Notes: generated by a model from the letters alone, not told the origin. Shown: positions 1-64,000, counted from the stretch's first letter. The stretch: DNA of 64,000 bases from Myxococcales bacterium (GCA_002728755.1 PBVT01000035.1:22260-86259), one strand, 5' to 3'. Translations and numbers: made by a program.

Positions 1-167
1 TTCGAGCCAGCCGTAGAATCCAAACCTCCAGGCCGCGTGCCGGTAATTCCGAAGCCGACACCTGAAAGCTCCATGATGGCCGGAACCGTCGAGATCAGCA
101 CAACAGCCCAGACTACCGATTCGGGCATACGGATATCGCCATCCGGCCTTTGTCTTCGTCTAATCAT
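1..167 (-). CDS. possible 5' end of a membrane-protein gene running off the left edge (partial)
   Basis: The minus-strand frame is open from ATG at 165-167 (alternative ATG 126-128) to position 1. Translation MIRRRQRPDGDIRMPESVVWAVVLISTVPAIMELSGVGFG... has a basic N-region then a hydrophobic helix. Only ~55 codons are visible, so it could be a chance ORF. Confidence 0.25.
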   Translation of the reverse strand, partial: MIRRRQRPDGDIRMPESVVWAVVLISTVPAIMELSGVGFGITGTRPGGLDSTAGS

Positions 168-247
168 CGTCAACCAATTCCGAGTGCTTCGATCGATACT
201 GCACCAGATCGCGGGTTCCACGCAATCCGGCCCATTTTTGAAAGGGC

Positions 248-973
248 CTATTTACAGGCAGATCGTATCTGATTTGCTACGGCCTCTGCCGTTACTGCGT
301 CGCTAAGGAATCGCCGCACTTCACGACCATAGTCCTGCGGTGACAGATCATGCTTTTTGTATAAACCCGGCATGGCATCCCGTACCTGCTCACGAGATTT
401 ACCATCACGGCCCATACATGCGATCTCTACATGCATATTTCGTGCTCGGATCGAGCTGGCCTCTTGTTTCAAACCAGGCTGCAACGGTTTCTTTACTCCC
501 TCGTAAACAATCCATTTATCGTCTACGGTGCCACCTTCTGAGACGACCTCCGCGATCCAACGGGGAGCATAATTCACAACTCGATGGTCATTCATTTGTG
601 CATTCTCATGGCTAACAACCCCAGGACATGTTGCCATGATACGCTTGCGTAATTCCTCAGCTCGCTTCTCGTCGGTCAAGATGGCTCGAATCTCGTCAGT
701 ATAGATCAAACCGTTGATATCCATTTTATGTTCTTTTTGTATCAAGCGGTACGCCAATACTGGTCCGGAGACCCCCTTCTTACTGAGGCATACATGCTCA
801 ACATATAGGGCTACGGCTCTGTTTTCGAGTGAAGCGGGTCGTGCAAGCTTGAGTATGGTCACAAGCGTGATGCCCACCAATACCGCAACGATCGCGATCA
901 GACGCCCAACCCAGAGTCTGGTTTTGCTAGTGGATGGCGTCCAGGTTTGTGTATTTGGTTCGTTCGCAGACAT
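248..973 (-). CDS. hypothetical membrane-anchored protein
   Basis: 241-aa ORF with ATG start. It has one N-terminal hydrophobic helix (LWVGRLIAIVAVLVGITLVTIL) followed by a soluble domain. No family recognised. Confidence 0.6.
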   Translation of the reverse strand: MSANEPNTQTWTPSTSKTRLWVGRLIAIVAVLVGITLVTILKLARPASLENRAVALYVEHVCLSKKGVSGPVLAYRLIQKEHKMDINGLIYTDEIRAILTDEKRAEELRKRIMATCPGVVSHENAQMNDHRVVNYAPRWIAEVVSEGGTVDDKWIVYEGVKKPLQPGLKQEASSIRARNMHVEIACMGRDGKSREQVRDAMPGLYKKHDLSPQDYGREVRRFLSDAVTAEAVANQIRSACK

Positions 974-1157
974 CTATCGAGCCACTTTTCCCTTAAGTCT
1001 GGCTTAGAAAGGGTCGAAAAACTGCCATAGAATTCGTTTTATTGGCAAGCCCGATTGGAAGTTCCTTGGCCGACTTGCTATTCTCGGGGTCAGACACTCT
1101 TTTTATCCCTGGACTGTGGGTATCCACAGAACCTCCGTATACAAACCAAACGAGTCG

Positions 1158-4100
1158 ATGTTTCGTCGTCATCTATATTTGATCGGTATTCTGCTCTGCT
1201 TCGGCTGTGGGCTTAACCCAGGTGGGGGTCCCATTGGGCCCGACTCCTCCTTCACCATGCCCGACGCAAATATCTGGCAACAGCCAGAAGATACCCAGAC
1301 GAACACAGATATTGATGAGCTTGTTCTGGACATTGCATCCATTTCACCAGACCGGGGAAGTATTGCAGGCCTGGAGAGCGTACAAATCAGTGGCGTGGGG
1401 TTTGTCCCAGGTTCAAAAGTATATTTTGGCGGTGTGGAATCTCCGCAAGTCTATATCCAGGGTGAAGTGCAGATTACAGCGCTTACCCCACCGCACCCTC
1501 GTGGTACTGTTGACGTAGAAGTCGTCCGCCCGAGCGGGTTGTCAGCGATCTTAGAAGGCGGGTTCACGTTTGAAGCCGAAATCAATGTCATGCAAGTGGA
1601 ACCGGTCTGGGGAAGCTCTGACGGTGGAACGGCATTGACCATTCATGGCTCGGGTTTCAGCGAAGGCGCCTATGTTCTTATTGGCGACCGCGTATCACCA
1701 TCTGTGGAGGTGGTGGATACCAATACCATTCTGGCGGTATCGCCGGTTGGAGACCCCGGCCCAGCCGACGTCTTTGTTTCCATTCAAGGGCAGGTTGGAC
1801 GTCTAAAGACTGGTTTTCTCTACGTGGAAGAACCCGACATCGAAGCGGTTCAGCCGAATTATGGGCCCCAAGACGGCGGAACACCTGTCCAGGTCTATGG
1901 GACGGGCTTGAACCATCCCCAACTATCCTTTGATTTTGGGCCGAACGCCGCTAACGATATCAATAGCGAAACAACTCCAGTGGAAGCGACCACCCCACCT
2001 GCGAATGCCACAGGTTCCGTGCCATTGCTGGCCCATACGCCCTATGGTGGTGTCTTCCATCCCAACGCGTTTATCTATATCGATCCCAACGAGACAACCC
2101 CCGGCATCGTGCAGGCGATACCAACGCGAGGCCCGACATCCGGTGGAACAGAGATCGATATCATTCTACAGGGCGTGACCGATCTCAACGGTGTAGAAGC
2201 ATATATTGGAGAGGTACAGGCCGATATTCTGGGCCAGACAGGCGATGGCCATCGACTCACGGTCCGTGCTCCGTCCGGCGAACAGGGCTCTGTGGATATA
2301 CGGCTCGTCCTCGACGAAACCGAGATTGTCCTTCCCGGTGGCTTCACATACTACGTTCCCTTACGTGTGGACTCCATTACTCCTGTTGAAGGACCACAGG
2401 CGGGGGGGACAGAAGTAGAGATCGAAGGCGGTGGCTTCTTCAATGACGTCCAGGTTCGTTTTGGAGCAATGCCTGCCCCTGCTATCGAACAAATCGACTT
2501 CAATCGTCTTGTGGTCGAAACGCCTCCTGGAGCTCCAGGCTTTGTGGACGTGGTGCTGACACAAGACCATCAAGAGATCGTATTAAAGGACGGTTTTGAA
2601 TATAAGGCGTCTGGCTTGCAGGTCTTTCTGATGCACCCGAACCGAGGTTCCCGTGCTGGTGGAACGTATTTCCGAATCGTGGGAGCCGGCTTCCATCCAG
2701 GTACGAGAGTCTTTATTGGCGACAGAGAAGCATTCATCGAATTAGATGGTAGCCAACGGATCACTGGCTTCAGCCCACGCGGTATTCCGGGCTTTGCGGA
2801 CGTACGCATTACCTCTGGTGGCCAAAGCCTACTACTGGAACGTGGTTGGTTATACTTTGATCCTGCCGCCTATCTTACAGGGACCTGGGGAGATCCCGTA
2901 GATGAGGCGGTAAACGTCACTGTCCTGGAAGCGATGACCGGTGATCCCGTCATGGGAGCTTTTGTAACTCTGGGACATGACCCATCTACACCGTTTCAAG
3001 GCCTGACGGATTTAAACGGTCAGATCACATTAAGTGGACCCGGGCTCGTGGGACCGGTTGTCATGACAGCGGCCAAGTCCGGTTATACGGCCTTTACGAT
3101 CGCTAAATTCGATGCAGAGAACGCGACTGTTCATCTGTACCGGCTTAATCCACCAAGCCCTGGGCAACCACCACCCGTAGACAATCTTGATCCCGGCGCT
3201 GTCCAGGGGCAGGTCTTTGGGCTTGGCAAATATGTAGTCATCCCACCTGGCGAATGTGAAGAGGTCGTGTTCGACCCGGAATCCGGCGTACCGCTCTGCG
3301 GAAGCTGTATTGACGATGGAGATTGCAACGGTGGATTCTGCGTCGAAGATGAATCGAACCAGAAGTATTGTACACGAGGCTGTACCAACGACGAGGACTG
3401 TCCAGCCCAGTTTGTATGCAGCAGCTTCGGATGGTCGGAACCTCGCTGTCTGCCAACACCTGGAATCAAGGAAATTCGATGCTATGTAGCGCCATCCAGC
3501 ATCTTTGCAGCTGAACCCGAATACCTGCCCGGGGGCATCGTCGGCGACCAGGGCGTCTTTGAATTCGAAGCTCGTCTAGGAGACGTCGCAATCGTCTGTG
3601 AGGGTGGTGTACTCGATTCCGTCACCGGCGTGTTTACACCGCTTGTGATGGGACTCCAACGGCATGCGTTCGTTCTCCCGAACGAGACCACCATAGATCT
3701 GAATATTCATTTGAACATTCCCCTTCGCGGCTCAATGAATCTACGTCTGGGGAACCCACTCTCCCCGGAACAGTTCCCCTATCGTTCGATTCGAGGATAT
3801 CTGGACCTGGGCTCGGACGGAGTCGTTCCGATCGGGAACCTGATCCCACAAGATGAGATCGGTGAACGGTATATCATCGATGGCCTTCCAGAGGCACTGT
3901 CTGGCGACCTGGAAGATGCCAAGCTCACTTTTTATGCGGAGCTCAAGACCGGCGAAAATGTAATGCTGCCAAGTGCCGAAATTCTTCTAAATGAACTAAA
4001 CCCGAACGAATTTCTCCATCATGTCATGCTTGTCCGTAATACATCCGGAGAATACGAGACGAAATCAATCGGCAAGACGGCGGACTTAAACGCAAGTGCC

Positions 4101-5210
4101 CAGAATGACCAACACACCTTTGTGGTTGGGGCCAACGGCTCCATCCTGCGATACAACGGCGTTACCCTGGGTATCCAATCCAGTCCCACCGGTCAGAACC
4201 TGAACGATGTCGTGGCGCACGATGACAATGTGTTTTATGCAGTAGGCGATACGGGTACAATCCTTCATTTCGATGGGTTTTCCTGGGCTACCCTCTCAAG
4301 TCCGGTTACGAAAGATCTGTACGGTATAGCCCGCACAACGACCGCCGTCTGGGCTGTGGGAGACGGGATTATTCTGAAAGGTACGGAGAGCGGGTTCTTC
4401 ATCGAAGGCACCAGCTTTAGCGAAACCCTGAACGATGTCGCTTGTAATGACTACGATACCTGTCGAGCCGTCGGGGAGGATGGAACGGTATATGCCAATC
4501 TTGGTGCTTCCTGGTTCAAGGAGAGCTTCCCCACCGACGATCAACTCCTTGCTATCGATTCACACCAGGACCGGTTCGTCGTAACAGGTGTGCGTGGACT
4601 GGTCGCAATTCGCGACGCTGGCGACGGATGGCAGATACTGCCTCCGCCAACCTATGACTCTGTGAACGCGGTTTTCATTATGGACGACAACCGGGTGGTG
4701 GTTGGTGGACCGCTCGGACAGCTCTACGTCTGGGATGGCACCTCCTGGGAGTCGTTACACGACGAGGACCACCTCTTGGGCATCCGAGTCCTCGCCGGTA
4801 ATCGCACAACATATCCTGAGCTGATTCTTGGACATCATGAGATCTATATGGGGCCATTATTGGATCTACCGATTATGGACATCCCCACCCTCTCAATCCC
4901 TCTCGCACGGCAACCATACCTCTCATGGATGATTCCGGAGAGCCCATTAGAGGGTAGAAATTATATACGTCTTTTCGACGCGTCGGGCTTCCCCATGTGG
5001 CAGATCATCACACCACAGCTGGATGAGCTCAACCTTCCCGATCTTACCTCTATGGCGAATATAGTCGTCCTTGTTCCTGGCAATGGTTCGATGCGCTTTA
5101 TCCGCTCATTGGCCCCTGATTTTAACATCAGCAGTTTCAGCACGAAGGACCTGTCCATCTACGACCGGCACTCCTGGTGCACATTCCACGAGACGTTCTC
5201 CGTAGAATAA
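1158..5210 (+). CDS. large secreted lipoprotein: 6x IPT/TIG repeats, CarboxypepD_reg-like domain, Cys-rich module, beta-propeller-like C-terminus
   Basis: The ORF is 1116..5210 (GTG), but I prefer ATG 1158, which gives MFRRHLYLIGILLCFGCG (lipoprotein-type signal). Six tandem ~85-aa units carry P-x-x-G-x3-GGT-x-V/I-x-I/V-x-G-x-GF signatures (nt ~1314..2871). These are followed by VTVLEAMTGDP...LTDLNGQITL (CarboxypepD_reg-like), a Cys-rich block (nt 3255..3483), and repeated VG-x-x-G-x-I/L blades (Ycf48/BNR-propeller-like) near the C-terminus. Confidence 0.8.
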   Translation: MFRRHLYLIGILLCFGCGLNPGGGPIGPDSSFTMPDANIWQQPEDTQTNTDIDELVLDIASISPDRGSIAGLESVQISGVGFVPGSKVYFGGVESPQVYIQGEVQITALTPPHPRGTVDVEVVRPSGLSAILEGGFTFEAEINVMQVEPVWGSSDGGTALTIHGSGFSEGAYVLIGDRVSPSVEVVDTNTILAVSPVGDPGPADVFVSIQGQVGRLKTGFLYVEEPDIEAVQPNYGPQDGGTPVQVYGTGLNHPQLSFDFGPNAANDINSETTPVEATTPPANATGSVPLLAHTPYGGVFHPNAFIYIDPNETTPGIVQAIPTRGPTSGGTEIDIILQGVTDLNGVEAYIGEVQADILGQTGDGHRLTVRAPSGEQGSVDIRLVLDETEIVLPGGFTYYVPLRVDSITPVEGPQAGGTEVEIEGGGFFNDVQVRFGAMPAPAIEQIDFNRLVVETPPGAPGFVDVVLTQDHQEIVLKDGFEYKASGLQVFLMHPNRGSRAGGTYFRIVGAGFHPGTRVFIGDREAFIELDGSQRITGFSPRGIPGFADVRITSGGQSLLLERGWLYFDPAAYLTGTWGDPVDEAVNVTVLEAMTGDPVMGAFVTLGHDPSTPFQGLTDLNGQITLSGPGLVGPVVMTAAKSGYTAFTIAKFDAENATVHLYRLNPPSPGQPPPVDNLDPGAVQGQVFGLGKYVVIPPGECEEVVFDPESGVPLCGSCIDDGDCNGGFCVEDESNQKYCTRGCTNDEDCPAQFVCSSFGWSEPRCLPTPGIKEIRCYVAPSSIFAAEPEYLPGGIVGDQGVFEFEARLGDVAIVCEGGVLDSVTGVFTPLVMGLQRHAFVLPNETTIDLNIHLNIPLRGSMNLRLGNPLSPEQFPYRSIRGYLDLGSDGVVPIGNLIPQDEIGERYIIDGLPEALSGDLEDAKLTFYAELKTGENVMLPSAEILLNELNPNEFLHHVMLVRNTSGEYETKSIGKTADLNASAQNDQHTFVVGANGSILRYNGVTLGIQSSPTGQNLNDVVAHDDNVFYAVGDTGTILHFDGFSWATLSSPVTKDLYGIARTTTAVWAVGDGIILKGTESGFFIEGTSFSETLNDVACNDYDTCRAVGEDGTVYANLGASWFKESFPTDDQLLAIDSHQDRFVVTGVRGLVAIRDAGDGWQILPPPTYDSVNAVFIMDDNRVVVGGPLGQLYVWDGTSWESLHDEDHLLGIRVLAGNRTTYPELILGHHEIYMGPLLDLPIMDIPTLSIPLARQPYLSWMIPESPLEGRNYIRLFDASGFPMWQIITPQLDELNLPDLTSMANIVVLVPGNGSMRFIRSLAPDFNISSFSTKDLSIYDRHSWCTFHETFSVE

Positions 5211-5220
5211 AGGCATCGGA

Positions 5221-6864
5221 TCAGGGACTACCGCCGTCGCCACCGACTCGCTTAAGCAGATCGAGCTTCTTCGGTTTATAAGGCTTAACGCGCTTCGTCT
5301 TTTTCGTAGCTTTTCGCCCCCCCGTAGACGGTTCCGTCGGCGGTACCAGGTCTGGTGCAGGAGCAACGGGTAGTGGTTTGAGCTGTATTTCATGGTTCGT
5401 ATCCGCTTCGAACTTCTCTTCAAGCACAGCGGGTTCAAAACCAGCCATCTCCACCCGAATATTCGCCATCGTGCCTATTTGACCACGTACAATCACGGGA
5501 GTCCGTGCCTTCGCTGGAGAACCATCCACAGAGACCGTCGCGCCCGCCGGTGTCGTTCGAATCGATATCGCGGCTGGTGGGGTCGAAAGGGCGGATATTT
5601 TCTCTATGACGGTACCCAGCTCAGAGGAGCGGGGGCCAGGTATCTTCGCAATCGATAAGAAGTAATAGGCGGAAATCCCACCGATGAGGAGGACAGATAA
5701 TACGACCCACGGAATCCATTGGCGGGTACGACCACCAAGTTCCTCTACGTGCTCTCCAGTCCCCATGGTCATATTTGCCGCGCTGCCCACCGGTTGTGTC
5801 ACCGGACCACGTGTGGTGGCTTCACACTCCACAACCTCTTCATAACTCGAATCCAACGACTCCAGAATCGTGTCGATCGCGCTCACGAGCTCATCGGCTG
5901 ATTGGTATCGCTTGTCCGGGTTCTTATGCATGCAACGAAGTATCAATGCTTCGACGGACTTCGGAATCTGAATGGTTGGAGCCGCCGTAGCCAACGCCAT
6001 CGGGTCCGTTTGGAGATGTTGCATCATAATTGCGAGGGCCGTATCCCCATCAAATGGGACGGCCCCAATTACACAATGATAGATGATTACGCCGAGAGCA
6101 TAGATATCAGTTCGGGGATCCGTAGCCAGCGACCGGCATTGCTCCGGCGCCATATAACGTGGTGTTCCAAAGATTGAACCGGCCTGCGTAAGAGTACCTG
6201 CTCGCCCTTCATTCTTTTCGGTCATGATCTTGGCAACACCAAAATCCAGAACTTTTACAAAATCCGTCTCCCGACCAGACGTAATCAAATGAATATTATC
6301 TGGCTTCAGATCTCTGTGAACAATACCTCGTTCATGGGCTTCCGATAATGACTCTGCTGTAGCTCTTGCCACCCGTAGAGTATTCGCCACGGATAGCCTG
6401 GACTCCTCGGCTAACATCTCCTGAAGAGAGCGGCCTTCCAGGTACTCCATTACGATATAGAGTTCTTCGGACACACTCTCCCCAAAATCATAAATTCGAA
6501 TGGTGTGGGGGTGCGTCAGACGACTCGCAGCAAGCGCTTCAATATGGAACCGACGTCGAACACGCGGGTCCTTCGTATACTCGGGTTGCAAAACCTTGAT
6601 GGCGACCTTTCGGTCCATTCCTTTTTGATGGGCTCTATACACTGCCCCCATACCGCCCAGACCAATCTGCGCTTCGATCTCGTACCGCTCATCCAGAACC
6701 GAACCGACCAGCGGATCAACACGCTCTCGTGTCTGTTCGTCCTCAAAATGCTCCTGGATTCGTTCCTCTAAACTCTGCCCCTTTTCCGGACGGGCAAGAA
6801 TTGTCTCTTGTGAATCCGTCAGCGCCGAACCCCGAATACGTGTTTTGTTCTCATTATCTTTCAT
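5221..6864 (-). CDS. Hanks-type Ser/Thr protein kinase with TM helix and C-terminal PEGA-like domain
   Basis: Kinase motifs GLGGMGAVY, VAIK, HRDLKPDN, DFG and APE are present. There is a TM helix (WIPWVVLSVLLIGGISAYYFL) and a C-terminal IRTTPAGATVSVDG...VEMAGFEP segment (PEGA-like). Confidence 0.9.
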   Translation of the reverse strand: MKDNENKTRIRGSALTDSQETILARPEKGQSLEERIQEHFEDEQTRERVDPLVGSVLDERYEIEAQIGLGGMGAVYRAHQKGMDRKVAIKVLQPEYTKDPRVRRRFHIEALAASRLTHPHTIRIYDFGESVSEELYIVMEYLEGRSLQEMLAEESRLSVANTLRVARATAESLSEAHERGIVHRDLKPDNIHLITSGRETDFVKVLDFGVAKIMTEKNEGRAGTLTQAGSIFGTPRYMAPEQCRSLATDPRTDIYALGVIIYHCVIGAVPFDGDTALAIMMQHLQTDPMALATAAPTIQIPKSVEALILRCMHKNPDKRYQSADELVSAIDTILESLDSSYEEVVECEATTRGPVTQPVGSAANMTMGTGEHVEELGGRTRQWIPWVVLSVLLIGGISAYYFLSIAKIPGPRSSELGTVIEKISALSTPPAAISIRTTPAGATVSVDGSPAKARTPVIVRGQIGTMANIRVEMAGFEPAVLEEKFEADTNHEIQLKPLPVAPAPDLVPPTEPSTGGRKATKKTKRVKPYKPKKLDLLKRVGGDGGSP

Positions 6865-7031
6865 AACGTTCTATTCGAAGCGTACCAAACATGCTGTGTC
6901 GACGCTACGCATGCCAAAACTACGAGAGAAGGGATCTCTTCCCGTCACGTCGCTTGTTCGCACCCGTTCGTTTACAAACGATTACAAAAGTACTTTCGTC
7001 GACTGTTACAAAAAAATGTACGAGAAATTCG

Positions 7032-7060
7032 TTGGCCTTGTTGAAAATGCTATGTTATAG
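7032..7060 (+). promoter_or_regulatory. candidate sigma70-type promoter for the DUF507-like gene
   Basis: TTGGCC (7032-7037), a 17-nt spacer, then TTATAG (7055-7060) preceded by TG. It lies in the divergent intergenic region, with a GGAG Shine-Dalgarno at 7087-7090 before ATG 7097. Consensus reading only. Confidence 0.3.
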
Positions 7061-7096
7061 GCTGCAAACCACGTGCCAAAACCGTTGGAGCCTTAT

Positions 7097-7612
7097 ATGC
7101 GTCTGTTTCCTGGTAAATTACCCGACTTAGCGAAGGACCTCATTCGTTCGTTGATGAAGGATGATGCGGTTGAGCTTGTACCTGATAGAACACAGGAAGC
7201 TGAAATGGATATCGAGTCCGTTCTTCGGGAATACCACCGACAAGAACGTGAAATCCATGAGCAAGCCAAGGATGTGTTAGCAGCTCGGCAGCTCGACTTC
7301 AGCAATCTCCGAAGAGTCAAAGTACAGCTAGCCAAACAACGTGGTCTTAAATTGGACGAAGATGGTTATGAGTATCTCATGGACCAGGTCATCGAGATGA
7401 TCTACTTCTCCAATAATGTAGAAGAGATCTTCTGCGACAATAACGAGCTTCGTGGCCGTATGTTGCCGGTACTTAAGAAGTACACGAACAACGACGACGC
7501 TGTAGAACAGCAAGCGCGGGCCAGAATCAAGAACCTTAACGAAGGTACTCTGACCTGGGACGTAGAGATCGCGAAGAAGATCAGTGACATTCGGCGGGAA
7601 CGAAACGCCTAG
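7097..7612 (+). CDS. DUF507-family protein
   Basis: The ORF is 7073..7612 (GTG), but ATG 7097 has a GGAG 6 nt upstream. The sequence MRLFPGKLPDLAKDLIRSLMKDDAVEL...DEDGYEYLMDQVIEMIYFSNNVEEIF fits my memory of DUF507 proteins of delta-proteobacteria-type lineages. Confidence 0.6.
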   Translation: MRLFPGKLPDLAKDLIRSLMKDDAVELVPDRTQEAEMDIESVLREYHRQEREIHEQAKDVLAARQLDFSNLRRVKVQLAKQRGLKLDEDGYEYLMDQVIEMIYFSNNVEEIFCDNNELRGRMLPVLKKYTNNDDAVEQQARARIKNLNEGTLTWDVEIAKKISDIRRERNA

Positions 7613-9078
7613 TCTTCCATGATCGTGGGCCGTATTCGCGCGTAGATAAACTGACCGACGGCTATCACCATCGCGGTGATTGGCACGGCCAACAGGGCAC
7701 CTTTAAGCCCATAGGCGTGTTCTCCTGCCAATAGAACGAAGACAACGACGACTGGGTTGATCTTGGCAGCATGACCAATGATCTTCGGGTTGAGGACGTT
7801 TGCTTCCACAAAATGGATTCCCAGCACCCAGCCCAGTACGGCCATCGACGCACTCCATCCTCCGACGGACAGCGCTAAGATACAGGCGGGGATCGTGCTG
7901 ATGATGGTCCCAAAGATTGGGATCAGGGACATGACTGTGGCGAGCAGGGCCAAGACCAATGCATATTCGGGTACAAATATGAAAAAGCCTATACCGCTCA
8001 ATATCCCATTGATCAGACAGATAAGGAGTTGCCCTCGGATGACACCCGACAACCCCGTATCAAACCTCCACAACAGCTCGTCATATAAATGCTCGTAACG
8101 AGGAGGAGCCAACTCTCGGAAGAACCGGCTGATCTGCACATTATCCAAAAGAATGAAGGCCGCGACCATCAGGGTCACCACTAGACCCACCAGTCCCTTC
8201 GTTAGAATATTGAGAAGCCCTCGAACAAACTTCACCGTCCCCAGAACCAGGCTTCCACTCATATCGTTAGCAACGGAGTTTACGGTGTCGCGTAGTACGA
8301 CTCTAAGATCCGATGGCGTCTTACTCCCACGAGCGGCCGCCCTATACTTGGGGCGCAGCTGATAGGTACCGTCACCAAGCCGTCGGAATTCAAACATACT
8401 ATCGCGTATCTGCAGACCAACCTGGTTTCCGTGAACGGTGGCAAGAATCTGGCTCCCCTCAAGACGCTCATCATACGCAGTATCATGACCACCAGAAATC
8501 CCGAGCTCACGAACAAGCTCGGAACTCGGTCCAAAGATTGTTTTCGGTCCCTGCTCCGATAATCCAGGGTGCCCACGCTCATATCCTGTTCCCACGCGAT
8601 AACTATCCGGCCCAAGCCCATACCGACTCAAGGTCGAGAGACTCGCCTTCCGTTCAGACGACATGTCGTCTGTCTCCTCACCAAACCAACCTTCTAACCA
8701 GACGCCCCCCGAGTTGATCCACTCCGTAACCTTCTCTGGTGCTCCCTGGAACCGTGACGCAAACCGTCTGGATTCGGCCTGCATCTTCGGAAACATATAG
8801 TGAAGAAAACCGTAAATACTGCCCAGGAGGAGCGCGTATAGCATCAAGATCGCAAAAATACGGGGCACCCGTTTCTCTGCCAGATAATTGACCGCGGGTG
8901 AAAACACATAGGCGATAATTATGCCAAGAATAAAGGGGAGGAGCACCGCCGAGAACCACAAGATGGTAGCAAAGCTAAACACCCCGAGCAGGGCGAACAA
9001 AAGCCACGCAACTCGCTTGCGGTTCTGGTGCCTATTCGCGAGATGAGTGCTGTAATATGGTTTGTATCGACGCGGCAT
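7609..9078 (-). CDS. AI-2E (PerM/UPF0118) family transporter with an enlarged soluble loop
   Basis: N-terminal TM helices are present. The C-terminal half (GVIRGQLLICLINGILSGIGFFIF...LIPIFGTIISTIPA...VEANVLNPKIIG...GLKGALLAVPI) is typical of AI-2E. A ~170-aa hydrophilic segment lies between the TM blocks. Its stop overlaps the DUF507 stop (CTAG at 7609-7612). Confidence 0.85.
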   Translation of the reverse strand: MPRRYKPYYSTHLANRHQNRKRVAWLLFALLGVFSFATILWFSAVLLPFILGIIIAYVFSPAVNYLAEKRVPRIFAILMLYALLLGSIYGFLHYMFPKMQAESRRFASRFQGAPEKVTEWINSGGVWLEGWFGEETDDMSSERKASLSTLSRYGLGPDSYRVGTGYERGHPGLSEQGPKTIFGPSSELVRELGISGGHDTAYDERLEGSQILATVHGNQVGLQIRDSMFEFRRLGDGTYQLRPKYRAAARGSKTPSDLRVVLRDTVNSVANDMSGSLVLGTVKFVRGLLNILTKGLVGLVVTLMVAAFILLDNVQISRFFRELAPPRYEHLYDELLWRFDTGLSGVIRGQLLICLINGILSGIGFFIFVPEYALVLALLATVMSLIPIFGTIISTIPACILALSVGGWSASMAVLGWVLGIHFVEANVLNPKIIGHAAKINPVVVVFVLLAGEHAYGLKGALLAVPITAMVIAVGQFIYARIRPTIMED

Positions 9079-9158
9079 AGATCGGTTTCTGTATGCTCCA
9101 ATACAATGGAAGCCTCAACAGAACTCTACCACCAATTGAAGTCCGTGGACAAAGGAGC

Positions 9159-11900
9159 TCAAGGGCCTAATGGAACGGGTGGAGGCAAGGTGTCGATTAT
9201 ATCCCCTCCATCAAAGCGGGGCCGAAATGGACTTGCCTGTTGGAATTGTGCCCTGGTTATCTTCTTTCTTTCCAACATTCGACGGGCATATCGTTCCAAT
9301 CGATTACGCCAGCGTTCCGTTATCTGTCCTTCTCGCTTGGTGTCCTTCCAACGACTCGAGCGTGGCGACGGTACGATACTTACAAGAAAGAGGATGTCGG
9401 CCAGATTCAACTCCTCCGGGTATTTATCAAAGTAATGGCGTGCCGCGTGGCCCAGACCGTACACATCCGGTCCCCACTCAATAATATTGAAATAGATCTC
9501 TAGAACTCTTTCCTTTGGAACCCGTCGATTCAGCTCGTAGGTGATGATCGCTTCCTGGAGCTTCCTCGAAATCGTCTTTTCATGAGACAGAAACAGGTTT
9601 TTCACGGTCTGTTGCGTAATGGTTGAAGCTCCACGAACAAAGCGTCCTTTTTGTAGATTACGGATCAAACTACGGCGAATCGCTCTTCCGTAGAACCCAT
9701 CATGCTTGAAATAGCGGGCGTCTTCTGTGGTCGTGATGGCCGCAATCAATAGAGGTGGAATATCATCGTAGGGAACGAAATATGGATTCGTGGGGCCGAG
9801 TTCCAACTGTACCGTCTTGAGGGTCTCCTTTCGTGAATTGCCTTTGACCTTGCGACGCACTTTGAATTCATGGAGGAGCGGGCGGTCCAGAATATCGAGA
9901 CGAACTCGTGGCCCGAGGGATTCCACCTGAAAGCCATCCGAGCGTGGCCGGAAATCGAGTTTTAGCTTACGCAGATCCTTGGTTCGGAACTGCAACTCCA
10001 CATCCCCTCCGACCTTTCCAGCAAACTCTGCGGAAGGCCCCCGTCGATTCGGTCGCAGGGTAGACACCAATGCGTCTGGTATCGACAGAAAGAAGTCTTG
10101 GGCTGAGACCATATTCATTCCAAGGTTCAATTGAACCTGCGGGCTCTTTGGCACATCAGAGACCTTGAGAGACCAGCTAACGGGTTCAACCCCCAGGTCC
10201 AGAACACCATCTTGTATAATCAATCGGCCTTCCGTTCTGGCGTAATCCATTACCCCTCGCAAACCGAGCTCCTCGAAATACACCGGTTTCTCACTTACGG
10301 CCGGTACATTCAGGCTTGTATCAAGGATCGTCATACTCCCCTCGACCCTGGCGAAATCGTCGGTCGAAGAGACCAGTCCATCTACGTTGACCTTTTCCAG
10401 CGATGCGTTGGGCCCCAACACGATCCAGGTAGGCATGAACGCGCTATAGTTACTCAAGTTCAATGTGTGGACTTCCAGTTTGCCTTCTATCATCGGATCC
10501 GTCGGATGATTGGTGGCAGTCACAATCAGCTTCTCTGTCGCCTGGTCACTCGTTGCAGACTTGGAGCGCAGGTCGAGAACCACCTTTTGGACTCCCGAAG
10601 CCAAATGCTCCCGACAAATTTTGATATCGATCTGGGACAATACGAGGGGAGCTTCCTGTGTCACCGGCCCATCCAGGATATGTGCGTTCTGGACCTCAAT
10701 ACACGGAACATCCATCGCTCCGATGATCTTGTGTGGCAATCGCAGAAGGTGCTGAAAACGACTCGATAAATCTCCCATCTTAGAGATGACGACATTATGG
10801 ATGGCCGTGTTCCGGCCCGATCGAACCACAACGTTCGACTCTTCATCGTCAGGGTCTGCCACCGGGAAGTTTCGTAACATGGCTGGAAGCAACTCTTCCA
10901 AGGTGCGACGCACTGGTGCAGTAAGGCCACCATCGGCAGGGCCAGATACCGCTACATCACGCAAGGTAACGACCTCAAAATATTTCGAGAGCACCTCTCG
11001 AATCGACCGACCGGCCCGAACATCCTCGATAATTGTGCGAACGGACGTATCCTCCTTGGTACGCACATGAACCCGTGCCGCACGCATCGAAAGGCCCGGG
11101 TTACGAACCATTGCGTCCACCACCTCGACTTGTCCGTTTGGCTTACGATGTAGCCCAGCTACCGATACGGTTCGTCCGTCAAGCTCCACCTCAATCGCGG
11201 GATCCATCTTGAAATGAACATCCCAGCCCTCTTCTGCAGAGTTCCACGATGCGACCAGCTCAACTTCCCCTACACCCCCAAGTCGTGGATGGGCATATTC
11301 ATAATCACAAGCCAGAGTAATCTTGGGCCACCAGGCATCCGTTACCCTTGACTGGTCCTTAACGCGACCATTACAGGCTGACAACGTACCTGTCGGTACA
11401 ACCAGAGACATATTCTCTAGCACCAGGTCTGGTCGACGTCTGAGGTCGAGCTTGAACCCTCCAAAACGCATATATCGTCTTTTCTGCGACGGACCATCCG
11501 CCTTCTTTTCATCGCCGCTTCGATAGGAACGGACTACATCGCGAAGCTCTTGAATGTCAGGTATCTCCCAAACCGGATTACGGAGTAGAATCTGTCGAAT
11601 GGAAACGCGGCGTTCAAAGATCCCAAAATTTCCTAGAGAAACCCGTAAAAAGGGGAAAGACATTCGATTGGGAACAGCGTCGGGACCACGAAGTTCAAGA
11701 TCGTCTATGGTGACATCACCGGACCACGAAAGGGACAGATCACCGATGCTCGTATCAAATCCGAGCCCGGCCGCACGGCCGTGTAGAGAGCGGATTAATT
11801 TGCTCTCCATGCTCGCTCGCAAAGCAAACGCGAAGATCACAGCCCCAATCACAAGAAAGACGCCAAGTAATAACCAAGTCTTTCGTCCGAATCGTCTCAC
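9159..11900 (-). CDS. AsmA-like N-terminal region fused to a C-terminal GT51 peptidoglycan glycosyltransferase domain (no transpeptidase)
   Basis: The ORF tool start is TTG 11927. GTG 11900 is preceded by AGGAG 7 nt upstream and gives VRRFGRKTWLLLGVFLVIGAV (TM anchor). GT51 motifs occur at aa ~715-890 of the 922-aa ORF (nt ~9258..9785): EDARYFKHDG, GASTITQQ, RKLQEA, IIEWGPDVYGLGHAARHYF. The N-terminal ~700 aa is beta-rich with an AsmA-like start (GFDTSIGDLSLSWSGDVTIDDLELRG). Confidence 0.8.
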   Translation of the reverse strand: MRRFGRKTWLLLGVFLVIGAVIFAFALRASMESKLIRSLHGRAAGLGFDTSIGDLSLSWSGDVTIDDLELRGPDAVPNRMSFPFLRVSLGNFGIFERRVSIRQILLRNPVWEIPDIQELRDVVRSYRSGDEKKADGPSQKRRYMRFGGFKLDLRRRPDLVLENMSLVVPTGTLSACNGRVKDQSRVTDAWWPKITLACDYEYAHPRLGGVGEVELVASWNSAEEGWDVHFKMDPAIEVELDGRTVSVAGLHRKPNGQVEVVDAMVRNPGLSMRAARVHVRTKEDTSVRTIIEDVRAGRSIREVLSKYFEVVTLRDVAVSGPADGGLTAPVRRTLEELLPAMLRNFPVADPDDEESNVVVRSGRNTAIHNVVISKMGDLSSRFQHLLRLPHKIIGAMDVPCIEVQNAHILDGPVTQEAPLVLSQIDIKICREHLASGVQKVVLDLRSKSATSDQATEKLIVTATNHPTDPMIEGKLEVHTLNLSNYSAFMPTWIVLGPNASLEKVNVDGLVSSTDDFARVEGSMTILDTSLNVPAVSEKPVYFEELGLRGVMDYARTEGRLIIQDGVLDLGVEPVSWSLKVSDVPKSPQVQLNLGMNMVSAQDFFLSIPDALVSTLRPNRRGPSAEFAGKVGGDVELQFRTKDLRKLKLDFRPRSDGFQVESLGPRVRLDILDRPLLHEFKVRRKVKGNSRKETLKTVQLELGPTNPYFVPYDDIPPLLIAAITTTEDARYFKHDGFYGRAIRRSLIRNLQKGRFVRGASTITQQTVKNLFLSHEKTISRKLQEAIITYELNRRVPKERVLEIYFNIIEWGPDVYGLGHAARHYFDKYPEELNLADILFLVSIVPSPRSSRWKDTKREGQITERWRNRLERYARRMLERKKITRAQFQQASPFRPRFDGGDIIDTLPPPVPLGP

Positions 11901-12012
11901 ACAGGAACTCCTACCGATCGAACACAAGGTCCGCCCGTTCAGGATTCACAATAAAATCGTATCTATCACGACTATATATCGACGGTTCAAACGTGCTTTC
12001 GAGTCCCGACCA

Positions 12013-12534
12013 CTATGTTTTTTTCGAGTCGGTGTCCGACTTTGCCCCTGATGCCGGCTTCTGTTTGTCTGGCACCACCTCAGTGGGCTGTTTATCGTCA
12101 TCATCCGGTTTCTTCGGAGCCGTAGACGCGAGCTTCGCCATATTTCTCTGCGTTAGAAAATAGGTCCAATCTGCATCGGTGAGCTCTTTATGTATTTTTC
12201 GGAGCTTCTTGAGCAGTTGCTCGAGAGATGCCTGCAACATCATAGTCCGCTGGGCCATCTCCTCATTTTTCGTACCCACGCTGGAGAGAACCAGGTTTTG
12301 ACGTACCCGATCGATCTGATCGACATCTTGTTCCAGTCGGGAAATCATTCGGCTGATCTGCCCCCGATCGTCGGTAGTCTCCGCAGAGCGAACAACAGCC
12401 TGGTAATAATCGACAATGGGCTCCACATGGTTTGGCATAACCAGGCGCGCTGCCTGGATCGAGTCCATCGCGAGATCTTTTTCTCGGTTTTCGTGGGCCA
12501 GAGCTTCGAGCTGTCTGTTACTTGTTCCACCCAT
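12013..12534 (-). CDS. hypothetical protein (helical, Lys/Asp-rich tail)
   Basis: 173-aa ORF lying 17 nt downstream of hisD on the same strand. No family recognised. Confidence 0.55.
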   Translation of the reverse strand: MGGTSNRQLEALAHENREKDLAMDSIQAARLVMPNHVEPIVDYYQAVVRSAETTDDRGQISRMISRLEQDVDQIDRVRQNLVLSSVGTKNEEMAQRTMMLQASLEQLLKKLRKIHKELTDADWTYFLTQRNMAKLASTAPKKPDDDDKQPTEVVPDKQKPASGAKSDTDSKKT

Positions 12535-12551
12535 TCGCTTCGATCACTCGC

Positions 12552-13898
12552 TCAGCTATTCTCGTCTCTCGACCGCATCTCCATACTCCGTGCGTGCCCT
12601 TCAAGTTTTTCGGAGCGTGCGAGGGTCGTTACCGTGGGGCTCAACTCGGCACTTTGTGCCTGATCCAACTCGATGACGCTCATTCGACGACAGAAGTCTG
12701 CAGTGCCCAGAACACTCGCATACCGGGCTGTGCCAGATGTGGGTAGAACATGGTCGGGACCTGCCGCATAATCACCAACCGCTTCAGGAGACCACGGCCC
12801 CATGAAGATCGCACCGGCAGCATATACCTCATGGGAAAGCTCTTCGGCACCGTCTACAAGCAGTTCCAGGTGTTCTGGTGCTATTTGATTCAGTATCGAT
12901 GACCACTGATCACGCTCCGGTACAATCAGGGCGACACCTTGTTCCGAGATTGACTGCGTCGCAATGTCTTTACGTGGCAGGTCCTCGAGCTGTACGCGCA
13001 CTTCCTCTACAATCTGCTCCAAGAATTCAGAGTCCGGCACGAGCACCATCGGCACTGCACAAGGATCGTGCTCGGCCTGGGCGATTAAGTCTGCAGCAGC
13101 GTATCCAATATGATCCTGCTGATCACATACGATAAGTACCTCGCTGGGACCCGCGATCATATCGATACCAACCGCACCGAAAACCTGTCTTTTGGCTTCC
13201 GCCACATATCGATTTCCGGGGCCTACGATCTTGTCCACTCGAGGAATGCTGTCCGTTCCAAACGCCATGGCCGCAATCGCTGGAACACCGCCTACCGAAA
13301 ATAAGCGGTCGACCCCCGCAATGGCTGCAGCCGCCAGAACAGCCTCCGGAACGACACCGCGAGGTGCAGGGGTCACCATAATGACTTCCTCAACACCGGC
13401 AACACGCGCGGGTACCACATTCATTAGTACGGAGGAGACATACGCTGCACGACCTCCAGGGACATAAACCCCAACACGCTGGATTGGAACAATCCGCTGT
13501 CGAATCCCAGCATCCGGTCCCATCGGGTGGCATCCCACCGGCGCAACACCCTCGTGGTATTTTTCAATGCGCTCATGGGCCAACTCTAGTGCCAACACAA
13601 CATCGGGATCCGCCTGCTCGACAGCCGCCCAGATCCGTTCCGTTGGCACTTCCATCGTATCCTGTCGCGGACGATACCCGTCCAGCTTTGCGCACCAATC
13701 GAAGATTGCCTCATCACCCCGTGCGGCGACATCTTTAATGATCTCGTTCACATCGCCAGTTATGTCCGAGTCTACGAGACTAGAACGACGAGCAGAGACG
13801 AAGTCCGTCAGACGAGCACTGAATTCTGGAGTGGAGGAATCGAAAATATTCGCAAACATCATTATACCAACTCTTCGGCCGCGCAGGCGGTTGAACAT
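12552..13898 (-). CDS. hisD: histidinol dehydrogenase
   Basis: Length and motifs match: [38 protein letters not shown]. The true start may be one of the internal Met codons (MMFANIF...). Confidence 0.93.
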
Positions 13899-14067
13899 AC
13901 GGTCATCCGGGCCTATGAGGCAAGCAGTTCGAAAAAGACAGTCTCACGAATTTCAGTAAAACGAGGGGCTTCGAGGACGATTCATCAGTTCAACCTATAT
14001 GATTGAGAAGAATAAGGATCCGGCCTGAACCGTTGACATTCGATAGAAAGTAGTCCAATGAACCGCA

Positions 14068-14727
14068 ATGTTTCGATTCCTTATATACACATTCGCCCTC
14101 TGTACGGCTCTTATCCCATTCCCAGCTTCGGCTAACACGGGTGGTGCTCTGGTTGATCAGATTCAGGCCTTCTATGATCGCACTCCAACCCTGGATGCCG
14201 ATTTTGAGCAGAAGACGGTGCGCGCTCGACTCAACCGCACCAAGCTACGCTCTGGACGCGTGCGAGTCCTACGCCCCAATCGGATTCGTTGGGATTATAC
14301 CGCCCCGACACCAGTACATTATGTAGCGGATGGTCAGCATCTCTGGGTATACCAACCTGCCGATGCGTTGGCCTATCGTATGAACATCAAAGATTCGAAG
14401 CTGGATGAAGCGGTTCGGTTTCTGGCAGGAAGCGCGCCGATTACGCAGCAGTTCAATGTTCGTAATATCGACGCCCAGAAAGGGTATGAACAATGGTCCT
14501 TCGTCGAACTGACTCCCAAGGGAGAGTCAACGACGATCCACCGCCTTCTACTCGGGGTCGATCCTAAGACAGGACGTGTTCATGTATCGATCCTGGAAGA
14601 TCCGGACGGGAACTCCGTATATACGAAATATTCGAATTTTCGATCCGCGCCGCCCGCTGCTAAAGCGTTCGTATTCACCGCCCCCAAAGGGGTTCGGGTT
14701 GAACAGTTGGGCCCAAACCAGCCATAA
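14068..14727 (+). CDS. lolA: outer-membrane lipoprotein carrier protein LolA
   Basis: Signal peptide MFRFLIYTFALCTALIPFPASA. LolA-family pattern LDADFEQK...GRVRVLRPNRIRWDY..P....VADGQHLWVYQP. Confidence 0.8.
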   Translation: MFRFLIYTFALCTALIPFPASANTGGALVDQIQAFYDRTPTLDADFEQKTVRARLNRTKLRSGRVRVLRPNRIRWDYTAPTPVHYVADGQHLWVYQPADALAYRMNIKDSKLDEAVRFLAGSAPITQQFNVRNIDAQKGYEQWSFVELTPKGESTTIHRLLLGVDPKTGRVHVSILEDPDGNSVYTKYSNFRSAPPAAKAFVFTAPKGVRVEQLGPNQP

Positions 14728-14767
14728 TTGGCTCCTTGTTTTGCCATAGGCTCTAGACTGGACCTTC

Positions 14768-16192
14768 ATGAACGACTCCAAACCCATACGCGTACACCTG
14801 GAAACTCTCGGCTGTCCGAAAAACCAGGTCGATAGCGAGCTCATACTCGGCGCCTTCCAACACGCCGATCATGAAATTGTCGCAAACCCCGACGACGCCG
14901 ACGTCCTGGTGGTGAATACATGTGGTTTCATCGGCGAAGCACGCCAAGCCAGCATCGACGCCATCCTGGAGCTGGCCGAACACAAAAAGAACAGCCCTTC
15001 AACCCGTCTCATCGTTACGGGTTGTCTGAGTCAAACCTTCGCCCCAGACCTCGCGGAAGCTATACCAGAGGTCGATCTCTTTCTGGGCAGTGGGGATGCG
15101 AAGAATGCCAACGCGTGGCTCGATCAGCTACCAACCGACACAGATCACGCACCACCACGTATTCAAGTGGGACGCGCCGGAACGCTCTACGATCCCGATA
15201 CCCCTCGTATAAAGATGGGACCAACCCACTCCGCCTATGTAAAACTGGCGGAGGGCTGCAGCCAGAAATGTTCCTTTTGCATCATTCCAAGGCTTCGTGG
15301 AAAGGCCAAGAGCCGTACCATCGACACCATTGTCGCGGAGGTTGAAGGCCTGGCACAAAGCGGTGTCCGAGAATTCAATCTCATTGCCCAGGATCTGACC
15401 CATTATGGCAACGACCAGAAGGACGATGGCCAAACAAGTTTGGCGCATCTATTAGACCGGCTTGTGGCCATCCCCGATGTCCGTTGGCTTCGTCTTATGT
15501 ACTGCTATCCGCACGGTATCGGTCCAGAACTGCTTGAGCATCTCAAACCGGGAGGCAAGGTTGTTCCCTATATGGATATGCCGTTGCAACATATCGACAA
15601 CGATGTGCTCAACGCTATGCAGCGACGTTTTTCCGAACAGGAAACCCGCGCATTGCTTGATGAAATTCGCGAAGCCGACCCTACCATCTTCCTACGGACA
15701 ACATTTCTTGTAGGATTCCCGGGCGAGACAATCGCGCAGTCCAATCGGCTGAAAACATTTGCGGCTGAATTTGGATTCGATCACGCAGGTGCATTCGCGT
15801 ACTCCTACGAAGACCTGACCCCGAGCGGTAAACGCTCCGATCAGATCACGGATCGAACCCGTCAGCGGCGAGCTGATCGCCTTGGAGAGGTCTTGCGTGA
15901 TGGCTCCGAGCGACGAGCACACCAGCGTATGGGTGAGTTCCATGAGGCCGTCATCGAGTCCGTATCCGAACAACCCGGGTTATACCTTGGACGACATTGG
16001 GGACAAGCCCCCGAAATTGATGGGTGCACCTATCTCCACTGGGATGGACCTGCGTTGGAGCCGGGTACTTTCGTTCGTGTGGAATTTGTCAGCGTTTCGG
16101 AGCTAGACATGGTGGCGCAAGTGCATGAAGTGCTCGAGCGGCCGAAAGCCAGGGAACAACAGTTGTCCGTGTTTCCAATGATGTCGGAGTGA
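14768..16192 (+). CDS. rimO: ribosomal protein S12 methylthiotransferase RimO (radical SAM, TRAM domain)
   Basis: N-terminal LETLGCPKNQVDSE, radical-SAM CSQKCSFC (CxxxCxxC) and a C-terminal TRAM-like segment. Confidence 0.9.
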   Translation: MNDSKPIRVHLETLGCPKNQVDSELILGAFQHADHEIVANPDDADVLVVNTCGFIGEARQASIDAILELAEHKKNSPSTRLIVTGCLSQTFAPDLAEAIPEVDLFLGSGDAKNANAWLDQLPTDTDHAPPRIQVGRAGTLYDPDTPRIKMGPTHSAYVKLAEGCSQKCSFCIIPRLRGKAKSRTIDTIVAEVEGLAQSGVREFNLIAQDLTHYGNDQKDDGQTSLAHLLDRLVAIPDVRWLRLMYCYPHGIGPELLEHLKPGGKVVPYMDMPLQHIDNDVLNAMQRRFSEQETRALLDEIREADPTIFLRTTFLVGFPGETIAQSNRLKTFAAEFGFDHAGAFAYSYEDLTPSGKRSDQITDRTRQRRADRLGEVLRDGSERRAHQRMGEFHEAVIESVSEQPGLYLGRHWGQAPEIDGCTYLHWDGPALEPGTFVRVEFVSVSELDMVAQVHEVLERPKAREQQLSVFPMMSE

Positions 16193-16194
16193 CC

Positions 16195-17784
16195 TTATCG
16201 GGTCTTCAGAGCATGTCTCTGTAATCCACCCACGAGGGTTAAACGAACCCCGGGTGGAAGTGGTACATCGGCAAAGCGCTCGGCCAGGACATCGATTAGG
16301 GCCGGCAGTTTCCGGCTATGGGTAGCCAGGGCCACAATAAGACCCAGGACACGCCTCTCATAACGCGGTAATCGCGATGAAACGGATGCGAGCCTTCGCA
16401 ATGCGTCTTTGCGCACCTCGTCCGAGCGTTCCAGCGCGATCTTGGTATAGCGCCACACGGCATCACGATAGCTGGGATCACTTCCGATGATATCAGAGTA
16501 TAGAGTCATTGCAGATACGGTATCGGCTTCAAGCTCTGCTAAGCGTGCGCGCAGGTAGGGATCGCCCAGGCACCCATCACAATGTGCCCCATAGAGATAT
16601 AATAATTCTTTAGCTTTTGCCGGGTTCTCGTCGGCAATTGCGAGCTCGCTTGCATATGCCAGAATCTCCGGAGCTACCCGGCGAAGAGCCGCGGGTTCGC
16701 CCAACTTGGTGAGCAGCTCTCCTGCGATCTCGTTCTGGGCGTTGAATAACAGCCCCAACAACCTGGTCCGCTCTCGCTGATGGTCAGGAAGACTCTGTTT
16801 CGCGCTCAGTGCTAACACAGCCTCGACCAGAGTCGTAAGCGACGCGGCATCTTCAAGTTCAGGGTAACGCTTGGCGATCACTTCCAGATCGCTTTTTGCC
16901 AACATCAGTCGCTGTACTGTGCCGCTGGTATCAGTTGTTCTCGATTGTTCCATTAATAGGCGCGCACGGAGGAGACGTGCCAACAAATGGTTCGGATAGA
17001 GGGTTATCGCCGTTCCAAGATCGGTCAGGTCTGATTCGGTAATATCACCGCCGTCTTCCTGTCGCTTTAGAGTACGACATGCCGCTCGTACATAATACGC
17101 ATTCGCCTTAACCACGTTCTTACCGTCGAAGGGCTCGGGAAGACTCTCCAACTGCGGGTTTACCCTGGCAAATGTCTGCGCCAGTTTCTCCTGACAACTC
17201 GTCACATCATGACGCACCAACGCATTCATGGCTTGCATGAGTGTACGTTCCGCAGCCCTCTTGCTCGCCCATGTCTTGGCGACAGCGCTTTGTCGGACTC
17301 CGCTGCGGGCGCCCCGATACTCCACCACGCGCAACGTTCCACGCGACGGACGAAGAACAAGACGTTCGTGTACCTGACCGGAGGAGAATGTTCCTTGAAG
17401 AAAGAGATCATGCTGCTGACGCGTAAGGTTCAGTACCAGCTCATTCCGTATATGGGTCTCATATTGGACGTCCGAGATGATGACTTTCGACGACGCCAGA
17501 TAATCCCACCGATCCAGGGCCACAAGATCGAGAAATATGCCGGGATCGTCCGACAAACGTAACAATCGCGCTGGAGACGGCGACTCCCAGGCCTTCTTAT
17601 AGTCCTGTAAGAATCGGTCCATCGCCGGCCCAAAGGTTCGCGCCGAAGCCGAGGACATCGTGCCCACTATAAGCAGTAGCACCGCGATACCGGAGAACAG
17701 CCCACGCCACAACCAATCTTCAATAGAATACCGCATCATGATGATCCGAACGATACTAGTCACACCCTCGCAGAGCAACCTCAT
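16195..17784 (-). CDS. hypothetical membrane-anchored helical-repeat (TPR-like) protein
   Basis: 529-aa ORF with one N-terminal hydrophobic helix and a long alpha-helical-looking remainder. Its start overlaps the stop of the upstream polytopic membrane protein gene (ATGA at 17781-17784). Confidence 0.6.
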   Translation of the reverse strand: MRLLCEGVTSIVRIIMMRYSIEDWLWRGLFSGIAVLLLIVGTMSSASARTFGPAMDRFLQDYKKAWESPSPARLLRLSDDPGIFLDLVALDRWDYLASSKVIISDVQYETHIRNELVLNLTRQQHDLFLQGTFSSGQVHERLVLRPSRGTLRVVEYRGARSGVRQSAVAKTWASKRAAERTLMQAMNALVRHDVTSCQEKLAQTFARVNPQLESLPEPFDGKNVVKANAYYVRAACRTLKRQEDGGDITESDLTDLGTAITLYPNHLLARLLRARLLMEQSRTTDTSGTVQRLMLAKSDLEVIAKRYPELEDAASLTTLVEAVLALSAKQSLPDHQRERTRLLGLLFNAQNEIAGELLTKLGEPAALRRVAPEILAYASELAIADENPAKAKELLYLYGAHCDGCLGDPYLRARLAELEADTVSAMTLYSDIIGSDPSYRDAVWRYTKIALERSDEVRKDALRRLASVSSRLPRYERRVLGLIVALATHSRKLPALIDVLAERFADVPLPPGVRLTLVGGLQRHALKTR

Positions 17785-19136
17785 CCATGAAAAGGCCGAC
17801 TCTCCGTTGGTGTAGCTCCACTGGATTCTAGATGATCTTTCGTCTGTACAGCATGGGTCGCTATCTGGAAGGCGAGCAGGAGGAGCCCAGCTGTAGCCCA
17901 GATCCGAAAACTTCTAACGTTGGGCGTAGGACCACGACGCACGTACACAACCATACAACCCACCATAGAAAATACGGAGAGAACCAGGCCGACCAGGCTC
18001 GCGCCATATACAAATACGAACAATCGCCCAATTAGGAAAAACCCCAGTAGGCCAATGATCGCCGCTGTCGCCCAACGTTGCTTTTGCACTTCATGTAGGC
18101 CAGCAAGAAACCCGCCGACGGCAAATATGGAGAAGGGTACAGCATACGCCACCATATTTTGCGTGGTCCAACTCAGAACACAGCTCATAAAAGCAATTCC
18201 AAGCAAGGCCCATTGCGATTTCGCGATGTTCGCCCGCTGGCGTAGGGACACGGCAATCAAACATAGAAGAAGTGTTAAAATCGCAGCATATTCTGGTGCA
18301 TGCACCAAACGCTCGAGGGAAAACACCTCAAACCGTGATTCGCCAGCGAAATACATCGCTGGTGCCGAAAACCCAGTCTGTAGATGCTCGGACACAAAGC
18401 CCAGACTTCTCGGGCCATAGGGATTGATCACCAGAGCAATTAGTACTCCAAAGAGGGTCCAATACAATCCTCGTACGAACTGAGGATCCAGGCGCCTCTC
18501 TCCCGGACGAAGCATACTTGCTCCCAGACCGGCAAAAACCAGGACCGCCGCAAGAAACGCTCCGTGATACGTGAGCATCAACAAGAAGATGATTAGACCC
18601 GCGATTGCAGGTCGACGCTTCCAGAAAAGAAGGTACGCCCAGGCCATCAAGCCCAAAGCCATCGGGGTTTCACCCGCGAGCTGTAGAGATCGTTCCAGTA
18701 CGTCCGGTACCGCTAGCGGGATTGAGGCCAAAACCGCAGGCCATGGACTGCCGATCCGTCCAAGGAGAACATAAAGCCCAAGAATGGAGAGCATCGCGAA
18801 CCAGATCGCGGCAAGCTGCATCGCCTCCTCCTCTCCGCCGACAAGCCTCGCAAGATCTGTGAAGGGGGCAATAAAGAGATGGTATCCGTAATCATGGTCA
18901 ACGGAATGACTCTTTCCTGGTGCTTTAAAAGGTAAGTGGAGGTTTGGAGCAGGTGTCCAATCCCCAGCCGAGATACTCTCTGCCATTTGGTAATGGTATC
19001 GACTCTCCGGGCTCACCTGTTGATCCGAGGCCGCCCGAAACATCCAGGCCATTACCCCCATCATGAGAAAACCCAGAACCACAATTGGCAAGATACGCAT
19101 TCCGGCAGCATCGAACATCCGTCGAGCTTCCGTCAA
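17781..19136 (-). CDS. polytopic inner-membrane protein (about 10 TM helices), function unknown
   Basis: 451-aa ORF dominated by hydrophobic helices. No family recognised with confidence. Confidence 0.65.
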   Translation of the reverse strand: MTEARRMFDAAGMRILPIVVLGFLMMGVMAWMFRAASDQQVSPESRYHYQMAESISAGDWTPAPNLHLPFKAPGKSHSVDHDYGYHLFIAPFTDLARLVGGEEEAMQLAAIWFAMLSILGLYVLLGRIGSPWPAVLASIPLAVPDVLERSLQLAGETPMALGLMAWAYLLFWKRRPAIAGLIIFLLMLTYHGAFLAAVLVFAGLGASMLRPGERRLDPQFVRGLYWTLFGVLIALVINPYGPRSLGFVSEHLQTGFSAPAMYFAGESRFEVFSLERLVHAPEYAAILTLLLCLIAVSLRQRANIAKSQWALLGIAFMSCVLSWTTQNMVAYAVPFSIFAVGGFLAGLHEVQKQRWATAAIIGLLGFFLIGRLFVFVYGASLVGLVLSVFSMVGCMVVYVRRGPTPNVRSFRIWATAGLLLLAFQIATHAVQTKDHLESSGATPTESRPFHG

Positions 19137-19226
19137 GACCTGGAAACTCTCGAACGAATCGTCTACCTATTCGCGTTTCCGGAACAAAACGAGAGATGCA
19201 ATTCGAAGGTAGACAAATCGGAGCTA

Positions 19227-19255
19227 AAAAGCTAGAAGCCCCGCTTCTAGCTTTT
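19227..19255. promoter_or_regulatory. perfect 13-bp inverted repeat (AAAAGCTAGAAGC-CCC-GCTTCTAGCTTTT) in a divergent intergenic region
   Basis: Read directly from the sequence: arms 19227-19239 and 19243-19255 with a 3-nt loop. It has terminator-like geometry (A-tract/T-tract) but sits between two diverging gene starts (19136 minus, 19353 plus). Confidence 0.5.
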
Positions 19256-19352
19256 AGGGTCCAATGATGGATCGTCAGCGGCCGAATTTATGAGAATTCC
19301 AGTATGAGCCCAACAAAGGATGCAATGGCCTTGGGTAATGAAGAGGTAAAAC

Positions 19353-19817
19353 GTGAGTACGAACCTGGAAGTAAACGGTGAAATACGGACAGTCGAGGTA
19401 GAAGACGGGAAACCTCTTCTCTGGGTACTCCGCGAAGATTTGGGCCTACAAGGCGCCAAGTTTGGTTGTGGAGCCGGTATGTGTGGCGCCTGCAGTGTGC
19501 TGGTCGACGGAGATGTTGTTCGATCGTGTATATACCCGGCGTCGATGGCGGCTGGTAAAAGCGTTCGGACTATCGAGGGACTTAACGACACTCTGGGAGT
19601 ACGGCTTAAGGACGCCTGGGTATCCAAACGAGTCCCGCAATGTGGTTACTGCCAGACCGGCCAGCTTATCGCTGCATACGCGCTCATCGACCAGGAGTCG
19701 TCCGTAACCAAAGAGTCCATACATGGGGCCATGACGAATATCTGTCGCTGTGGAACCTACGGTCGGATCCGCGAAGCCATCATGGACGTCGCTGATGAAA
19801 TGGGAGGCTCCAAATGA
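19353..19817 (+). CDS. (2Fe-2S)-binding small subunit of an IorAB/aldehyde-oxidoreductase-type molybdoenzyme
   Basis: GTG start with GAGG upstream. Two [2Fe-2S] cysteine clusters are present: CGAGMCGACSV and CGYCQTGQ...CRCGTY. Confidence 0.85.
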   Translation: MSTNLEVNGEIRTVEVEDGKPLLWVLREDLGLQGAKFGCGAGMCGACSVLVDGDVVRSCIYPASMAAGKSVRTIEGLNDTLGVRLKDAWVSKRVPQCGYCQTGQLIAAYALIDQESSVTKESIHGAMTNICRCGTYGRIREAIMDVADEMGGSK

Positions 19818-21976
19818 AGCACTTCATAAGTCGTCGGCAATTCCTCCGTACTACCTCTATCGGCGTCTCAGCTCTTCTCATCGGCTGCGACCCGGGTGGG
19901 ACACCTGAGATCCTGGACGTTGGGGGAAGCGATGTTCCGCCACCGGCCGACGAGGGCCCCTGGGCCTGGGTTCGCGTGTCGGAGGACAACAACGTCTTTA
20001 TCGCAATCAATAAAGCGGAGATGGGCCAGGGCGTTTCAACCGGGCTTGCCATGATCGTCGCAGAAGAGCTCGGTGTCGCATGGTCAAAGGTCTCTATCGT
20101 TCTCGAACCCGAGAGGGGAGTGTTCCATATTCCCACAACGGGTCGGGCTGGAACGGCGGAGAGCACGTCCGTCCGAAACCAATACACGGAATTGCGGACA
20201 ATTGGTGCAACCGCTCGAGAGCTACTCATCAGCGCTGCTGCCAATCGCTGGGACGTGGATCCTGCTAGCCTGTATGTCGAACAAGGGCAGGTTATGGGAG
20301 GACCGGACGGGGCCGTTCTCGATTTCGGAGAACTCGTAAACGAGGCAAAATCGATCCCACTACCGGACGAAGTCATACTGAAAGACCCCTCTAATTTTGA
20401 ATTAATCGGGACCTCACCACCACCACAAGGTCTCGAATCCGTCGTGGACGGAACCAGAGTGTTTGGGATCGACGCCGAGGTGGAGGGAATGGTCTATGCG
20501 GCTATCCGACACGCACCGGTTCGAGGCGGACAAATAACAAACCTCGACGCGCTCTCTATCGATGGGACCGGAGCGGACGCACTCATCGAAGTTCCGGGAG
20601 GAATCGCTGTCGTCGCAACGAGCTATTGGAAAGCAAACCAGGTGGTTCAATCTCTTGATGCAGTCTTCTCTGCACCGGAAGAGGGTGCTGCATTCAACAC
20701 AGAAGATTATCGTGCGGCATTAGCAGAGGCCATCGAAGGGACGGGCGTGTTGGAAGCATACTCCGAGGGAGACCTCGAAGAAGCACTTCTGAATGTAGAA
20801 ACAACCGTCGAGGCGAGCTACGAAGTACCCTTCCTGGCGCACGCATGTATGGAGCCGATGACAGCCACCGCACATGCCCAGGAAGACAGCTGCGAGGTGT
20901 GGGCTCCCACACAGGGCGCGTCACAGCTCGCTAAGGCCGTCGCCGTAACGCTCGGTCTCGATCTAGAAAATGTTGTCGTCAACAGAACATTCCTTGGGAC
21001 CGGTTTTGGTCGTAAAGTCGAAACCGATTACGGTGTACAGGCTGCGGTGATCTCCAAAGCCGTGGGCAAGCCAGTCAAACTCATCTGGTCACGTGAAGAA
21101 GACATCAAGAACGATTTTTATCGACCTGGATTCATGTGCCGGCTGACCGGTGGTGTTAACTCGGATGGTCAGTTGACGGCCTGGCACGCGGTAAGTGCCG
21201 GCGAATCGATCTTGAATGACCGTGGGATTCCACTGCCGCTCGATCCTGTTTCACTCGACGGCCTTATCAAGCTTGATGGCTTCGCCTTCGAATCCCTGCC
21301 CTACCGAATCCCGAATCAGCTCGTGGCACACGCTCAGATCCCTTCTCCCCTGCATTGTGGCTTCTGGCGATCCGTAGGCAACTCACAGAACGCATTCTTT
21401 GTAGAGAGCTTTATCGATGAGGTCGCGCTTGCTGCCGATATCGACCCCCTGGAATTCCGACTGGGATTGTTGAGCGAAGCTCCACGCGCAAAGGCCGTCG
21501 TGGAGAGGCTTAAAACCGAGGCCGATTGGGGCAACCCCGTAACCCCCGGTTCGAGCCAGGGTATGGCATTCAGCAATGCTTACGACAGCTACTTCGCGCT
21601 CGCAGTAGAGGTGACGGTTGAAGAGGGGAAAATCCGGGTACACCGGGCTACCGGTGTCGTCGACTGTGGTCAGACGATCCATCCGGACCTGGTACGAGGG
21701 CAACTTGAAGGCGGAATCATCTTCGGTATGGGAGCTGGTATGCTCAACGCCATCACCGTAAAAGATGGCGTTGTGGAACAGTCGAATTTCCACAATTTCC
21801 CAATGCCCCTCATGGCTGACGCGCCGGATATTGCCATCACCCATATCGTGAGTGAGGAAGATCCGGGTGGTGTCGGAGAGCTCGGAGTAGGCCCTGCGGC
21901 TCCAGCAGTCGCTAACGCGGTCTTTGTAGCGACTGGTCAGCGGTTGCGCTCTCTTCCATTAACATTGGAGACCTGA
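19814..21976 (+). CDS. molybdopterin-binding large (beta) subunit, isoquinoline 1-oxidoreductase/aldehyde oxidase family, Tat signal
   Basis: ATGA overlap with the small subunit gene. Twin-arginine signal SRRQFLRTTSIGVSALLIGC. Length and motifs (ACMEP, GTGFGRK, HCGFWRSVG) fit the IorB-like family. Confidence 0.85.
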   Translation: MKHFISRRQFLRTTSIGVSALLIGCDPGGTPEILDVGGSDVPPPADEGPWAWVRVSEDNNVFIAINKAEMGQGVSTGLAMIVAEELGVAWSKVSIVLEPERGVFHIPTTGRAGTAESTSVRNQYTELRTIGATARELLISAAANRWDVDPASLYVEQGQVMGGPDGAVLDFGELVNEAKSIPLPDEVILKDPSNFELIGTSPPPQGLESVVDGTRVFGIDAEVEGMVYAAIRHAPVRGGQITNLDALSIDGTGADALIEVPGGIAVVATSYWKANQVVQSLDAVFSAPEEGAAFNTEDYRAALAEAIEGTGVLEAYSEGDLEEALLNVETTVEASYEVPFLAHACMEPMTATAHAQEDSCEVWAPTQGASQLAKAVAVTLGLDLENVVVNRTFLGTGFGRKVETDYGVQAAVISKAVGKPVKLIWSREEDIKNDFYRPGFMCRLTGGVNSDGQLTAWHAVSAGESILNDRGIPLPLDPVSLDGLIKLDGFAFESLPYRIPNQLVAHAQIPSPLHCGFWRSVGNSQNAFFVESFIDEVALAADIDPLEFRLGLLSEAPRAKAVVERLKTEADWGNPVTPGSSQGMAFSNAYDSYFALAVEVTVEEGKIRVHRATGVVDCGQTIHPDLVRGQLEGGIIFGMGAGMLNAITVKDGVVEQSNFHNFPMPLMADAPDIAITHIVSEEDPGGVGELGVGPAAPAVANAVFVATGQRLRSLPLTLET

Positions 21977-22059
21977 GCAGGCATCACCAAGCTTACGTGA
22001 CCCCTCTAGAATTCAGACTCCGCTTGCAGAGCGATTCATGTTCTGCAAGATAGGTACCC

Positions 22060-23289
22060 ATGAGTCTGGTTGTTCAGAAATATGGTGGAACGTCGGTAGG
22101 AGATATCGAACGTATCAGAGCCGTCGCCGAGCGGTGCCTGGCTACCCAGAAAAAGGGGCATGATCTGGTTGTCGTCGTAAGCGCAATGGCTGGTGAGACC
22201 AATCGCCTACTGGGCCTGGCGGGACAAATCACCGATACACCAGAGCCCCGTGAGATGGATGTTTTAGTATCTACCGGAGAACAGGTGAGCATCTCACTGC
22301 TTGCCATTACTATTCAGGCTCTTGGCGGAAAAGCACGTTCGTTTCTTGGTGATCAGATCGGAATGCGAACGGACAATCTCTATGGAAAAGCACGAATTCT
22401 CTCTGTCGACGATAATAAAGTTCGAACGGCATTAGAGGATGGTGAAGTTGTGATTGTTGCGGGTTTTCAGGGCGTCGACGCCGAAGGGAATATAACGACA
22501 TTGGGTCGTGGTGGCTCCGACACCACCGCGGTCGCATTAGCCGCAGCTCTCAAGGCCGATGTATGTGAAATCTACACCGATGTGGATGGTATCTACACAA
22601 CAGACCCATCGGTTTGTGCGGATGCCAAAAAGATCGAAAGAATCGCCTACGAAGAGATGCTGGAGCTAGCTTCGCTAGGCGCAAAGATCTTACAAGTACG
22701 CTCCGTAGAGTTCGGGATGAACTACGGGGTTCCGATCCACGTCCGTTCATCTTTCGAAGAGCGAGAAGGATCATGGGTGATCCCCGAGGAGGTATCAATG
22801 GAACAGGTCCGTGTCCGTGGCGTTGCATGTGATCTCAAAGCAGCAAAAATCACGATCCGAGGAGTCCCCGATATTCCGGGTGTTGCCGCCAAGATCTTTC
22901 GCCCATTGGCTGGTGCAGGCATCAACGTAGATGTCATCATTCAAAACGTCAGTGAAGGAGGGGTCACCGACGTCACCTTTACGGTGTCCCGCGAAGATAT
23001 GGAACTCGCGCAACGTATCAGCCAGGAAATTGTCGAAACAATGGCCGCCGAAGGCACCATCGTCGATGAGCAAGTGGCGAAGGTCTCGCTTGTAGGTGTT
23101 GGAATGCGTAGCCATGCTGGCGTCGCTGCACAGGCTTTCGATGCGTTAGCCGAGGCCTCTATAAACATACAGATGATTTCTACCAGCGAGATCAAGATCT
23201 CCTGTGTCGTGGCAGAAGATGACGCATCAAAAGCCGTCCAGGTATTACACACGGCCTTCGAGCTGGGTTCCAGTAATCCCACAACATGA
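22060..23289 (+). CDS. lysC: aspartate kinase with C-terminal ACT domains
   Basis: [29 protein letters not shown], tandem ACT-like C-terminus. Confidence 0.92.
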
Positions 23290-23795
23290 TCCGACATAAA
23301 GCCCTGCCATTCCTGGTGACGGCCTCGATTTGTCTTGTCGGCTTTCAAAACGATGATCGCGACCAGAGCGCTCCCTCTTTCGAGTTCGAGCAGCCCAGGT
23401 CGGGACCCGTGGTCCGAATCCATCGAGCCGGAAGCATACAAACCTATTCCAACCAGCAACTCGCCCAAAGTGGTTGGTTTCGGAGAGCTTGTCCTCATCT
23501 AACCATAGATACACACGCTGAAGTTCATATCGGTGCCAATCATTTATGTGTTGTAAAACCGGTACCTTCAGAGCTCCTACTCGGTTTGAAGAGACCTATT
23601 CCACACGAACTCCTGACAGCTCGTACCTTTCAACTCGTGCCAGGTATCGGCAAGAAGCTTTCACAACGTATCGACCTGTGGAGACAGTCAGGTACGGCCC
23701 AGAGCCTATGTGATGTTGCACAGGTTCGTGGAATCGGTCCCCGGTTAGCTACACGTATTCGTCAGCTGCTGGCGCCCGATCTCATCTGTCCGTAG
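23286..23795 (+). CDS. ComEA-like helix-hairpin-helix protein
   Basis: ATGA overlap with the lysC stop. N-terminal hydrophobic segment. The C-terminal ~60 aa carries two HhH motifs ([25 protein letters not shown]). Confidence 0.5.
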
Positions 23796-23801
23796 ATCGA
23801 T

Positions 23802-26240
23802 TCAGTTCTGCTGTTCGACAAAGGTCTTCAGTTTCTTGCACCGAGACGGATGTCGTAACTTCCGGAGTGCTTTTGCTTCGATCTGACGGATTCGCTCACG
23901 TGTGACGAAGAAGTCCTGACCAACCTCTTCCAGAGTGTGGTCACTCTTCTCACCAATGCCAAACCGCATTCGGAGAACCTTTTCTTCACGCGGCGTTAAC
24001 GTCGCAAGGACCTTCCTTGTCTGTTGACTAAGGTCTCGCTGTACCGCTGTATCCGACGGTGACACGAATTTCTTGTCCTCGATAAAATCGCCAAGGTGAG
24101 AGTCTTCTTCTTCGCCGATTGGAGTTTCCAGGCTGATGGGCTCTTTGGCGATCTTCAGCACCTTCCGAACCTTCTCTACCGGCATCTCCATTTTGGCTGC
24201 GATTTCCTCCGGGGTGGGCTCCCGGCCAAGCTCCTGCACCAGATATCGGCTGGTCCGAATCAGCTTGTTGATCGTCTCGATCATATGCACTGGGATACGG
24301 ATGGTACGTGCTTGATCGGCGATCGCACGGGTAATCGCCTGACGAATCCACCAGGTCGCATAGGTCGAAAACTTGTACCCGCGGCGGTATTCGAATTTTT
24401 CTACTGCCTTCATCAAGCCGATATTTCCTTCCTGAATCAGATCCAGGAATTGAAGACCACGGTTGGTATATTTCTTAGCGATAGAGACAACCAATCGAAG
24501 ATTTGCCTCAACCAACTCAATCTTGGCTTTTTCCGCCTGTTTTTCACCAGACACAATATCCTGATAGGTCTGGCGAATATTCGACGGTGTCAGACACAAA
24601 TCGGCTTCCAATCGCTTAATGCGACGGTTGATATTTCGAGTTTCCTTGTCGGCCTCTACATATCTGGCGAATTTCTCTAGTTCTTTTGGATCAGAGCTAT
24701 CCGCTCCCTCCTTTGTTCGAACGACCTTTCGTAGTTCCGCTGCATTCATGCCAAGGGGTCGACAGATTCGAGACGCCTCTCGCTCTAATTGGCGAATACG
24801 ACGCACCTCGTCTTTGTACGCTTGGACGAACAAGCTGATTTGTCGTTTGCTGAACTCGATCTCTCCGACCAACTCCAGGACACTTTCCCAACGACGCTCA
24901 ATCTTGCGCTCGACCTTTTTCTTCTCTTTGTCGACCAACTTCTTTTCGGCCAGAAGTAAGCGAGCCTTCTCATGATCACGATATTTTTTTCTGACTTCGG
25001 CTAGATGCGTCGCGACTCGTTCTCGTAGAGGTTGCTGAGGCTCAGCCGGCTCTTCGACTACTTCTTCCTCTTCGGTCTCTGCACCCTCTTCACCCTCTGC
25101 ACCCTCTGCACCCTCTTCGGCTTCTTCACCGGCCTCAGCTTTTGCTGCCATCTCCTCAAAACCGTCGTCATCCGCCTTTTTTTCGGCTTCAAGCTGGCTT
25201 GCGACCATCTGATCAAAACCACCGCTTTCCATCGGGTCGTAATCCGGAACTTCCGGTTTGGGACCTACGGACTTAACTACATCTTTGATATGAACTCGCC
25301 CTTCAATGATCTCTTCTTCAAGTGCGAGAATCTGACGAACAACAAACTCGGTTTCCATAATAGAACCGAGAACTTTTAGCTCACCCTCTTCGATCCGCTG
25401 GGCGATCTCCACCTCTCCTTCACGGCTAAGAAGGTTCACAGAGCCCATCTTTCGAAGATACATCCGAACCGGATCATTGGTTCGAAGAGCTTCATCCTTT
25501 TTCCGTTTTTCAGCAGCTTTGGCGGCGAGTCGCTTTTCTTCTTTGGCTTTTCTCGCGGCCTCCGCGGCTGCCAACTTAGCTTCTTCACGCTCTTTGGCGA
25601 TCCTCGCTCGTTCGCGCGCTTTTGCGGCCTTCGCCTTCGCCTTTTCACGCTCTTTTAAAGCTTTGGCTTTCGCACGCTCGCGCTCTTTTTTCGCCTTCGC
25701 CTTGGCTTTCTCGCGCTCTTTTAGGGCTTTCGCTTTGGCGCGTTCTCGCTCTCGCAGAGCCTTTGCTTTCGCACGTTCACGTTCTTTGGTGATTCTCGCG
25801 CGTTCACGTTCCTTTACAGCTTTGGCCTTTGCGCGTTCCCGCTCTTTCGCGATTTTCGCGCGTTCGCGTTCTTTTGCTGCCTTGGCACGCTCACGCTCTT
25901 TTACAGCTTTGGCCTTTGCGCGTTCTCGCTCCTTTTGCACCTTCGCCTTCGCGCGTTCACGCTCTTTCGTCGCTTTCGCCTTGGCGCGTTCGCGCTCTTT
26001 CGTCGCTTTCGCCTTGGCGCGTTCGCGGTCCTTGAGAGCCTTTATTTTCGCACGTTCGCGGTCTTTCTGCGCTTTCGTCTTCGTGGCCTTCGCTGGGGCT
26101 TTCGCCTTCGTGGCCTTCGCTGGGGCTTTCGCCTTCGTGGCCTTGGCTGAGGCTTTCGCCTTGGTAGCCTTGGTCACTTTCGCCTTCGTAGTCGTCTTAG
26201 ACTTTTTGGCAGAGCTAGAGCCTTTTTTGGATTTCGTCAT
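23802..26240 (-). CDS. rpoD: primary RNA polymerase sigma factor (sigma70/RpoD) with a ~250-aa basic repeat N-terminal extension
   Basis: Region 1.2 ([11 protein letters not shown]), region 2 ([56 protein letters not shown]), region 3 and region 4 ([14 protein letters not shown]...[20 protein letters not shown]) are all present. It lies immediately downstream of dnaG. Confidence 0.95.
25581..26183 (-). repeat. in-frame tandem repeats inside rpoD: (AKATKAKAP)n followed by ~16 units of [11 protein letters not shown]-x
   Basis: The 27-nt unit GTGGCCTTCGCTGGGGCTTTCGCCTTC occurs twice exactly plus one diverged copy (~26083..26163). Repeats of 27-33 nt encoding [10 protein letters not shown](L/T/V) span ~25581..26066, including a near-identical duplicated 33-mer around 25960..26030. 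Confidence 0.9.
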
Positions 26241-26413
26241 GTGGCTTCTCCTGGCGGAAGTGCCGAAGGCGGAAGTGCATATAAAATTTCTGGTACAAAC
26301 ACCGCTACTTCATACGCGAGCTGATCGGCTAAACCAAATCTTTACATCAAAATCAATAGTCAAAACACGGAAGTCGTAAACTAATTCAAATAAAAACGCC
26401 CAAAATTTCTTCC

Positions 26414-28255
26414 TCAGCTTCCTTCCTTTCCCGCATGTTCGGAACGAAGAGGAGGCTCTTCGCATTCCCTGCGCCCACCACTTTGAAGTTCTCTACGTAG
26501 CTGCATGAGCTGCAATTTCTCATCTCGAAGAGCGTTCAAGCGAGCTTCGTTCGACGTGCGTTCAGCAATATCAATCTCTGCTTGAACCCGTCGGCTCTCT
26601 CTTTCAACATTGGCCAATTCAAGACGAAAAAGAATTTCAAGATACATGGCTTCTGCTTCAACATTTTCGACGGGAACGGTCTGTTCAAACAGAAGCTCGC
26701 GATGAAGCTTTTCAACCGCCGGATCAGATTTTGTATCTGTTTCCGGGTCGGCGAGCTGACAAAATAGACGTGTCAAAACGTCTGCCTCGATCAAACCAGC
26801 ACCGCCATCATCAAGAAATCGTCGAGCAAGATCCGGGTGGCGTGTAAGTAGAGATCCGAGAAAAAGTTCATCTCGAGACAGAGTTACGTCTTCAATCGGC
26901 TCGTTCGTCGGTTCCGAAGACGGTATCGCTTGATTCCGTCGTGCCCCTGTCGACTTTTCCTGACGTAGACGAGCTCGAAGATCACGATCGGTAACGGTGT
27001 CTTCTATTCCGAGCAGGCGATATAGGTTCCAAGCCGCAGCCATGCTGGCGGCTTCCTCCGTAAACCGGGAGATTATGTCCATACCTTCACCGATGATTCG
27101 GCCCAGGGCTGCCGGCGACGTACCATGTTTCTCCCGCAGGCTTCCTACCAGGTAATGAACAGCTGGCTGCGCAGACGCCAACACGGTCTGGAGCTCTTCT
27201 GGATTACTCCCCGCCATATCATCTGGATCACTGCCCTCGGGTGGTCTCGCGACGAAGACATCGAGTCCAGCCTCGAAGAGTGAAGGTAGTCCACGAAGAG
27301 TAGCGGCTTCACCAGCACTATCCCCATCGTAGAAAAGAACAACCTCCGAGACGAACCGAGCCAGTATCGTTGCTTGTTCCGACGTCATTGCCGTACCTAG
27401 AGGTGCCACGGTCGCGACATAGCCATTCTGATGTAGGCGAACAACGTCAACGTTTCCTTCCACCAAGATCGCACGTCCATCCGCTCGCCATGCATCGCGA
27501 GCCTGGGGCATCCCGTAAAGGACTCGACCTTTTCGATACACACCCGTTTCGGGGGAATTCACATATTTCGCTTCATTTGTGTCCGTCTCGAGAGTGCGGC
27601 CCGAAAATGCGACGACCTCTCCGGCCGGGTCTTGAACCGCAAACATGACTCGATTACGAAACCTGTCGTAATAGCCAGAACCACCCTGTTTCTGCTTAAT
27701 CAGCCCCGCAGCAGCCGCGGCCGGGATCAGGTGCCGGTGGGTTTTCATCAGGTGGTTGATTAAGCCATCCCACCCCGCAGGGGCCAAGCTCAGTCGGAAC
27801 TTCGACGCGATCTCCCGGCTGAGACCTCGCACCTCGAGAAACTCGCTAAAATCCTTCGATTGAGCAGCACAATTCTCGTAAAACTGTTGTGCGACGCGAT
27901 GTACTTCGAGCAACTCCCGGCGTCCTGTTCCAGGCTTCGATGGTCGGGAATCCTGTTGCGTCGGAACTTCTAAACCCGCACGGCTCGCAAGATCTGTAAC
28001 AGCATCTACAAAAGAATAGCCGTGCAATTCTGTGACAAAGCGTATTGCATCACCGCCACGCTGGCACCCAAAACAATGGTAATACCCGCGATCCGGATGG
28101 ACATGGAATGATGGCGTCTTTTCCTGATGAAACGGACAAAGGCCCTTATAGCTCGCACCTGCCTTCTTCAGCTCAACATAACTACCGATGAGCTTAAGTA
28201 AATCCGTACGATCTACCACCTCCCGTACAAATTCGTCGGGAATGCGTACCGCCAT
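26414..28255 (-). CDS. dnaG: DNA primase
   Basis: Zinc-ribbon motif CPFHQEKTPSFHV...YHCFGCQRGGD, followed by a TOPRIM region (ILVEGNVDV...FYDGDSAG). Confidence 0.93.
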   Translation of the reverse strand: MAVRIPDEFVREVVDRTDLLKLIGSYVELKKAGASYKGLCPFHQEKTPSFHVHPDRGYYHCFGCQRGGDAIRFVTELHGYSFVDAVTDLASRAGLEVPTQQDSRPSKPGTGRRELLEVHRVAQQFYENCAAQSKDFSEFLEVRGLSREIASKFRLSLAPAGWDGLINHLMKTHRHLIPAAAAAGLIKQKQGGSGYYDRFRNRVMFAVQDPAGEVVAFSGRTLETDTNEAKYVNSPETGVYRKGRVLYGMPQARDAWRADGRAILVEGNVDVVRLHQNGYVATVAPLGTAMTSEQATILARFVSEVVLFYDGDSAGEAATLRGLPSLFEAGLDVFVARPPEGSDPDDMAGSNPEELQTVLASAQPAVHYLVGSLREKHGTSPAALGRIIGEGMDIISRFTEEAASMAAAWNLYRLLGIEDTVTDRDLRARLRQEKSTGARRNQAIPSSEPTNEPIEDVTLSRDELFLGSLLTRHPDLARRFLDDGGAGLIEADVLTRLFCQLADPETDTKSDPAVEKLHRELLFEQTVPVENVEAEAMYLEILFRLELANVERESRRVQAEIDIAERTSNEARLNALRDEKLQLMQLRRELQSGGRRECEEPPLRSEHAGKEGS

Positions 28256-28531
28256 ATGACCCCGGAGATTGCTGAAGTTGAAAAAGGCCGAAAATTTGCA
28301 GGCGGCGAAATTGTAAGAATCGAGAGCTGAGTGTCAAGAGATACCTCCATCAAAGCACCAGGAAACAGGCCCCGTACATACAAGCCCCAAATCGGTTTTA
28401 CGCCCAACCCCCCTTTAAACGGGCCCTTGAGCTACATTGGCTTGCACTGTTCGCACGACTCGGCTACAAGCCCACTCTCGCTTCGCTAACCTATCAATCC
28501 GCGCTGCGGACCACCGCGTTGGGATGTACGC

Positions 28532-29944
28532 ATGAGTCACGGTCGTTACGTATACGTTCATACCTTCGGATGTCAGATGAATGTCTATGACACCGAACGG
28601 ATGTTGGAGGCTATGGGGTCTATTGACTACACCCCGACGGATAGCCCCGAGCGAGCCGATCTCATCTTGTTGAACACCTGCAGTGTAAGGGAAAAGGCCG
28701 AAGACAAAGCCTTTTCTATGCTCGGTAGATACGCTCTTCTTCGCGAAAACAACCCCGATCTTATTCTGGGACTCGGCGGCTGTATGGCAACACGTATGAA
28801 GGAAAAGCTGTTCAAACGCGGGCTGCCATTAGACATCGTCTTTGGTCCAGACAACATCACAGAGCTGCCGACGTTAGTTCAGGATGTTAGCAATCGCCGT
28901 GAAGCGCGTGCACATAGCGTACGTTTTCTACCGCGAAGCCAGTATGAGTTTCCTACAGCTGCAGCTCCAACCGATAACCGTGTCGCGTCTATGGTAACGG
29001 TCATGAAGGGCTGCAATAAGTTCTGTTCCTTCTGCATAGTCCCCACGACGAGAGGTCGAGAGGTTTCCAAACCCCCACAACAGGTGGTCGAAGAAACCAG
29101 AACCCTCGTAAAAGCCGGTGTACGAGAAGTCATGCTCCTCGGTCAGAACGTAAACTCCTACGGGCACGATTTAAAGCGTACGGGTACCGACGTCTCCTTT
29201 GCGGACCTGCTAGCCATGGTGAACGATGTGGACGGATTGTACCGAATCCGGTTTACCACCAGTCACCCCTGGGATGCGACCGAAGCGTTGGCGAGAGCCT
29301 TTCGAGACCTCCCGAAGGTGTGCCCCTATCTTCATCTTCCGTTACAATCGGGGTCCGATCCGGTCCTGGAGAACATGAAGCGTGGGTATACCCTCGAAAC
29401 ATACCTTGAATTGGTTGCACGTCTACGATCCTACCGACCCGATATAGCCCTCTCTACGGACATAATCGTAGGCTTCCCCGGAGAGACAGAAGCGGATTTC
29501 CAGAAGACATTAGATGCTATTGAAACCATCCGCTTCGACTCCTTATTTATCTTCAAATATTCGGTCCGGCCTGGCACCCCCGCAGCAGAGCTCGAAGACG
29601 ACGTCCCTCCTGAAATAAAACAAGAGCGACTGGAGCGTGTGCTGGAGATGCAAAACGAGATCACTCGGGACAGTCTCGCCAACTATGTCGGCAAAACTGT
29701 AGAAATCCTCGTGGAAGGGTTCGCAGATCGTCCAGCTCCAGGTGGAACTTCGTTACAGCTTAAGGGACGAACCGATAGTAACGTCATCGTCAATGTTGAT
29801 GTGGGCGTTCAGATAAAGAATCCATGGGAGTTGGTAGGAACGCTCCTGCCAGTAGAAATAACAAAAGCCCGCAAGCACTCACTCGCGGGTCAACCCGTGA
29901 ATCCCCACCGAAGCCATGCAACACAAACATGTGCGTCGTATTGA
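28532..29944 (+). CDS. miaB: tRNA-i6A37 methylthiotransferase MiaB (radical SAM, TRAM)
   Basis: YVHTFGCQMNVYDTERM, radical-SAM CNKFCSFC, C-terminal TRAM-like segment. Confidence 0.92.
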   Translation: MSHGRYVYVHTFGCQMNVYDTERMLEAMGSIDYTPTDSPERADLILLNTCSVREKAEDKAFSMLGRYALLRENNPDLILGLGGCMATRMKEKLFKRGLPLDIVFGPDNITELPTLVQDVSNRREARAHSVRFLPRSQYEFPTAAAPTDNRVASMVTVMKGCNKFCSFCIVPTTRGREVSKPPQQVVEETRTLVKAGVREVMLLGQNVNSYGHDLKRTGTDVSFADLLAMVNDVDGLYRIRFTTSHPWDATEALARAFRDLPKVCPYLHLPLQSGSDPVLENMKRGYTLETYLELVARLRSYRPDIALSTDIIVGFPGETEADFQKTLDAIETIRFDSLFIFKYSVRPGTPAAELEDDVPPEIKQERLERVLEMQNEITRDSLANYVGKTVEILVEGFADRPAPGGTSLQLKGRTDSNVIVNVDVGVQIKNPWELVGTLLPVEITKARKHSLAGQPVNPHRSHATQTCASY

Positions 29945-30293
29945 GTATATCTGGATCGGGGTTGGTATAGCCTGGGCAACCCTTATCTGGTTACTCTCCA
30001 GTGTACCCTCAAGCGGTCTATCAAGACCTCCCTTCGTCGGTGCCGATAAGGTCGTTCACTTCCTCCTATTTGCCGTGTTGGGTTTCGCTTGGGTACGAGG
30101 TTTACGTCCAGGATTCGCATTTCTTTGGGGTTTGGTGGTCCTGGTTGCGGCATACGGGGTTCTCGATGAATGGCATCAGACCTGGGTCCCCGGACGAACG
30201 GCTACAATCGGCGATGTCATCGCGGATGCGCTGGGTTCAATTATTGGATGCCTAACGGCATACTTACGTTTCTCGCCTTCAAAGAGGTCCTGA
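29916..30293 (+). CDS. VanZ-family membrane protein
   Basis: Four hydrophobic helices plus DKVVHFLLFAVLGF and DEWHQTWVPGRTATIGDVIADALG. The ORF start overlaps the miaB end by 29 nt, so the true start is uncertain. Confidence 0.7.
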   Translation: MQHKHVRRIEYIWIGVGIAWATLIWLLSSVPSSGLSRPPFVGADKVVHFLLFAVLGFAWVRGLRPGFAFLWGLVVLVAAYGVLDEWHQTWVPGRTATIGDVIADALGSIIGCLTAYLRFSPSKRS

Positions 30294-30300
30294 GGAGCCG

Positions 30301-31644
30301 ATGGAAACCGCAGAACGAAAAAACCTTCTACTGAATGACCACCATGTCCGTAAGGCTCTTTTGGACATTTTGCGAATCAGCACCAGACCCGACGCGTTCT
30401 TCTCTGACGTCATCCAAAAAGAGCTCCGGGCGCGTAAAGACCTCTCTTCCAAACGACGCAGGATCATCGCGGATGCCTCCTATGGCTTGATTCGTGCGGA
30501 TCGCAAGGTCAAATACCTCATCGACGTTGCCGCGGCAGAAGCTGGCATCCAGCATCTGATGCTACCTGCGGACGATTATCTATTGGCCCGCTATTTCTTC
30601 GTATTGATCGTAAACGACGAGGTTCACCCCTACGAAGTGGCCACATCGAATGTGCCAGAGACCGTCGCGCGACTGGCTTTAAGCATGGGGGATCCAGCCG
30701 CTCGCATCAAAGCGATAGGAGAACCCACACGACGACTCGCCATGGACGTTTCTGTTCCCGATTGGCTGGCGGAGCAGATATGCGCAGATTTTGGCAGCGA
30801 AGAGGCCGGGCTCCTCTTACGAGGAATGAACACGCGTGCCCCTTTAACGATTCGAGCAAATACCTTGAAGACAACACCAGCCAAGCTGGTAGAGACCCTG
30901 CGACAAGAGGATGTAGAGGCGTCCCCCAGCTCGCTGACACCATGGGGCCTTCACTTCGAAAAGAGAATCAATATTCGCGGGTTACATGCCTTTCGCCGTG
31001 GTCTATTCGAAACCCAGGATGAAGGCTCACAGCTCATCGCCTTGATCGCAAGACCCGAAAAGAACAGTCGCGTTATGGATCTATGTGCGGGGGCCGGCGG
31101 AAAAACCCTGGCTCTCGCAGCCATGATGGAAAATACGGGAACCATACTCGCCGCAGACCTGAGTGGACGACGCCTCAAACGAATGATTCCACGCCTTCAG
31201 CGAGCCGGTGCCCAGAACGTTACAGTTCATTTCCCAGACAAACCCATTCCGAAACAGTGGAAAAGGAATACAGACGTCGTTCTGGTGGACGCTCCGTGCT
31301 CTGGTAGTGGGACGCTACGGCGTACTCCAGAGAAACGAAACACCATGTCCCTCGACGATGTGATGCGACTAACGCATATTCAGGGGGAAATTCTTGATGA
31401 AGCCACAAGATGGACCCGTGAAGGTGGTCATATTATCTATGCAACCTGCAGCCTGTTCTCAGCTGAAAATGATGCCGTAGTAGAAGCGTTCTTGCAGCGG
31501 CACGAGAACTTCCAACAGGTCCCCCTCTCCGAGCACATCGATCCGGAGCTGGCACGTGCCATCGGCGATGGAAACGTACTTCGTGTCACACCTCACAGAC
31601 ATAATACCGACGGCTTCTACGCTGCGGTCCTTCAACGACGATAG
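30301..31644 (+). CDS. RsmB/NOP2/Sun-family RNA (cytosine-C5) methyltransferase
   Basis: SAM-binding DLCAGAGGKT, catalytic VLVDAPCSGSGTLRRTPE and YATCSL motifs. Confidence 0.85.
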   Translation: METAERKNLLLNDHHVRKALLDILRISTRPDAFFSDVIQKELRARKDLSSKRRRIIADASYGLIRADRKVKYLIDVAAAEAGIQHLMLPADDYLLARYFFVLIVNDEVHPYEVATSNVPETVARLALSMGDPAARIKAIGEPTRRLAMDVSVPDWLAEQICADFGSEEAGLLLRGMNTRAPLTIRANTLKTTPAKLVETLRQEDVEASPSSLTPWGLHFEKRINIRGLHAFRRGLFETQDEGSQLIALIARPEKNSRVMDLCAGAGGKTLALAAMMENTGTILAADLSGRRLKRMIPRLQRAGAQNVTVHFPDKPIPKQWKRNTDVVLVDAPCSGSGTLRRTPEKRNTMSLDDVMRLTHIQGEILDEATRWTREGGHIIYATCSLFSAENDAVVEAFLQRHENFQQVPLSEHIDPELARAIGDGNVLRVTPHRHNTDGFYAAVLQRR

Positions 31645-31737
31645 GTCCTTTTGCTGTATTGCGGGCTTCCTTGCCGAATTTCGGCGGGTATCCTACAGTT
31701 TGTGATTCTGGGACCATCGCAATTGGAGGCAACAACG

Positions 31738-32382
31738 ATGCAGCGAAGATACTCTCGAATTTTTCAAGTTGTCATCGTAGGGTTCGTGCTGAGCGCATTC
31801 GGCTGTGCCGCCGGTGATGGTGGAACAACTGGGCCACTCGTAGACAACGGCAGTTCAAATACGGACCCTGGAACAACGCCAGATGTCGGCAATAATACCG
31901 ATCCAGGAACAACGACGGATACGAAGCAGGAAGATACGACTGTAAGCCTTACAGAGGCAGCAATCGCATGTGGCGGCAACATGGATTCCACGCCAGGAAC
32001 AAAGATCATTGGTTCCCCGTGTACCATTCATGAAGAGTGTGCCACGGGATATTGTTACCAGGGATGGTATATGGGATGGGCCGGAGGTACTGGCTTTTGT
32101 ACGATCGCTTGCAGTGGTTGTAATCCATCATCGGCCTTTTGTTCCGACTTCGACGTGGAAGGTGGTCCGATCTACACCTGCTCGAAAAAGAAACATAGTT
32201 GTCTGACCGAAAACTTTGGAGAAGAAGCCGCGGAGGGGATTTGTATCCCTGAATGCGTGTCTGTAGCTGATTGTGACAGTGCCTTTGGCCCCGCATACTC
32301 AACGTGTATGGTACCCGAAACCAACGAATGTGGGGATTCAGGGATGGGTGTATCCAAAGCCTGCTTCACTCCCCAACCGTGA
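31738..32382 (+). CDS. secreted Cys-rich lipoprotein, function unknown
   Basis: ATG 31738 is preceded by GGAGG. Signal MQRRYSRIFQVVIVGFVLSAFGC (lipobox). The mature part has a Thr/Pro/Asp-rich linker then about 16 Cys in C-x3-E/D-C-x3-x-C type spacing. Confidence 0.6.
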   Translation: MQRRYSRIFQVVIVGFVLSAFGCAAGDGGTTGPLVDNGSSNTDPGTTPDVGNNTDPGTTTDTKQEDTTVSLTEAAIACGGNMDSTPGTKIIGSPCTIHEECATGYCYQGWYMGWAGGTGFCTIACSGCNPSSAFCSDFDVEGGPIYTCSKKKHSCLTENFGEEAAEGICIPECVSVADCDSAFGPAYSTCMVPETNECGDSGMGVSKACFTPQP

Positions 32383-33269
32383 AGTTCAAGCGCTCTCCAG
32401 ACCGGATCGGGTCGCTATTCCTGATTGGACTCCTGTTTTTCGGCGCCGCTTGTTCCTCGAAAGGGGACGGTGAACGACGAACAGAAACCGTGAACAATAG
32501 CGCTGTCGAAGCCAAATTGAAGACTGCTTGGCGCGACGCCAAAACAGCCGTTCAGTCTCTCGAAGTGATGGCCAGGAATGCGGATTCATACACCAAACTA
32601 CTCGAGAAACATCGGAGAAATTTCCAGGCTATCGGTATTTTTGTAGCGATCCCTTTAGAGCCAAAGATTCCGGCGCTTCAGGATACTCTTACGAAATATG
32701 GCCAAACACTGGGTCTCCAACTCGACCACTTCTCGTCTACGCCGGATGACACCATGGGCACGCCTCTACCCGCGGAATTCGACGGACCGGGGCCATTCCA
32801 ATTCAGCGACGACCAGCTGGTCGGCGAGGTCCCCATCTCCTTTCACCTAAAACCACTGAATCTCGATAAGGTTGAGCTCTTCTGCCGCGGCTTGCATGAG
32901 CATGTCGAGCGACTGATTCTTCTGCGAGAGGTCAAAATGACCGCCAATGGAGCCGAAGTAAACGCTTCAGTGTTCTTTTTTCAGGATATTCGGGCACCGA
33001 TCGAAAAACTCCTCCTGCCGAATAGAGAACAGATCTTCGACCACGTCGGCCTGCCTAATTCGGGACCAGACTGCGAAGGCTCAAAGACATGTTCCGAGCT
33101 CATTGGAAAGATCGAAACGATACTCAAGGATGCCTCTGCATATGAAGCGAAGGCACAACAAGCTCTCAGCTATCTAAGCCAGGCCGGTCTATGGGAAGCC
33201 AGAGCCGCAGCATTTGAACAACGACAACAGAGAGTGCATACGGTTCAATATAGCCAGATTCTACGGTAG
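32379..33269 (+). CDS. hypothetical lipoprotein
   Basis: In-frame GTG at 32379 overlaps the stop of the preceding gene (GTGA) and gives VKFKRSPDRIGSLFLIGLLFFGAAC (lipobox). The ORF-tool start 32304 would overlap the upstream gene by 79 nt. Confidence 0.55.
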   Translation: MKFKRSPDRIGSLFLIGLLFFGAACSSKGDGERRTETVNNSAVEAKLKTAWRDAKTAVQSLEVMARNADSYTKLLEKHRRNFQAIGIFVAIPLEPKIPALQDTLTKYGQTLGLQLDHFSSTPDDTMGTPLPAEFDGPGPFQFSDDQLVGEVPISFHLKPLNLDKVELFCRGLHEHVERLILLREVKMTANGAEVNASVFFFQDIRAPIEKLLLPNREQIFDHVGLPNSGPDCEGSKTCSELIGKIETILKDASAYEAKAQQALSYLSQAGLWEARAAAFEQRQQRVHTVQYSQILR

Positions 33270-34781
33270 GTCGGTCTGTACAGGCGATCCATCCCACGCC
33301 CACAACATAATCTCGAAACAGGCTCCATTGACCTGATGCACGAGACGAATCTCGCCTCCGTAGGACGTGATCAGGTTTCTGCACACAAATAGACCCAACC
33401 CTGTTCCCTTACCTGGGGCCTTTGTCGTCACAAAGGGGTCGAAGATGCGGTCGCCAACGTCGGTAGAGATTCCCGGTCCATCGTCCATAACCAGCAATCG
33501 GACCATCTCACCGTCCTGCTCCGCCTTCAGCGTAACATTCCCATCACCGCCAATGGCATCACCCGCGTTGATGATAAGGTTCAATAGAACCTGCTCCAGA
33601 TGACCGGCAGCGATGTTTACTCGTGGAAGGGTCTCTTCAATCTCTGTCGTAATATGAATATTCTCAAAACGAAGCTGTGGCCGAATTAGCTCAAGAATTT
33701 GAACGAGAACCGCAGATATATCTGCATTCGGTGGGGAGAGTTCCCCTTCGTGACGCGAAAAATCCAGTAGATTACGAAGAGTTTGATTGATTCGTCCAAG
33801 CCCATTCTGAACACGTGTAATGTACTGGCTTTGCTCCTCTGGTGTTACATCTGGAGCGTTCAGAAGATCGAGATACCCCGAAACAATTCCAAGTGGATTC
33901 CCCACCTCATGGGCAATGCCCGCAGCCATAACACCGGCCTGCGCCAATTGCTCGGAACGGACCAACGTATCTCTAGCGTCCGACAGCTCTTCGTGGATCC
34001 GTTCCAATTGCTCCAGGCGAAATTGGAAACGATCGTGGATTTGCTCCTGCGTACGCACAATCTCGTTGAAGGACTCCGCGATCTCCCTATATTCCACGGG
34101 CCCTCTCCCTTGGAAAAAGAAGCGAATACGAGTCGTAGCTGCCCGGTTCATTGCGTGATTGACTCGGCGTAGGGGGCGAACCACTACAAAGAAAAATGCT
34201 AGATAGCCCACCACAACAACCAACATCCACGCCAAGAGTGCAAATGGCACCAAACGCCGCATATGTGTCACCCGATCACCACGGAAATCACTCTGGGCGA
34301 CCATTACATCAAAGCGGCGCCACTCCCCACCATCACCCTGCACCTTAACCGACATTACACATAAACGAATCTTCGATGGGCCCAGTGGTCCTATGTTGCA
34401 CATAAGACTATCGCCAGAAACATGGGACAGAACCTCGGCCAGCTTTGGAATCGATCCAAGTGGGTTTTTACCGGCCTCCTCTTTCGGAGAGAAATACGGT
34501 CTGATCTCTGGGTAACTTGGACGCCAGATACCCCACACACGGGCGTATTTTTTGCGGACCATACTAATGAGCCCATCCAGTCGTTGTTCAAACGCCCGCC
34601 CTACCTGCCGTTTCGCCACGGAATCTTTGACGTATTCACGAAACTCATTCCGATTTTGCAGCTGCTCATCGTAACTCATAACCGACGAAGCAAAATGGAC
34701 TGTGACCCCTGTTGCGAGACCGCAAACCAAGAAAAGAATCACCAAAACCCAACTTCTAGTACCCATTCTGAACTCAAACAC
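33261..34781 (-). CDS. membrane sensor histidine kinase (HAMP-HisKA-HATPase_c)
   Basis: Two TM segments, H-box AHEVGNPL, N-box LLNLIINAGDA, G-boxes DDGPGI and GTGLGL. Confidence 0.88.
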   Translation of the reverse strand: MFEFRMGTRSWVLVILFLVCGLATGVTVHFASSVMSYDEQLQNRNEFREYVKDSVAKRQVGRAFEQRLDGLISMVRKKYARVWGIWRPSYPEIRPYFSPKEEAGKNPLGSIPKLAEVLSHVSGDSLMCNIGPLGPSKIRLCVMSVKVQGDGGEWRRFDVMVAQSDFRGDRVTHMRRLVPFALLAWMLVVVVGYLAFFFVVVRPLRRVNHAMNRAATTRIRFFFQGRGPVEYREIAESFNEIVRTQEQIHDRFQFRLEQLERIHEELSDARDTLVRSEQLAQAGVMAAGIAHEVGNPLGIVSGYLDLLNAPDVTPEEQSQYITRVQNGLGRINQTLRNLLDFSRHEGELSPPNADISAVLVQILELIRPQLRFENIHITTEIEETLPRVNIAAGHLEQVLLNLIINAGDAIGGDGNVTLKAEQDGEMVRLLVMDDGPGISTDVGDRIFDPFVTTKAPGKGTGLGLFVCRNLITSYGGEIRLVHQVNGACFEIMLWAWDGSPVQTDLP

Positions 34782-34838
34782 CCGGTCCCAAATTCAGGGC
34801 TCAATCTGATGCTTTGCCTCGTATAAAATAGAATCCCG

Positions 34839-35732
34839 TTAAAGGTTCATGATCAACGGGTTTTGAGGCAACACATCGTGTAAAAGGTACCATTGCATGC
34901 CAGAAAGAGCGAGGAAGGGTCCGAAGGGTAGAGCAAGCATTCCCACGGATTCCTGTTCTTCTGCGACTACAACTCCTGCCATATCTGCGGAGCCGTCGGT
35001 GGTCTTCTGGTTTGGCCGGGACGTTAGCCACCAGAGTGTTGCAAATAAGGTGCCCTGCACAGACGCTGCAAACAAGATAAACGGTACAGAAGCAAAGCCA
35101 AGATAGGCTCCCAATAGCGCCATAAGCTTCACATCACCCATACCCATACCATCACGCCCACGTACAATCCGGTATGAAATCGCCACAAATAAGACGGTGC
35201 CTCCGCCGACCAGAGCCCCCACAGATGAATATTGCCAGTTGATACCCGTAGCTTCGACTGCGCCAAACGAGATTGCCAAACCAAATAGGGTGCCCGTTAA
35301 GGAGAGTCCATCCGGAATAATCATATGGTCGAGATCTATGACGCTGATGGCTAACAATAAAGCCATAAACGAGAGTCCGTGCAGTAGGTACCAACCCATC
35401 AGGTCTGGAGAACCCGCTAGATGTCTCGCGCGGAAAAAGACCAAGAGAAAGGCCACCGCACACATCGCCTCAATAACAGGGTAGCGAATGGGAATTTCCC
35501 ACTCACACTTACGGCACCGGCCACGTAATACAAGCCACGAAAAAATTGGGATGTTGTCGTAAAAGCGGATGGAATTGGCGCAATTCGGACAGCGGGAACC
35601 CGGGCTGACAATACTCTCGTTGGCCGGAAGACGTGCGATCAGGACGTTAAGAAAAGAGCCCACAAGCAGACCCAACATCGACAGAAACAAACCCAAGAAC
35701 GAGATGGGGATGTAGATACCACGTAGCTGCAC
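34839..35732 (-). CDS. pilD: type IV prepilin peptidase (A24 family)
   Basis: GTG start. N-terminal Cys motifs CPNC...CRKC. Catalytic Asp contexts VIDLDHMIIPD and GMGMGDVKLMALLG. Polytopic. Confidence 0.88.
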   Translation of the reverse strand: MQLRGIYIPISFLGLFLSMLGLLVGSFLNVLIARLPANESIVSPGSRCPNCANSIRFYDNIPIFSWLVLRGRCRKCEWEIPIRYPVIEAMCAVAFLLVFFRARHLAGSPDLMGWYLLHGLSFMALLLAISVIDLDHMIIPDGLSLTGTLFGLAISFGAVEATGINWQYSSVGALVGGGTVLFVAISYRIVRGRDGMGMGDVKLMALLGAYLGFASVPFILFAASVQGTLFATLWWLTSRPNQKTTDGSADMAGVVVAEEQESVGMLALPFGPFLALSGMQWYLLHDVLPQNPLIMNL

Positions 35733-35747
35733 TGCGATGCCCCTTTA

Positions 35748-38700
35748 TCAGTAGACGGTAAAGGAGCCGATCTTTACTCGATCGGGATCGTTTTTTGTCC
35801 GATAAGCCGGCGTCTTTACGCTTTCAATGCTAAGTCGGCTTTGATCTCCGCCCGACATATAAAACCCGAACCAGAGATCGTATCGACCCGATTTCGATCC
35901 AAACGGAATCTCCTTCTCAAATGTCGCCTCTACCACATCTCCAACCATCCAATGATTCGTTTGGAAACACCCACGGCACTGTTTGTCATCCGCTCCACCA
36001 GGTAGATTCAAGACCCAGAAATCGGCACCAATACGATCGGCACCAGGACTCTCAATATGTACAAAGATTCTGTAGTTCTTAAGAACACGGCCAATCACTC
36101 GAAAGAAGAGGCTGACCTTCACTTTCTGGCCACGACGCACAAGTCGTTTTGAATTGTGAATCCGGTACGCGCTTAAGATTAACTTCTTTTCGAAATTGAC
36201 CTCGATCGGCTGTACACCGGGCAAGGCCATAACATCCTCGGTGGTATGTACCACACGGCGGAAGCGATTATAGTCCTTATCACCCTCCGAAATCTTGGAC
36301 GCGAGAAGATTGAGTCTGGAGGAACGAGAGTCGAGCACTGGGATATGCTTTCCACCACTGCTTTTGCGATAGGTGTGGTTCAGAGAGCTGAGCTTTCGAC
36401 TCGGCACAACAACATAGGCTCGAGAATCCTTCATACCCGTACTCTTTGGGTTATGCGCCCGACGAAGCGTTACGGTTGCGGGACCATCACCCAAACCCAA
36501 CGGAGGTCCTTGATAGCGAACCGTGTTGGTTCCACTCGAAACAACAACACGCTCTCTGGCTCGTTGGTTCCCATCACCAATTACCCGTGCATCCTTCCAG
36601 CGGTTCAACGCCCACTGAACTCCATCGAATGTTAGTTCATAACCAAACGCTTCGACCTCACCCCGCACCGGATCCTGGCCGGCCATAGCGAGATTATACC
36701 GTTGCACGGATTGTGATGGAATGACTCGTAAGGGATATCCACGAAAGAATACGGTGTCGGTATCGTTGCCAATCACGATCCCCGCACGACCTTTCGGATC
36801 ATCTCCGGTTCGAAGCTCTGCCCCCTTCCATTGATCTGGTTTCCACTTGGCCGTCCTATCGGTAAGGAATTGGCGAACGCGGCTGGTGGTACCTGCAAAT
36901 TCCGTTTGCATCCGATCCACACGGTAATACCCGTCTGGTTTCCCAGCTCCCTGCTCAAGAGGCGGTCCTTCATAGGTTAGAGTTGTTGCTGTGTTGGAGG
37001 TCACTCTACGAGGAAAAGACAACTCATATCTTGTTAACCGACCATTACTTCCCGTGGGCATCGAAGCCCCCACAAATTCGAGCCGGGTTTTGTCGTTGCC
37101 CGTTACCGTTACATCACCTCGGTTTCGAATACGCAGTGTCGCCCCTTTCCACTCGTCTCTCGTCCATTTCTTTCTGGTGTCCACCAGATGGTTTGATGAC
37201 CAATTCGTTGAGGTCCCAACTTCACTCTTTCCATTATTCCCTTTGCCATCGATGATTTGTGCGCCAACCCAGTCATCTTTAGCCCAACTCTTATGCTCAT
37301 CTGTAATGACGCCACTACCCAAGACGCCAACGCCTGTATCGGCCGTGTAGTCGCGAACCCCATCACCGTCAGCGTCATTCCTGGGGTCGAAACTGCGAAC
37401 AACGACGTGTTCGGGCAGATCCAGAAAGCGAGATGTCTCCGGTCGCACCACCACATCTTCTCGCCCACGCAGAATATCAATGACGGTCTTCTCATTCTTT
37501 ACGTGAGGTATCGACTGTTCATAGAAATTATTCTTGCTATGGGTCGCCCCTGCGGCCCCATGCCAGAAAATATTCGGCCCGATATCCGAACGACGTTCGG
37601 CATTCTTATACGTTTCCAACAAATGCTTATGGGACACGTGAAGGCTCAGATCGGGCACAAACCGAAAGACGACGAGCCCCATCAACACAAAAGATAAAGC
37701 CACAAGACCAGCAAAGTGAATTCCAGGACGTTCGATGGCCCTTGCCATACGACTGAGCGCATCCCGCCAGTTATGGTCACGATCCATGTAGACGATCATC
37801 GTAGCGATAACATCCACCATCACTATCGCCAGTGGTATCCAGGCTAGATGCCGCATCATAGTAGCTTCACCGGTGCGCATCCCCATAGCGGGAGCAGTTG
37901 CCATAAACAACGCGGCAAGGACACCGCTGATTGCTACCCCCATATGAAGCCTGCTCCGCCCTACTCGAGCCTCAAAGCTTTGCATACTGCGGGTCCACCC
38001 CATGATGGACCATAGGATAAGACATATGATCGAAATCAGCAGCAGACCCGAACCCATGGCCTGGGACATCGTCTCACCCACTGGACTTGGCTCTCCAACA
38101 AGCCCCAGACCATCCGGAAGGGTGGAACTGGAAGCAAAATCTGGTGCCGCACCCGACGGTAGATAGGGGACAGCAGCCGTAACCGCATGCATCGATGCCG
38201 ATGGAACCAACGCACCCGGTGACTCTGCGCTATAGCTCGTCGCTGCCGTCACGTCTTGTAACATTCCTCCCAGGGGAATAGCCGTAGTCACCAGGATTCC
38301 CAACAACGACACAATTATGGTGGCTCTCTTGAGAGCTACAGACACAAATACCCGTGGCCAACACCGCAGAAGAAGAAACCATAAAACCAGGCCATACAAG
38401 GTATAGGCCCAAGTGGCGTTAAAAAGACCTTCCTTGTCTGCGACCACAGCGCCGTACAAGATTAACCACACGCTGGCCGCCAGGACAGCCTCCTCTCGAA
38501 AGAGATCCTCGCGATGTTCTGCTACCCAAAGGCCAATCAGTATCGCCCCGCAAAGGATAAGAGGGTGTAGTAGTCCGAGAAAAATATTCTGGGGATTCGA
38601 AACGGCGGAGAAAAGCAGTGTAAAGGCTCCAAGTACCCCCAAACAAAGGGCTATTAAATCCAGACTACGACCTAGCCCAAACGGATTTAACAGTGCACTC

Positions 38701-41204
38701 TCTTGTGGTGGCGAGTGTGCACTCCGTTGCCGCCTCCAAACACGCTGAATCCAACCCAACAGCTTGAATAAAGAGTGAACCAACACGGCAACTAGCATCG
38801 AGACAAAGAAGAACCGAACCGGCGACCCCAGTAGGAGCGCCTCATTCAACTGGTTCAACATATGTGGGCCTGTAGTTTCGGGGTTCAGGATAATGATTCC
38901 CTGAATGACTCGAGCCACAAGAAAAATCAGCCCCCCTATAATCACAAATAAGAGCGCATACAAGACACCCGAAAATGCACTTTCATTGCGACTCCACCGA
39001 CGTAGTCGAGCAAAGATTTCTCCGCCCTGAATCGACGCGTATAGTATCCAACCCAGAAATAGCAGACCTACGAGTCGAAACATGCTGTCCAACCCAACAT
39101 TCGTTGGATACTGCACCCCACGGTGGAGCTTTTCAAAAGCGAAAACAAAGGGAGGATCCCAGGTCACAGAGCCCACCAGGGGATGTGGGGAAAGCTTAAG
39201 CTCTGCCAGGAGCACGTATAGACCCAACACCACGAAAAGGGCGCGAACAGGCCAGATAAGACCTCCCTTTCCCATTCGAACCGCCATAGCTGCTACACCA
39301 ATCGCAAGAGCAGGTGCCGCAGGATAGACAAAATGACCCAGCTTCAACATGGTCGCAGCGATTACGACAAACGGCACCGTAGCCCATAGGACAATAAGGC
39401 CATCAATACTGCTATTGTCCTCCTTTGCATCAAACCAGCGGCGAGCCACACCGGCCATCCCAAAAGGCACAAGGACAATCCAGGGTAATAACCCAAAGCC
39501 CGTCTGCAACATTAAGAAATCAAAGGAACGGTCGGAGCCACCTGGACCACCCTGGAAGAGATGGTTCGTTGCCGTGAAATGAGACATGAAGCCCCATGTA
39601 TCGGAACGGATTAAACCGCCAACTGCGCCGACAAAAATCACGGCCAGAATCAGGCTGGGCCAGTACAACCAGCGCCCAAAGAGATCGATGTCATCGGCCT
39701 CGCCATCTCCTTGGGACAGAAAGAGTCCGGGGAAGAATTGAAGTGCAAAGAGAACGACAACCAATACGGCGGGCACCCAGATTCTCATGTCCGAGAATAT
39801 CGCGCCCATCCCATCATTTGGTGCAAGAACCTCTGCAAAGAGAACCCCCAAGACCAACCAGGAAAACAAAGCAACATTCCGTAACGATGCGTTTCGACGC
39901 CACTCAAAAAGCATCAGAGCGAGAGCGATCATACTGAGCATCAATGTGCCAAAAACACCCTTCTCCAAGAATAAGAGTACATATCCGGCACCAAAGAGAC
40001 TCAATCCGGTGAACCTTCGCCCCCGCATGAGCCGTTCTAGACCGAGAACGCCAAGCCCCAGAAATGCAATAAACCCAATCTCACCCCCAAAGTTCCGCGC
40101 CTGAACGGCAAGATACGGCGATGTTAATAAGATTGCAGAACTAAATGCTCCTCCCCAGGGCCCAATCAAATGGGTCGCGAAGATGAACGTGATCATAATT
40201 GCCAAGATGCCGAGGAGAGCTCCCGGCAATCGGGTCGAAAACTCACTCGTACCAAACAGGTCATAGGACCAGGAAACCAGCCAATACCGCAGGGGAGGTA
40301 CCCCATAAACGCCACCATCATTCGGTCGGACCCGAACCAGCTCACTGGGGAGAGCGCGCGCGCCTCCAAGGCTCTTTCTCAGTACGTCGGCATCTCCAAT
40401 GGTGCGAACATTCAATCCCTTCGCCGCGAGTAGCGTAGCGACGGATTTGGAATTGTCATTATCAGTCGAAGGCCCGTCTTTTGGGGGTGCAGGATCGGAC
40501 CCAGCATCCGAGACGATCAGAAAGAGGCTGCCTGGCTGATAAGTCCGGCTGAAATCGGCCCAGTCCGATAGCTTCTTCTCAAGATCTTCACCAGCTTTAG
40601 CCATCGCCAGGTTCTTTGTAATCTCAGCCAGCTTCGTCTTGCGCTTCTTTATGAGCTTTTCAAGCCCTGGCAATGGTTTCACCGGCAGAGCGGTGTCTCC
40701 TTGTATGACCTGCCTTTGTTCTTTCTGTTTGGCGTCCAGGTCTACCAGCTCCTGTTCGACCGACGCCTTTTCCTTCACTAACGTATCCTGTGCAGGCCCG
40801 TGTTCGTAGAAGGCTGCCAGTTTATCATTATCGGCGGTCTCCACTGGGACGATCACCACATGATAGTCGTAGGACTTTAGATGGTTCCTTGACCGATTCA
40901 GGTGGCTCTTCAGGCTTCCTGTCGTGGCTTTTCCAGAACCATCGAGCCAGAAAACACGAACACCTGATTTTGGATCTTTGACGATCTCCTTATACCCATC
41001 ATCGAGCCCACTTTCTGTGGCTAAAACCAGTACCTGTGGAGACGATGTTATCGTTCGAGCGATACTCGCGGGGTTTATCTCCCACGGATCCCATAAGCCA
41101 GGAGAGCCCAGACGGAACAACAAAACAACCGCACTCACAACGAGTGTCGTCCAAGCCAGACGTCTGGTCAGTGTTCCGGTGTCAGGTTTTGGGTTGTCCA
41201 ACAT
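35748..41204 (-). CDS. giant (1818 aa) polytopic GT-C-like (ArnT/PMT_2-type) glycosyltransferase with inserted loop domain and large C-terminal repeat domain
   Basis: The N-terminus LFRLGSPGLWDPWEI and, ~260 aa later, PPLRYWLVSWSYDLFGTSEFSTRLPGALLG match the two halves of the ArnT/PMT_2 first-loop signature. More than 20 hydrophobic helices follow. The C-terminal ~600 aa is soluble with four W-x3-W-x-GA repeats. Confidence 0.75.
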   Translation of the reverse strand: MLDNPKPDTGTLTRRLAWTTLVVSAVVLLFRLGSPGLWDPWEINPASIARTITSSPQVLVLATESGLDDGYKEIVKDPKSGVRVFWLDGSGKATTGSLKSHLNRSRNHLKSYDYHVVIVPVETADNDKLAAFYEHGPAQDTLVKEKASVEQELVDLDAKQKEQRQVIQGDTALPVKPLPGLEKLIKKRKTKLAEITKNLAMAKAGEDLEKKLSDWADFSRTYQPGSLFLIVSDAGSDPAPPKDGPSTDNDNSKSVATLLAAKGLNVRTIGDADVLRKSLGGARALPSELVRVRPNDGGVYGVPPLRYWLVSWSYDLFGTSEFSTRLPGALLGILAIMITFIFATHLIGPWGGAFSSAILLTSPYLAVQARNFGGEIGFIAFLGLGVLGLERLMRGRRFTGLSLFGAGYVLLFLEKGVFGTLMLSMIALALMLFEWRRNASLRNVALFSWLVLGVLFAEVLAPNDGMGAIFSDMRIWVPAVLVVVLFALQFFPGLFLSQGDGEADDIDLFGRWLYWPSLILAVIFVGAVGGLIRSDTWGFMSHFTATNHLFQGGPGGSDRSFDFLMLQTGFGLLPWIVLVPFGMAGVARRWFDAKEDNSSIDGLIVLWATVPFVVIAATMLKLGHFVYPAAPALAIGVAAMAVRMGKGGLIWPVRALFVVLGLYVLLAELKLSPHPLVGSVTWDPPFVFAFEKLHRGVQYPTNVGLDSMFRLVGLLFLGWILYASIQGGEIFARLRRWSRNESAFSGVLYALLFVIIGGLIFLVARVIQGIIILNPETTGPHMLNQLNEALLLGSPVRFFFVSMLVAVLVHSLFKLLGWIQRVWRRQRSAHSPPQESALLNPFGLGRSLDLIALCLGVLGAFTLLFSAVSNPQNIFLGLLHPLILCGAILIGLWVAEHREDLFREEAVLAASVWLILYGAVVADKEGLFNATWAYTLYGLVLWFLLLRCWPRVFVSVALKRATIIVSLLGILVTTAIPLGGMLQDVTAATSYSAESPGALVPSASMHAVTAAVPYLPSGAAPDFASSSTLPDGLGLVGEPSPVGETMSQAMGSGLLLISIICLILWSIMGWTRSMQSFEARVGRSRLHMGVAISGVLAALFMATAPAMGMRTGEATMMRHLAWIPLAIVMVDVIATMIVYMDRDHNWRDALSRMARAIERPGIHFAGLVALSFVLMGLVVFRFVPDLSLHVSHKHLLETYKNAERRSDIGPNIFWHGAAGATHSKNNFYEQSIPHVKNEKTVIDILRGREDVVVRPETSRFLDLPEHVVVRSFDPRNDADGDGVRDYTADTGVGVLGSGVITDEHKSWAKDDWVGAQIIDGKGNNGKSEVGTSTNWSSNHLVDTRKKWTRDEWKGATLRIRNRGDVTVTGNDKTRLEFVGASMPTGSNGRLTRYELSFPRRVTSNTATTLTYEGPPLEQGAGKPDGYYRVDRMQTEFAGTTSRVRQFLTDRTAKWKPDQWKGAELRTGDDPKGRAGIVIGNDTDTVFFRGYPLRVIPSQSVQRYNLAMAGQDPVRGEVEAFGYELTFDGVQWALNRWKDARVIGDGNQRARERVVVSSGTNTVRYQGPPLGLGDGPATVTLRRAHNPKSTGMKDSRAYVVVPSRKLSSLNHTYRKSSGGKHIPVLDSRSSRLNLLASKISEGDKDYNRFRRVVHTTEDVMALPGVQPIEVNFEKKLILSAYRIHNSKRLVRRGQKVKVSLFFRVIGRVLKNYRIFVHIESPGADRIGADFWVLNLPGGADDKQCRGCFQTNHWMVGDVVEATFEKEIPFGSKSGRYDLWFGFYMSGGDQSRLSIESVKTPAYRTKNDPDRVKIGSFTVY

Positions 41205-41300
41205 TTAGACCGTGCGGTGTTGCTTCAGGGGCGGTGAAACATAATCGCTGCGTCCGTGTTTCGCAACGATAGAAGAGCGGATTCAGAGAGTGCCCGTTCC

Positions 41301-42326
41301 CTACTCCTTCCAGAGCAGCTTCCATGGGTGTCGCTTGATATCTCGGACTGCTTCCTTGATGTCATCATAGAGTTCAGGATCGTTCAGAATGGCCCCTACC
41401 AATCCACGGCCCTGACGCACATTACCAACCAGTTGTTCCGCATGGTTTACCATAGAGTCCAACCGTTCGAGCATACCGAGGATCCGAGAGCGGCCCTCTT
41501 CCCCGATCTCACTATAATTCGCTACAGCCCCCTTCAGGACAGTCAACGTCTCCGCAGATTCACTCAAGAGTCCCGGCATTCGCTTTGCGACAGATGCTGT
41601 AATGACCCGACTGTTTTTTGCTGTATGACGACCGTCAACGATCATCGCATGGACTTCACTACCATCTCCTAGGGCCGTGTTCAGAGAGCCTATAAGCACC
41701 GTGGTTTCTTTCAGCAATGAGGTCATATTGCTTACGGTCCCACCCATCCCATCTTTATTTGATTTCACCAGATCTGCCGCAACCTTCAGAGTCTTATCGG
41801 CGTTTTTGATCAATGAACTGATCGAACCCTCATTCTTGGACAATAGATCGGTCATACCATCGAGTAATTTGATTGCACGACTACTGACCGACGCGATGCT
41901 GAACGGCTCCTGCCCTCGAACCACACTACCGGGTGGAAGCGGTGGTTTCGATGCCGACCCTGGGTCGATCTCTATATATTTCGACCCAAGAACACCGGAG
42001 GTCGTGATCGTAAAGCTGGCATCCTCACGAACGCTCCCGGCCTTTCCGGTTGCGACTCCGATTTTCACTCGAACAAGAGGCGAGCTCCGGCCCGTTGTTC
42101 CCTCTAACGGACCATGGAACTTGAGAGCCTGAATCTTCCCCGATCGTACCCCACCAATCTTTACCGGCGCACCGGGAGCCAAGCCCCCAACTCGACGAAA
42201 CTCAACGTAGTAAGTCCGTTGCTCCTCAAATTGTATGTCGCCTAATGCAAATACAAAGAGCACCAGCAGGACAACTGAGGATAGAACGAGGAAGCCAACC
42301 TTTATTTCAATGGCACGTTCCTTCAT
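41301..42326 (-). CDS. MlaD/MCE-domain protein (orphan, no adjacent mlaE/mlaF)
   Basis: N-terminal TM (IKVGFLVLSSVVLLVLFVFALG), MCE core YYVEFRRVGGLAPGAPVKIGGVRSGKI, long helical C-terminus. Confidence 0.85.
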   Translation of the reverse strand: MKERAIEIKVGFLVLSSVVLLVLFVFALGDIQFEEQRTYYVEFRRVGGLAPGAPVKIGGVRSGKIQALKFHGPLEGTTGRSSPLVRVKIGVATGKAGSVREDASFTITTSGVLGSKYIEIDPGSASKPPLPPGSVVRGQEPFSIASVSSRAIKLLDGMTDLLSKNEGSISSLIKNADKTLKVAADLVKSNKDGMGGTVSNMTSLLKETTVLIGSLNTALGDGSEVHAMIVDGRHTAKNSRVITASVAKRMPGLLSESAETLTVLKGAVANYSEIGEEGRSRILGMLERLDSMVNHAEQLVGNVRQGRGLVGAILNDPELYDDIKEAVRDIKRHPWKLLWKE

Positions 42327-42423
42327 CGTGTCTAGATATCAACCTTCCATTCCGAGTGGCGTCATTGTACCGGCCGCCCCGAAAAGGGCAATGAAAACAT
42401 GTGACAGGATCCTTTCATCCACA

Positions 42424-42462
42424 AAAAATGAAAAAGGGCGAGGTAAAAACCCCGCCCTTTTT
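42424..42462 (-). terminator. rho-independent terminator after the 601-aa lipoprotein gene
   Basis: The minus-strand RNA would read AAAAAGGGCGGGGUUUUUACCUCGCCCUUUUUCAUUUUUU. The arms are 10 bp (42431-42440 / 42453-42462) followed by a U-run. It lies 27 nt past the stop at 42489-42491. Confidence 0.75.
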
Positions 42463-42488
42463 ATGGCTTTCGAACAGTTCTGAGCGAA

Positions 42489-44294
42489 CTACTTGCCACA
42501 AGCACCGGCCGGGGCAGCGCCACCAGGGGCTTGACCGGAAAGCTTCTTGTCGCAGTTTTTCAAGCCCGGGTTGTAGATGCAGATATTCTTGCGAATGGTC
42601 TCTGCGTCCACGCCACTGAACTTATGCTTATTGTTGGCGAGCCACGTGGGACTGGCGCTGATGCCAAGGCTCTTCGCGAGCTTGAGATCGTTACCAAGAA
42701 GAGTCTTACCTTCGCCGCCGGTAGAGCACTTCTCGATAACCTTTACATCAATTCCATTCACCGCACATTCCTGCCAATTCTCCGACCGGATGTTCTTGTT
42801 CCGGCAGAGGATGTAGTCCATGTACTTGTGGTTCTTTGGGTAATGCGTAATGGCACAAAGCTCGCGGATATTCTCGCGGACCTCTGTGTCACCTTTCAGC
42901 GAACTGAAACCAGTTTTGCTGTTTGGGTCTACGTCATTAATGAAGTGGATTTCGAAATCAAGGTCATCACCGAAATTCTTAAGAACCTCGTCCATGGCGT
43001 TTAGCGCACGAACACCATAGGGGCATTGGCTCATTACGAATACATCCAACTTGTTTTTCTGCTCTTTGCGACAGATGAGTTGAGCGGTACAGGTAGGATC
43101 TTCACAATCCACCTTGCCGTTACCCGTGTTGTCGGTTTTGTCATCGCAGATTTCCGCCGTGGGATCCCACTTCGCGCCAATGGCCAATACGCTATACGCA
43201 CCATATGGCTTGAGGTAACGCTGTACGCGCTGGTATCCCTCACCCTTCTTTACCGAGTCGGTGAAAAGAATGGCGGGAAGAAGAAGAGGACCGTTGGCCT
43301 TGACCATTTCGTCATACTTGGCCCGCCCGGCGTCCGTGGCGTAGTTGTAGGTTGTCTCGGATAAACCGGGGAAGAGGCTCTTAAGCCGTCCTACAAGACG
43401 CTGAGAGTTACAGGCTTTGCAGCGGGTATCGGTCAACACGATGGTCTCGACCTTAACCGGCTCAGGAATGTTGGCACATGCTTCGGGGCGCGTACCCTTG
43501 AACTCATTGCAGATGGACCGCATGAAATCATTCTCGGTACGGCCACCGCCATAACGACGACCCGAAAGGAAGATTGTGGGGCTACCCGTAGCCTTCTTGC
43601 TCTGGGCTTTCTCAAGGGAAGCTCCGAAAAGGTCTTTACCTTCCTGGCCTTCCGCACAAGCCTTCATCTTCGCTACATCCAGACCAACTTCCTGTGCACA
43701 GCTTTCACCATTCGTCGGAATAGCGCGCATGTTCTTATTCTGACAGAGAATGAAGTCCATGTATTTGAAGTCAGCCGCGTAATGGTTGATGGCACATAGC
43801 TGCCAGATATTTCCTTTCACTTCGCTCTGGCCATGCATCGCGTTGTAACCAGTCTCCTGGTTGGGGTCCTTATTACCGATAAACTCCAGATGGAAATCGA
43901 TATTGGCTCCCATTTTGTCCAATACCGGGTCGATTGCTGCTTCGACCTGGGTACCAAACGGACATTGGGACATCACGTAGAACTCTAATTTGACCTTCTC
44001 GTCGGTCTTTCCTGTCTTTACGGTCGACTTGGCTGGAGCAGCAGCGGGAGCCGAAGGAGCAGCGGCCGGCGCCGAAGGAGCGGCCGGGGCAGCAGCCGGA
44101 TTCTTTCCAGCGTTATCAGCTGTTTCACCAGCGTTATTCTTATTTGGATCTTCGTTGCCCCCAGGGGAGCCCTGTGTATCTTGAGGCCCTTGATTGTCGT
44201 CATTGCCTTTCTTCTTACAGCCGGCAATTCCCAGAGCCATCACTACACTTACCATCAAGACCAGACAGAAACCGGTTTTCAAGATGCGATGCAT
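42489..44294 (-). CDS. lipoprotein with two GILT-like (thiol-reductase family) domains flanking a thioredoxin-like middle domain
   Basis: Signal and lipobox (ALGIAGC), then an Ala/Pro low-complexity linker. Two paralogous ~165-aa domains: aa ~101-270 (nt 43485..43994) and aa ~415-582 (nt 42549..43052). They share F-V-M-S-Q-C-P-F/Y-G, (H/K)G-x-x-E-V-x-x-N-I-x-x-L-C-A-I-x-H-Y and KYMD(F/Y)ILC(Q/R)NKN. The HG..E..GN....C pattern recalls the GILT family. Confidence 0.6.
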   Translation of the reverse strand: MHRILKTGFCLVLMVSVVMALGIAGCKKKGNDDNQGPQDTQGSPGGNEDPNKNNAGETADNAGKNPAAAPAAPSAPAAAPSAPAAAPAKSTVKTGKTDEKVKLEFYVMSQCPFGTQVEAAIDPVLDKMGANIDFHLEFIGNKDPNQETGYNAMHGQSEVKGNIWQLCAINHYAADFKYMDFILCQNKNMRAIPTNGESCAQEVGLDVAKMKACAEGQEGKDLFGASLEKAQSKKATGSPTIFLSGRRYGGGRTENDFMRSICNEFKGTRPEACANIPEPVKVETIVLTDTRCKACNSQRLVGRLKSLFPGLSETTYNYATDAGRAKYDEMVKANGPLLLPAILFTDSVKKGEGYQRVQRYLKPYGAYSVLAIGAKWDPTAEICDDKTDNTGNGKVDCEDPTCTAQLICRKEQKNKLDVFVMSQCPYGVRALNAMDEVLKNFGDDLDFEIHFINDVDPNSKTGFSSLKGDTEVRENIRELCAITHYPKNHKYMDYILCRNKNIRSENWQECAVNGIDVKVIEKCSTGGEGKTLLGNDLKLAKSLGISASPTWLANNKHKFSGVDAETIRKNICIYNPGLKNCDKKLSGQAPGGAAPAGACGK

Positions 44295-44621
44295 GTTTCT
44301 TCCTCAGTAAAATTTCGTATTAAAACGGTGTTGTTACACTTGTATGGTCAACACACCGTTTGGCGGAGAGACGGGTTTCTAACAGAACGCCTCGGTAGGA
44401 GGCAACAGATTTGAACAAAAAAGATCTTCCAAAGATTCCGTAATAGGCCAAATCCAGGGATTCATGCCATCACACGGACCAGCTAAAGCCCTCCCTGCAC
44501 ACTAAAAAACCTTATTAATTACAGTGTATTGTAAAATCGTTGGCTATCCTGTGGGTCTCGTCGTACACTAGATCAATCCACTCGATCTATTCGGATCGAA
44601 GAACAGAAGCGAACACCCTAC

Positions 44622-45284
44622 ATGTCACCACAAGCCATCATACGACGTTCCTTACACCGCCGCTCATTTCGAACGGCAGGCTTCACGCTTATTGAATTAA
44701 TGTTCGTCGTGATTATCCTCACAGTCCTGACGTCTGTGGCAGTGGTCAACTTTCATGGGCATAAGCGTCGCGCACAAATTCAGGAAGCTGTCTCCTTTCT
44801 TGGTGCAATCCGAATTCGCCAGGAGTCCTATTTCGCTACGTACTCTCAATATGTGGATACTGGGAAAGCGTATAATGACTTCTATCCAACGAATGTATGG
44901 CCATCGGGCTGTAAACAGGATCCAGCGGAGTGGGATATCGGCTGTCCCACCGACCAGGCTGCCTACCCTGGCTGGTGTGCTCTAGGCGTCAACCCTGTGG
45001 ACCAGGGGGGAACATACTTTCAATACATCTCTATCGGCTGGGCACCGGGGGACACGGTACCGGGCTGTTCGAGTGGAGGTACGTGTCTGATAACCGAACC
45101 AAACCGTCCATGGTGGATCGCGGTTGCGCAGGGAGACCAGCATTGCACGTCGGAAGAAAAGTTTTCTACGGCCATAATGTCCAGCCAACTACGCACTGTA
45201 ATTGTACTCGATGCGGCTGAAGGTGACACCAGCACCGATTGGGGTACAATTGGTCAGGAGCAGGACTTTGGCGGCGCCCTTTAG
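44622..45284 (+). CDS. type IV pilin-like protein (prepilin N-terminal cleavage/methylation domain)
   Basis: The G|FTLIELMFVVIILTVLTSVAVV motif has Glu at +5 after the predicted cleavage site. A 20-aa basic leader (MSPQAIIRRSLHRRSFRTAG) precedes it. The C-terminal region is Cys-containing. Confidence 0.85.
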   Translation: MSPQAIIRRSLHRRSFRTAGFTLIELMFVVIILTVLTSVAVVNFHGHKRRAQIQEAVSFLGAIRIRQESYFATYSQYVDTGKAYNDFYPTNVWPSGCKQDPAEWDIGCPTDQAAYPGWCALGVNPVDQGGTYFQYISIGWAPGDTVPGCSSGGTCLITEPNRPWWIAVAQGDQHCTSEEKFSTAIMSSQLRTVIVLDAAEGDTSTDWGTIGQEQDFGGAL

Positions 45285-45324
45285 GGACACTCACTATCCA
45301 TCTCATCCGATTGACGTAACCCGG

Positions 45325-45350
45325 CCAGCTTTTCAGTAAAACCTGGTTTT
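45325..45350 (+). terminator. weak candidate terminator downstream of the pilin gene
   Basis: CCAGCTTTT-cagt-AAAACCTGG (one mismatch) followed by TTTT. The stem is AU-rich, so the call is weak. Confidence 0.3.
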
Positions 45351-45415
45351 GGTTGACCCTCGACCCTATGAGGCTAGAATGCAGCCATAGGTAGCCGGTC
45401 GCTTTCGAGTTTTTT

Positions 45416-47254
45416 ATGTGCCTTCGCATTATAAGTTTGTTTTTCATCGCCTCGCTCTGGATAAGCTGCGCGCCAGACGAGAGTTCAGAACAAATTGGTG
45501 AAGGCAGTGGTATCTCGGTGGTCTGGGCCGAACTATCGCAAGACGGTGTCTGTTCACCAGCGCCTGATAGTAATGATGCGGAACAGTTGGTTCTTGGGGA
45601 CGGCTTTCCTGCTGATATCGACCGACTGGTAATACGCATCTTCAACGGCCAAGCCGTGCAAGAGCGGGTGTTTCACCTCGACTCCACGGAATTATCTGGA
45701 CGAGGTATCCTCCTCGCGGACCAGATTGTCCCAGAGATCCCCTATACGTTGCAGATTTTTGGCTGCCAGGGCTCCGACTCAGCCCCCCGCTGGAACGGTC
45801 TCTTAACCAACGTCATAGTGGAGAAACATACAAAAAAGGGGCTCCACATTTTACTTACGCCGGAAGATGCGCTCGCCTGTCCAACCGAATCCGTACTGGT
45901 AGGCGATGTACACGTGGGGCAATCGCAACCGCCCGAGCCTGTAAGCTTCCCGGCTACGGCGAAACTGGATAATGGCAATTCGATTATTCTTGGTGGAGCA
46001 CAGGTGGAAAATAATGTTTTCACCATGTCCGATACGATCGTTTTGTTCCACACCAATACAGGAACCTATGTGCCACTGCAGGGAGGGTTGACCATTCCCA
46101 GGGCGATGGCGAATACCACCACGCTAAACGATGGCAACATTCTAGTCATGGGTGGCACGACATCTCTTGAAACCAAGGGAAGTGACCTCTCCAAACCGTT
46201 CTTCCACCCTGGTTCCAGTCCAACTCCATTAACGGCTGATCATTTTGTTGAGTACATCGACGTAGACACCGGTCAGAGCACAGCCCTGAAGATCCAGGGG
46301 GCGTTCACCGCCGGAGTGCACTCCCTTCCTTTGATGGCTGCTACCTCTTACGATGTTGTGCGAGACAATCTGTTCATTGTGGGAGGGATCGACGCCAACC
46401 TCGACCAACCCTTCTCTAAGATGATTCGCGTACACGGGCTTCTGACCAATCCGGGTGCGCCTCTTATCGAAGTTGTTGATCTGGTGACCCCCCGCGTTGG
46501 TAGCCAGCTTCTTCAATTGCCTACAGGAGATGTCATCGTATTCGGCGGAAACCCTGATGGTGAAGGTTCGAATATCGTCGAGTGGATGAACGCGGCAGGT
46601 ACTGTGAGTGGAGTTCTCCCCATAAGTTTCAAGGGAGGCTTAACGGTCGATACAGTTCGATCCCCAAGCTACGGAACCGCAGTGGCTCTTCCATCCTCCG
46701 GTGATACACACCGCTTTCTCCTCTTTGGTGGAATGGCTCCGACGGGCGGTAGCTATCTCTCCACGATTGACCTGGACACACCATACGAGCTGGCGGTCGA
46801 TACAAGTACTACACCTCCTGGACTCACCCTACGTCCGATTCCCCTCGATGATTCGACCCTGGGGCTGACCCGACGCTCCTTCTTCGGCATGGACGTCGTC
46901 GACTCGAAACGCATCGTTATCGCCGGCGGGATCGCTGGCCTCGACACGATTGAAGGTTTTGATGGGTGCGATCCAGCACTAAACGATCTTGGTCAATGCC
47001 TCCGAGACGACGCTGTGGTGATTGAATATACCGATTCAGGAAAAACGAACGGCCCTGCGATGACCATCAAGGCCGAGACTACGATTGGACCATCCGTAGG
47101 AATTCGCACGCAAGCCCGCAATGACGGAGCGATTCTACTAACGACGGGGTTGAACGTCGTTGGCGGCGGCACACCATCGACAGGAGCAATCTCCATTCTC
47201 TGGAACCCATTGCTACCTGCGGATGCGAAGTTATGCGATGCATCAAAACCCTAA
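45416..47254 (+). CDS. lipoprotein with Kelch-like beta-propeller repeats
   Basis: Signal MCLRIISLFFIASLWISC. Periodic blade-like motifs end in hydrophobic-x-GG (IILGG, ILVMGG, LFIVGG, VIVFGG, FLLFGG, IVIAGG). Confidence 0.55.
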   Translation: MCLRIISLFFIASLWISCAPDESSEQIGEGSGISVVWAELSQDGVCSPAPDSNDAEQLVLGDGFPADIDRLVIRIFNGQAVQERVFHLDSTELSGRGILLADQIVPEIPYTLQIFGCQGSDSAPRWNGLLTNVIVEKHTKKGLHILLTPEDALACPTESVLVGDVHVGQSQPPEPVSFPATAKLDNGNSIILGGAQVENNVFTMSDTIVLFHTNTGTYVPLQGGLTIPRAMANTTTLNDGNILVMGGTTSLETKGSDLSKPFFHPGSSPTPLTADHFVEYIDVDTGQSTALKIQGAFTAGVHSLPLMAATSYDVVRDNLFIVGGIDANLDQPFSKMIRVHGLLTNPGAPLIEVVDLVTPRVGSQLLQLPTGDVIVFGGNPDGEGSNIVEWMNAAGTVSGVLPISFKGGLTVDTVRSPSYGTAVALPSSGDTHRFLLFGGMAPTGGSYLSTIDLDTPYELAVDTSTTPPGLTLRPIPLDDSTLGLTRRSFFGMDVVDSKRIVIAGGIAGLDTIEGFDGCDPALNDLGQCLRDDAVVIEYTDSGKTNGPAMTIKAETTIGPSVGIRTQARNDGAILLTTGLNVVGGGTPSTGAISILWNPLLPADAKLCDASKP

Positions 47255-47318
47255 CGCTGTACGTGAATAAATATCCGTGGGTTGATCCAAGCCGTATCCG
47301 CATGTCATAAGCAGCAAC

Positions 47319-49493
47319 ATGCTGTTCGAGCAAGAGAATCGGGATGATGAATCCCACGTTCTGGTAGGCCGCGTAAATCGGGTGGTCTTCCGATCCGAAG
47401 ATGGCTTTGCCGTACTTCGTATCGCGGTGGAAGATAGTCCATCGACTACCGTAGCGGTTGGTACGATCGGAACTCTCCACGAAGGAGACAGCGTACGCCT
47501 TTCTGGATCCTGGCAGGAGCATCAGCGGTTTGGTCGTCAGTTCCGCGTCGATAGTTACCAAAAGGTGATGCCGCAAACCGTTGTCGGTGTGGAGGCGTAT
47601 TTAGCCCGCGTTCCGGATATCGGCCCCAAGATCGCAGAACGGCTGGTTGGGCATTTCGGTGTCGCCGTTCTCGAAATTATTGCCGATAGCCCTTCGCGCC
47701 TACGGGAAGTACCAGGTATCGGAAAGAAACGCGCCACATCAATTATCAAAGCATTGGACGACGATGTACAAACTCGTGAGGCGCTGATCTTTCTACAGGG
47801 GTTGGGAATTCCGTTGGGGATTTCCCATCGCTTATTGACCACTTATGGCACCGAAGTAATAGAGCGCGTTCGCTCCAATCCGTACGGTCTTGTGGAAGAG
47901 ATCGGTGGAGTTGGCTTTCGAACCGCAGATAGTATTGCACAGGCTCTTGGGATCCCTGCAGACCACCCGCACCGACTCCGGGCCGGCTTGAGCCATTGTC
48001 TGGTGAAGGCTCGTGATTCCGGCCATCTGTATCTGCCTCGGACAGAGTTGGTTGAAGCAACCACGACCTTATTGGATGTAGCGCAGACCGATATTGAAGC
48101 CATCCTCCTGGACATGACAGACGAGGCTTTGGTCTGCAATATACCGGGTACCGACGACTGGCTCGGGTTAACCGAGCATTACGAGTTAGAGCAACAAATT
48201 GCTTCGCGGCTTCAACAACTTCAAGATGGACCAGGAGGACCTGCACCTCGAACCGATGAAATCGAATTCGCGCAGGACCAACTCGGGCTACCCCTCAACG
48301 AAGAACAAATCGCAGCCATTGAGACCGCCGTCCGAAACCCTGTTTCGGTGATTACAGGGGGTCCGGGTACTGGCAAAACGACAATTTTGCGCGGGACGCT
48401 TGCCCTACTTCAACGTCGTGGACACCTCGTCGCGTTAGCAGCCCCCACAGGCCGCGCTGCGCGACGTCTTACGGAAACGTCGGGTGCCCTCGCAAAGACC
48501 ATCCACCGACTCCTCGAATATAGTCCACAGTCGGAGTCATTCACTCGTGACGAGGACAACCCCCTCCCGGCCGACTTCATCATCGTCGACGAAGTCTCCA
48601 TGGTCGATGTGCCATTGATGGTCTCTCTATGCAGAGCACTTAAGGATGGTGCCGCGCTAATTCTCGTGGGGGACGCAGACCAACTCCCGTCGGTGGGTCC
48701 CGGTCTGGTTCTACACGATATCATCGCCTCGAATGTGGTTCCCGTTGTACGTCTAAAGCGTGTCTATCGGCAGTCAGACGCCTCTCTTATCGTGGAAAAC
48801 GCTCATCGTATCCTCAACGGCGACTCACCCACGGCGCCAGATGCCAACACCGAATTGACTGATTTCTACACGGTTCACCTGGATGATCCGTATGATATCC
48901 GTTCGGCAATTCAGGCCATGATACTACGCCGGATACCGGAACGGTTTGGGCTCGATCCACGAACCGATATACAGATTCTCGTTCCAATGCATCGAGGTCT
49001 CTTAGGCGCAGAGAGCCTGAACGAATGGTTGCAAGATCTCCTGAACCCCGATGGTGTCGTCATCAATAAGCGGGGAAATCTTCGCGTTGGCGATCGCGTG
49101 ATTCAAGTCCGTAATAACTATGAACTGGATGTAGCCAACGGCGACGTCGGGATCTTGATGGGGCGCGGCGTTGACGATGGATCTGTCATCGTCCGATTTG
49201 ATGACCGGGACGTCACATTTCCCGCAGACGGACAAGATGGTCTTCGGCTGGCGTATGCCCTGTCGATTCATAAGTCGCAGGGTTCCGAATACCCCGCGGT
49301 CATCCTACCGGTACATACGCAGCATTATATGATGCTGCGTCGAAACCTTCTCTATACCGCCGTCACGCGTGGGCGACGTCTTGTAGTGCTGGTTGGTAGC
49401 AAACGTGCCGTGGGTATCGCCATTTCCAAAAACGATGCCATCGCACGCTATACCCTGCTCGCGGAGCTTCTCCGAGCGCAGGCCGGTGTTTGA
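47319..49493 (+). CDS. recD2: RecD2-type SF1 ATP-dependent DNA helicase
   Basis: N-terminal OB-like start (GRVNRVVFRSEDGFAVLRI), HhH (VPGIGKKRATSII), Walker A GGPGTGKTT, DEVSMVD, VGDADQLPSVGPG, C-terminal YALSIHKSQGSEYP...TAVTRG. Confidence 0.88.
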   Translation: MLFEQENRDDESHVLVGRVNRVVFRSEDGFAVLRIAVEDSPSTTVAVGTIGTLHEGDSVRLSGSWQEHQRFGRQFRVDSYQKVMPQTVVGVEAYLARVPDIGPKIAERLVGHFGVAVLEIIADSPSRLREVPGIGKKRATSIIKALDDDVQTREALIFLQGLGIPLGISHRLLTTYGTEVIERVRSNPYGLVEEIGGVGFRTADSIAQALGIPADHPHRLRAGLSHCLVKARDSGHLYLPRTELVEATTTLLDVAQTDIEAILLDMTDEALVCNIPGTDDWLGLTEHYELEQQIASRLQQLQDGPGGPAPRTDEIEFAQDQLGLPLNEEQIAAIETAVRNPVSVITGGPGTGKTTILRGTLALLQRRGHLVALAAPTGRAARRLTETSGALAKTIHRLLEYSPQSESFTRDEDNPLPADFIIVDEVSMVDVPLMVSLCRALKDGAALILVGDADQLPSVGPGLVLHDIIASNVVPVVRLKRVYRQSDASLIVENAHRILNGDSPTAPDANTELTDFYTVHLDDPYDIRSAIQAMILRRIPERFGLDPRTDIQILVPMHRGLLGAESLNEWLQDLLNPDGVVINKRGNLRVGDRVIQVRNNYELDVANGDVGILMGRGVDDGSVIVRFDDRDVTFPADGQDGLRLAYALSIHKSQGSEYPAVILPVHTQHYMMLRRNLLYTAVTRGRRLVVLVGSKRAVGIAISKNDAIARYTLLAELLRAQAGV

Positions 49494-49524
49494 TCCCGAA
49501 AAAACACCCCCACTTGAAGATTCC

Positions 49525-51063
49525 ATGGACCAGAAACATTTTACAGAAGCGCTCCGAGAAGCCCTCGATGCACGCCAACCGGTTGGGACCCCCTCCAAAC
49601 CTCTGGCCCAGGCGATCGCATTGCTAGAGGTGCTAGCGGTTCAAAGTGACGTGCATCCAAAGTGGAAAATGGCGAAAAGCCACCTCGCTCCGGTGCTCCA
49701 ACGAGGCACCTATGGTATCGACCGCCTGGCGTATGACGCCCTTGTTCAACTGGGGATCTACAGCTCACACGAATATCGTGAACTACGGAAACACGGGCGA
49801 CACACACCGTTTTCGGACACCGTTCTGGAAGATGCAGCGCAATTAGCTACACAGGCCCAGACGGCCGAAGCGACCTCTACGGCTCTTCGTTCCTTTGCCA
49901 TCGACGATGCCGTAACCAGCGACGTCGATGATGCAATCGCTATCGAACGATCGGGCGATACATATATCGTTCATATACTGATTGCAGACGTGGCCAGTGC
50001 CGTGCCGTTGGATTCTCCTACCGGACAGGAAGCTCTTGAGCGGGTAGGAACTCTTTATCTCCCGGATCGCAACATACCAATGATGCCAGCCTGTCTTTCC
50101 GAAGACGCTCTCAGCTTGAGTGATGGTCAGCCATCACGTGTTCTTGATTTCCAGGTGGAGCTAACGGCAGAGGGGGAACCGATCGGAGTTGAGGTTGTCT
50201 CCACCTCTGTCCAGATAACAAGCAAGCTCACCTATGATCAGGTGGACAGCCTCCTCACAAAAGATCCGGCGCCAGATGACGCCACTACGAATGACCTGCG
50301 ATTACTGCAGAGCCTCGCCAGTAGAATCCGAGACCGGCGCCGTAGAAACGGGGCCGTAATATGGCAACCACACACATTCCGTGTACGCGGCGAATCCGAC
50401 GGCTCCATTCGTATCGACAAACAGCCCAACGACTCCAAAGCCCGAAATATGATTTCGGAATACATGATACTAGCCGGCACCATGGCGGCGGAATATCTGA
50501 CCGCCCGGTCCATACCCGCCATTTATCGGGTACAGGACCTGTTCGAGCTGCACATCGACTCTCCGCTTCCTCCTTCGGATCACGCAGATATTTTTGAGCG
50601 GTTCCGCCAATTACGACCCGCTAAAGCGACTTTACATCCCGGAGGCCACGGAGGCCTTGGTGTCCCATCGTATGTGCAGGTAACCAGCCCCATCCGCCGC
50701 GCGGCCGACTATCTCATTCAATTGCAGCTTACATCATTCATCAATACGGGCAGCCCCCTTCTTTCCCGATCCGAACTTCAACACCATATGGCAGGGTTGG
50801 AGGCGGCCAGAAAGAGTAATCAGCGCATCATGTTTGACGCCCATAGATCCTGGATCCTGCGTCATTATGAGGAGCAGGTCGGACGAACGGTTCGGGCCGA
50901 AGTCATCGGAATCCAACATCGGAGAGTAGAGCTCTTTCTTCTCGATACTGGCTTTCGCACATTCTGGTCCGCATCAAAGACTGTGTCCCTGGGGCAACGC
51001 CTGGATCTGCGCATCTCGCAAGTGGACCACTGGTCGAGGCGACTGTTTTTGAAACGGGCGTGA
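49525..51063 (+). CDS. RNB-domain exoribonuclease (RNase II/R family) without N-terminal cold-shock domains
   Basis: RNB motif FAIDDAVTSDVDDAIAIE, later SPIRRAADYLIQLQL, and a short S1-like C-terminus. I prefer ATG 49525, because the ORF-tool start 49393 would overlap recD2 by 101 nt. Confidence 0.75.
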   Translation: MDQKHFTEALREALDARQPVGTPSKPLAQAIALLEVLAVQSDVHPKWKMAKSHLAPVLQRGTYGIDRLAYDALVQLGIYSSHEYRELRKHGRHTPFSDTVLEDAAQLATQAQTAEATSTALRSFAIDDAVTSDVDDAIAIERSGDTYIVHILIADVASAVPLDSPTGQEALERVGTLYLPDRNIPMMPACLSEDALSLSDGQPSRVLDFQVELTAEGEPIGVEVVSTSVQITSKLTYDQVDSLLTKDPAPDDATTNDLRLLQSLASRIRDRRRRNGAVIWQPHTFRVRGESDGSIRIDKQPNDSKARNMISEYMILAGTMAAEYLTARSIPAIYRVQDLFELHIDSPLPPSDHADIFERFRQLRPAKATLHPGGHGGLGVPSYVQVTSPIRRAADYLIQLQLTSFINTGSPLLSRSELQHHMAGLEAARKSNQRIMFDAHRSWILRHYEEQVGRTVRAEVIGIQHRRVELFLLDTGFRTFWSASKTVSLGQRLDLRISQVDHWSRRLFLKRA

Positions 51064-51142
51064 TGAACATCCTGCCCATGTGATGGTTGACATCATGGGG
51101 GTAGGTTCATAGTTATCGACCTCGCATTTGCCAGAGGACTCC

Positions 51143-51427
51143 ATGCCGATTTCCCATGAAGACGTCGAACACGTGGCCAAACTGGCACGCCTACAACTTT
51201 CTGCTGCTGAAGTAGAACAAATGGCCCAGGAGCTGGGTACGATACTCGACTACGTCGCGCGTCTAGACTCTCTCGATCTGGATACTGTCGACCCCAACTT
51301 CTACGAAGCATCCGAAAACCTGCCTCAAAGAGAGGATGAACCGCAGGATTCTCTCCCCCAAAGCGATGCTTTAGAGAACGCCCCAGATGACGATGGCTGC
51401 TTCTTTATTGTCCCCAGGGTGGTGTGA
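51143..51427 (+). CDS. gatC: Asp/Glu-tRNA amidotransferase subunit C
   Basis: MPISHEDVEHVAKLARLQLSAAEVEQ is a typical GatC N-terminus. GAGGA lies upstream of ATG 51143; the ORF-tool start 51128 is TTG. Confidence 0.85.
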   Translation: MPISHEDVEHVAKLARLQLSAAEVEQMAQELGTILDYVARLDSLDLDTVDPNFYEASENLPQREDEPQDSLPQSDALENAPDDDGCFFIVPRVV

Positions 51428-52941
51428 TGACCGCGTCCTCGCCCAATCTGTTATTCGGTACAATCGACGAAGCCCGCACTGCTCTCGCGGATGGTTCGAT
51501 TACGAGTACCGCCTTAACCCAATCGGTGTTCGACCATATTGAGGCTATCGAGGCCGACGTACATGCGTTTATTCGACTCGACCGCTCCAACGCCATGGAA
51601 GCTGCGAAAGAAGCCGACCAGCGACGCGAACAAGGGGCGACCCTGGGTCCACTCGATGGAATCCCCATCTCCATTAAGGACCAAATCGTTACCAAAGGAC
51701 TCGAAACAACGGCCGGCTCAAAGATACTCAGTGGTTATATCCCTCCGTACGACGCAACCGTTGTTCAGCGACTTAAGAAAGCCGGCGCTATCATTCTTGG
51801 AAAGAATAACCAGGACGAATTCGCGATGGGCTCGTCCACCGAATATTCAGCCTATGGAGCCACCAGTAACCCCTACGATTTGAGTCGAGTGCCGGGTGGT
51901 TCCTCGGGCGGTTCGGCCGCCGCCGTTGCTGCTGGCGCCGGGTTCGCGAGCCTCGGAACGGATACAGGTGGTTCGATCCGGCAACCGGCAGCATTTTGTG
52001 GCGTCGTGGGAGTGAAACCTACCTACGGCCGAGTAAGTCGATTTGGAAGCATCGCCTTTGCCAGCAGTCTGGACCAGATCGGACCCATAACCCGGACCGT
52101 CCGAGACGCAGCCCATATGTTACAGGCTATCGGAGGACCGGACCCTAGAGACAGCACCTGCCGGGACACTCCGATGCCCGACCTGCTCTCGTCACTGGAA
52201 GACGGTGCGAAAGGGCTTCGTATCGGCATCGTCAAAGAGGCGTTTGAGCCGGATGGTCTGGACCCTGAGATCTCCAGCCGCGTGATGGAGACGGCCAACC
52301 AGCTTGCCGCCGCAGGAGCCGAGTTGGTTCCGGTCTCCATACCCAGCCTTCCCCACGCTATCGCAGCATATTATCTCACGGCGACCGCAGAAGCCTCCAG
52401 TAATCTGGCTCGCTACGATGGGGTTCGTTACGGGCAAAGGGCCGATATCGGCGATGTACGCAAAGCCAATCTCGTAGATATGTATAACCAAACCCGGTCG
52501 GAGGGTTTTGGGCCAGAAGTGAAGCGACGTATACTGCTTGGAACCTACGCTCTATCGGCTGGGTACTACGACGCATTCTACGTAAAAGCACAGCGGGTAC
52601 GGACCCTGATTGGTCGCGATTTCCAACGAGCCTTCCAGCAATGTGACGCTCTATGCCTACCAACAAGTCCTGTAGCACCCTTTGCCCAAGGCGAACGCAC
52701 AGCGGACCCCCTACAGATGTACCTGGCAGACATCTACACGATTGCCTGTAATCTGGCGCGTGTCTGCGCTGTGAGTGTCCCAGCCGGACTCGATGCCAGC
52801 GGGTTGCCTGTCGGGGTTCAATTCATCTGCAATCATATGCAAGAGCCCATGTTATTACGTGTAGCACGGGCCTGCGAAGTGCAGACCGGTGGGTACAACC
52901 CTCCAACTCCCATTCAGGGCCTGTCGGCGGAGGGGGGCTGA
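51427..52941 (+). CDS. gatA: Asp/Glu-tRNA amidotransferase subunit A (amidase signature)
   Basis: TGATG overlap with gatC. Amidase signature GGSSGGSAAAVAAG and KD...T.GS. Confidence 0.93.
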   Translation: MTASSPNLLFGTIDEARTALADGSITSTALTQSVFDHIEAIEADVHAFIRLDRSNAMEAAKEADQRREQGATLGPLDGIPISIKDQIVTKGLETTAGSKILSGYIPPYDATVVQRLKKAGAIILGKNNQDEFAMGSSTEYSAYGATSNPYDLSRVPGGSSGGSAAAVAAGAGFASLGTDTGGSIRQPAAFCGVVGVKPTYGRVSRFGSIAFASSLDQIGPITRTVRDAAHMLQAIGGPDPRDSTCRDTPMPDLLSSLEDGAKGLRIGIVKEAFEPDGLDPEISSRVMETANQLAAAGAELVPVSIPSLPHAIAAYYLTATAEASSNLARYDGVRYGQRADIGDVRKANLVDMYNQTRSEGFGPEVKRRILLGTYALSAGYYDAFYVKAQRVRTLIGRDFQRAFQQCDALCLPTSPVAPFAQGERTADPLQMYLADIYTIACNLARVCAVSVPAGLDASGLPVGVQFICNHMQEPMLLRVARACEVQTGGYNPPTPIQGLSAEGG

Positions 52942-54416
52942 TGTCACGCTACGCCATGGAGTCCATCCTTGAACGCTGGGAGCCGGTTATTGGACTGGAG
53001 GTGCACGCCCAACTGAAGACCAGGACAAAGATCTTCTGTGGCTGCCCCACAAACTTCGGCGGAGAGCCCAACACTCACGTCTGTCCTGTGTGCCTGGGTC
53101 ATCCGGGCACATTACCTGTGCTCAATCAATCGGCGGTAAAGATGGCCATAGCCACAGGGCTTGGCCTGCATTGTACAGTAACCACCGAGAGCGTCTTTGC
53201 TCGCAAAAACTACTTCTATCCAGATCTTCCGAAGGGATATCAGATCAGCCAATTCGACAAACCGATATGCACCGAAGGCTGGCTTGAGATCGTCTTACCC
53301 GAACGAACGTTCCGAGCCGGTATTGAGCGCGTCCACATGGAAGAAGACGCGGGAAAGAATCTACACGATGCGCAGACCGGGTTAAGCCAGGTTGATTTCA
53401 ACCGAACGGGTGTCCCCCTGGTGGAGATTGTCGGAAAACCCGATCTTCATTCCGCCGAAGAGGCTATGGCCTATCTGAAAGAGTTACGAAACATCCTGCG
53501 TTATCTGGATGTATGCGACGGAAACCTGGAGGAGGGATCGTTCCGTTGCGATGCCAACGTGTCCATTCGACCGAGTGGAACAGAGCCGCTGGGGACGCGA
53601 GTCGAAATAAAGAACATCAACTCCTTCCGCAATGTGGGGCGTGCGCTGGGTTACGAGATCCGACGCCAGGCTCGTGCCCTGGAGTCGGGCGATGCAATCG
53701 TACTGGAAACAAGGCTGTTCGACGCAGATACCGGGCAGACCCAGTCGATGCGAAGTAAGGAAGAAAGTGCCGACTACCGTTATTTCCCAGATCCGGACCT
53801 ACTACCCCTTCGCCTGGACCAAACCATAATCGAAGAGGTGCGCTCGACGCTTCCTCCGCTCCCAGAAGACGTTCGCAGTCGCTTTAACGAACAGTACGGC
53901 CTACGTCCCTATGATATAGCGGTGCTAACCGACGAGAAAGATCTGGCGCTGTTCTACGAGGAGATCGTTACAAGTGGGGCGGACGCATTAGCTGCCAGCA
54001 AATGGGTTCAGACCGAGGTTCTGGGCCGACTGTCTGGAGATAAGCTGACGGTATCCGACTGCCCGGTACCGCCGGAAAGGATTGCTCGTCTACTGACCCA
54101 TCAGAGCGAGGGACGAATAACGGGCAAGATGGCAAAAGACATCTTCGAAAAGATGTGGCGCGAAGACGCCGATCCGGACAAAGAGGTCGAGCAAATCGGT
54201 GGCGTGATCTCGGACGACGCCGATCTGCGTCGCATTTGTGGAGAGATCGCGACGCAATTCCCGGATGAAACGGCTCAATTTCTAGCGGGAAAAACAAAAG
54301 TTCTTGGCTTCCTCATGGGTCAATTGATGCGACAAACGAAAGGAAAAGCCGATCCGAAGAAGGCCTCGAAACTACTTCGAGAGACCCTGGAAGCAATCGG
54401 AACCGAAGGAAAGTAG
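52941..54416 (+). CDS. gatB: Asp/Glu-tRNA amidotransferase subunit B
   Basis: TGATG overlap with gatA. WEPVIGLEVHAQL, CPVCLGHPGTLP, C-terminal YqeY-like tail. Confidence 0.93.
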   Translation: MSRYAMESILERWEPVIGLEVHAQLKTRTKIFCGCPTNFGGEPNTHVCPVCLGHPGTLPVLNQSAVKMAIATGLGLHCTVTTESVFARKNYFYPDLPKGYQISQFDKPICTEGWLEIVLPERTFRAGIERVHMEEDAGKNLHDAQTGLSQVDFNRTGVPLVEIVGKPDLHSAEEAMAYLKELRNILRYLDVCDGNLEEGSFRCDANVSIRPSGTEPLGTRVEIKNINSFRNVGRALGYEIRRQARALESGDAIVLETRLFDADTGQTQSMRSKEESADYRYFPDPDLLPLRLDQTIIEEVRSTLPPLPEDVRSRFNEQYGLRPYDIAVLTDEKDLALFYEEIVTSGADALAASKWVQTEVLGRLSGDKLTVSDCPVPPERIARLLTHQSEGRITGKMAKDIFEKMWREDADPDKEVEQIGGVISDDADLRRICGEIATQFPDETAQFLAGKTKVLGFLMGQLMRQTKGKADPKKASKLLRETLEAIGTEGK

Positions 54417-54437
54417 AACCCTTCGTTCGAAAGGGTT
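54417..54437 (+). terminator. weak hairpin immediately after gatB
   Basis: AACCCTT-cgttcga-AAGGGTT starts right after the TAG stop. It has no U-run, so its function as a terminator is doubtful. Confidence 0.2.
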
Positions 54438-54497
54438 GCATGTGGATTACACATCTCCTAGGCTAGCCATCGACGTAGACGGCGGGGAAGCATCTTG

Positions 54498-55502
54498 ATG
54501 GTGTTGGTGGTCCATGGCTCCAATGAATTCCGAACGGCCTTAAAGGTGGCCTTCGACGACCGGCCTGCCCTACATATCTGCGCCGCAGACGAAATACCTA
54601 CGGGCAGTCGCATAGTAATGCGAATCGCCGAGGCCATTGATGATTTGCCCGCACGCGAGACCGACATTCCCCATGTGGTGATCGGACAAGCAGGATCTGA
54701 CACCTCGGTCATGTATTGCCTTCCCGATCCCACAAATGGAGTTCCAAGTGGGCTCCGTAACCTGATCGCACTCCTCGATGAAACAACGACCTCGATATCG
54801 GTTTGGGAGACGATCGGAGAGCGCCTAGAAGAATACGTATCGGTGGTCCACCATGATCTGAGTGAGCCCGCCCGGAACATGTCGTTTTTTGCCGAGTTCC
54901 TGAAAACGAAACGAGTAACGGACGAAGAGTCTGTCGAAGATTTTTTAAGTCGTATCCATGTATCTGGAGAACGCCTTCAAAGATTATTGAAAGATATAAC
55001 TCGCTACGCGCGCGTTTGGCTCCGCCCGGTCGAGATGGAGCAACTGGAAGCCGACGATATCATCATGATCGTTGGAGAAGCGTTCGAGCTGGCACAGACG
55101 AGAGCGAATAATTTCGAGCAACAACTCTCGGTCGAGGGGTCTTGTCGACTGGATGTTCCGCGTAGGTTTCTGCAAACCATCCTCGTAGAGCTCCTCGCCA
55201 ACGCCATAGAATTCCATCCGGAAGGTGGCGAAACCATACGCCTCCGGTTCGCGCCAAGTCAGGAGCCTGGATATATCGACCTCCGTGTTGAAGATGATGG
55301 GCCAGGGCTGGTCGCGCCGTCTGGTGGCCGTCTGTTTCGCCCCTTTTACCGCGGAAGTCGGGATAACGAGCTACGAACGGGGATTGGGTTGGCTCTTGTT
55401 CGTGCCATGGCAGAACGAGCTGGTGGAGTGGCAGAAACAGAGCCTAAATCAGACGATGAGCGAGCACTGGTGGTCGTTCGTTTAAAAGGTCACGAGACCT
55501 GA
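54498..55502 (+). CDS. soluble histidine kinase with degenerate receiver-like N-terminal domain
   Basis: H-box VVHHDLSEPARN, N-box LLANAIEF, G-boxes EDDGPGL and GIGLALV, and no TM helix. The N-terminal ~110 aa has a REC-like beta-alpha pattern, but VLVVHGS sits where DD is usual. Confidence 0.8.
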   Translation: MVLVVHGSNEFRTALKVAFDDRPALHICAADEIPTGSRIVMRIAEAIDDLPARETDIPHVVIGQAGSDTSVMYCLPDPTNGVPSGLRNLIALLDETTTSISVWETIGERLEEYVSVVHHDLSEPARNMSFFAEFLKTKRVTDEESVEDFLSRIHVSGERLQRLLKDITRYARVWLRPVEMEQLEADDIIMIVGEAFELAQTRANNFEQQLSVEGSCRLDVPRRFLQTILVELLANAIEFHPEGGETIRLRFAPSQEPGYIDLRVEDDGPGLVAPSGGRLFRPFYRGSRDNELRTGIGLALVRAMAERAGGVAETEPKSDDERALVVVRLKGHET

Positions 55503-55562
55503 TTCGAACCCTCGGTTTAAACAAAGACGCTCGAATGGAAAAAATCGGCTACAATAGCCGGT

Positions 55563-56498
55563 ATGAGTTCCAATCGATTTGCAGGAGCGCCAACAGACGA
55601 GAACAAACTGCCGGACCACGAATCCACTGTTGTGATGCGTTCGTCAGACGCATTGGTCCGGCCAAAGGGCGATGATTGTCTGGTCTGCATCTATGGTGGA
55701 CCGATTGGTAAACGCTTTATTCTTGGACAAACCGAAACAACGATTGGACGCGGTAAATCCTGCAGTATCGTTGTGGAACATAGCACTGTTTCCCGTAAAC
55801 ATGCGGGGTTATCTGGAAGCCGAGGGCAAAGAATCGTAGAAGACCTGGGGAGCACGAATGGGGTCTATATTAATGGTGTGCTGGACAAGCAACGCGTCTT
55901 GCAATCCGGAGATTACATCAAGATCGGAGATGTCATCTTCAAATACCTTGCCGGCGATAATATCGAGAGTATCTACCATGAAGAGATCTATCGATTGGCC
56001 ATCGAGGATGGCCTGACCCGAATACCAAATAAACGGGCTTTCGATGCCTTCTTAGAGCGCGAATTTGCCCGCGCCGTACGGTACTCGCGTCCCCTCAGCC
56101 TGATGATGATAGATATCGATCGGTTCAAGCAGATTAATGATCAGTTCGGACACGTCGCAGGTGACCACGTTTTAAGTGAAATGGCTGGACTTCTGAAGCC
56201 TCGGATCCGACGAGACGAATGCTTTGCACGATACGGCGGAGAAGAGTTCAGTATCGTTATGCCCGAAAGCGAACTCGTTGGTGCAGCACGATATGCAGAA
56301 ATTATCCGAGCCCATGTTGACTCACATAAATTCGTATTTGAAGGGTGTGAAATACCTATGACCATCAGTATTGGCGTAGCCCAATACAGAAAGGATATGA
56401 AGACTCCTGAAGCGTTGGTACAAGCCGCTGACAAATGTCTCTTACGTGCCAAAGAGTTGGGACGTAACCAGGTCGTGTTGGAAAAACAGGAGTCATAG
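55563..56498 (+). CDS. FHA-domain diguanylate cyclase (FHA-GGDEF)
   Basis: FHA: TIGRGKSCSIVVEHSTVSRKHAGL...GSTNGVYING. GGDEF: DIDRFKQINDQFGH..GD, RYGGEEFSIVMP. Confidence 0.9.
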   Translation: MSSNRFAGAPTDENKLPDHESTVVMRSSDALVRPKGDDCLVCIYGGPIGKRFILGQTETTIGRGKSCSIVVEHSTVSRKHAGLSGSRGQRIVEDLGSTNGVYINGVLDKQRVLQSGDYIKIGDVIFKYLAGDNIESIYHEEIYRLAIEDGLTRIPNKRAFDAFLEREFARAVRYSRPLSLMMIDIDRFKQINDQFGHVAGDHVLSEMAGLLKPRIRRDECFARYGGEEFSIVMPESELVGAARYAEIIRAHVDSHKFVFEGCEIPMTISIGVAQYRKDMKTPEALVQAADKCLLRAKELGRNQVVLEKQES

Positions 56499-56571
56499 AT
56501 AGCTTTACTCTGTTCGGTGCACTCGCTATTTTTGTCCTCTATTCGATCCAACTTCCAAGAGAGACATAAAT

Positions 56572-57840
56572 ATGCGGTACCATCTACGACTCCTTCTGGG
56601 CCTTATCCTGTTCTGCCTGGCCTGCTCTGGTGGCACAGAGAGCACTGAGGACGTAACCGACACCAGCCCAGAGCCTACGGAAATACTCACCATGGCAACC
56701 TGGAATGTGGGTTTGGCCTATGAGTTCGTAGACTACGCGGAGGAACGGCAGCCCCTGGTCTTGAACGAGCTGGCAAATCTAGAGGATATCGACGTGCTCT
56801 GCCTGCAAGAGGTCTGGACGGAGGACGACCGGACTGCGGTCAAGGAAACCCTGGAAGGAAAAGGCTACGCCGTTCATATCTACCATACAGAGGGCACCAA
56901 GGGTGGTGGCTGTACACTGGAAAATAGCCAACCAATGCTTGATTGCGTCGCAGAATATGGCTGTGAAGAGACCGACGATATGGTCGGCTGTGCGGTGGAC
57001 AACTGTTCCACTGAAATGGCGGGGCTCGGTAATGAATGTCTCGGATGTCTCACCAATGACCTGACACGGACCCTGGATCAGATGATGGAGAACTGTCTGG
57101 AAAATGAGGAAGCATCCAGTTGGTCCAATGGCGGACATAATGGGCTGGTGCTGGCTATCAAGCCCGAGATCTCCGAGTCGGACATTCTCTTTGGTGAAGG
57201 CGATATGGCAGCCTACCTCGTATGGCGCTCCTATCTGACCGGAACCTGGCTAAATTCCGATGGTGAACCCGTCACCGCCGTCTGCACACATCTAACAGCG
57301 GTCTTTAGTTCCATCCCCTACCTGGGCTTCATGACAGAAAACGATACCGTAAAATCGGATTGTGAGGCCGCTTGTGCGGACCTGGAAGATCCAACCAGCT
57401 GTATCCACCGATGCTATTACACGGCGGAACAAGCTGGACAGATTGACCAGTTATTAGCGCTGGACCTTGGCGAGGATGAGACATACGGAGCCATTGGAGC
57501 ACCTGACTTTATCCTGGGGGACCTGAATTGTGGTCCGGATGTCCAAGAAAGCGGCCTGGTGGGCGATGTAGAAGAAAACTACCAACGCCTGGTGGATGCA
57601 GGCTGGACATCAGCCAATACCACCGTTTGTACGTGGTGTGGCCTGGAGAACGAGATCCTGTCAGACGCGGGCTCCGATCATGTGATTGATCACGTTCTCC
57701 TTAGCTCCGATGTTGTGGCGAAATACAATGTTGAGAGCACTCGCATCATGGATCAGTCCTACACAATTACTTCCGAAGAGGGTGAGTTGACGACCAGCTT
57801 GAGTGACCACTTCGGCGTGGCTGTGACCTTAACGCGTTGA
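56572..57840 (+). CDS. endonuclease/exonuclease/phosphatase (EEP) family lipoprotein with Cys-rich insertions
   Basis: Signal and lipobox (LILFCLAC). EEP landmarks WNVG, DVLCLQEVW, GDLNCGP and a C-terminal SDHFGV. Confidence 0.75.
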   Translation: MRYHLRLLLGLILFCLACSGGTESTEDVTDTSPEPTEILTMATWNVGLAYEFVDYAEERQPLVLNELANLEDIDVLCLQEVWTEDDRTAVKETLEGKGYAVHIYHTEGTKGGGCTLENSQPMLDCVAEYGCEETDDMVGCAVDNCSTEMAGLGNECLGCLTNDLTRTLDQMMENCLENEEASSWSNGGHNGLVLAIKPEISESDILFGEGDMAAYLVWRSYLTGTWLNSDGEPVTAVCTHLTAVFSSIPYLGFMTENDTVKSDCEAACADLEDPTSCIHRCYYTAEQAGQIDQLLALDLGEDETYGAIGAPDFILGDLNCGPDVQESGLVGDVEENYQRLVDAGWTSANTTVCTWCGLENEILSDAGSDHVIDHVLLSSDVVAKYNVESTRIMDQSYTITSEEGELTTSLSDHFGVAVTLTR

Positions 57841-60800
57841 TGAAGGTTCACCCTCGAGCCTCAGGGCTCCTTTTCCAGGTCGCTGTATGCGCATGGGTTC
57901 TCTTCTTTGCCGGGAACCTATACTCCTGTGCAGACCCGGAGAGTGAGGCCGGTTGGTTCCAGGTTGAACCCCTGCCCAGTGTTCTGGAAGGGGACAAAAT
58001 CTCCTCCGCGATACAGACTCGCCTAACCCCGAATGGCGTCGATTATATACTCGAATCGATTCTACCTACTTTCATCGGGAGTCTGCCTACCAACCCCGAC
58101 GGAACGATTACCCTTGATATCAGCGCTCTCCAGGGTGAGTCGGAAATCTATTTCCCCATCGAATTCGGGCCGTTTAGCGGTTTCTCCATGCGGGATCTCA
58201 TCCTGAGTATCGATATAAGCAAGCTGGAAATCGACCTGGTCTCCACAAATGGTCAACCTACGTTCATTATCTCGGCACAGGATATGCCCGTACGGATCGA
58301 CAACTCCATCATCGGTGGAGAGATGAACTTCCTTGGATTGGAGGGCGATGCCGCCTGTGTTCTGAAGACGCCTCCCTCCTCGTTCTCGGCCATCCTGAGT
58401 TTTGAAGCACATATTACGTTGAGCCCAGATTCACTCGGAATCACGCAACCCCAAATCGATGTGGTCTCCCTGGATATGGACGTGATCAACATTCTGATCT
58501 TCGAAGACTGTGAGTTGGCCGAATGCCAGGATCAAATCAGCGTAGAGGATCCCTGTTCCGAATGTTCGATTTGCAACAGCCTGGGGGTAGATCCTGCGGT
58601 TATTGATGCCTTTGAAAATCTACTGGGAGGTGTGATCGGAGAGCTTTTACAAACCGTGACGCTCGCCCTGTTCAATTCCTACCTTGATGATTTCGAGGTC
58701 CTCTTTGGAGACGGGATGACGGCTCGGATCGATACCCCCCGCATGATGGAGAACGCCGTTGCTCCATTGCTCGAAACCTTTCAGCGAATGGGCCCTCTCG
58801 TTCTGGCCGCCGAAGCCGGCTCCTCGGGTTTCACCTCCGATGGAGGGGATCTAAAGCTCGATCTAGATATACTCCTTAAGGCAGAGCAGAGCGGGTGTGG
58901 CGTGGAAATGCCACCATTTGTTCCTACAGGGGCCGAGCCCTCGTTCTGGATAGACCAGAACCCTGATTACCAACTAGCGATCCGAGTTCGTCCCGATCTT
59001 CTGGAATCCATTGCATACGAGTTCTTTCGTGCAGGAGGAGCCTGTCTCTCCATCCGTCAGGGCGAGTTGACGCATTTCATGGAAAAGCCGGTTCGAATCC
59101 GGCAGGGGATTATGCAGCTGCTCTTCCCCAGGCTCCGGTATATCGGCGATTCAGAGGTCCCCCTTCGCTTTCAATTCAGCCCTTCGGCTAGCGAGCCTCC
59201 ACACGTACAGTTACTCCCTATCGAAAGCGAGGCATCCACCGCCAGTTACAGGCTCGAATTAAACCACCTGAACATGACAGCGACCGCAGACGGACCCGGC
59301 GGCATTACCTGGTTACATGGAGGCCCTGGGTTTTCAGCGCAGATCGACATGACCCTCCCGTCCCCCGAAGAAGGTCTTGTCCTCGATCTATCCGAGTTGG
59401 AGATGTCGGGACTTTCGGGGCTGGTAAGTGGAGCTACAACCGGTACACCGACAGACAAGCTTCTCACAGGCCTGGAAAAACTACTGACGGAAATTGGCCT
59501 CACCTTTTCTATCGATCTGAATGGGCTCCTATATACATTCCTAAATGACGTTTTCCTCACGGGGATAAAACAACTCGACGACGGTCGTCTTGAGCTGCAA
59601 TTCCAATTCGGCACTGTCGAAAACTCCACACCACCACAAGGTGGCGCAGGTCTACTCTACCCTCCTGGTCCCAATTCAAAATGGCCCCTTCGTTTGTTTC
59701 TACTAGGGCTACTTACCGCCCTTGTACTGACACTCCGAAATCGACGGTATGTACTGATTCCTGCCTCCGTAGGCCTATATCTCCTTTTGAGCCCAGCCTG
59801 TGACCCAGCACCAAGCCAACCCGTATGCACAACAAACCTCGATTGTGGGCAGGGCTATCTATGTACAGATGGTACCTGTACGGTTGCGGACCTATGCACC
59901 AAACACTCGGACTGTTGCGCGGGGACAGTCTGCCTGGCTGGCCAATGCGTTGAGGGGCCCGATTGTGAAAAGACCGGTTGTCCCGTGCCTGGTATGGAGT
60001 GTGTGGAACAGACGTGTCTGGCCGCTACCTGCGACGCGTCCGTGGTCACATCTTGTCCGATTGGTAGTCTCTGTGTTGCTGGCTATTGTGTACCAGACAC
60101 CTTTTCGGGGCGCTGCCCAGACGGAACCGCTCTCGACCGAGCTGCTGCCCGATGCATCCAATTACCACCGAGTTGTCTGAACCTTACGTGTGAAGCCGGA
60201 ACACAGCCGGAAGTCAGCCCTCCCAGCAGCCCACTTATCGGCCCGCATTGCCTTGGTGATTCGGTACTCTGTAGCTGCGGCTTCCTTCCAGAGCTCGAGC
60301 CACCCAGAACGGATGGACAACTCATTGCTCTAGACCCCGACGGGCTCGCCTGGCACGACTCCCGATATGGCGACGTGGTCGTATATTCAACGAATAACAA
60401 TACCTTCCCGGTCGTAGAAGAAAGCGCCTATACCTCCATTCTAGCAGGGCTTCCCGACACTCCTGTGGTGGACTCCAACCCCGAAGGGTGGAGACTTGGT
60501 ATCTCGGACCCCGGTCCCTCGATCGGCAAGAACCTGGACCACCTCCCACTTTCTTCTGGAAAGCAACTGGTCGCAAGCCTCGCTTCCCCCCATCGAAATC
60601 TACGGCTCTATCTTTACCCTGACGCCTCTCCTCTCGATGTAGTTGCGAGTGATTCCATACGGGTCCTGGCGGGACCCATTCTTCACCTGAATCCAGCCGG
60701 TCTCCCCTGTGCAATGGTCGTTGGAACAACCGAATCCGAAGGCCTTCATCTAACGGATTTCTGCTCCAATTCGGCAGACGCAACCGACGCGTTTCGTATC

Positions 60801-61571
60801 GTGCAAACTGTTTCCCTTAGCCCAGCAGACCTCTTTAATGGGCCCTGTGGTGGTAACCCCTGTGCTTCCGATGAAGTCTGTGTTCTCGCCGATACACTCC
60901 AATGCGTACTGCCATCGGAGCTCTGTAATCCAGCTTGTGATTCCGGTGAGAGCTGCGTTTTGAATGGCGATTGCTATCCAACCATCGACGCCATCGACTC
61001 CTTGGCTCCTGAGCCCGGCCTTGTTTTGTCGGTCACCAGAGATAGCGGGCCGACTGTCGCTATCACTACACGCCGCGCACCAGACCATATCCTCGCTTTG
61101 CGATGGAAAGGTGGTGCTCTCGAAAGCCAGATACTGGGTCCTCTTCCTGCCCCGGCCGGTCGTGGCCTCCTCTCCGCATCAGTGCAACGAATCGATACCA
61201 CTGTGTATATTCTTCTCAGTAGTGATCATGATTCACCGATCCGCCTCTACAGCTGGGCCGATACGGCCACAGATCCCGAATTTCTCGTGCCCGGAGATAT
61301 CAGTCCGCCGTTGGCGCCTGTAATGCGTGTCCGACAGGTTGTCGCGATCCCGTCTACCACCGAACTTCCTAGATGGTTGGCCCAGGTTTCACCGGACGAT
61401 TCGTTATGGTTGTTCTCCCTGACCCCAGACCATCAACTAGCCCGTCTTCCCATCGACGAAGGCCCCGTTTCCAGTGCTGTATATTCTTCCATACAGCGTA
61501 TCCTCGGCTGGAAAATATCGAGCCCCGGAGCCACTCTGTTGATACAGTCCTGGGAGCTTCCTGAACCGTAG
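57840..61571 (+). CDS. 1243-aa envelope protein: beta-rich N-terminal half (BPI/TULIP-like?), central hydrophobic hairpin, Cys-rich repeats, C-terminal domain
   Basis: ATG 57840 overlaps the EEP stop (TGATG). N-terminal signal with Cys (LFFAGNLYSC). The hydrophobic pair WPLRLFLLGLLTALVLTL-RNRR-YVLIPASVGLYLLL lies at nt ~59680..59810. Cys-rich C-x3-D-C-x-x-G-x-x-C modules follow at nt ~59818..60170 and ~60841..60990. Confidence 0.7.
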   Translation: MKVHPRASGLLFQVAVCAWVLFFAGNLYSCADPESEAGWFQVEPLPSVLEGDKISSAIQTRLTPNGVDYILESILPTFIGSLPTNPDGTITLDISALQGESEIYFPIEFGPFSGFSMRDLILSIDISKLEIDLVSTNGQPTFIISAQDMPVRIDNSIIGGEMNFLGLEGDAACVLKTPPSSFSAILSFEAHITLSPDSLGITQPQIDVVSLDMDVINILIFEDCELAECQDQISVEDPCSECSICNSLGVDPAVIDAFENLLGGVIGELLQTVTLALFNSYLDDFEVLFGDGMTARIDTPRMMENAVAPLLETFQRMGPLVLAAEAGSSGFTSDGGDLKLDLDILLKAEQSGCGVEMPPFVPTGAEPSFWIDQNPDYQLAIRVRPDLLESIAYEFFRAGGACLSIRQGELTHFMEKPVRIRQGIMQLLFPRLRYIGDSEVPLRFQFSPSASEPPHVQLLPIESEASTASYRLELNHLNMTATADGPGGITWLHGGPGFSAQIDMTLPSPEEGLVLDLSELEMSGLSGLVSGATTGTPTDKLLTGLEKLLTEIGLTFSIDLNGLLYTFLNDVFLTGIKQLDDGRLELQFQFGTVENSTPPQGGAGLLYPPGPNSKWPLRLFLLGLLTALVLTLRNRRYVLIPASVGLYLLLSPACDPAPSQPVCTTNLDCGQGYLCTDGTCTVADLCTKHSDCCAGTVCLAGQCVEGPDCEKTGCPVPGMECVEQTCLAATCDASVVTSCPIGSLCVAGYCVPDTFSGRCPDGTALDRAAARCIQLPPSCLNLTCEAGTQPEVSPPSSPLIGPHCLGDSVLCSCGFLPELEPPRTDGQLIALDPDGLAWHDSRYGDVVVYSTNNNTFPVVEESAYTSILAGLPDTPVVDSNPEGWRLGISDPGPSIGKNLDHLPLSSGKQLVASLASPHRNLRLYLYPDASPLDVVASDSIRVLAGPILHLNPAGLPCAMVVGTTESEGLHLTDFCSNSADATDAFRIVQTVSLSPADLFNGPCGGNPCASDEVCVLADTLQCVLPSELCNPACDSGESCVLNGDCYPTIDAIDSLAPEPGLVLSVTRDSGPTVAITTRRAPDHILALRWKGGALESQILGPLPAPAGRGLLSASVQRIDTTVYILLSSDHDSPIRLYSWADTATDPEFLVPGDISPPLAPVMRVRQVVAIPSTTELPRWLAQVSPDDSLWLFSLTPDHQLARLPIDEGPVSSAVYSSIQRILGWKISSPGATLLIQSWELPEP

Positions 61572-61701
61572 CGTAATATGCGAACATACCAACATGGAAG
61601 GCCCAAAGCCTGCTTTGACTCTATGATCCGTTTCGTGCATAGTCGCCACACTGATCGTACCTATATGATCGAACCGATTCTAAATCGGGAGGGCATCGCC
61701 C

Positions 61702-62535
61702 GTGACAGATAAAAAAAACGAGCCTGTTGCAGCTAGTTCTGACGAGCCCCAAACAGAGGCCGATGATACAAGTGACAACGCTGTGATCACGATCCAAGCG
61801 AAAGCCACATCTGAGGCTGATGAAGAGGAAGTAGGTGGCGTACCAGCTACCCTCTTTGAGAATCGAGCCGACCTGAACTCGGCTCTCGCGCAACTGATGG
61901 AAGAAGCCGAAGAAGCGGTAAGCCATCAAGACCGTGATGACCGAAAAGTCGTTAGCGGCCGTGTTCCGACGCAACCGTTGCCCATTATCCAGGATAACAG
62001 CAACGAAGAAGAGCTGATTTTTCTACGTGAACAGGTAGAGACGCTAAATGAGCGTCTTCGACTTTTTCAACAGGATGTTGAGCGATCCAAGAAGCGATCG
62101 GACGAACAACGACAACACCTCCGCTCCGATCTCACCGCCTCGTTATTGAAGAATATTCTTCCCGCGTTTGACACGCTGTACCTCGCAATCGAAGAAAGTC
62201 AGCATGTCCTCGAAGATTATCCAAATCTTACGGATCTCAATACCGGGCTGAGCATGACGGCAAACCAGCTAACGCAAGCGTTTCTTGCGGTTGGTGTCGA
62301 AACCTTGAATCCCAAAGGAATTGCTTTCGATCCACAATTCCATGAAGCCACGGAATCGGCGCCGTCCGACGAACACCCCCCTGGAACGGTCATGGAAGTG
62401 TTCCAGATCGGCTACAGAATCGGAAAACGACTGGTTCGGCCCGCTCGCGTGCGCGTTTCGATCGGCTCAAAAGAAAAAGCCACTAATTTGCGTGACCTGG
62501 AAGCCGTAGCCGAGGGATCGGAGTCCAACGATTAA
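61702..62535 (+). CDS. grpE: nucleotide exchange factor GrpE with long acidic N-terminal extension
   Basis: GTG start with GGGAGG 8 nt upstream. C-terminal GrpE signature FDPQFHEA...GTVMEVFQIGYRIGKRLVRPARVRVS after a coiled-coil segment. Confidence 0.85.
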   Translation: MTDKKNEPVAASSDEPQTEADDTSDNAVITIQAKATSEADEEEVGGVPATLFENRADLNSALAQLMEEAEEAVSHQDRDDRKVVSGRVPTQPLPIIQDNSNEEELIFLREQVETLNERLRLFQQDVERSKKRSDEQRQHLRSDLTASLLKNILPAFDTLYLAIEESQHVLEDYPNLTDLNTGLSMTANQLTQAFLAVGVETLNPKGIAFDPQFHEATESAPSDEHPPGTVMEVFQIGYRIGKRLVRPARVRVSIGSKEKATNLRDLEAVAEGSESND

Positions 62536-62567
62536 TCATCGGAAGCCGTCCTAGACGCTGACCGTAA

Positions 62568-62897
62568 TCAGGACGATTTACCGCTGACCTGGGTATAGAG
62601 ATCGTACAGTCGCTTCTGACTATAGGTCTCTAGTTTCTCGGTATAGCCTTGCGTAGGTTTACGTCCCGAAAACTTCTTTTCGGCGATCGCATTCACCAGA
62701 TTCTTCTTGTTTCCAAACTGATCCTTTACGGCCGTCAGAACACTGTGGATACGCAAAAGCTGGCTATTCTTGGCCCCATTGAGTCGAGACTCTGTACCGG
62801 AATCTTTATCGTCGGCCAGAAGACCAACGATCTCCTGTACGAGCTTTGCGCGGGATCCGAATTGATTAATTACGGTTTGTTTAGGGGAGGGCTTCAT
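62568..62897 (-). CDS. small basic hypothetical protein (109 aa) with an internal duplicated motif
   Basis: The internal ATG 62897 lies just downstream of the bamD-like stop (62902). The longer ORF (to 63149) would overlap bamD out of frame. The motif x-x-Q-F-G-x-x-x-x-L-V-x-x-I occurs twice (INQFGSRAKLVQEI, KDQFGNKKNLVNAI). Confidence 0.45.
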   Translation of the reverse strand: MKPSPKQTVINQFGSRAKLVQEIVGLLADDKDSGTESRLNGAKNSQLLRIHSVLTAVKDQFGNKKNLVNAIAEKKFSGRKPTQGYTEKLETYSQKRLYDLYTQVSGKSS

Positions 62898-62901
62898 TGC
62901 T

Positions 62902-63987
62902 TCACCTCTTAGGGGATTCAGTTGTCTTTGGTTTTGCTGACGCAGCATCAAGTGTTTCCCCTTTAAGAAGACCTGGGAAACGCACGGCAACTGCCTGCCT
63001 GATCTGCTCCAGCCGTTTTTTCGATTTCGTTCGCCTTGCCAATACAAGCATCCGGGAGAAGTTAGTCCGTGTAGCTCCCCACTCTGGGAAACCAAAGGCC
63101 ATCTCCATCCGACGTCCAAGCTCACCACCGTCTTGCATGCGACGCGCATAGAAGCGCGCTACATAGTAATGGTGACGATACAATCGATGACGCACTTTCC
63201 TGAGGAGCTTTGTGGTCTCAACGACATAGGGGCTCTCTGGGGCTTGGCGAATCGACGCTTGTAGATAATCACGGGCCTGTAACGCACGAGACGGGTCTAA
63301 ACGCTCGGCTGGTGCGATATAGGTTATATCGTCGGGCATTCGAGCGACGAGGCACCGTGCGGCCATATAGCGCGCGTAGGCTACATTCACATCCTGTGGG
63401 AACAACGAAATATACTCGCCATAGATCTCAAAAGCCTCAAGGTATCGCCCTTGATTATATCGAGTATCGGCCAACCGAAGTTTCCCCAGTTGGGCGTACG
63501 TCATATACAACGGTAGTCGGACCAACCTTTGAAACGTCAACGCGGCATCGTCATAGTTCCCAGCCACGAGATATTTGATTCCTTTGAAGTATTGGACGCG
63601 AGCCGTTTTTCCACGAGCCTTGGTGTCGACACGCTTCTGTGCTGCGATACGGCGTAAGAACTCGAGATTGTCCAGAGCCTCCGTGTGGTCCTTCTTATCA
63701 ACGGCCACCACGGCATCTCGATGGTAGCCACGAGCCTTTTCACAGGTAGATGGTGCCACACTACACTTGGCCAAAAACGGTTCCAACTCGGCGAGACGGA
63801 TTCGTGCCACATCGTGATTACCCGCACGTAGCGCTCGGACACTACTTCGAAAGAGGCTATACGCCTTCATCGCCGGGTCGCCAGACAAACCCAACCACGG
63901 CTGGGGCTTGCCCTGCGTCTGAAGCGAACTCTTTCCGGTCCCGCAGGCGCTGAAGATGCCGATTGCTACCAACATCCAGACCATCAC
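62902..63987 (-). CDS. bamD: outer-membrane protein assembly factor BamD-like TPR lipoprotein with C-terminal extension
   Basis: Signal and lipobox (AIGIFSAC). TPR-like helices and the BamD-type segment SPYVVETTKLLRKVRHRLYRHHYYVARFYARR. Confidence 0.7.
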   Translation of the reverse strand: MMVWMLVAIGIFSACGTGKSSLQTQGKPQPWLGLSGDPAMKAYSLFRSSVRALRAGNHDVARIRLAELEPFLAKCSVAPSTCEKARGYHRDAVVAVDKKDHTEALDNLEFLRRIAAQKRVDTKARGKTARVQYFKGIKYLVAGNYDDAALTFQRLVRLPLYMTYAQLGKLRLADTRYNQGRYLEAFEIYGEYISLFPQDVNVAYARYMAARCLVARMPDDITYIAPAERLDPSRALQARDYLQASIRQAPESPYVVETTKLLRKVRHRLYRHHYYVARFYARRMQDGGELGRRMEMAFGFPEWGATRTNFSRMLVLARRTKSKKRLEQIRQAVAVRFPGLLKGETLDAASAKPKTTESPKR

Positions 63988-64000
63988 GGGCCGTACAACT

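Follow-up and report, generated by a model that had tools for sequence, protein, structure and literature searches.

A predicted 1818-residue membrane glycosyltransferase encoded directly upstream of pilD in a marine myxobacterial genome

In a marine myxobacterial genome, a gene for a predicted 1818-residue membrane glycosyltransferase lies directly upstream of pilD. We analysed this locus within a 64-kb stretch of DNA (the window). On the minus strand, an MCE/MlaD-like gene is followed by the gene for the 1818-residue protein (the giant), pilD and a sensor kinase gene, with gaps of 96, 15 and 57 nt, respectively. The ORF coordinates, strands and gaps of the original prediction were all reproduced, and the identity of each ORF is supported by Pfam above the curated cutoff. 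The features are as follows.

33261..34781, minus strand: sensor histidine kinase (Pfam HisKA and HATPase_c; hydropathy)
34839..35732, minus strand: bifunctional-type prepilin peptidase PilD, complete, 297 aa (Pfam A24_N_bact and Peptidase_A24; motifs)
35748..41204, minus strand: ArnT-like GT-C glycosyltransferase, 1818 aa (PMT_2 match, ArnT 5ezm, Foldseek, hydrophobic segments)
35751..37634, minus strand: its predicted periplasmic C-terminal region, aa 1190–1818 (conserved segments, repeats, terminal β-sandwich)
37635..40298, minus strand: its transmembrane region (GT-C core from aa 303 to ~760, then extra TM helices)
40305..41042, minus strand: its loop-1 insert, ~250 aa (aa 55–300; AF2 secondary structure, pLDDT, alignment A1)
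41079..41099, minus strand: codons of its loop-1 catalytic-type motif G36-L-W-D39-P-W41-E42 (invariant in alignment A1)
41301..42326, minus strand: MCE/MlaD-like protein, 341 aa (Pfam MlaD)
42364..42391, minus strand: promoter-like site TTGCCC-N16-TACAAT just upstream of mlaD (consensus match alone)
42431..42462, minus strand: predicted intrinsic terminator ending the upstream thioredoxin-lipoprotein gene (14-bp stem with seven GC pairs, flanked by an A-run and a T-run)
44622..45284, plus strand: prepilin, 220 aa (Pfam N_methyl and TIGR02532, above cutoffs)

The mlaD-like gene, the giant gene, pilD and the kinase gene form a co-directional unit. The terminator proposed upstream of it was the strongest of our scan, its stem being followed by the T-run, and no terminator is predicted between mlaD and the giant gene. 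The GTG start of pilD, 15 nt past the stop codon of the giant gene, is preceded at a distance of 7 nt by the RBS-like sequence AAAGGGG. Practically all large ORFs of the window were scanned with Pfam; in agreement with the original prediction, mlaE/mlaF and pilB, pilC and pilM–Q are absent, and no T2SS, LPS or EPS genes were found either. The neighbourhood consists of housekeeping genes (rpoD, dnaG, miaB, rsmB, recD2, gatA/B and grpE), with dnaG-rpoD ~7.5 kb from the giant gene.

The MlaD-like protein has one N-terminal TM helix, one MCE domain (PF02470, 57.9 bits versus a cutoff of 25.1) and a long helical tail; its score with the NCBIfam MlaD equivalog TIGR04430 falls short of the cutoff (68.6 versus 135 bits). 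Its gene is the lineage-specific first gene of the unit, and the window holds no gene for MlaE or an ABC ATPase. A distance of 2.3 kb separates the unit from the prepilin gene, which is on the opposite strand, as predicted. Its product scores above the cutoffs of N_methyl (23.3 versus 21.2) and TIGR02532 (21 versus 16.3), and its N-terminus is similar to that of Myxococcota PilA. The leader ends at G20 and is followed by F21-T-L-I-E25, with cleavage between TAG and FTLIELMFVVIIL; glycine at −1, a hydrophobic residue at +1, glutamate at +5 and a hydrophobic helix are thus all present, as in type IV pilins. The mature part comprises ~200 aa with six cysteines, and the protein is a candidate substrate of PilD. 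In the window's genus, the unit is flanked by this gene and by a gene for a double-thioredoxin lipoprotein.

PilD scores 118 bits with A24_N_bact and 71 bits with Peptidase_A24. Its sequence contains the CxxC pairs C48xxC51 and C73xxC76, the aspartate-rich DLDHMIIPD (aa 133–141) and G197-M-G-D200-V-K; both domains, the GxGD aspartate and the two CxxC pairs mark it as a predicted prepilin peptidase (peptidase A24A). We considered whether PilD processes the giant itself and rejected the idea; the N-terminus of the giant has no G↓F-x-x-x-E motif. The kinase has two TM helices (aa 12–30 and 183–201), a periplasmic sensor of ~150 aa and a weak HAMP domain. The NCBIfam equivalogs give no match to it, and conservation of its sensor domain is confined to the window's genus. 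Since no response regulator gene adjoins it, we regard the kinase as an orphan.

That the giant is a GT-C protein was predicted at the outset and is borne out by a Pfam profile, a PDB sequence match and a fold search. Residues 303–456 match PMT_2 (PF13231; E 2.9e-11, 44.3 bits, cutoff 26.1), the sole PDB sequence match is ArnT (5ezm), and Foldseek returns ArnT (E 5e-6) ahead of Pmt4, AglB, STT3, ALG9/12 and AftA. The AF2 models derive from shallow alignments and have low overall confidence (mean pLDDT 59 and 49); good confidence is limited to TM1, aa 300–450 and aa 560–670 in one model and to aa ~1594–1818 in the other. On the evidence of profiles and models, we assign the giant as a GT-C glycosyltransferase with an ArnT-type fold. 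It belongs to an uncharacterised Myxococcota clade and is an orthologue of neither ArnT nor TfpW; with the NCBIfam ArnT equivalog NF009784, it scores 14.7 bits against a cutoff of 567. Pfam finds no PF02366, MIR or TPR domain in it. Family size was estimated by a genome scan and an exhaustive representative search, in which the profile of the C-terminal region collected 579 clusters at E≤1e-30; the clade comprises hundreds of sequence clusters. Word-indexed protein searches returned 21 proteins with the A1 profile and one with the A2 profile.

Some 22 hydrophobic segments or TM helices span aa 16–1190. Given the topology typical of GT-Cs and the positive-inside rule, the N-terminus should be cytoplasmic and the D39-P-W-E42 motif would then lie in periplasmic loop 1. 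ArnT 'GPDE' aligns with 'WDPWE' of the giant, so that the ArnT aspartate corresponds to W41, and the residues aligned with ArnT 'EK' before the PP motif are G-V. Within the family, D39 and E42 show no variation, and their conservation in a set of 21 PMT_2 proteins is 90% or more. GLWDPWE also occurs in other annotated 'phospholipid carrier-dependent glycosyltransferases', and catalytic competence is therefore plausible, as judged from sequence. The GT-C core contains R370, R559-x-F-D562 and GFG..PW575, in which R370, R559, D562 and P574-W575 are invariant. The extra TM helices at aa ~760–1190 vary in number, and aa 760–1150 are poorly conserved and poorly modelled.

The loop-1 insert is modelled as a five-stranded α/β domain and a coiled-coil hairpin (aa 126–220), the latter specific to the window's genus. 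The insert occurs in all long forms of alignment A1 and is missing from two other proteins (P0007 and P0008). Weak fold matches of the insert (E>0.05) to Get3, PPK2 and P-loop proteins were rejected, since no P-loop motif follows its first strand and a periplasmic location is predicted for the domain. The periplasmic tail (~630 aa) carries the conserved segments LSxHVSQKH/NFY and NH.FR..SGG/D.RSS, four W-x3-W-(K)-G-A repeats (aa 1307, 1347, 1454 and 1531) and, at its end, a β-sandwich with CxGCF.T.HW..GD. Foldseek matches this sandwich to NPC2, RhoGDI and Wzt-CBD-like sandwiches (E ~1e-4, TM 0.5–0.63), a generic match that glycan or lipid binding would fit equally well. The repeat region (aa ~1250–1594), like the TM extension before it, falls outside the modelled parts. 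Insert, repeats and terminal domain have no Pfam match at E≤5.

Comparison across genomes shows that the linkage between the giant gene and pilD is real and evolutionarily conserved. Of 50 species-level GTDB loci that could be assessed, 36 encode PilD downstream of the GT-C gene on its own strand, as do four of five protein-database loci, usually with gaps of −3 to +60 nt. The adjacency recurs in almost every deep clade of the long-form family, whose members are 20–33% identical to the window's giant in the N-terminal part; the exception is a congeneric relative (L001) with 72% identity and complete synteny. A kinase gene follows PilD in ~11 GTDB loci plus L001 and L002, about a quarter of loci, spread over several clades. 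The genes for MlaD and the thioredoxin lipoprotein are neighbours of the GT-C gene in L001 and L006/L007 only, all from the window's genus, and the prepilin gene is kept beside the cluster in L001 and L007 only. Elsewhere, the commonest upstream neighbour is a divergent DUF6178 gene (~23 other genomes); we found no PDB relative of DUF6178, no copy in the window and no publication on it. Neighbours other than DUF6178 and the kinase are turned over across loci. The evolutionary core is therefore the pair of GT-C and PilD, joined by the kinase in some lineages, and the MlaD, thioredoxin-lipoprotein and pilin genes are genus-specific additions. The four-gene module originally proposed is not borne out as a conserved unit, and the prepilin gene is a partner of the cluster within the genus only.

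In two long-form clades and the short-form relatives, the GT-C gene is not accompanied by PilD. Its neighbours in one of these clades are dnaG-rpoD, mtnA and an M16 peptidase gene, which looks like a general housekeeping role. Where PilD is replaced in one long-form clade (L004 and L057), the downstream gene encodes a GT2 most like the polyprenyl-phosphate-sugar synthases AglJ, PpgS, Dol-P-hexose transferase and ArnC. A 'paralogue' subgroup that seemed, by regular expression, to lack W[DE]PWE was rejected as such, because on inspection it carries LLDPWE and thus belongs to the family.

We favour, with a probability of about 0.4, the reading that the giant is a polyprenyl-phosphate-sugar-dependent glycosyltransferase functionally coupled to the substrates of PilD. 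It would take a sugar from a polyprenyl-phosphate-monosaccharide donor at the periplasmic face of the inner membrane, and its acceptor would come from the PilD substrate pool, that is, membrane-anchored type IV pilins, pseudopilins or components of their assembly machinery. Maturation would then comprise co-expressed steps on both faces of the membrane, with leader cleavage and N-methylation at the cytoplasmic face and glycosylation at the periplasmic one. Binding of the acceptor or of glycans may fall to the loop-1 insert, the W-x3-W-G repeats and the terminal β-sandwich, and the orphan kinase may tune expression.

The donor is suggested by the GT2 of L004 and L057, and the coupling by an adjacency that persists across deep clades in spite of low sequence identity and replacement of other neighbours. 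The six-cysteine prepilin and the double-thioredoxin lipoprotein beside the unit in the window's genus also speak for this reading, as do three general precedents: TfpW (see below), PilA1 of Synechocystis, whose glycosylation is kinetically tied to PilD processing (PMC8546353), and the glycosyltransferase Ogt of Synechococcus, which has a cofitness with pilD of 0.97 (PMC9306852). Several observations argue against it. In other genera, the pair has no pilin-like gene within ~8 kb, and its recurrent neighbour families include no T4P or T2SS machinery gene. The GT-C gene is kept without PilD in some clades, tryptophan replaces the ArnT 'PDE' aspartate and 'EK' is not conserved, the β-sandwich match is generic and the AF2 models have low confidence. 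Moreover, the known pilin glycosyltransferase genes tfpO and tfpW adjoin pilA, not pilD.

Myxococcota, whose pilins are unusually large, use type IV filaments for motility, predation, secretion and development. We know of no pilin glycosyltransferase in this phylum; a GT-C gene that shares a predicted operon with pilD in most of the long-form family offers a concrete candidate that can be tested. A globular loop-1 insert and a tryptophan at the canonical aspartate position are, to our knowledge, found in no solved GT-C structure. Our literature search found nothing relevant on a GT-C/pilD pair or on GT39/PMT_2 proteins in Myxococcus, and since the pair recurs in most related Myxococcota examined, it is a lead on pilin or envelope maturation. 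Even if the link is non-functional, the comparison remains useful: it shows the MCE/GT-C/PilD/kinase combination to be a local accident in which GT-C/PilD alone is conserved.

The main alternative, in our view only slightly less probable, is that the giant is a housekeeping envelope glycosyltransferase with a non-pilin acceptor, and that its adjacency to PilD is old and co-transcribed yet functionally unlinked, as in rpsU-dnaG-rpoD. Candidate acceptors would be lipid A or the LPS core, a glycolipid, an exopolysaccharide, or secreted proteins and lipoproteins (broad PMT-like O-glycosylation). The large size of the family, its persistence without PilD, the proximity of dnaG-rpoD in one clade and in the window and the distance to pilin genes in other genomes are consistent with this. 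ArnT, the nearest solved relative, acts on lipid A, and the large variable periplasmic repeats and the Wzt-CBD-like sandwich recall polymer-handling GT-Cs. However, the tight or overlapping GT-C/PilD junctions outlast very deep divergence while most other neighbours have changed, the giant falls far short of the ArnT profile and differs in the key residues, and the window lacks LPS and EPS genes.

In a stronger form of the favoured reading, which we consider doubtful, GT-C and PilD are an ancestral Myxococcota 'pilin maturation pair', in which the dedicated giant glycosylates the periplasmic domain of each type IV pilin or pseudopilin during leader cleavage. The giant might bind PilD, and the loop-1 insert and the repeat/β-sandwich tail would recognise the pilin. 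If true, this pilin glycosylation route would differ from those of TfpO/PglL and TfpW and would be the first with a genetic tie to the peptidase and not to the pilin gene.

It is improbable that MlaD, GT-C, PilD, the kinase and the nearby pilin make up a single dedicated module for glycosylation and maturation, with the MCE protein supplying or moving a lipid-linked substrate. The short co-directional gaps uninterrupted by a predicted terminator between mlaD and the giant gene, the upstream promoter-like site and terminator, the adjacent pilin and thioredoxin lipoprotein and the full conservation in L001 would fit such a module, but the MlaD, pilin and lipoprotein neighbours are confined to the genus, DUF6178 takes the upstream position elsewhere and some three quarters of loci lack the kinase, whose sensor domain is unconserved. 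Finally, the tryptophan at the canonical loop-1 aspartate and the missing ArnT E/K pair could indicate a catalytically inactive membrane scaffold or sensor, which is most improbable given the near invariance of D39 and E42, the DPWE motif of many ordinary-sized PMT_2/PMT proteins, the invariant core residues and the sugar-synthase-like GT2 that accompanies the gene in one clade.

The O-mannosyltransferases of the PMT/GT39 and PMT_2 families (fungal Pmt1/2/4, actinobacterial PMT and human TMEM260) share the GT-C class A fold with the giant, and Pmt4 is its third-best fold match. The donor of PMT-type enzymes is a polyprenyl-phosphate-monosaccharide, and their acidic loop-1 motif ends with a glutamate; their extra luminal or periplasmic domain is thought to engage the acceptor. 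In the giant, PF02366, MIR and TPR are lacking, the 'DE' motif reads 'WE', and the extra domain sits in loop 1, whereas the PMT MIR domain occupies a different loop.

TfpW, known here by its published description, is a GT-C arabinosyltransferase that glycosylates pilin at Pseudomonas aeruginosa group IV pilin loci; the preprint describes a protein of 646 aa with 11 TM helices, a DDX motif and a TPR tail, whose gene lies directly downstream of pilA and which needs D-Araf biosynthesis genes (10.1101/2020.04.19.049825). The giant differs in its DPWE motif, number of TM helices and β-sandwich tail, and its gene lies upstream of pilD with no sugar-precursor genes nearby. TfpW, invoked originally as a precedent, thus holds as an analogy at the superfamily level, whereas motif, TM number, tail and gene position do not correspond.

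ArnT (undecaprenyl-phosphate-L-Ara4N:lipid A transferase; PDB 5EZM/5F15; PMT_2, GT-C class A) is the best fold match. Both proteins share the arrangement of TM1, juxtamembrane helix, PP motif and TM2, and the conserved segments after the last TM helix of the giant probably correspond to the periplasmic α/β domain of ArnT. In Petrou et al. 2016, the 'PDE' aspartate and the Glu-Lys pair of ArnT are reportedly D55 and E84/K85; the giant has tryptophan for this aspartate, an aspartate two residues earlier and no 'EK' motif. The giant is also about three times as long, with ~9 more TM helices, periplasmic repeats, a β-sandwich and the 250-aa domain in loop 1, and it has no arn operon context. Other Myxococcota PMT_2 proteins (P0009–P0017; 590–920 aa), which carry the annotation 'phospholipid carrier-dependent glycosyltransferase' or 'ArnT family', have the GLWDPWE loop-1 motif and the core in common with the giant but neither the loop-1 insert nor the C-terminal module SQKH...NFY...DxRSS...CxGCF.

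The genes for the sensor kinase, PilD, the giant (a 1818-aa GT-C-type protein), the MlaD-like protein, the lipoprotein and the prepilin lie exactly where the original prediction had placed them:

33261-34781, minus strand: sensor kinase (HK); Pfam HisKA and HATPase_c
34839-35732, minus strand: prepilin peptidase PilD; Pfam A24_N_bact and Peptidase_A24
35748-41204, minus strand: the giant, 1818 aa; Pfam PMT_2 at aa 303-456 (E = 2.9e-11)
41301-42326, minus strand: MlaD-like MCE protein; Pfam MlaD
between the hairpin of the next line and the mlaD ATG, minus strand: promoter-like TTGCCC-N16-TACAAT (sequence match)
42462..42431, minus strand: hairpin, the best terminator candidate of the region in a terminator scan
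42489-44294, minus strand: lipoprotein, 601 aa; Pfam GILT/DSBA/thioredoxin, two copies
44622-45284, plus strand: prepilin, 220 aa; Pfam N_methyl

PilD starts with a GTG codon 15 nt past the stop codon of the giant, preceded by AAAGGGG, and is complete at the sequence level, GMGD and both kinds of active-site and CxxC motifs included. Like the pilin and the kinase, it is a typical representative of its family. In the MCE protein the MCE domain is present, but it comes with neither an MlaD equivalog score nor MlaE/F partners. We scanned essentially all other large ORFs of the window with Pfam. They show housekeeping genes (among them rpoD, dnaG, miaB, rsmB, recD2, an RNase II-like gene, gatA/B, grpE, hisD, lolA and a PBP gene), and none encodes T4P/T2SS machinery, MlaE/F or a GT2, which agrees with the predicted absence of mlaE/F and T4P machinery. 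At E ≤ 0.001, Pfam gave no match for a 1244-aa ORF (57837-61571, plus strand) or for two neighbouring ORFs (529 and 451 aa; 16195-19136, minus strand). A cytoplasmic histidine kinase followed by an FHA-GGDEF diguanylate cyclase (54495-56498, plus strand) forms a signalling pair unrelated to GT-C/PilD.

The lipoprotein, with its two GILT/DsbA-type modules, is divergent from the prepilin, whose mature part contains six Cys, and it may be devoted to forming disulfides in a large, Myxococcota-style pilin; the two genes are seen paired only in the window's genus (loci L001 and L007). Directly 3′ of the prepilin, a 612-aa predicted lipoprotein (45416-47254, plus strand; LWISC lipobox) shows weak Kelch/beta-propeller matches, with all Pfam scores below cutoff; by analogy with PilY1, it might be a propeller protein that associates with the pilus.

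Among PDB sequences, the giant matches only ArnT of Cupriavidus metallidurans. When the loop-1 insert was cut from the query, this match rose to E = 2.2e-6, spanning TM1 through TM3. An AF2 model of aa 1-1200, built on a shallow alignment, has a mean pLDDT of 59 and is good at TM1, aa 300-450 and aa 560-670. Its best predicted fold match is ArnT (E = 5e-6), followed by Pmt4, AglB, STT3, ALG9/12 and AftA, GT-C enzymes without exception. Together with the PMT_2 profile, these matches uphold the assignment of the giant as a GT-C protein. Residues G36-L-W-D39-P-W41-E42, A49-R50, R370, R559-x-F-D562 and GFG..P574-W575 are invariant or near-invariant in three family alignments (A1, A3 and A6). The ArnT alignment pairs 'LVGPDEGRYAEISREM' with 'LWDPWEINPASIARTI', so that the Asp of the ArnT PDE motif corresponds to Trp in the giant, with an Asp two positions earlier; ArnT 'FEKPP' corresponds to 'YGVPP'.

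Hydropathy analysis places about 22 TM segments at aa 16-1190, and the roughly 630 aa beyond them form a soluble tail. The strong AT skew of +0.31 at window positions 38001-40000, the TM-coding part of the giant, is consistent with minus-strand hydrophobic codons being rich in T, and the equally strong one of -0.31 at 24001-26000 (rpoD) probably reflects a non-conserved region of rpoD. Three features distinguish the family: the loop-1 insert, additional TM helices and the periplasmic tail. The periplasmic loop-1 insert of about 250 aa, placed after the first juxtamembrane helix and before the PP-motif, has no Pfam match; the model gives it a five-stranded alpha/beta fold, joined in the window's genus by a long coiled-coil hairpin. 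The additional TM helices lie C-terminal to the GT-C core, in a block that varies. In the periplasmic tail, the SQKH/NFY and NH.FR..SGG/D.RSS segments are conserved and probably match the periplasmic domain of ArnT. The tail also carries W-x3-W-(K)-G-A repeats, four in the window's protein, one in the related proteins P0003-P0005 and none in P0006. It ends in a predicted beta-sandwich (CxGCF.T.HW..GD; pLDDT 70-89, again on a shallow alignment) whose modelled fold shares only generic similarity with NPC2, RhoGDI and the Wzt carbohydrate-binding domain.

A genome scan returned 183 relatives, and the 80 kept and examined are, by source-record labels, nearly all Myxococcota MAGs (Myxococcales, Anaeromyxobacteraceae, Bradymonadales, Sandaracinaceae and Polyangiaceae). 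Some GTDB MAGs with a Myxococcota-type locus (L023, L030 and L045) are labelled Klebsiella pneumoniae or Enterobacteriaceae and are almost certainly mislabelled. Locus L010 is labelled A. dehalogenans and loci L015 and L017 Anaeromyxobacteraceae, which makes Anaeromyxobacter a candidate for a cultivable carrier of the GT-C/PilD pair. The closest relative, from a marine 'Myxococcales bacterium', is 72% identical. Family proteins fall into length classes of about 750-950, 1000, 1350-1420 and 1800-2300 aa, and the C-terminal module, searched exhaustively as a profile, gave 579 clusters (50% identity) at E ≤ 1e-30.

We compared gene neighbourhoods by tblastn and blastp, with crude ORF calling in the loci. 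Of the GTDB species-level loci, 50 extend far enough downstream to be assessed, and in 36 of these PilD lies downstream of the GT-C gene in the same orientation; so it does in four of five loci reached via the protein database. Gaps are mostly -3 to +60 nt. When the C-terminal 330 aa are arranged in a neighbour-joining tree, this adjacency is found in nearly all deep clades of the long forms (members with the loop-1 insert), which bears out the proposed link between the giant and pilD. It was lost twice among the long forms, and the short-form outgroup is without PilD. One loss clade has an LLDPWE motif, and its gene, which adjoins dnaG-rpoD, has genes for an mtnA-like protein and for an M16 peptidase after it; in the other (L004 and L057), a downstream GT2 best resembles polyprenyl-phosphate-sugar synthases, below equivalog cutoffs. 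This GT2 (L004, 7592-8455; L057, 12165-13229) lies within about 1.2 kb of GT-C, directly adjacent in L004; it is AglJ/PpgS/ArnC-like, all below cutoffs, and by sequence a candidate donor-making enzyme for the GT-C family. Clustering of all neighbours leaves GT-C, DUF6178, PilD and HK as the only recurrent genes, with the kinase after PilD in about 11 loci of several clades and a divergent DUF6178 gene upstream of GT-C in about 23. The DUF6178 protein (e.g., L002, 2294-3949; L003, 4691-6418) is soluble, acidic and about 550-600 aa long, has no PDB relative and is not encoded in the window. GT-C sits directly beside dnaG-rpoD in L023, L024, L030, L032, L040, L045 and L046, and dnaG-rpoD lies at 23802-28255 in the window, about 7.5 kb from the giant, which hints at an old positional link with the macromolecular-synthesis gene region. 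Our literature search found no paper on the GT-C/pilD pair, DUF6178 or the giant's GT-C clade; the GT-C-pilD operon is conserved and undescribed.

Class A GT-C enzymes use polyprenyl-phosphate-monosaccharide donors. Because of this behaviour and the GT2 neighbour in one clade, the giant would use such a donor, and it would act at the periplasmic face. All known substrates of PilD carry class III signal peptides and, given the conserved operon, an acceptor within the pilin/pseudopilin system, with GT-C coupled to PilD substrates, is most simply suggested; we tentatively give this reading a probability of about 0.4. What the analysis itself shows is the GT-C fold, the conserved acidic residues of loop 1, the complete PilD, the bona fide prepilin nearby and the tight, widely conserved GT-C/PilD junction. 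Precedents exist for pilin glycosylation by a GT-C enzyme (TfpW; preprint 10.1101/2020.04.19.049825), for coupling of PilD processing to pilin glycosylation (PMC8546353) and for cofitness of Ogt with pilD (PMC9306852).

In the main rival reading, which is only a little less probable, the giant serves as a housekeeping glycosyltransferase of the envelope and has a different acceptor, its operon with pilD being conserved yet functionally unlinked. The clades that keep GT-C without PilD, the dnaG-rpoD context and the polymer-enzyme-like periplasmic repeats favour such a role, as does the lack, in the examined loci outside the window's genus, of any pilin-like gene close to the GT-C/PilD pair. A four-gene module of MlaD, GT-C, PilD and HK, which the original prediction had proposed together with the pilin, is improbable, since MlaD and pilin are genus-specific: they, the thioredoxin and Kelch lipoproteins and RecD2 are neighbours in L001 and L006/L007 only, all of the window's genus. 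We consider it very improbable that the giant is an inactive scaffold; GLWDPWE is also common to many ordinary-sized Myxococcota PMT_2/PMT proteins, and for this reason we take the DPWE motif, judged by sequence, as an active variant rather than a dead site.

The giant's family is a distinct, uncharacterised GT-C clade of unusual architecture. The giant lacks the features by which the preprint defines TfpW (AAM52060.1), to which it had been likened; homology to TfpW is not supported. The giant is not a PMT, as it lacks a PF02366 match and a MIR domain, nor is it an orthologue of ArnT, since its NCBIfam score of 14.7 falls short of the cutoff of 567 and its key residues are different. In its mode of action, the giant would resemble a GT-C enzyme of the ArnT/PMT type.
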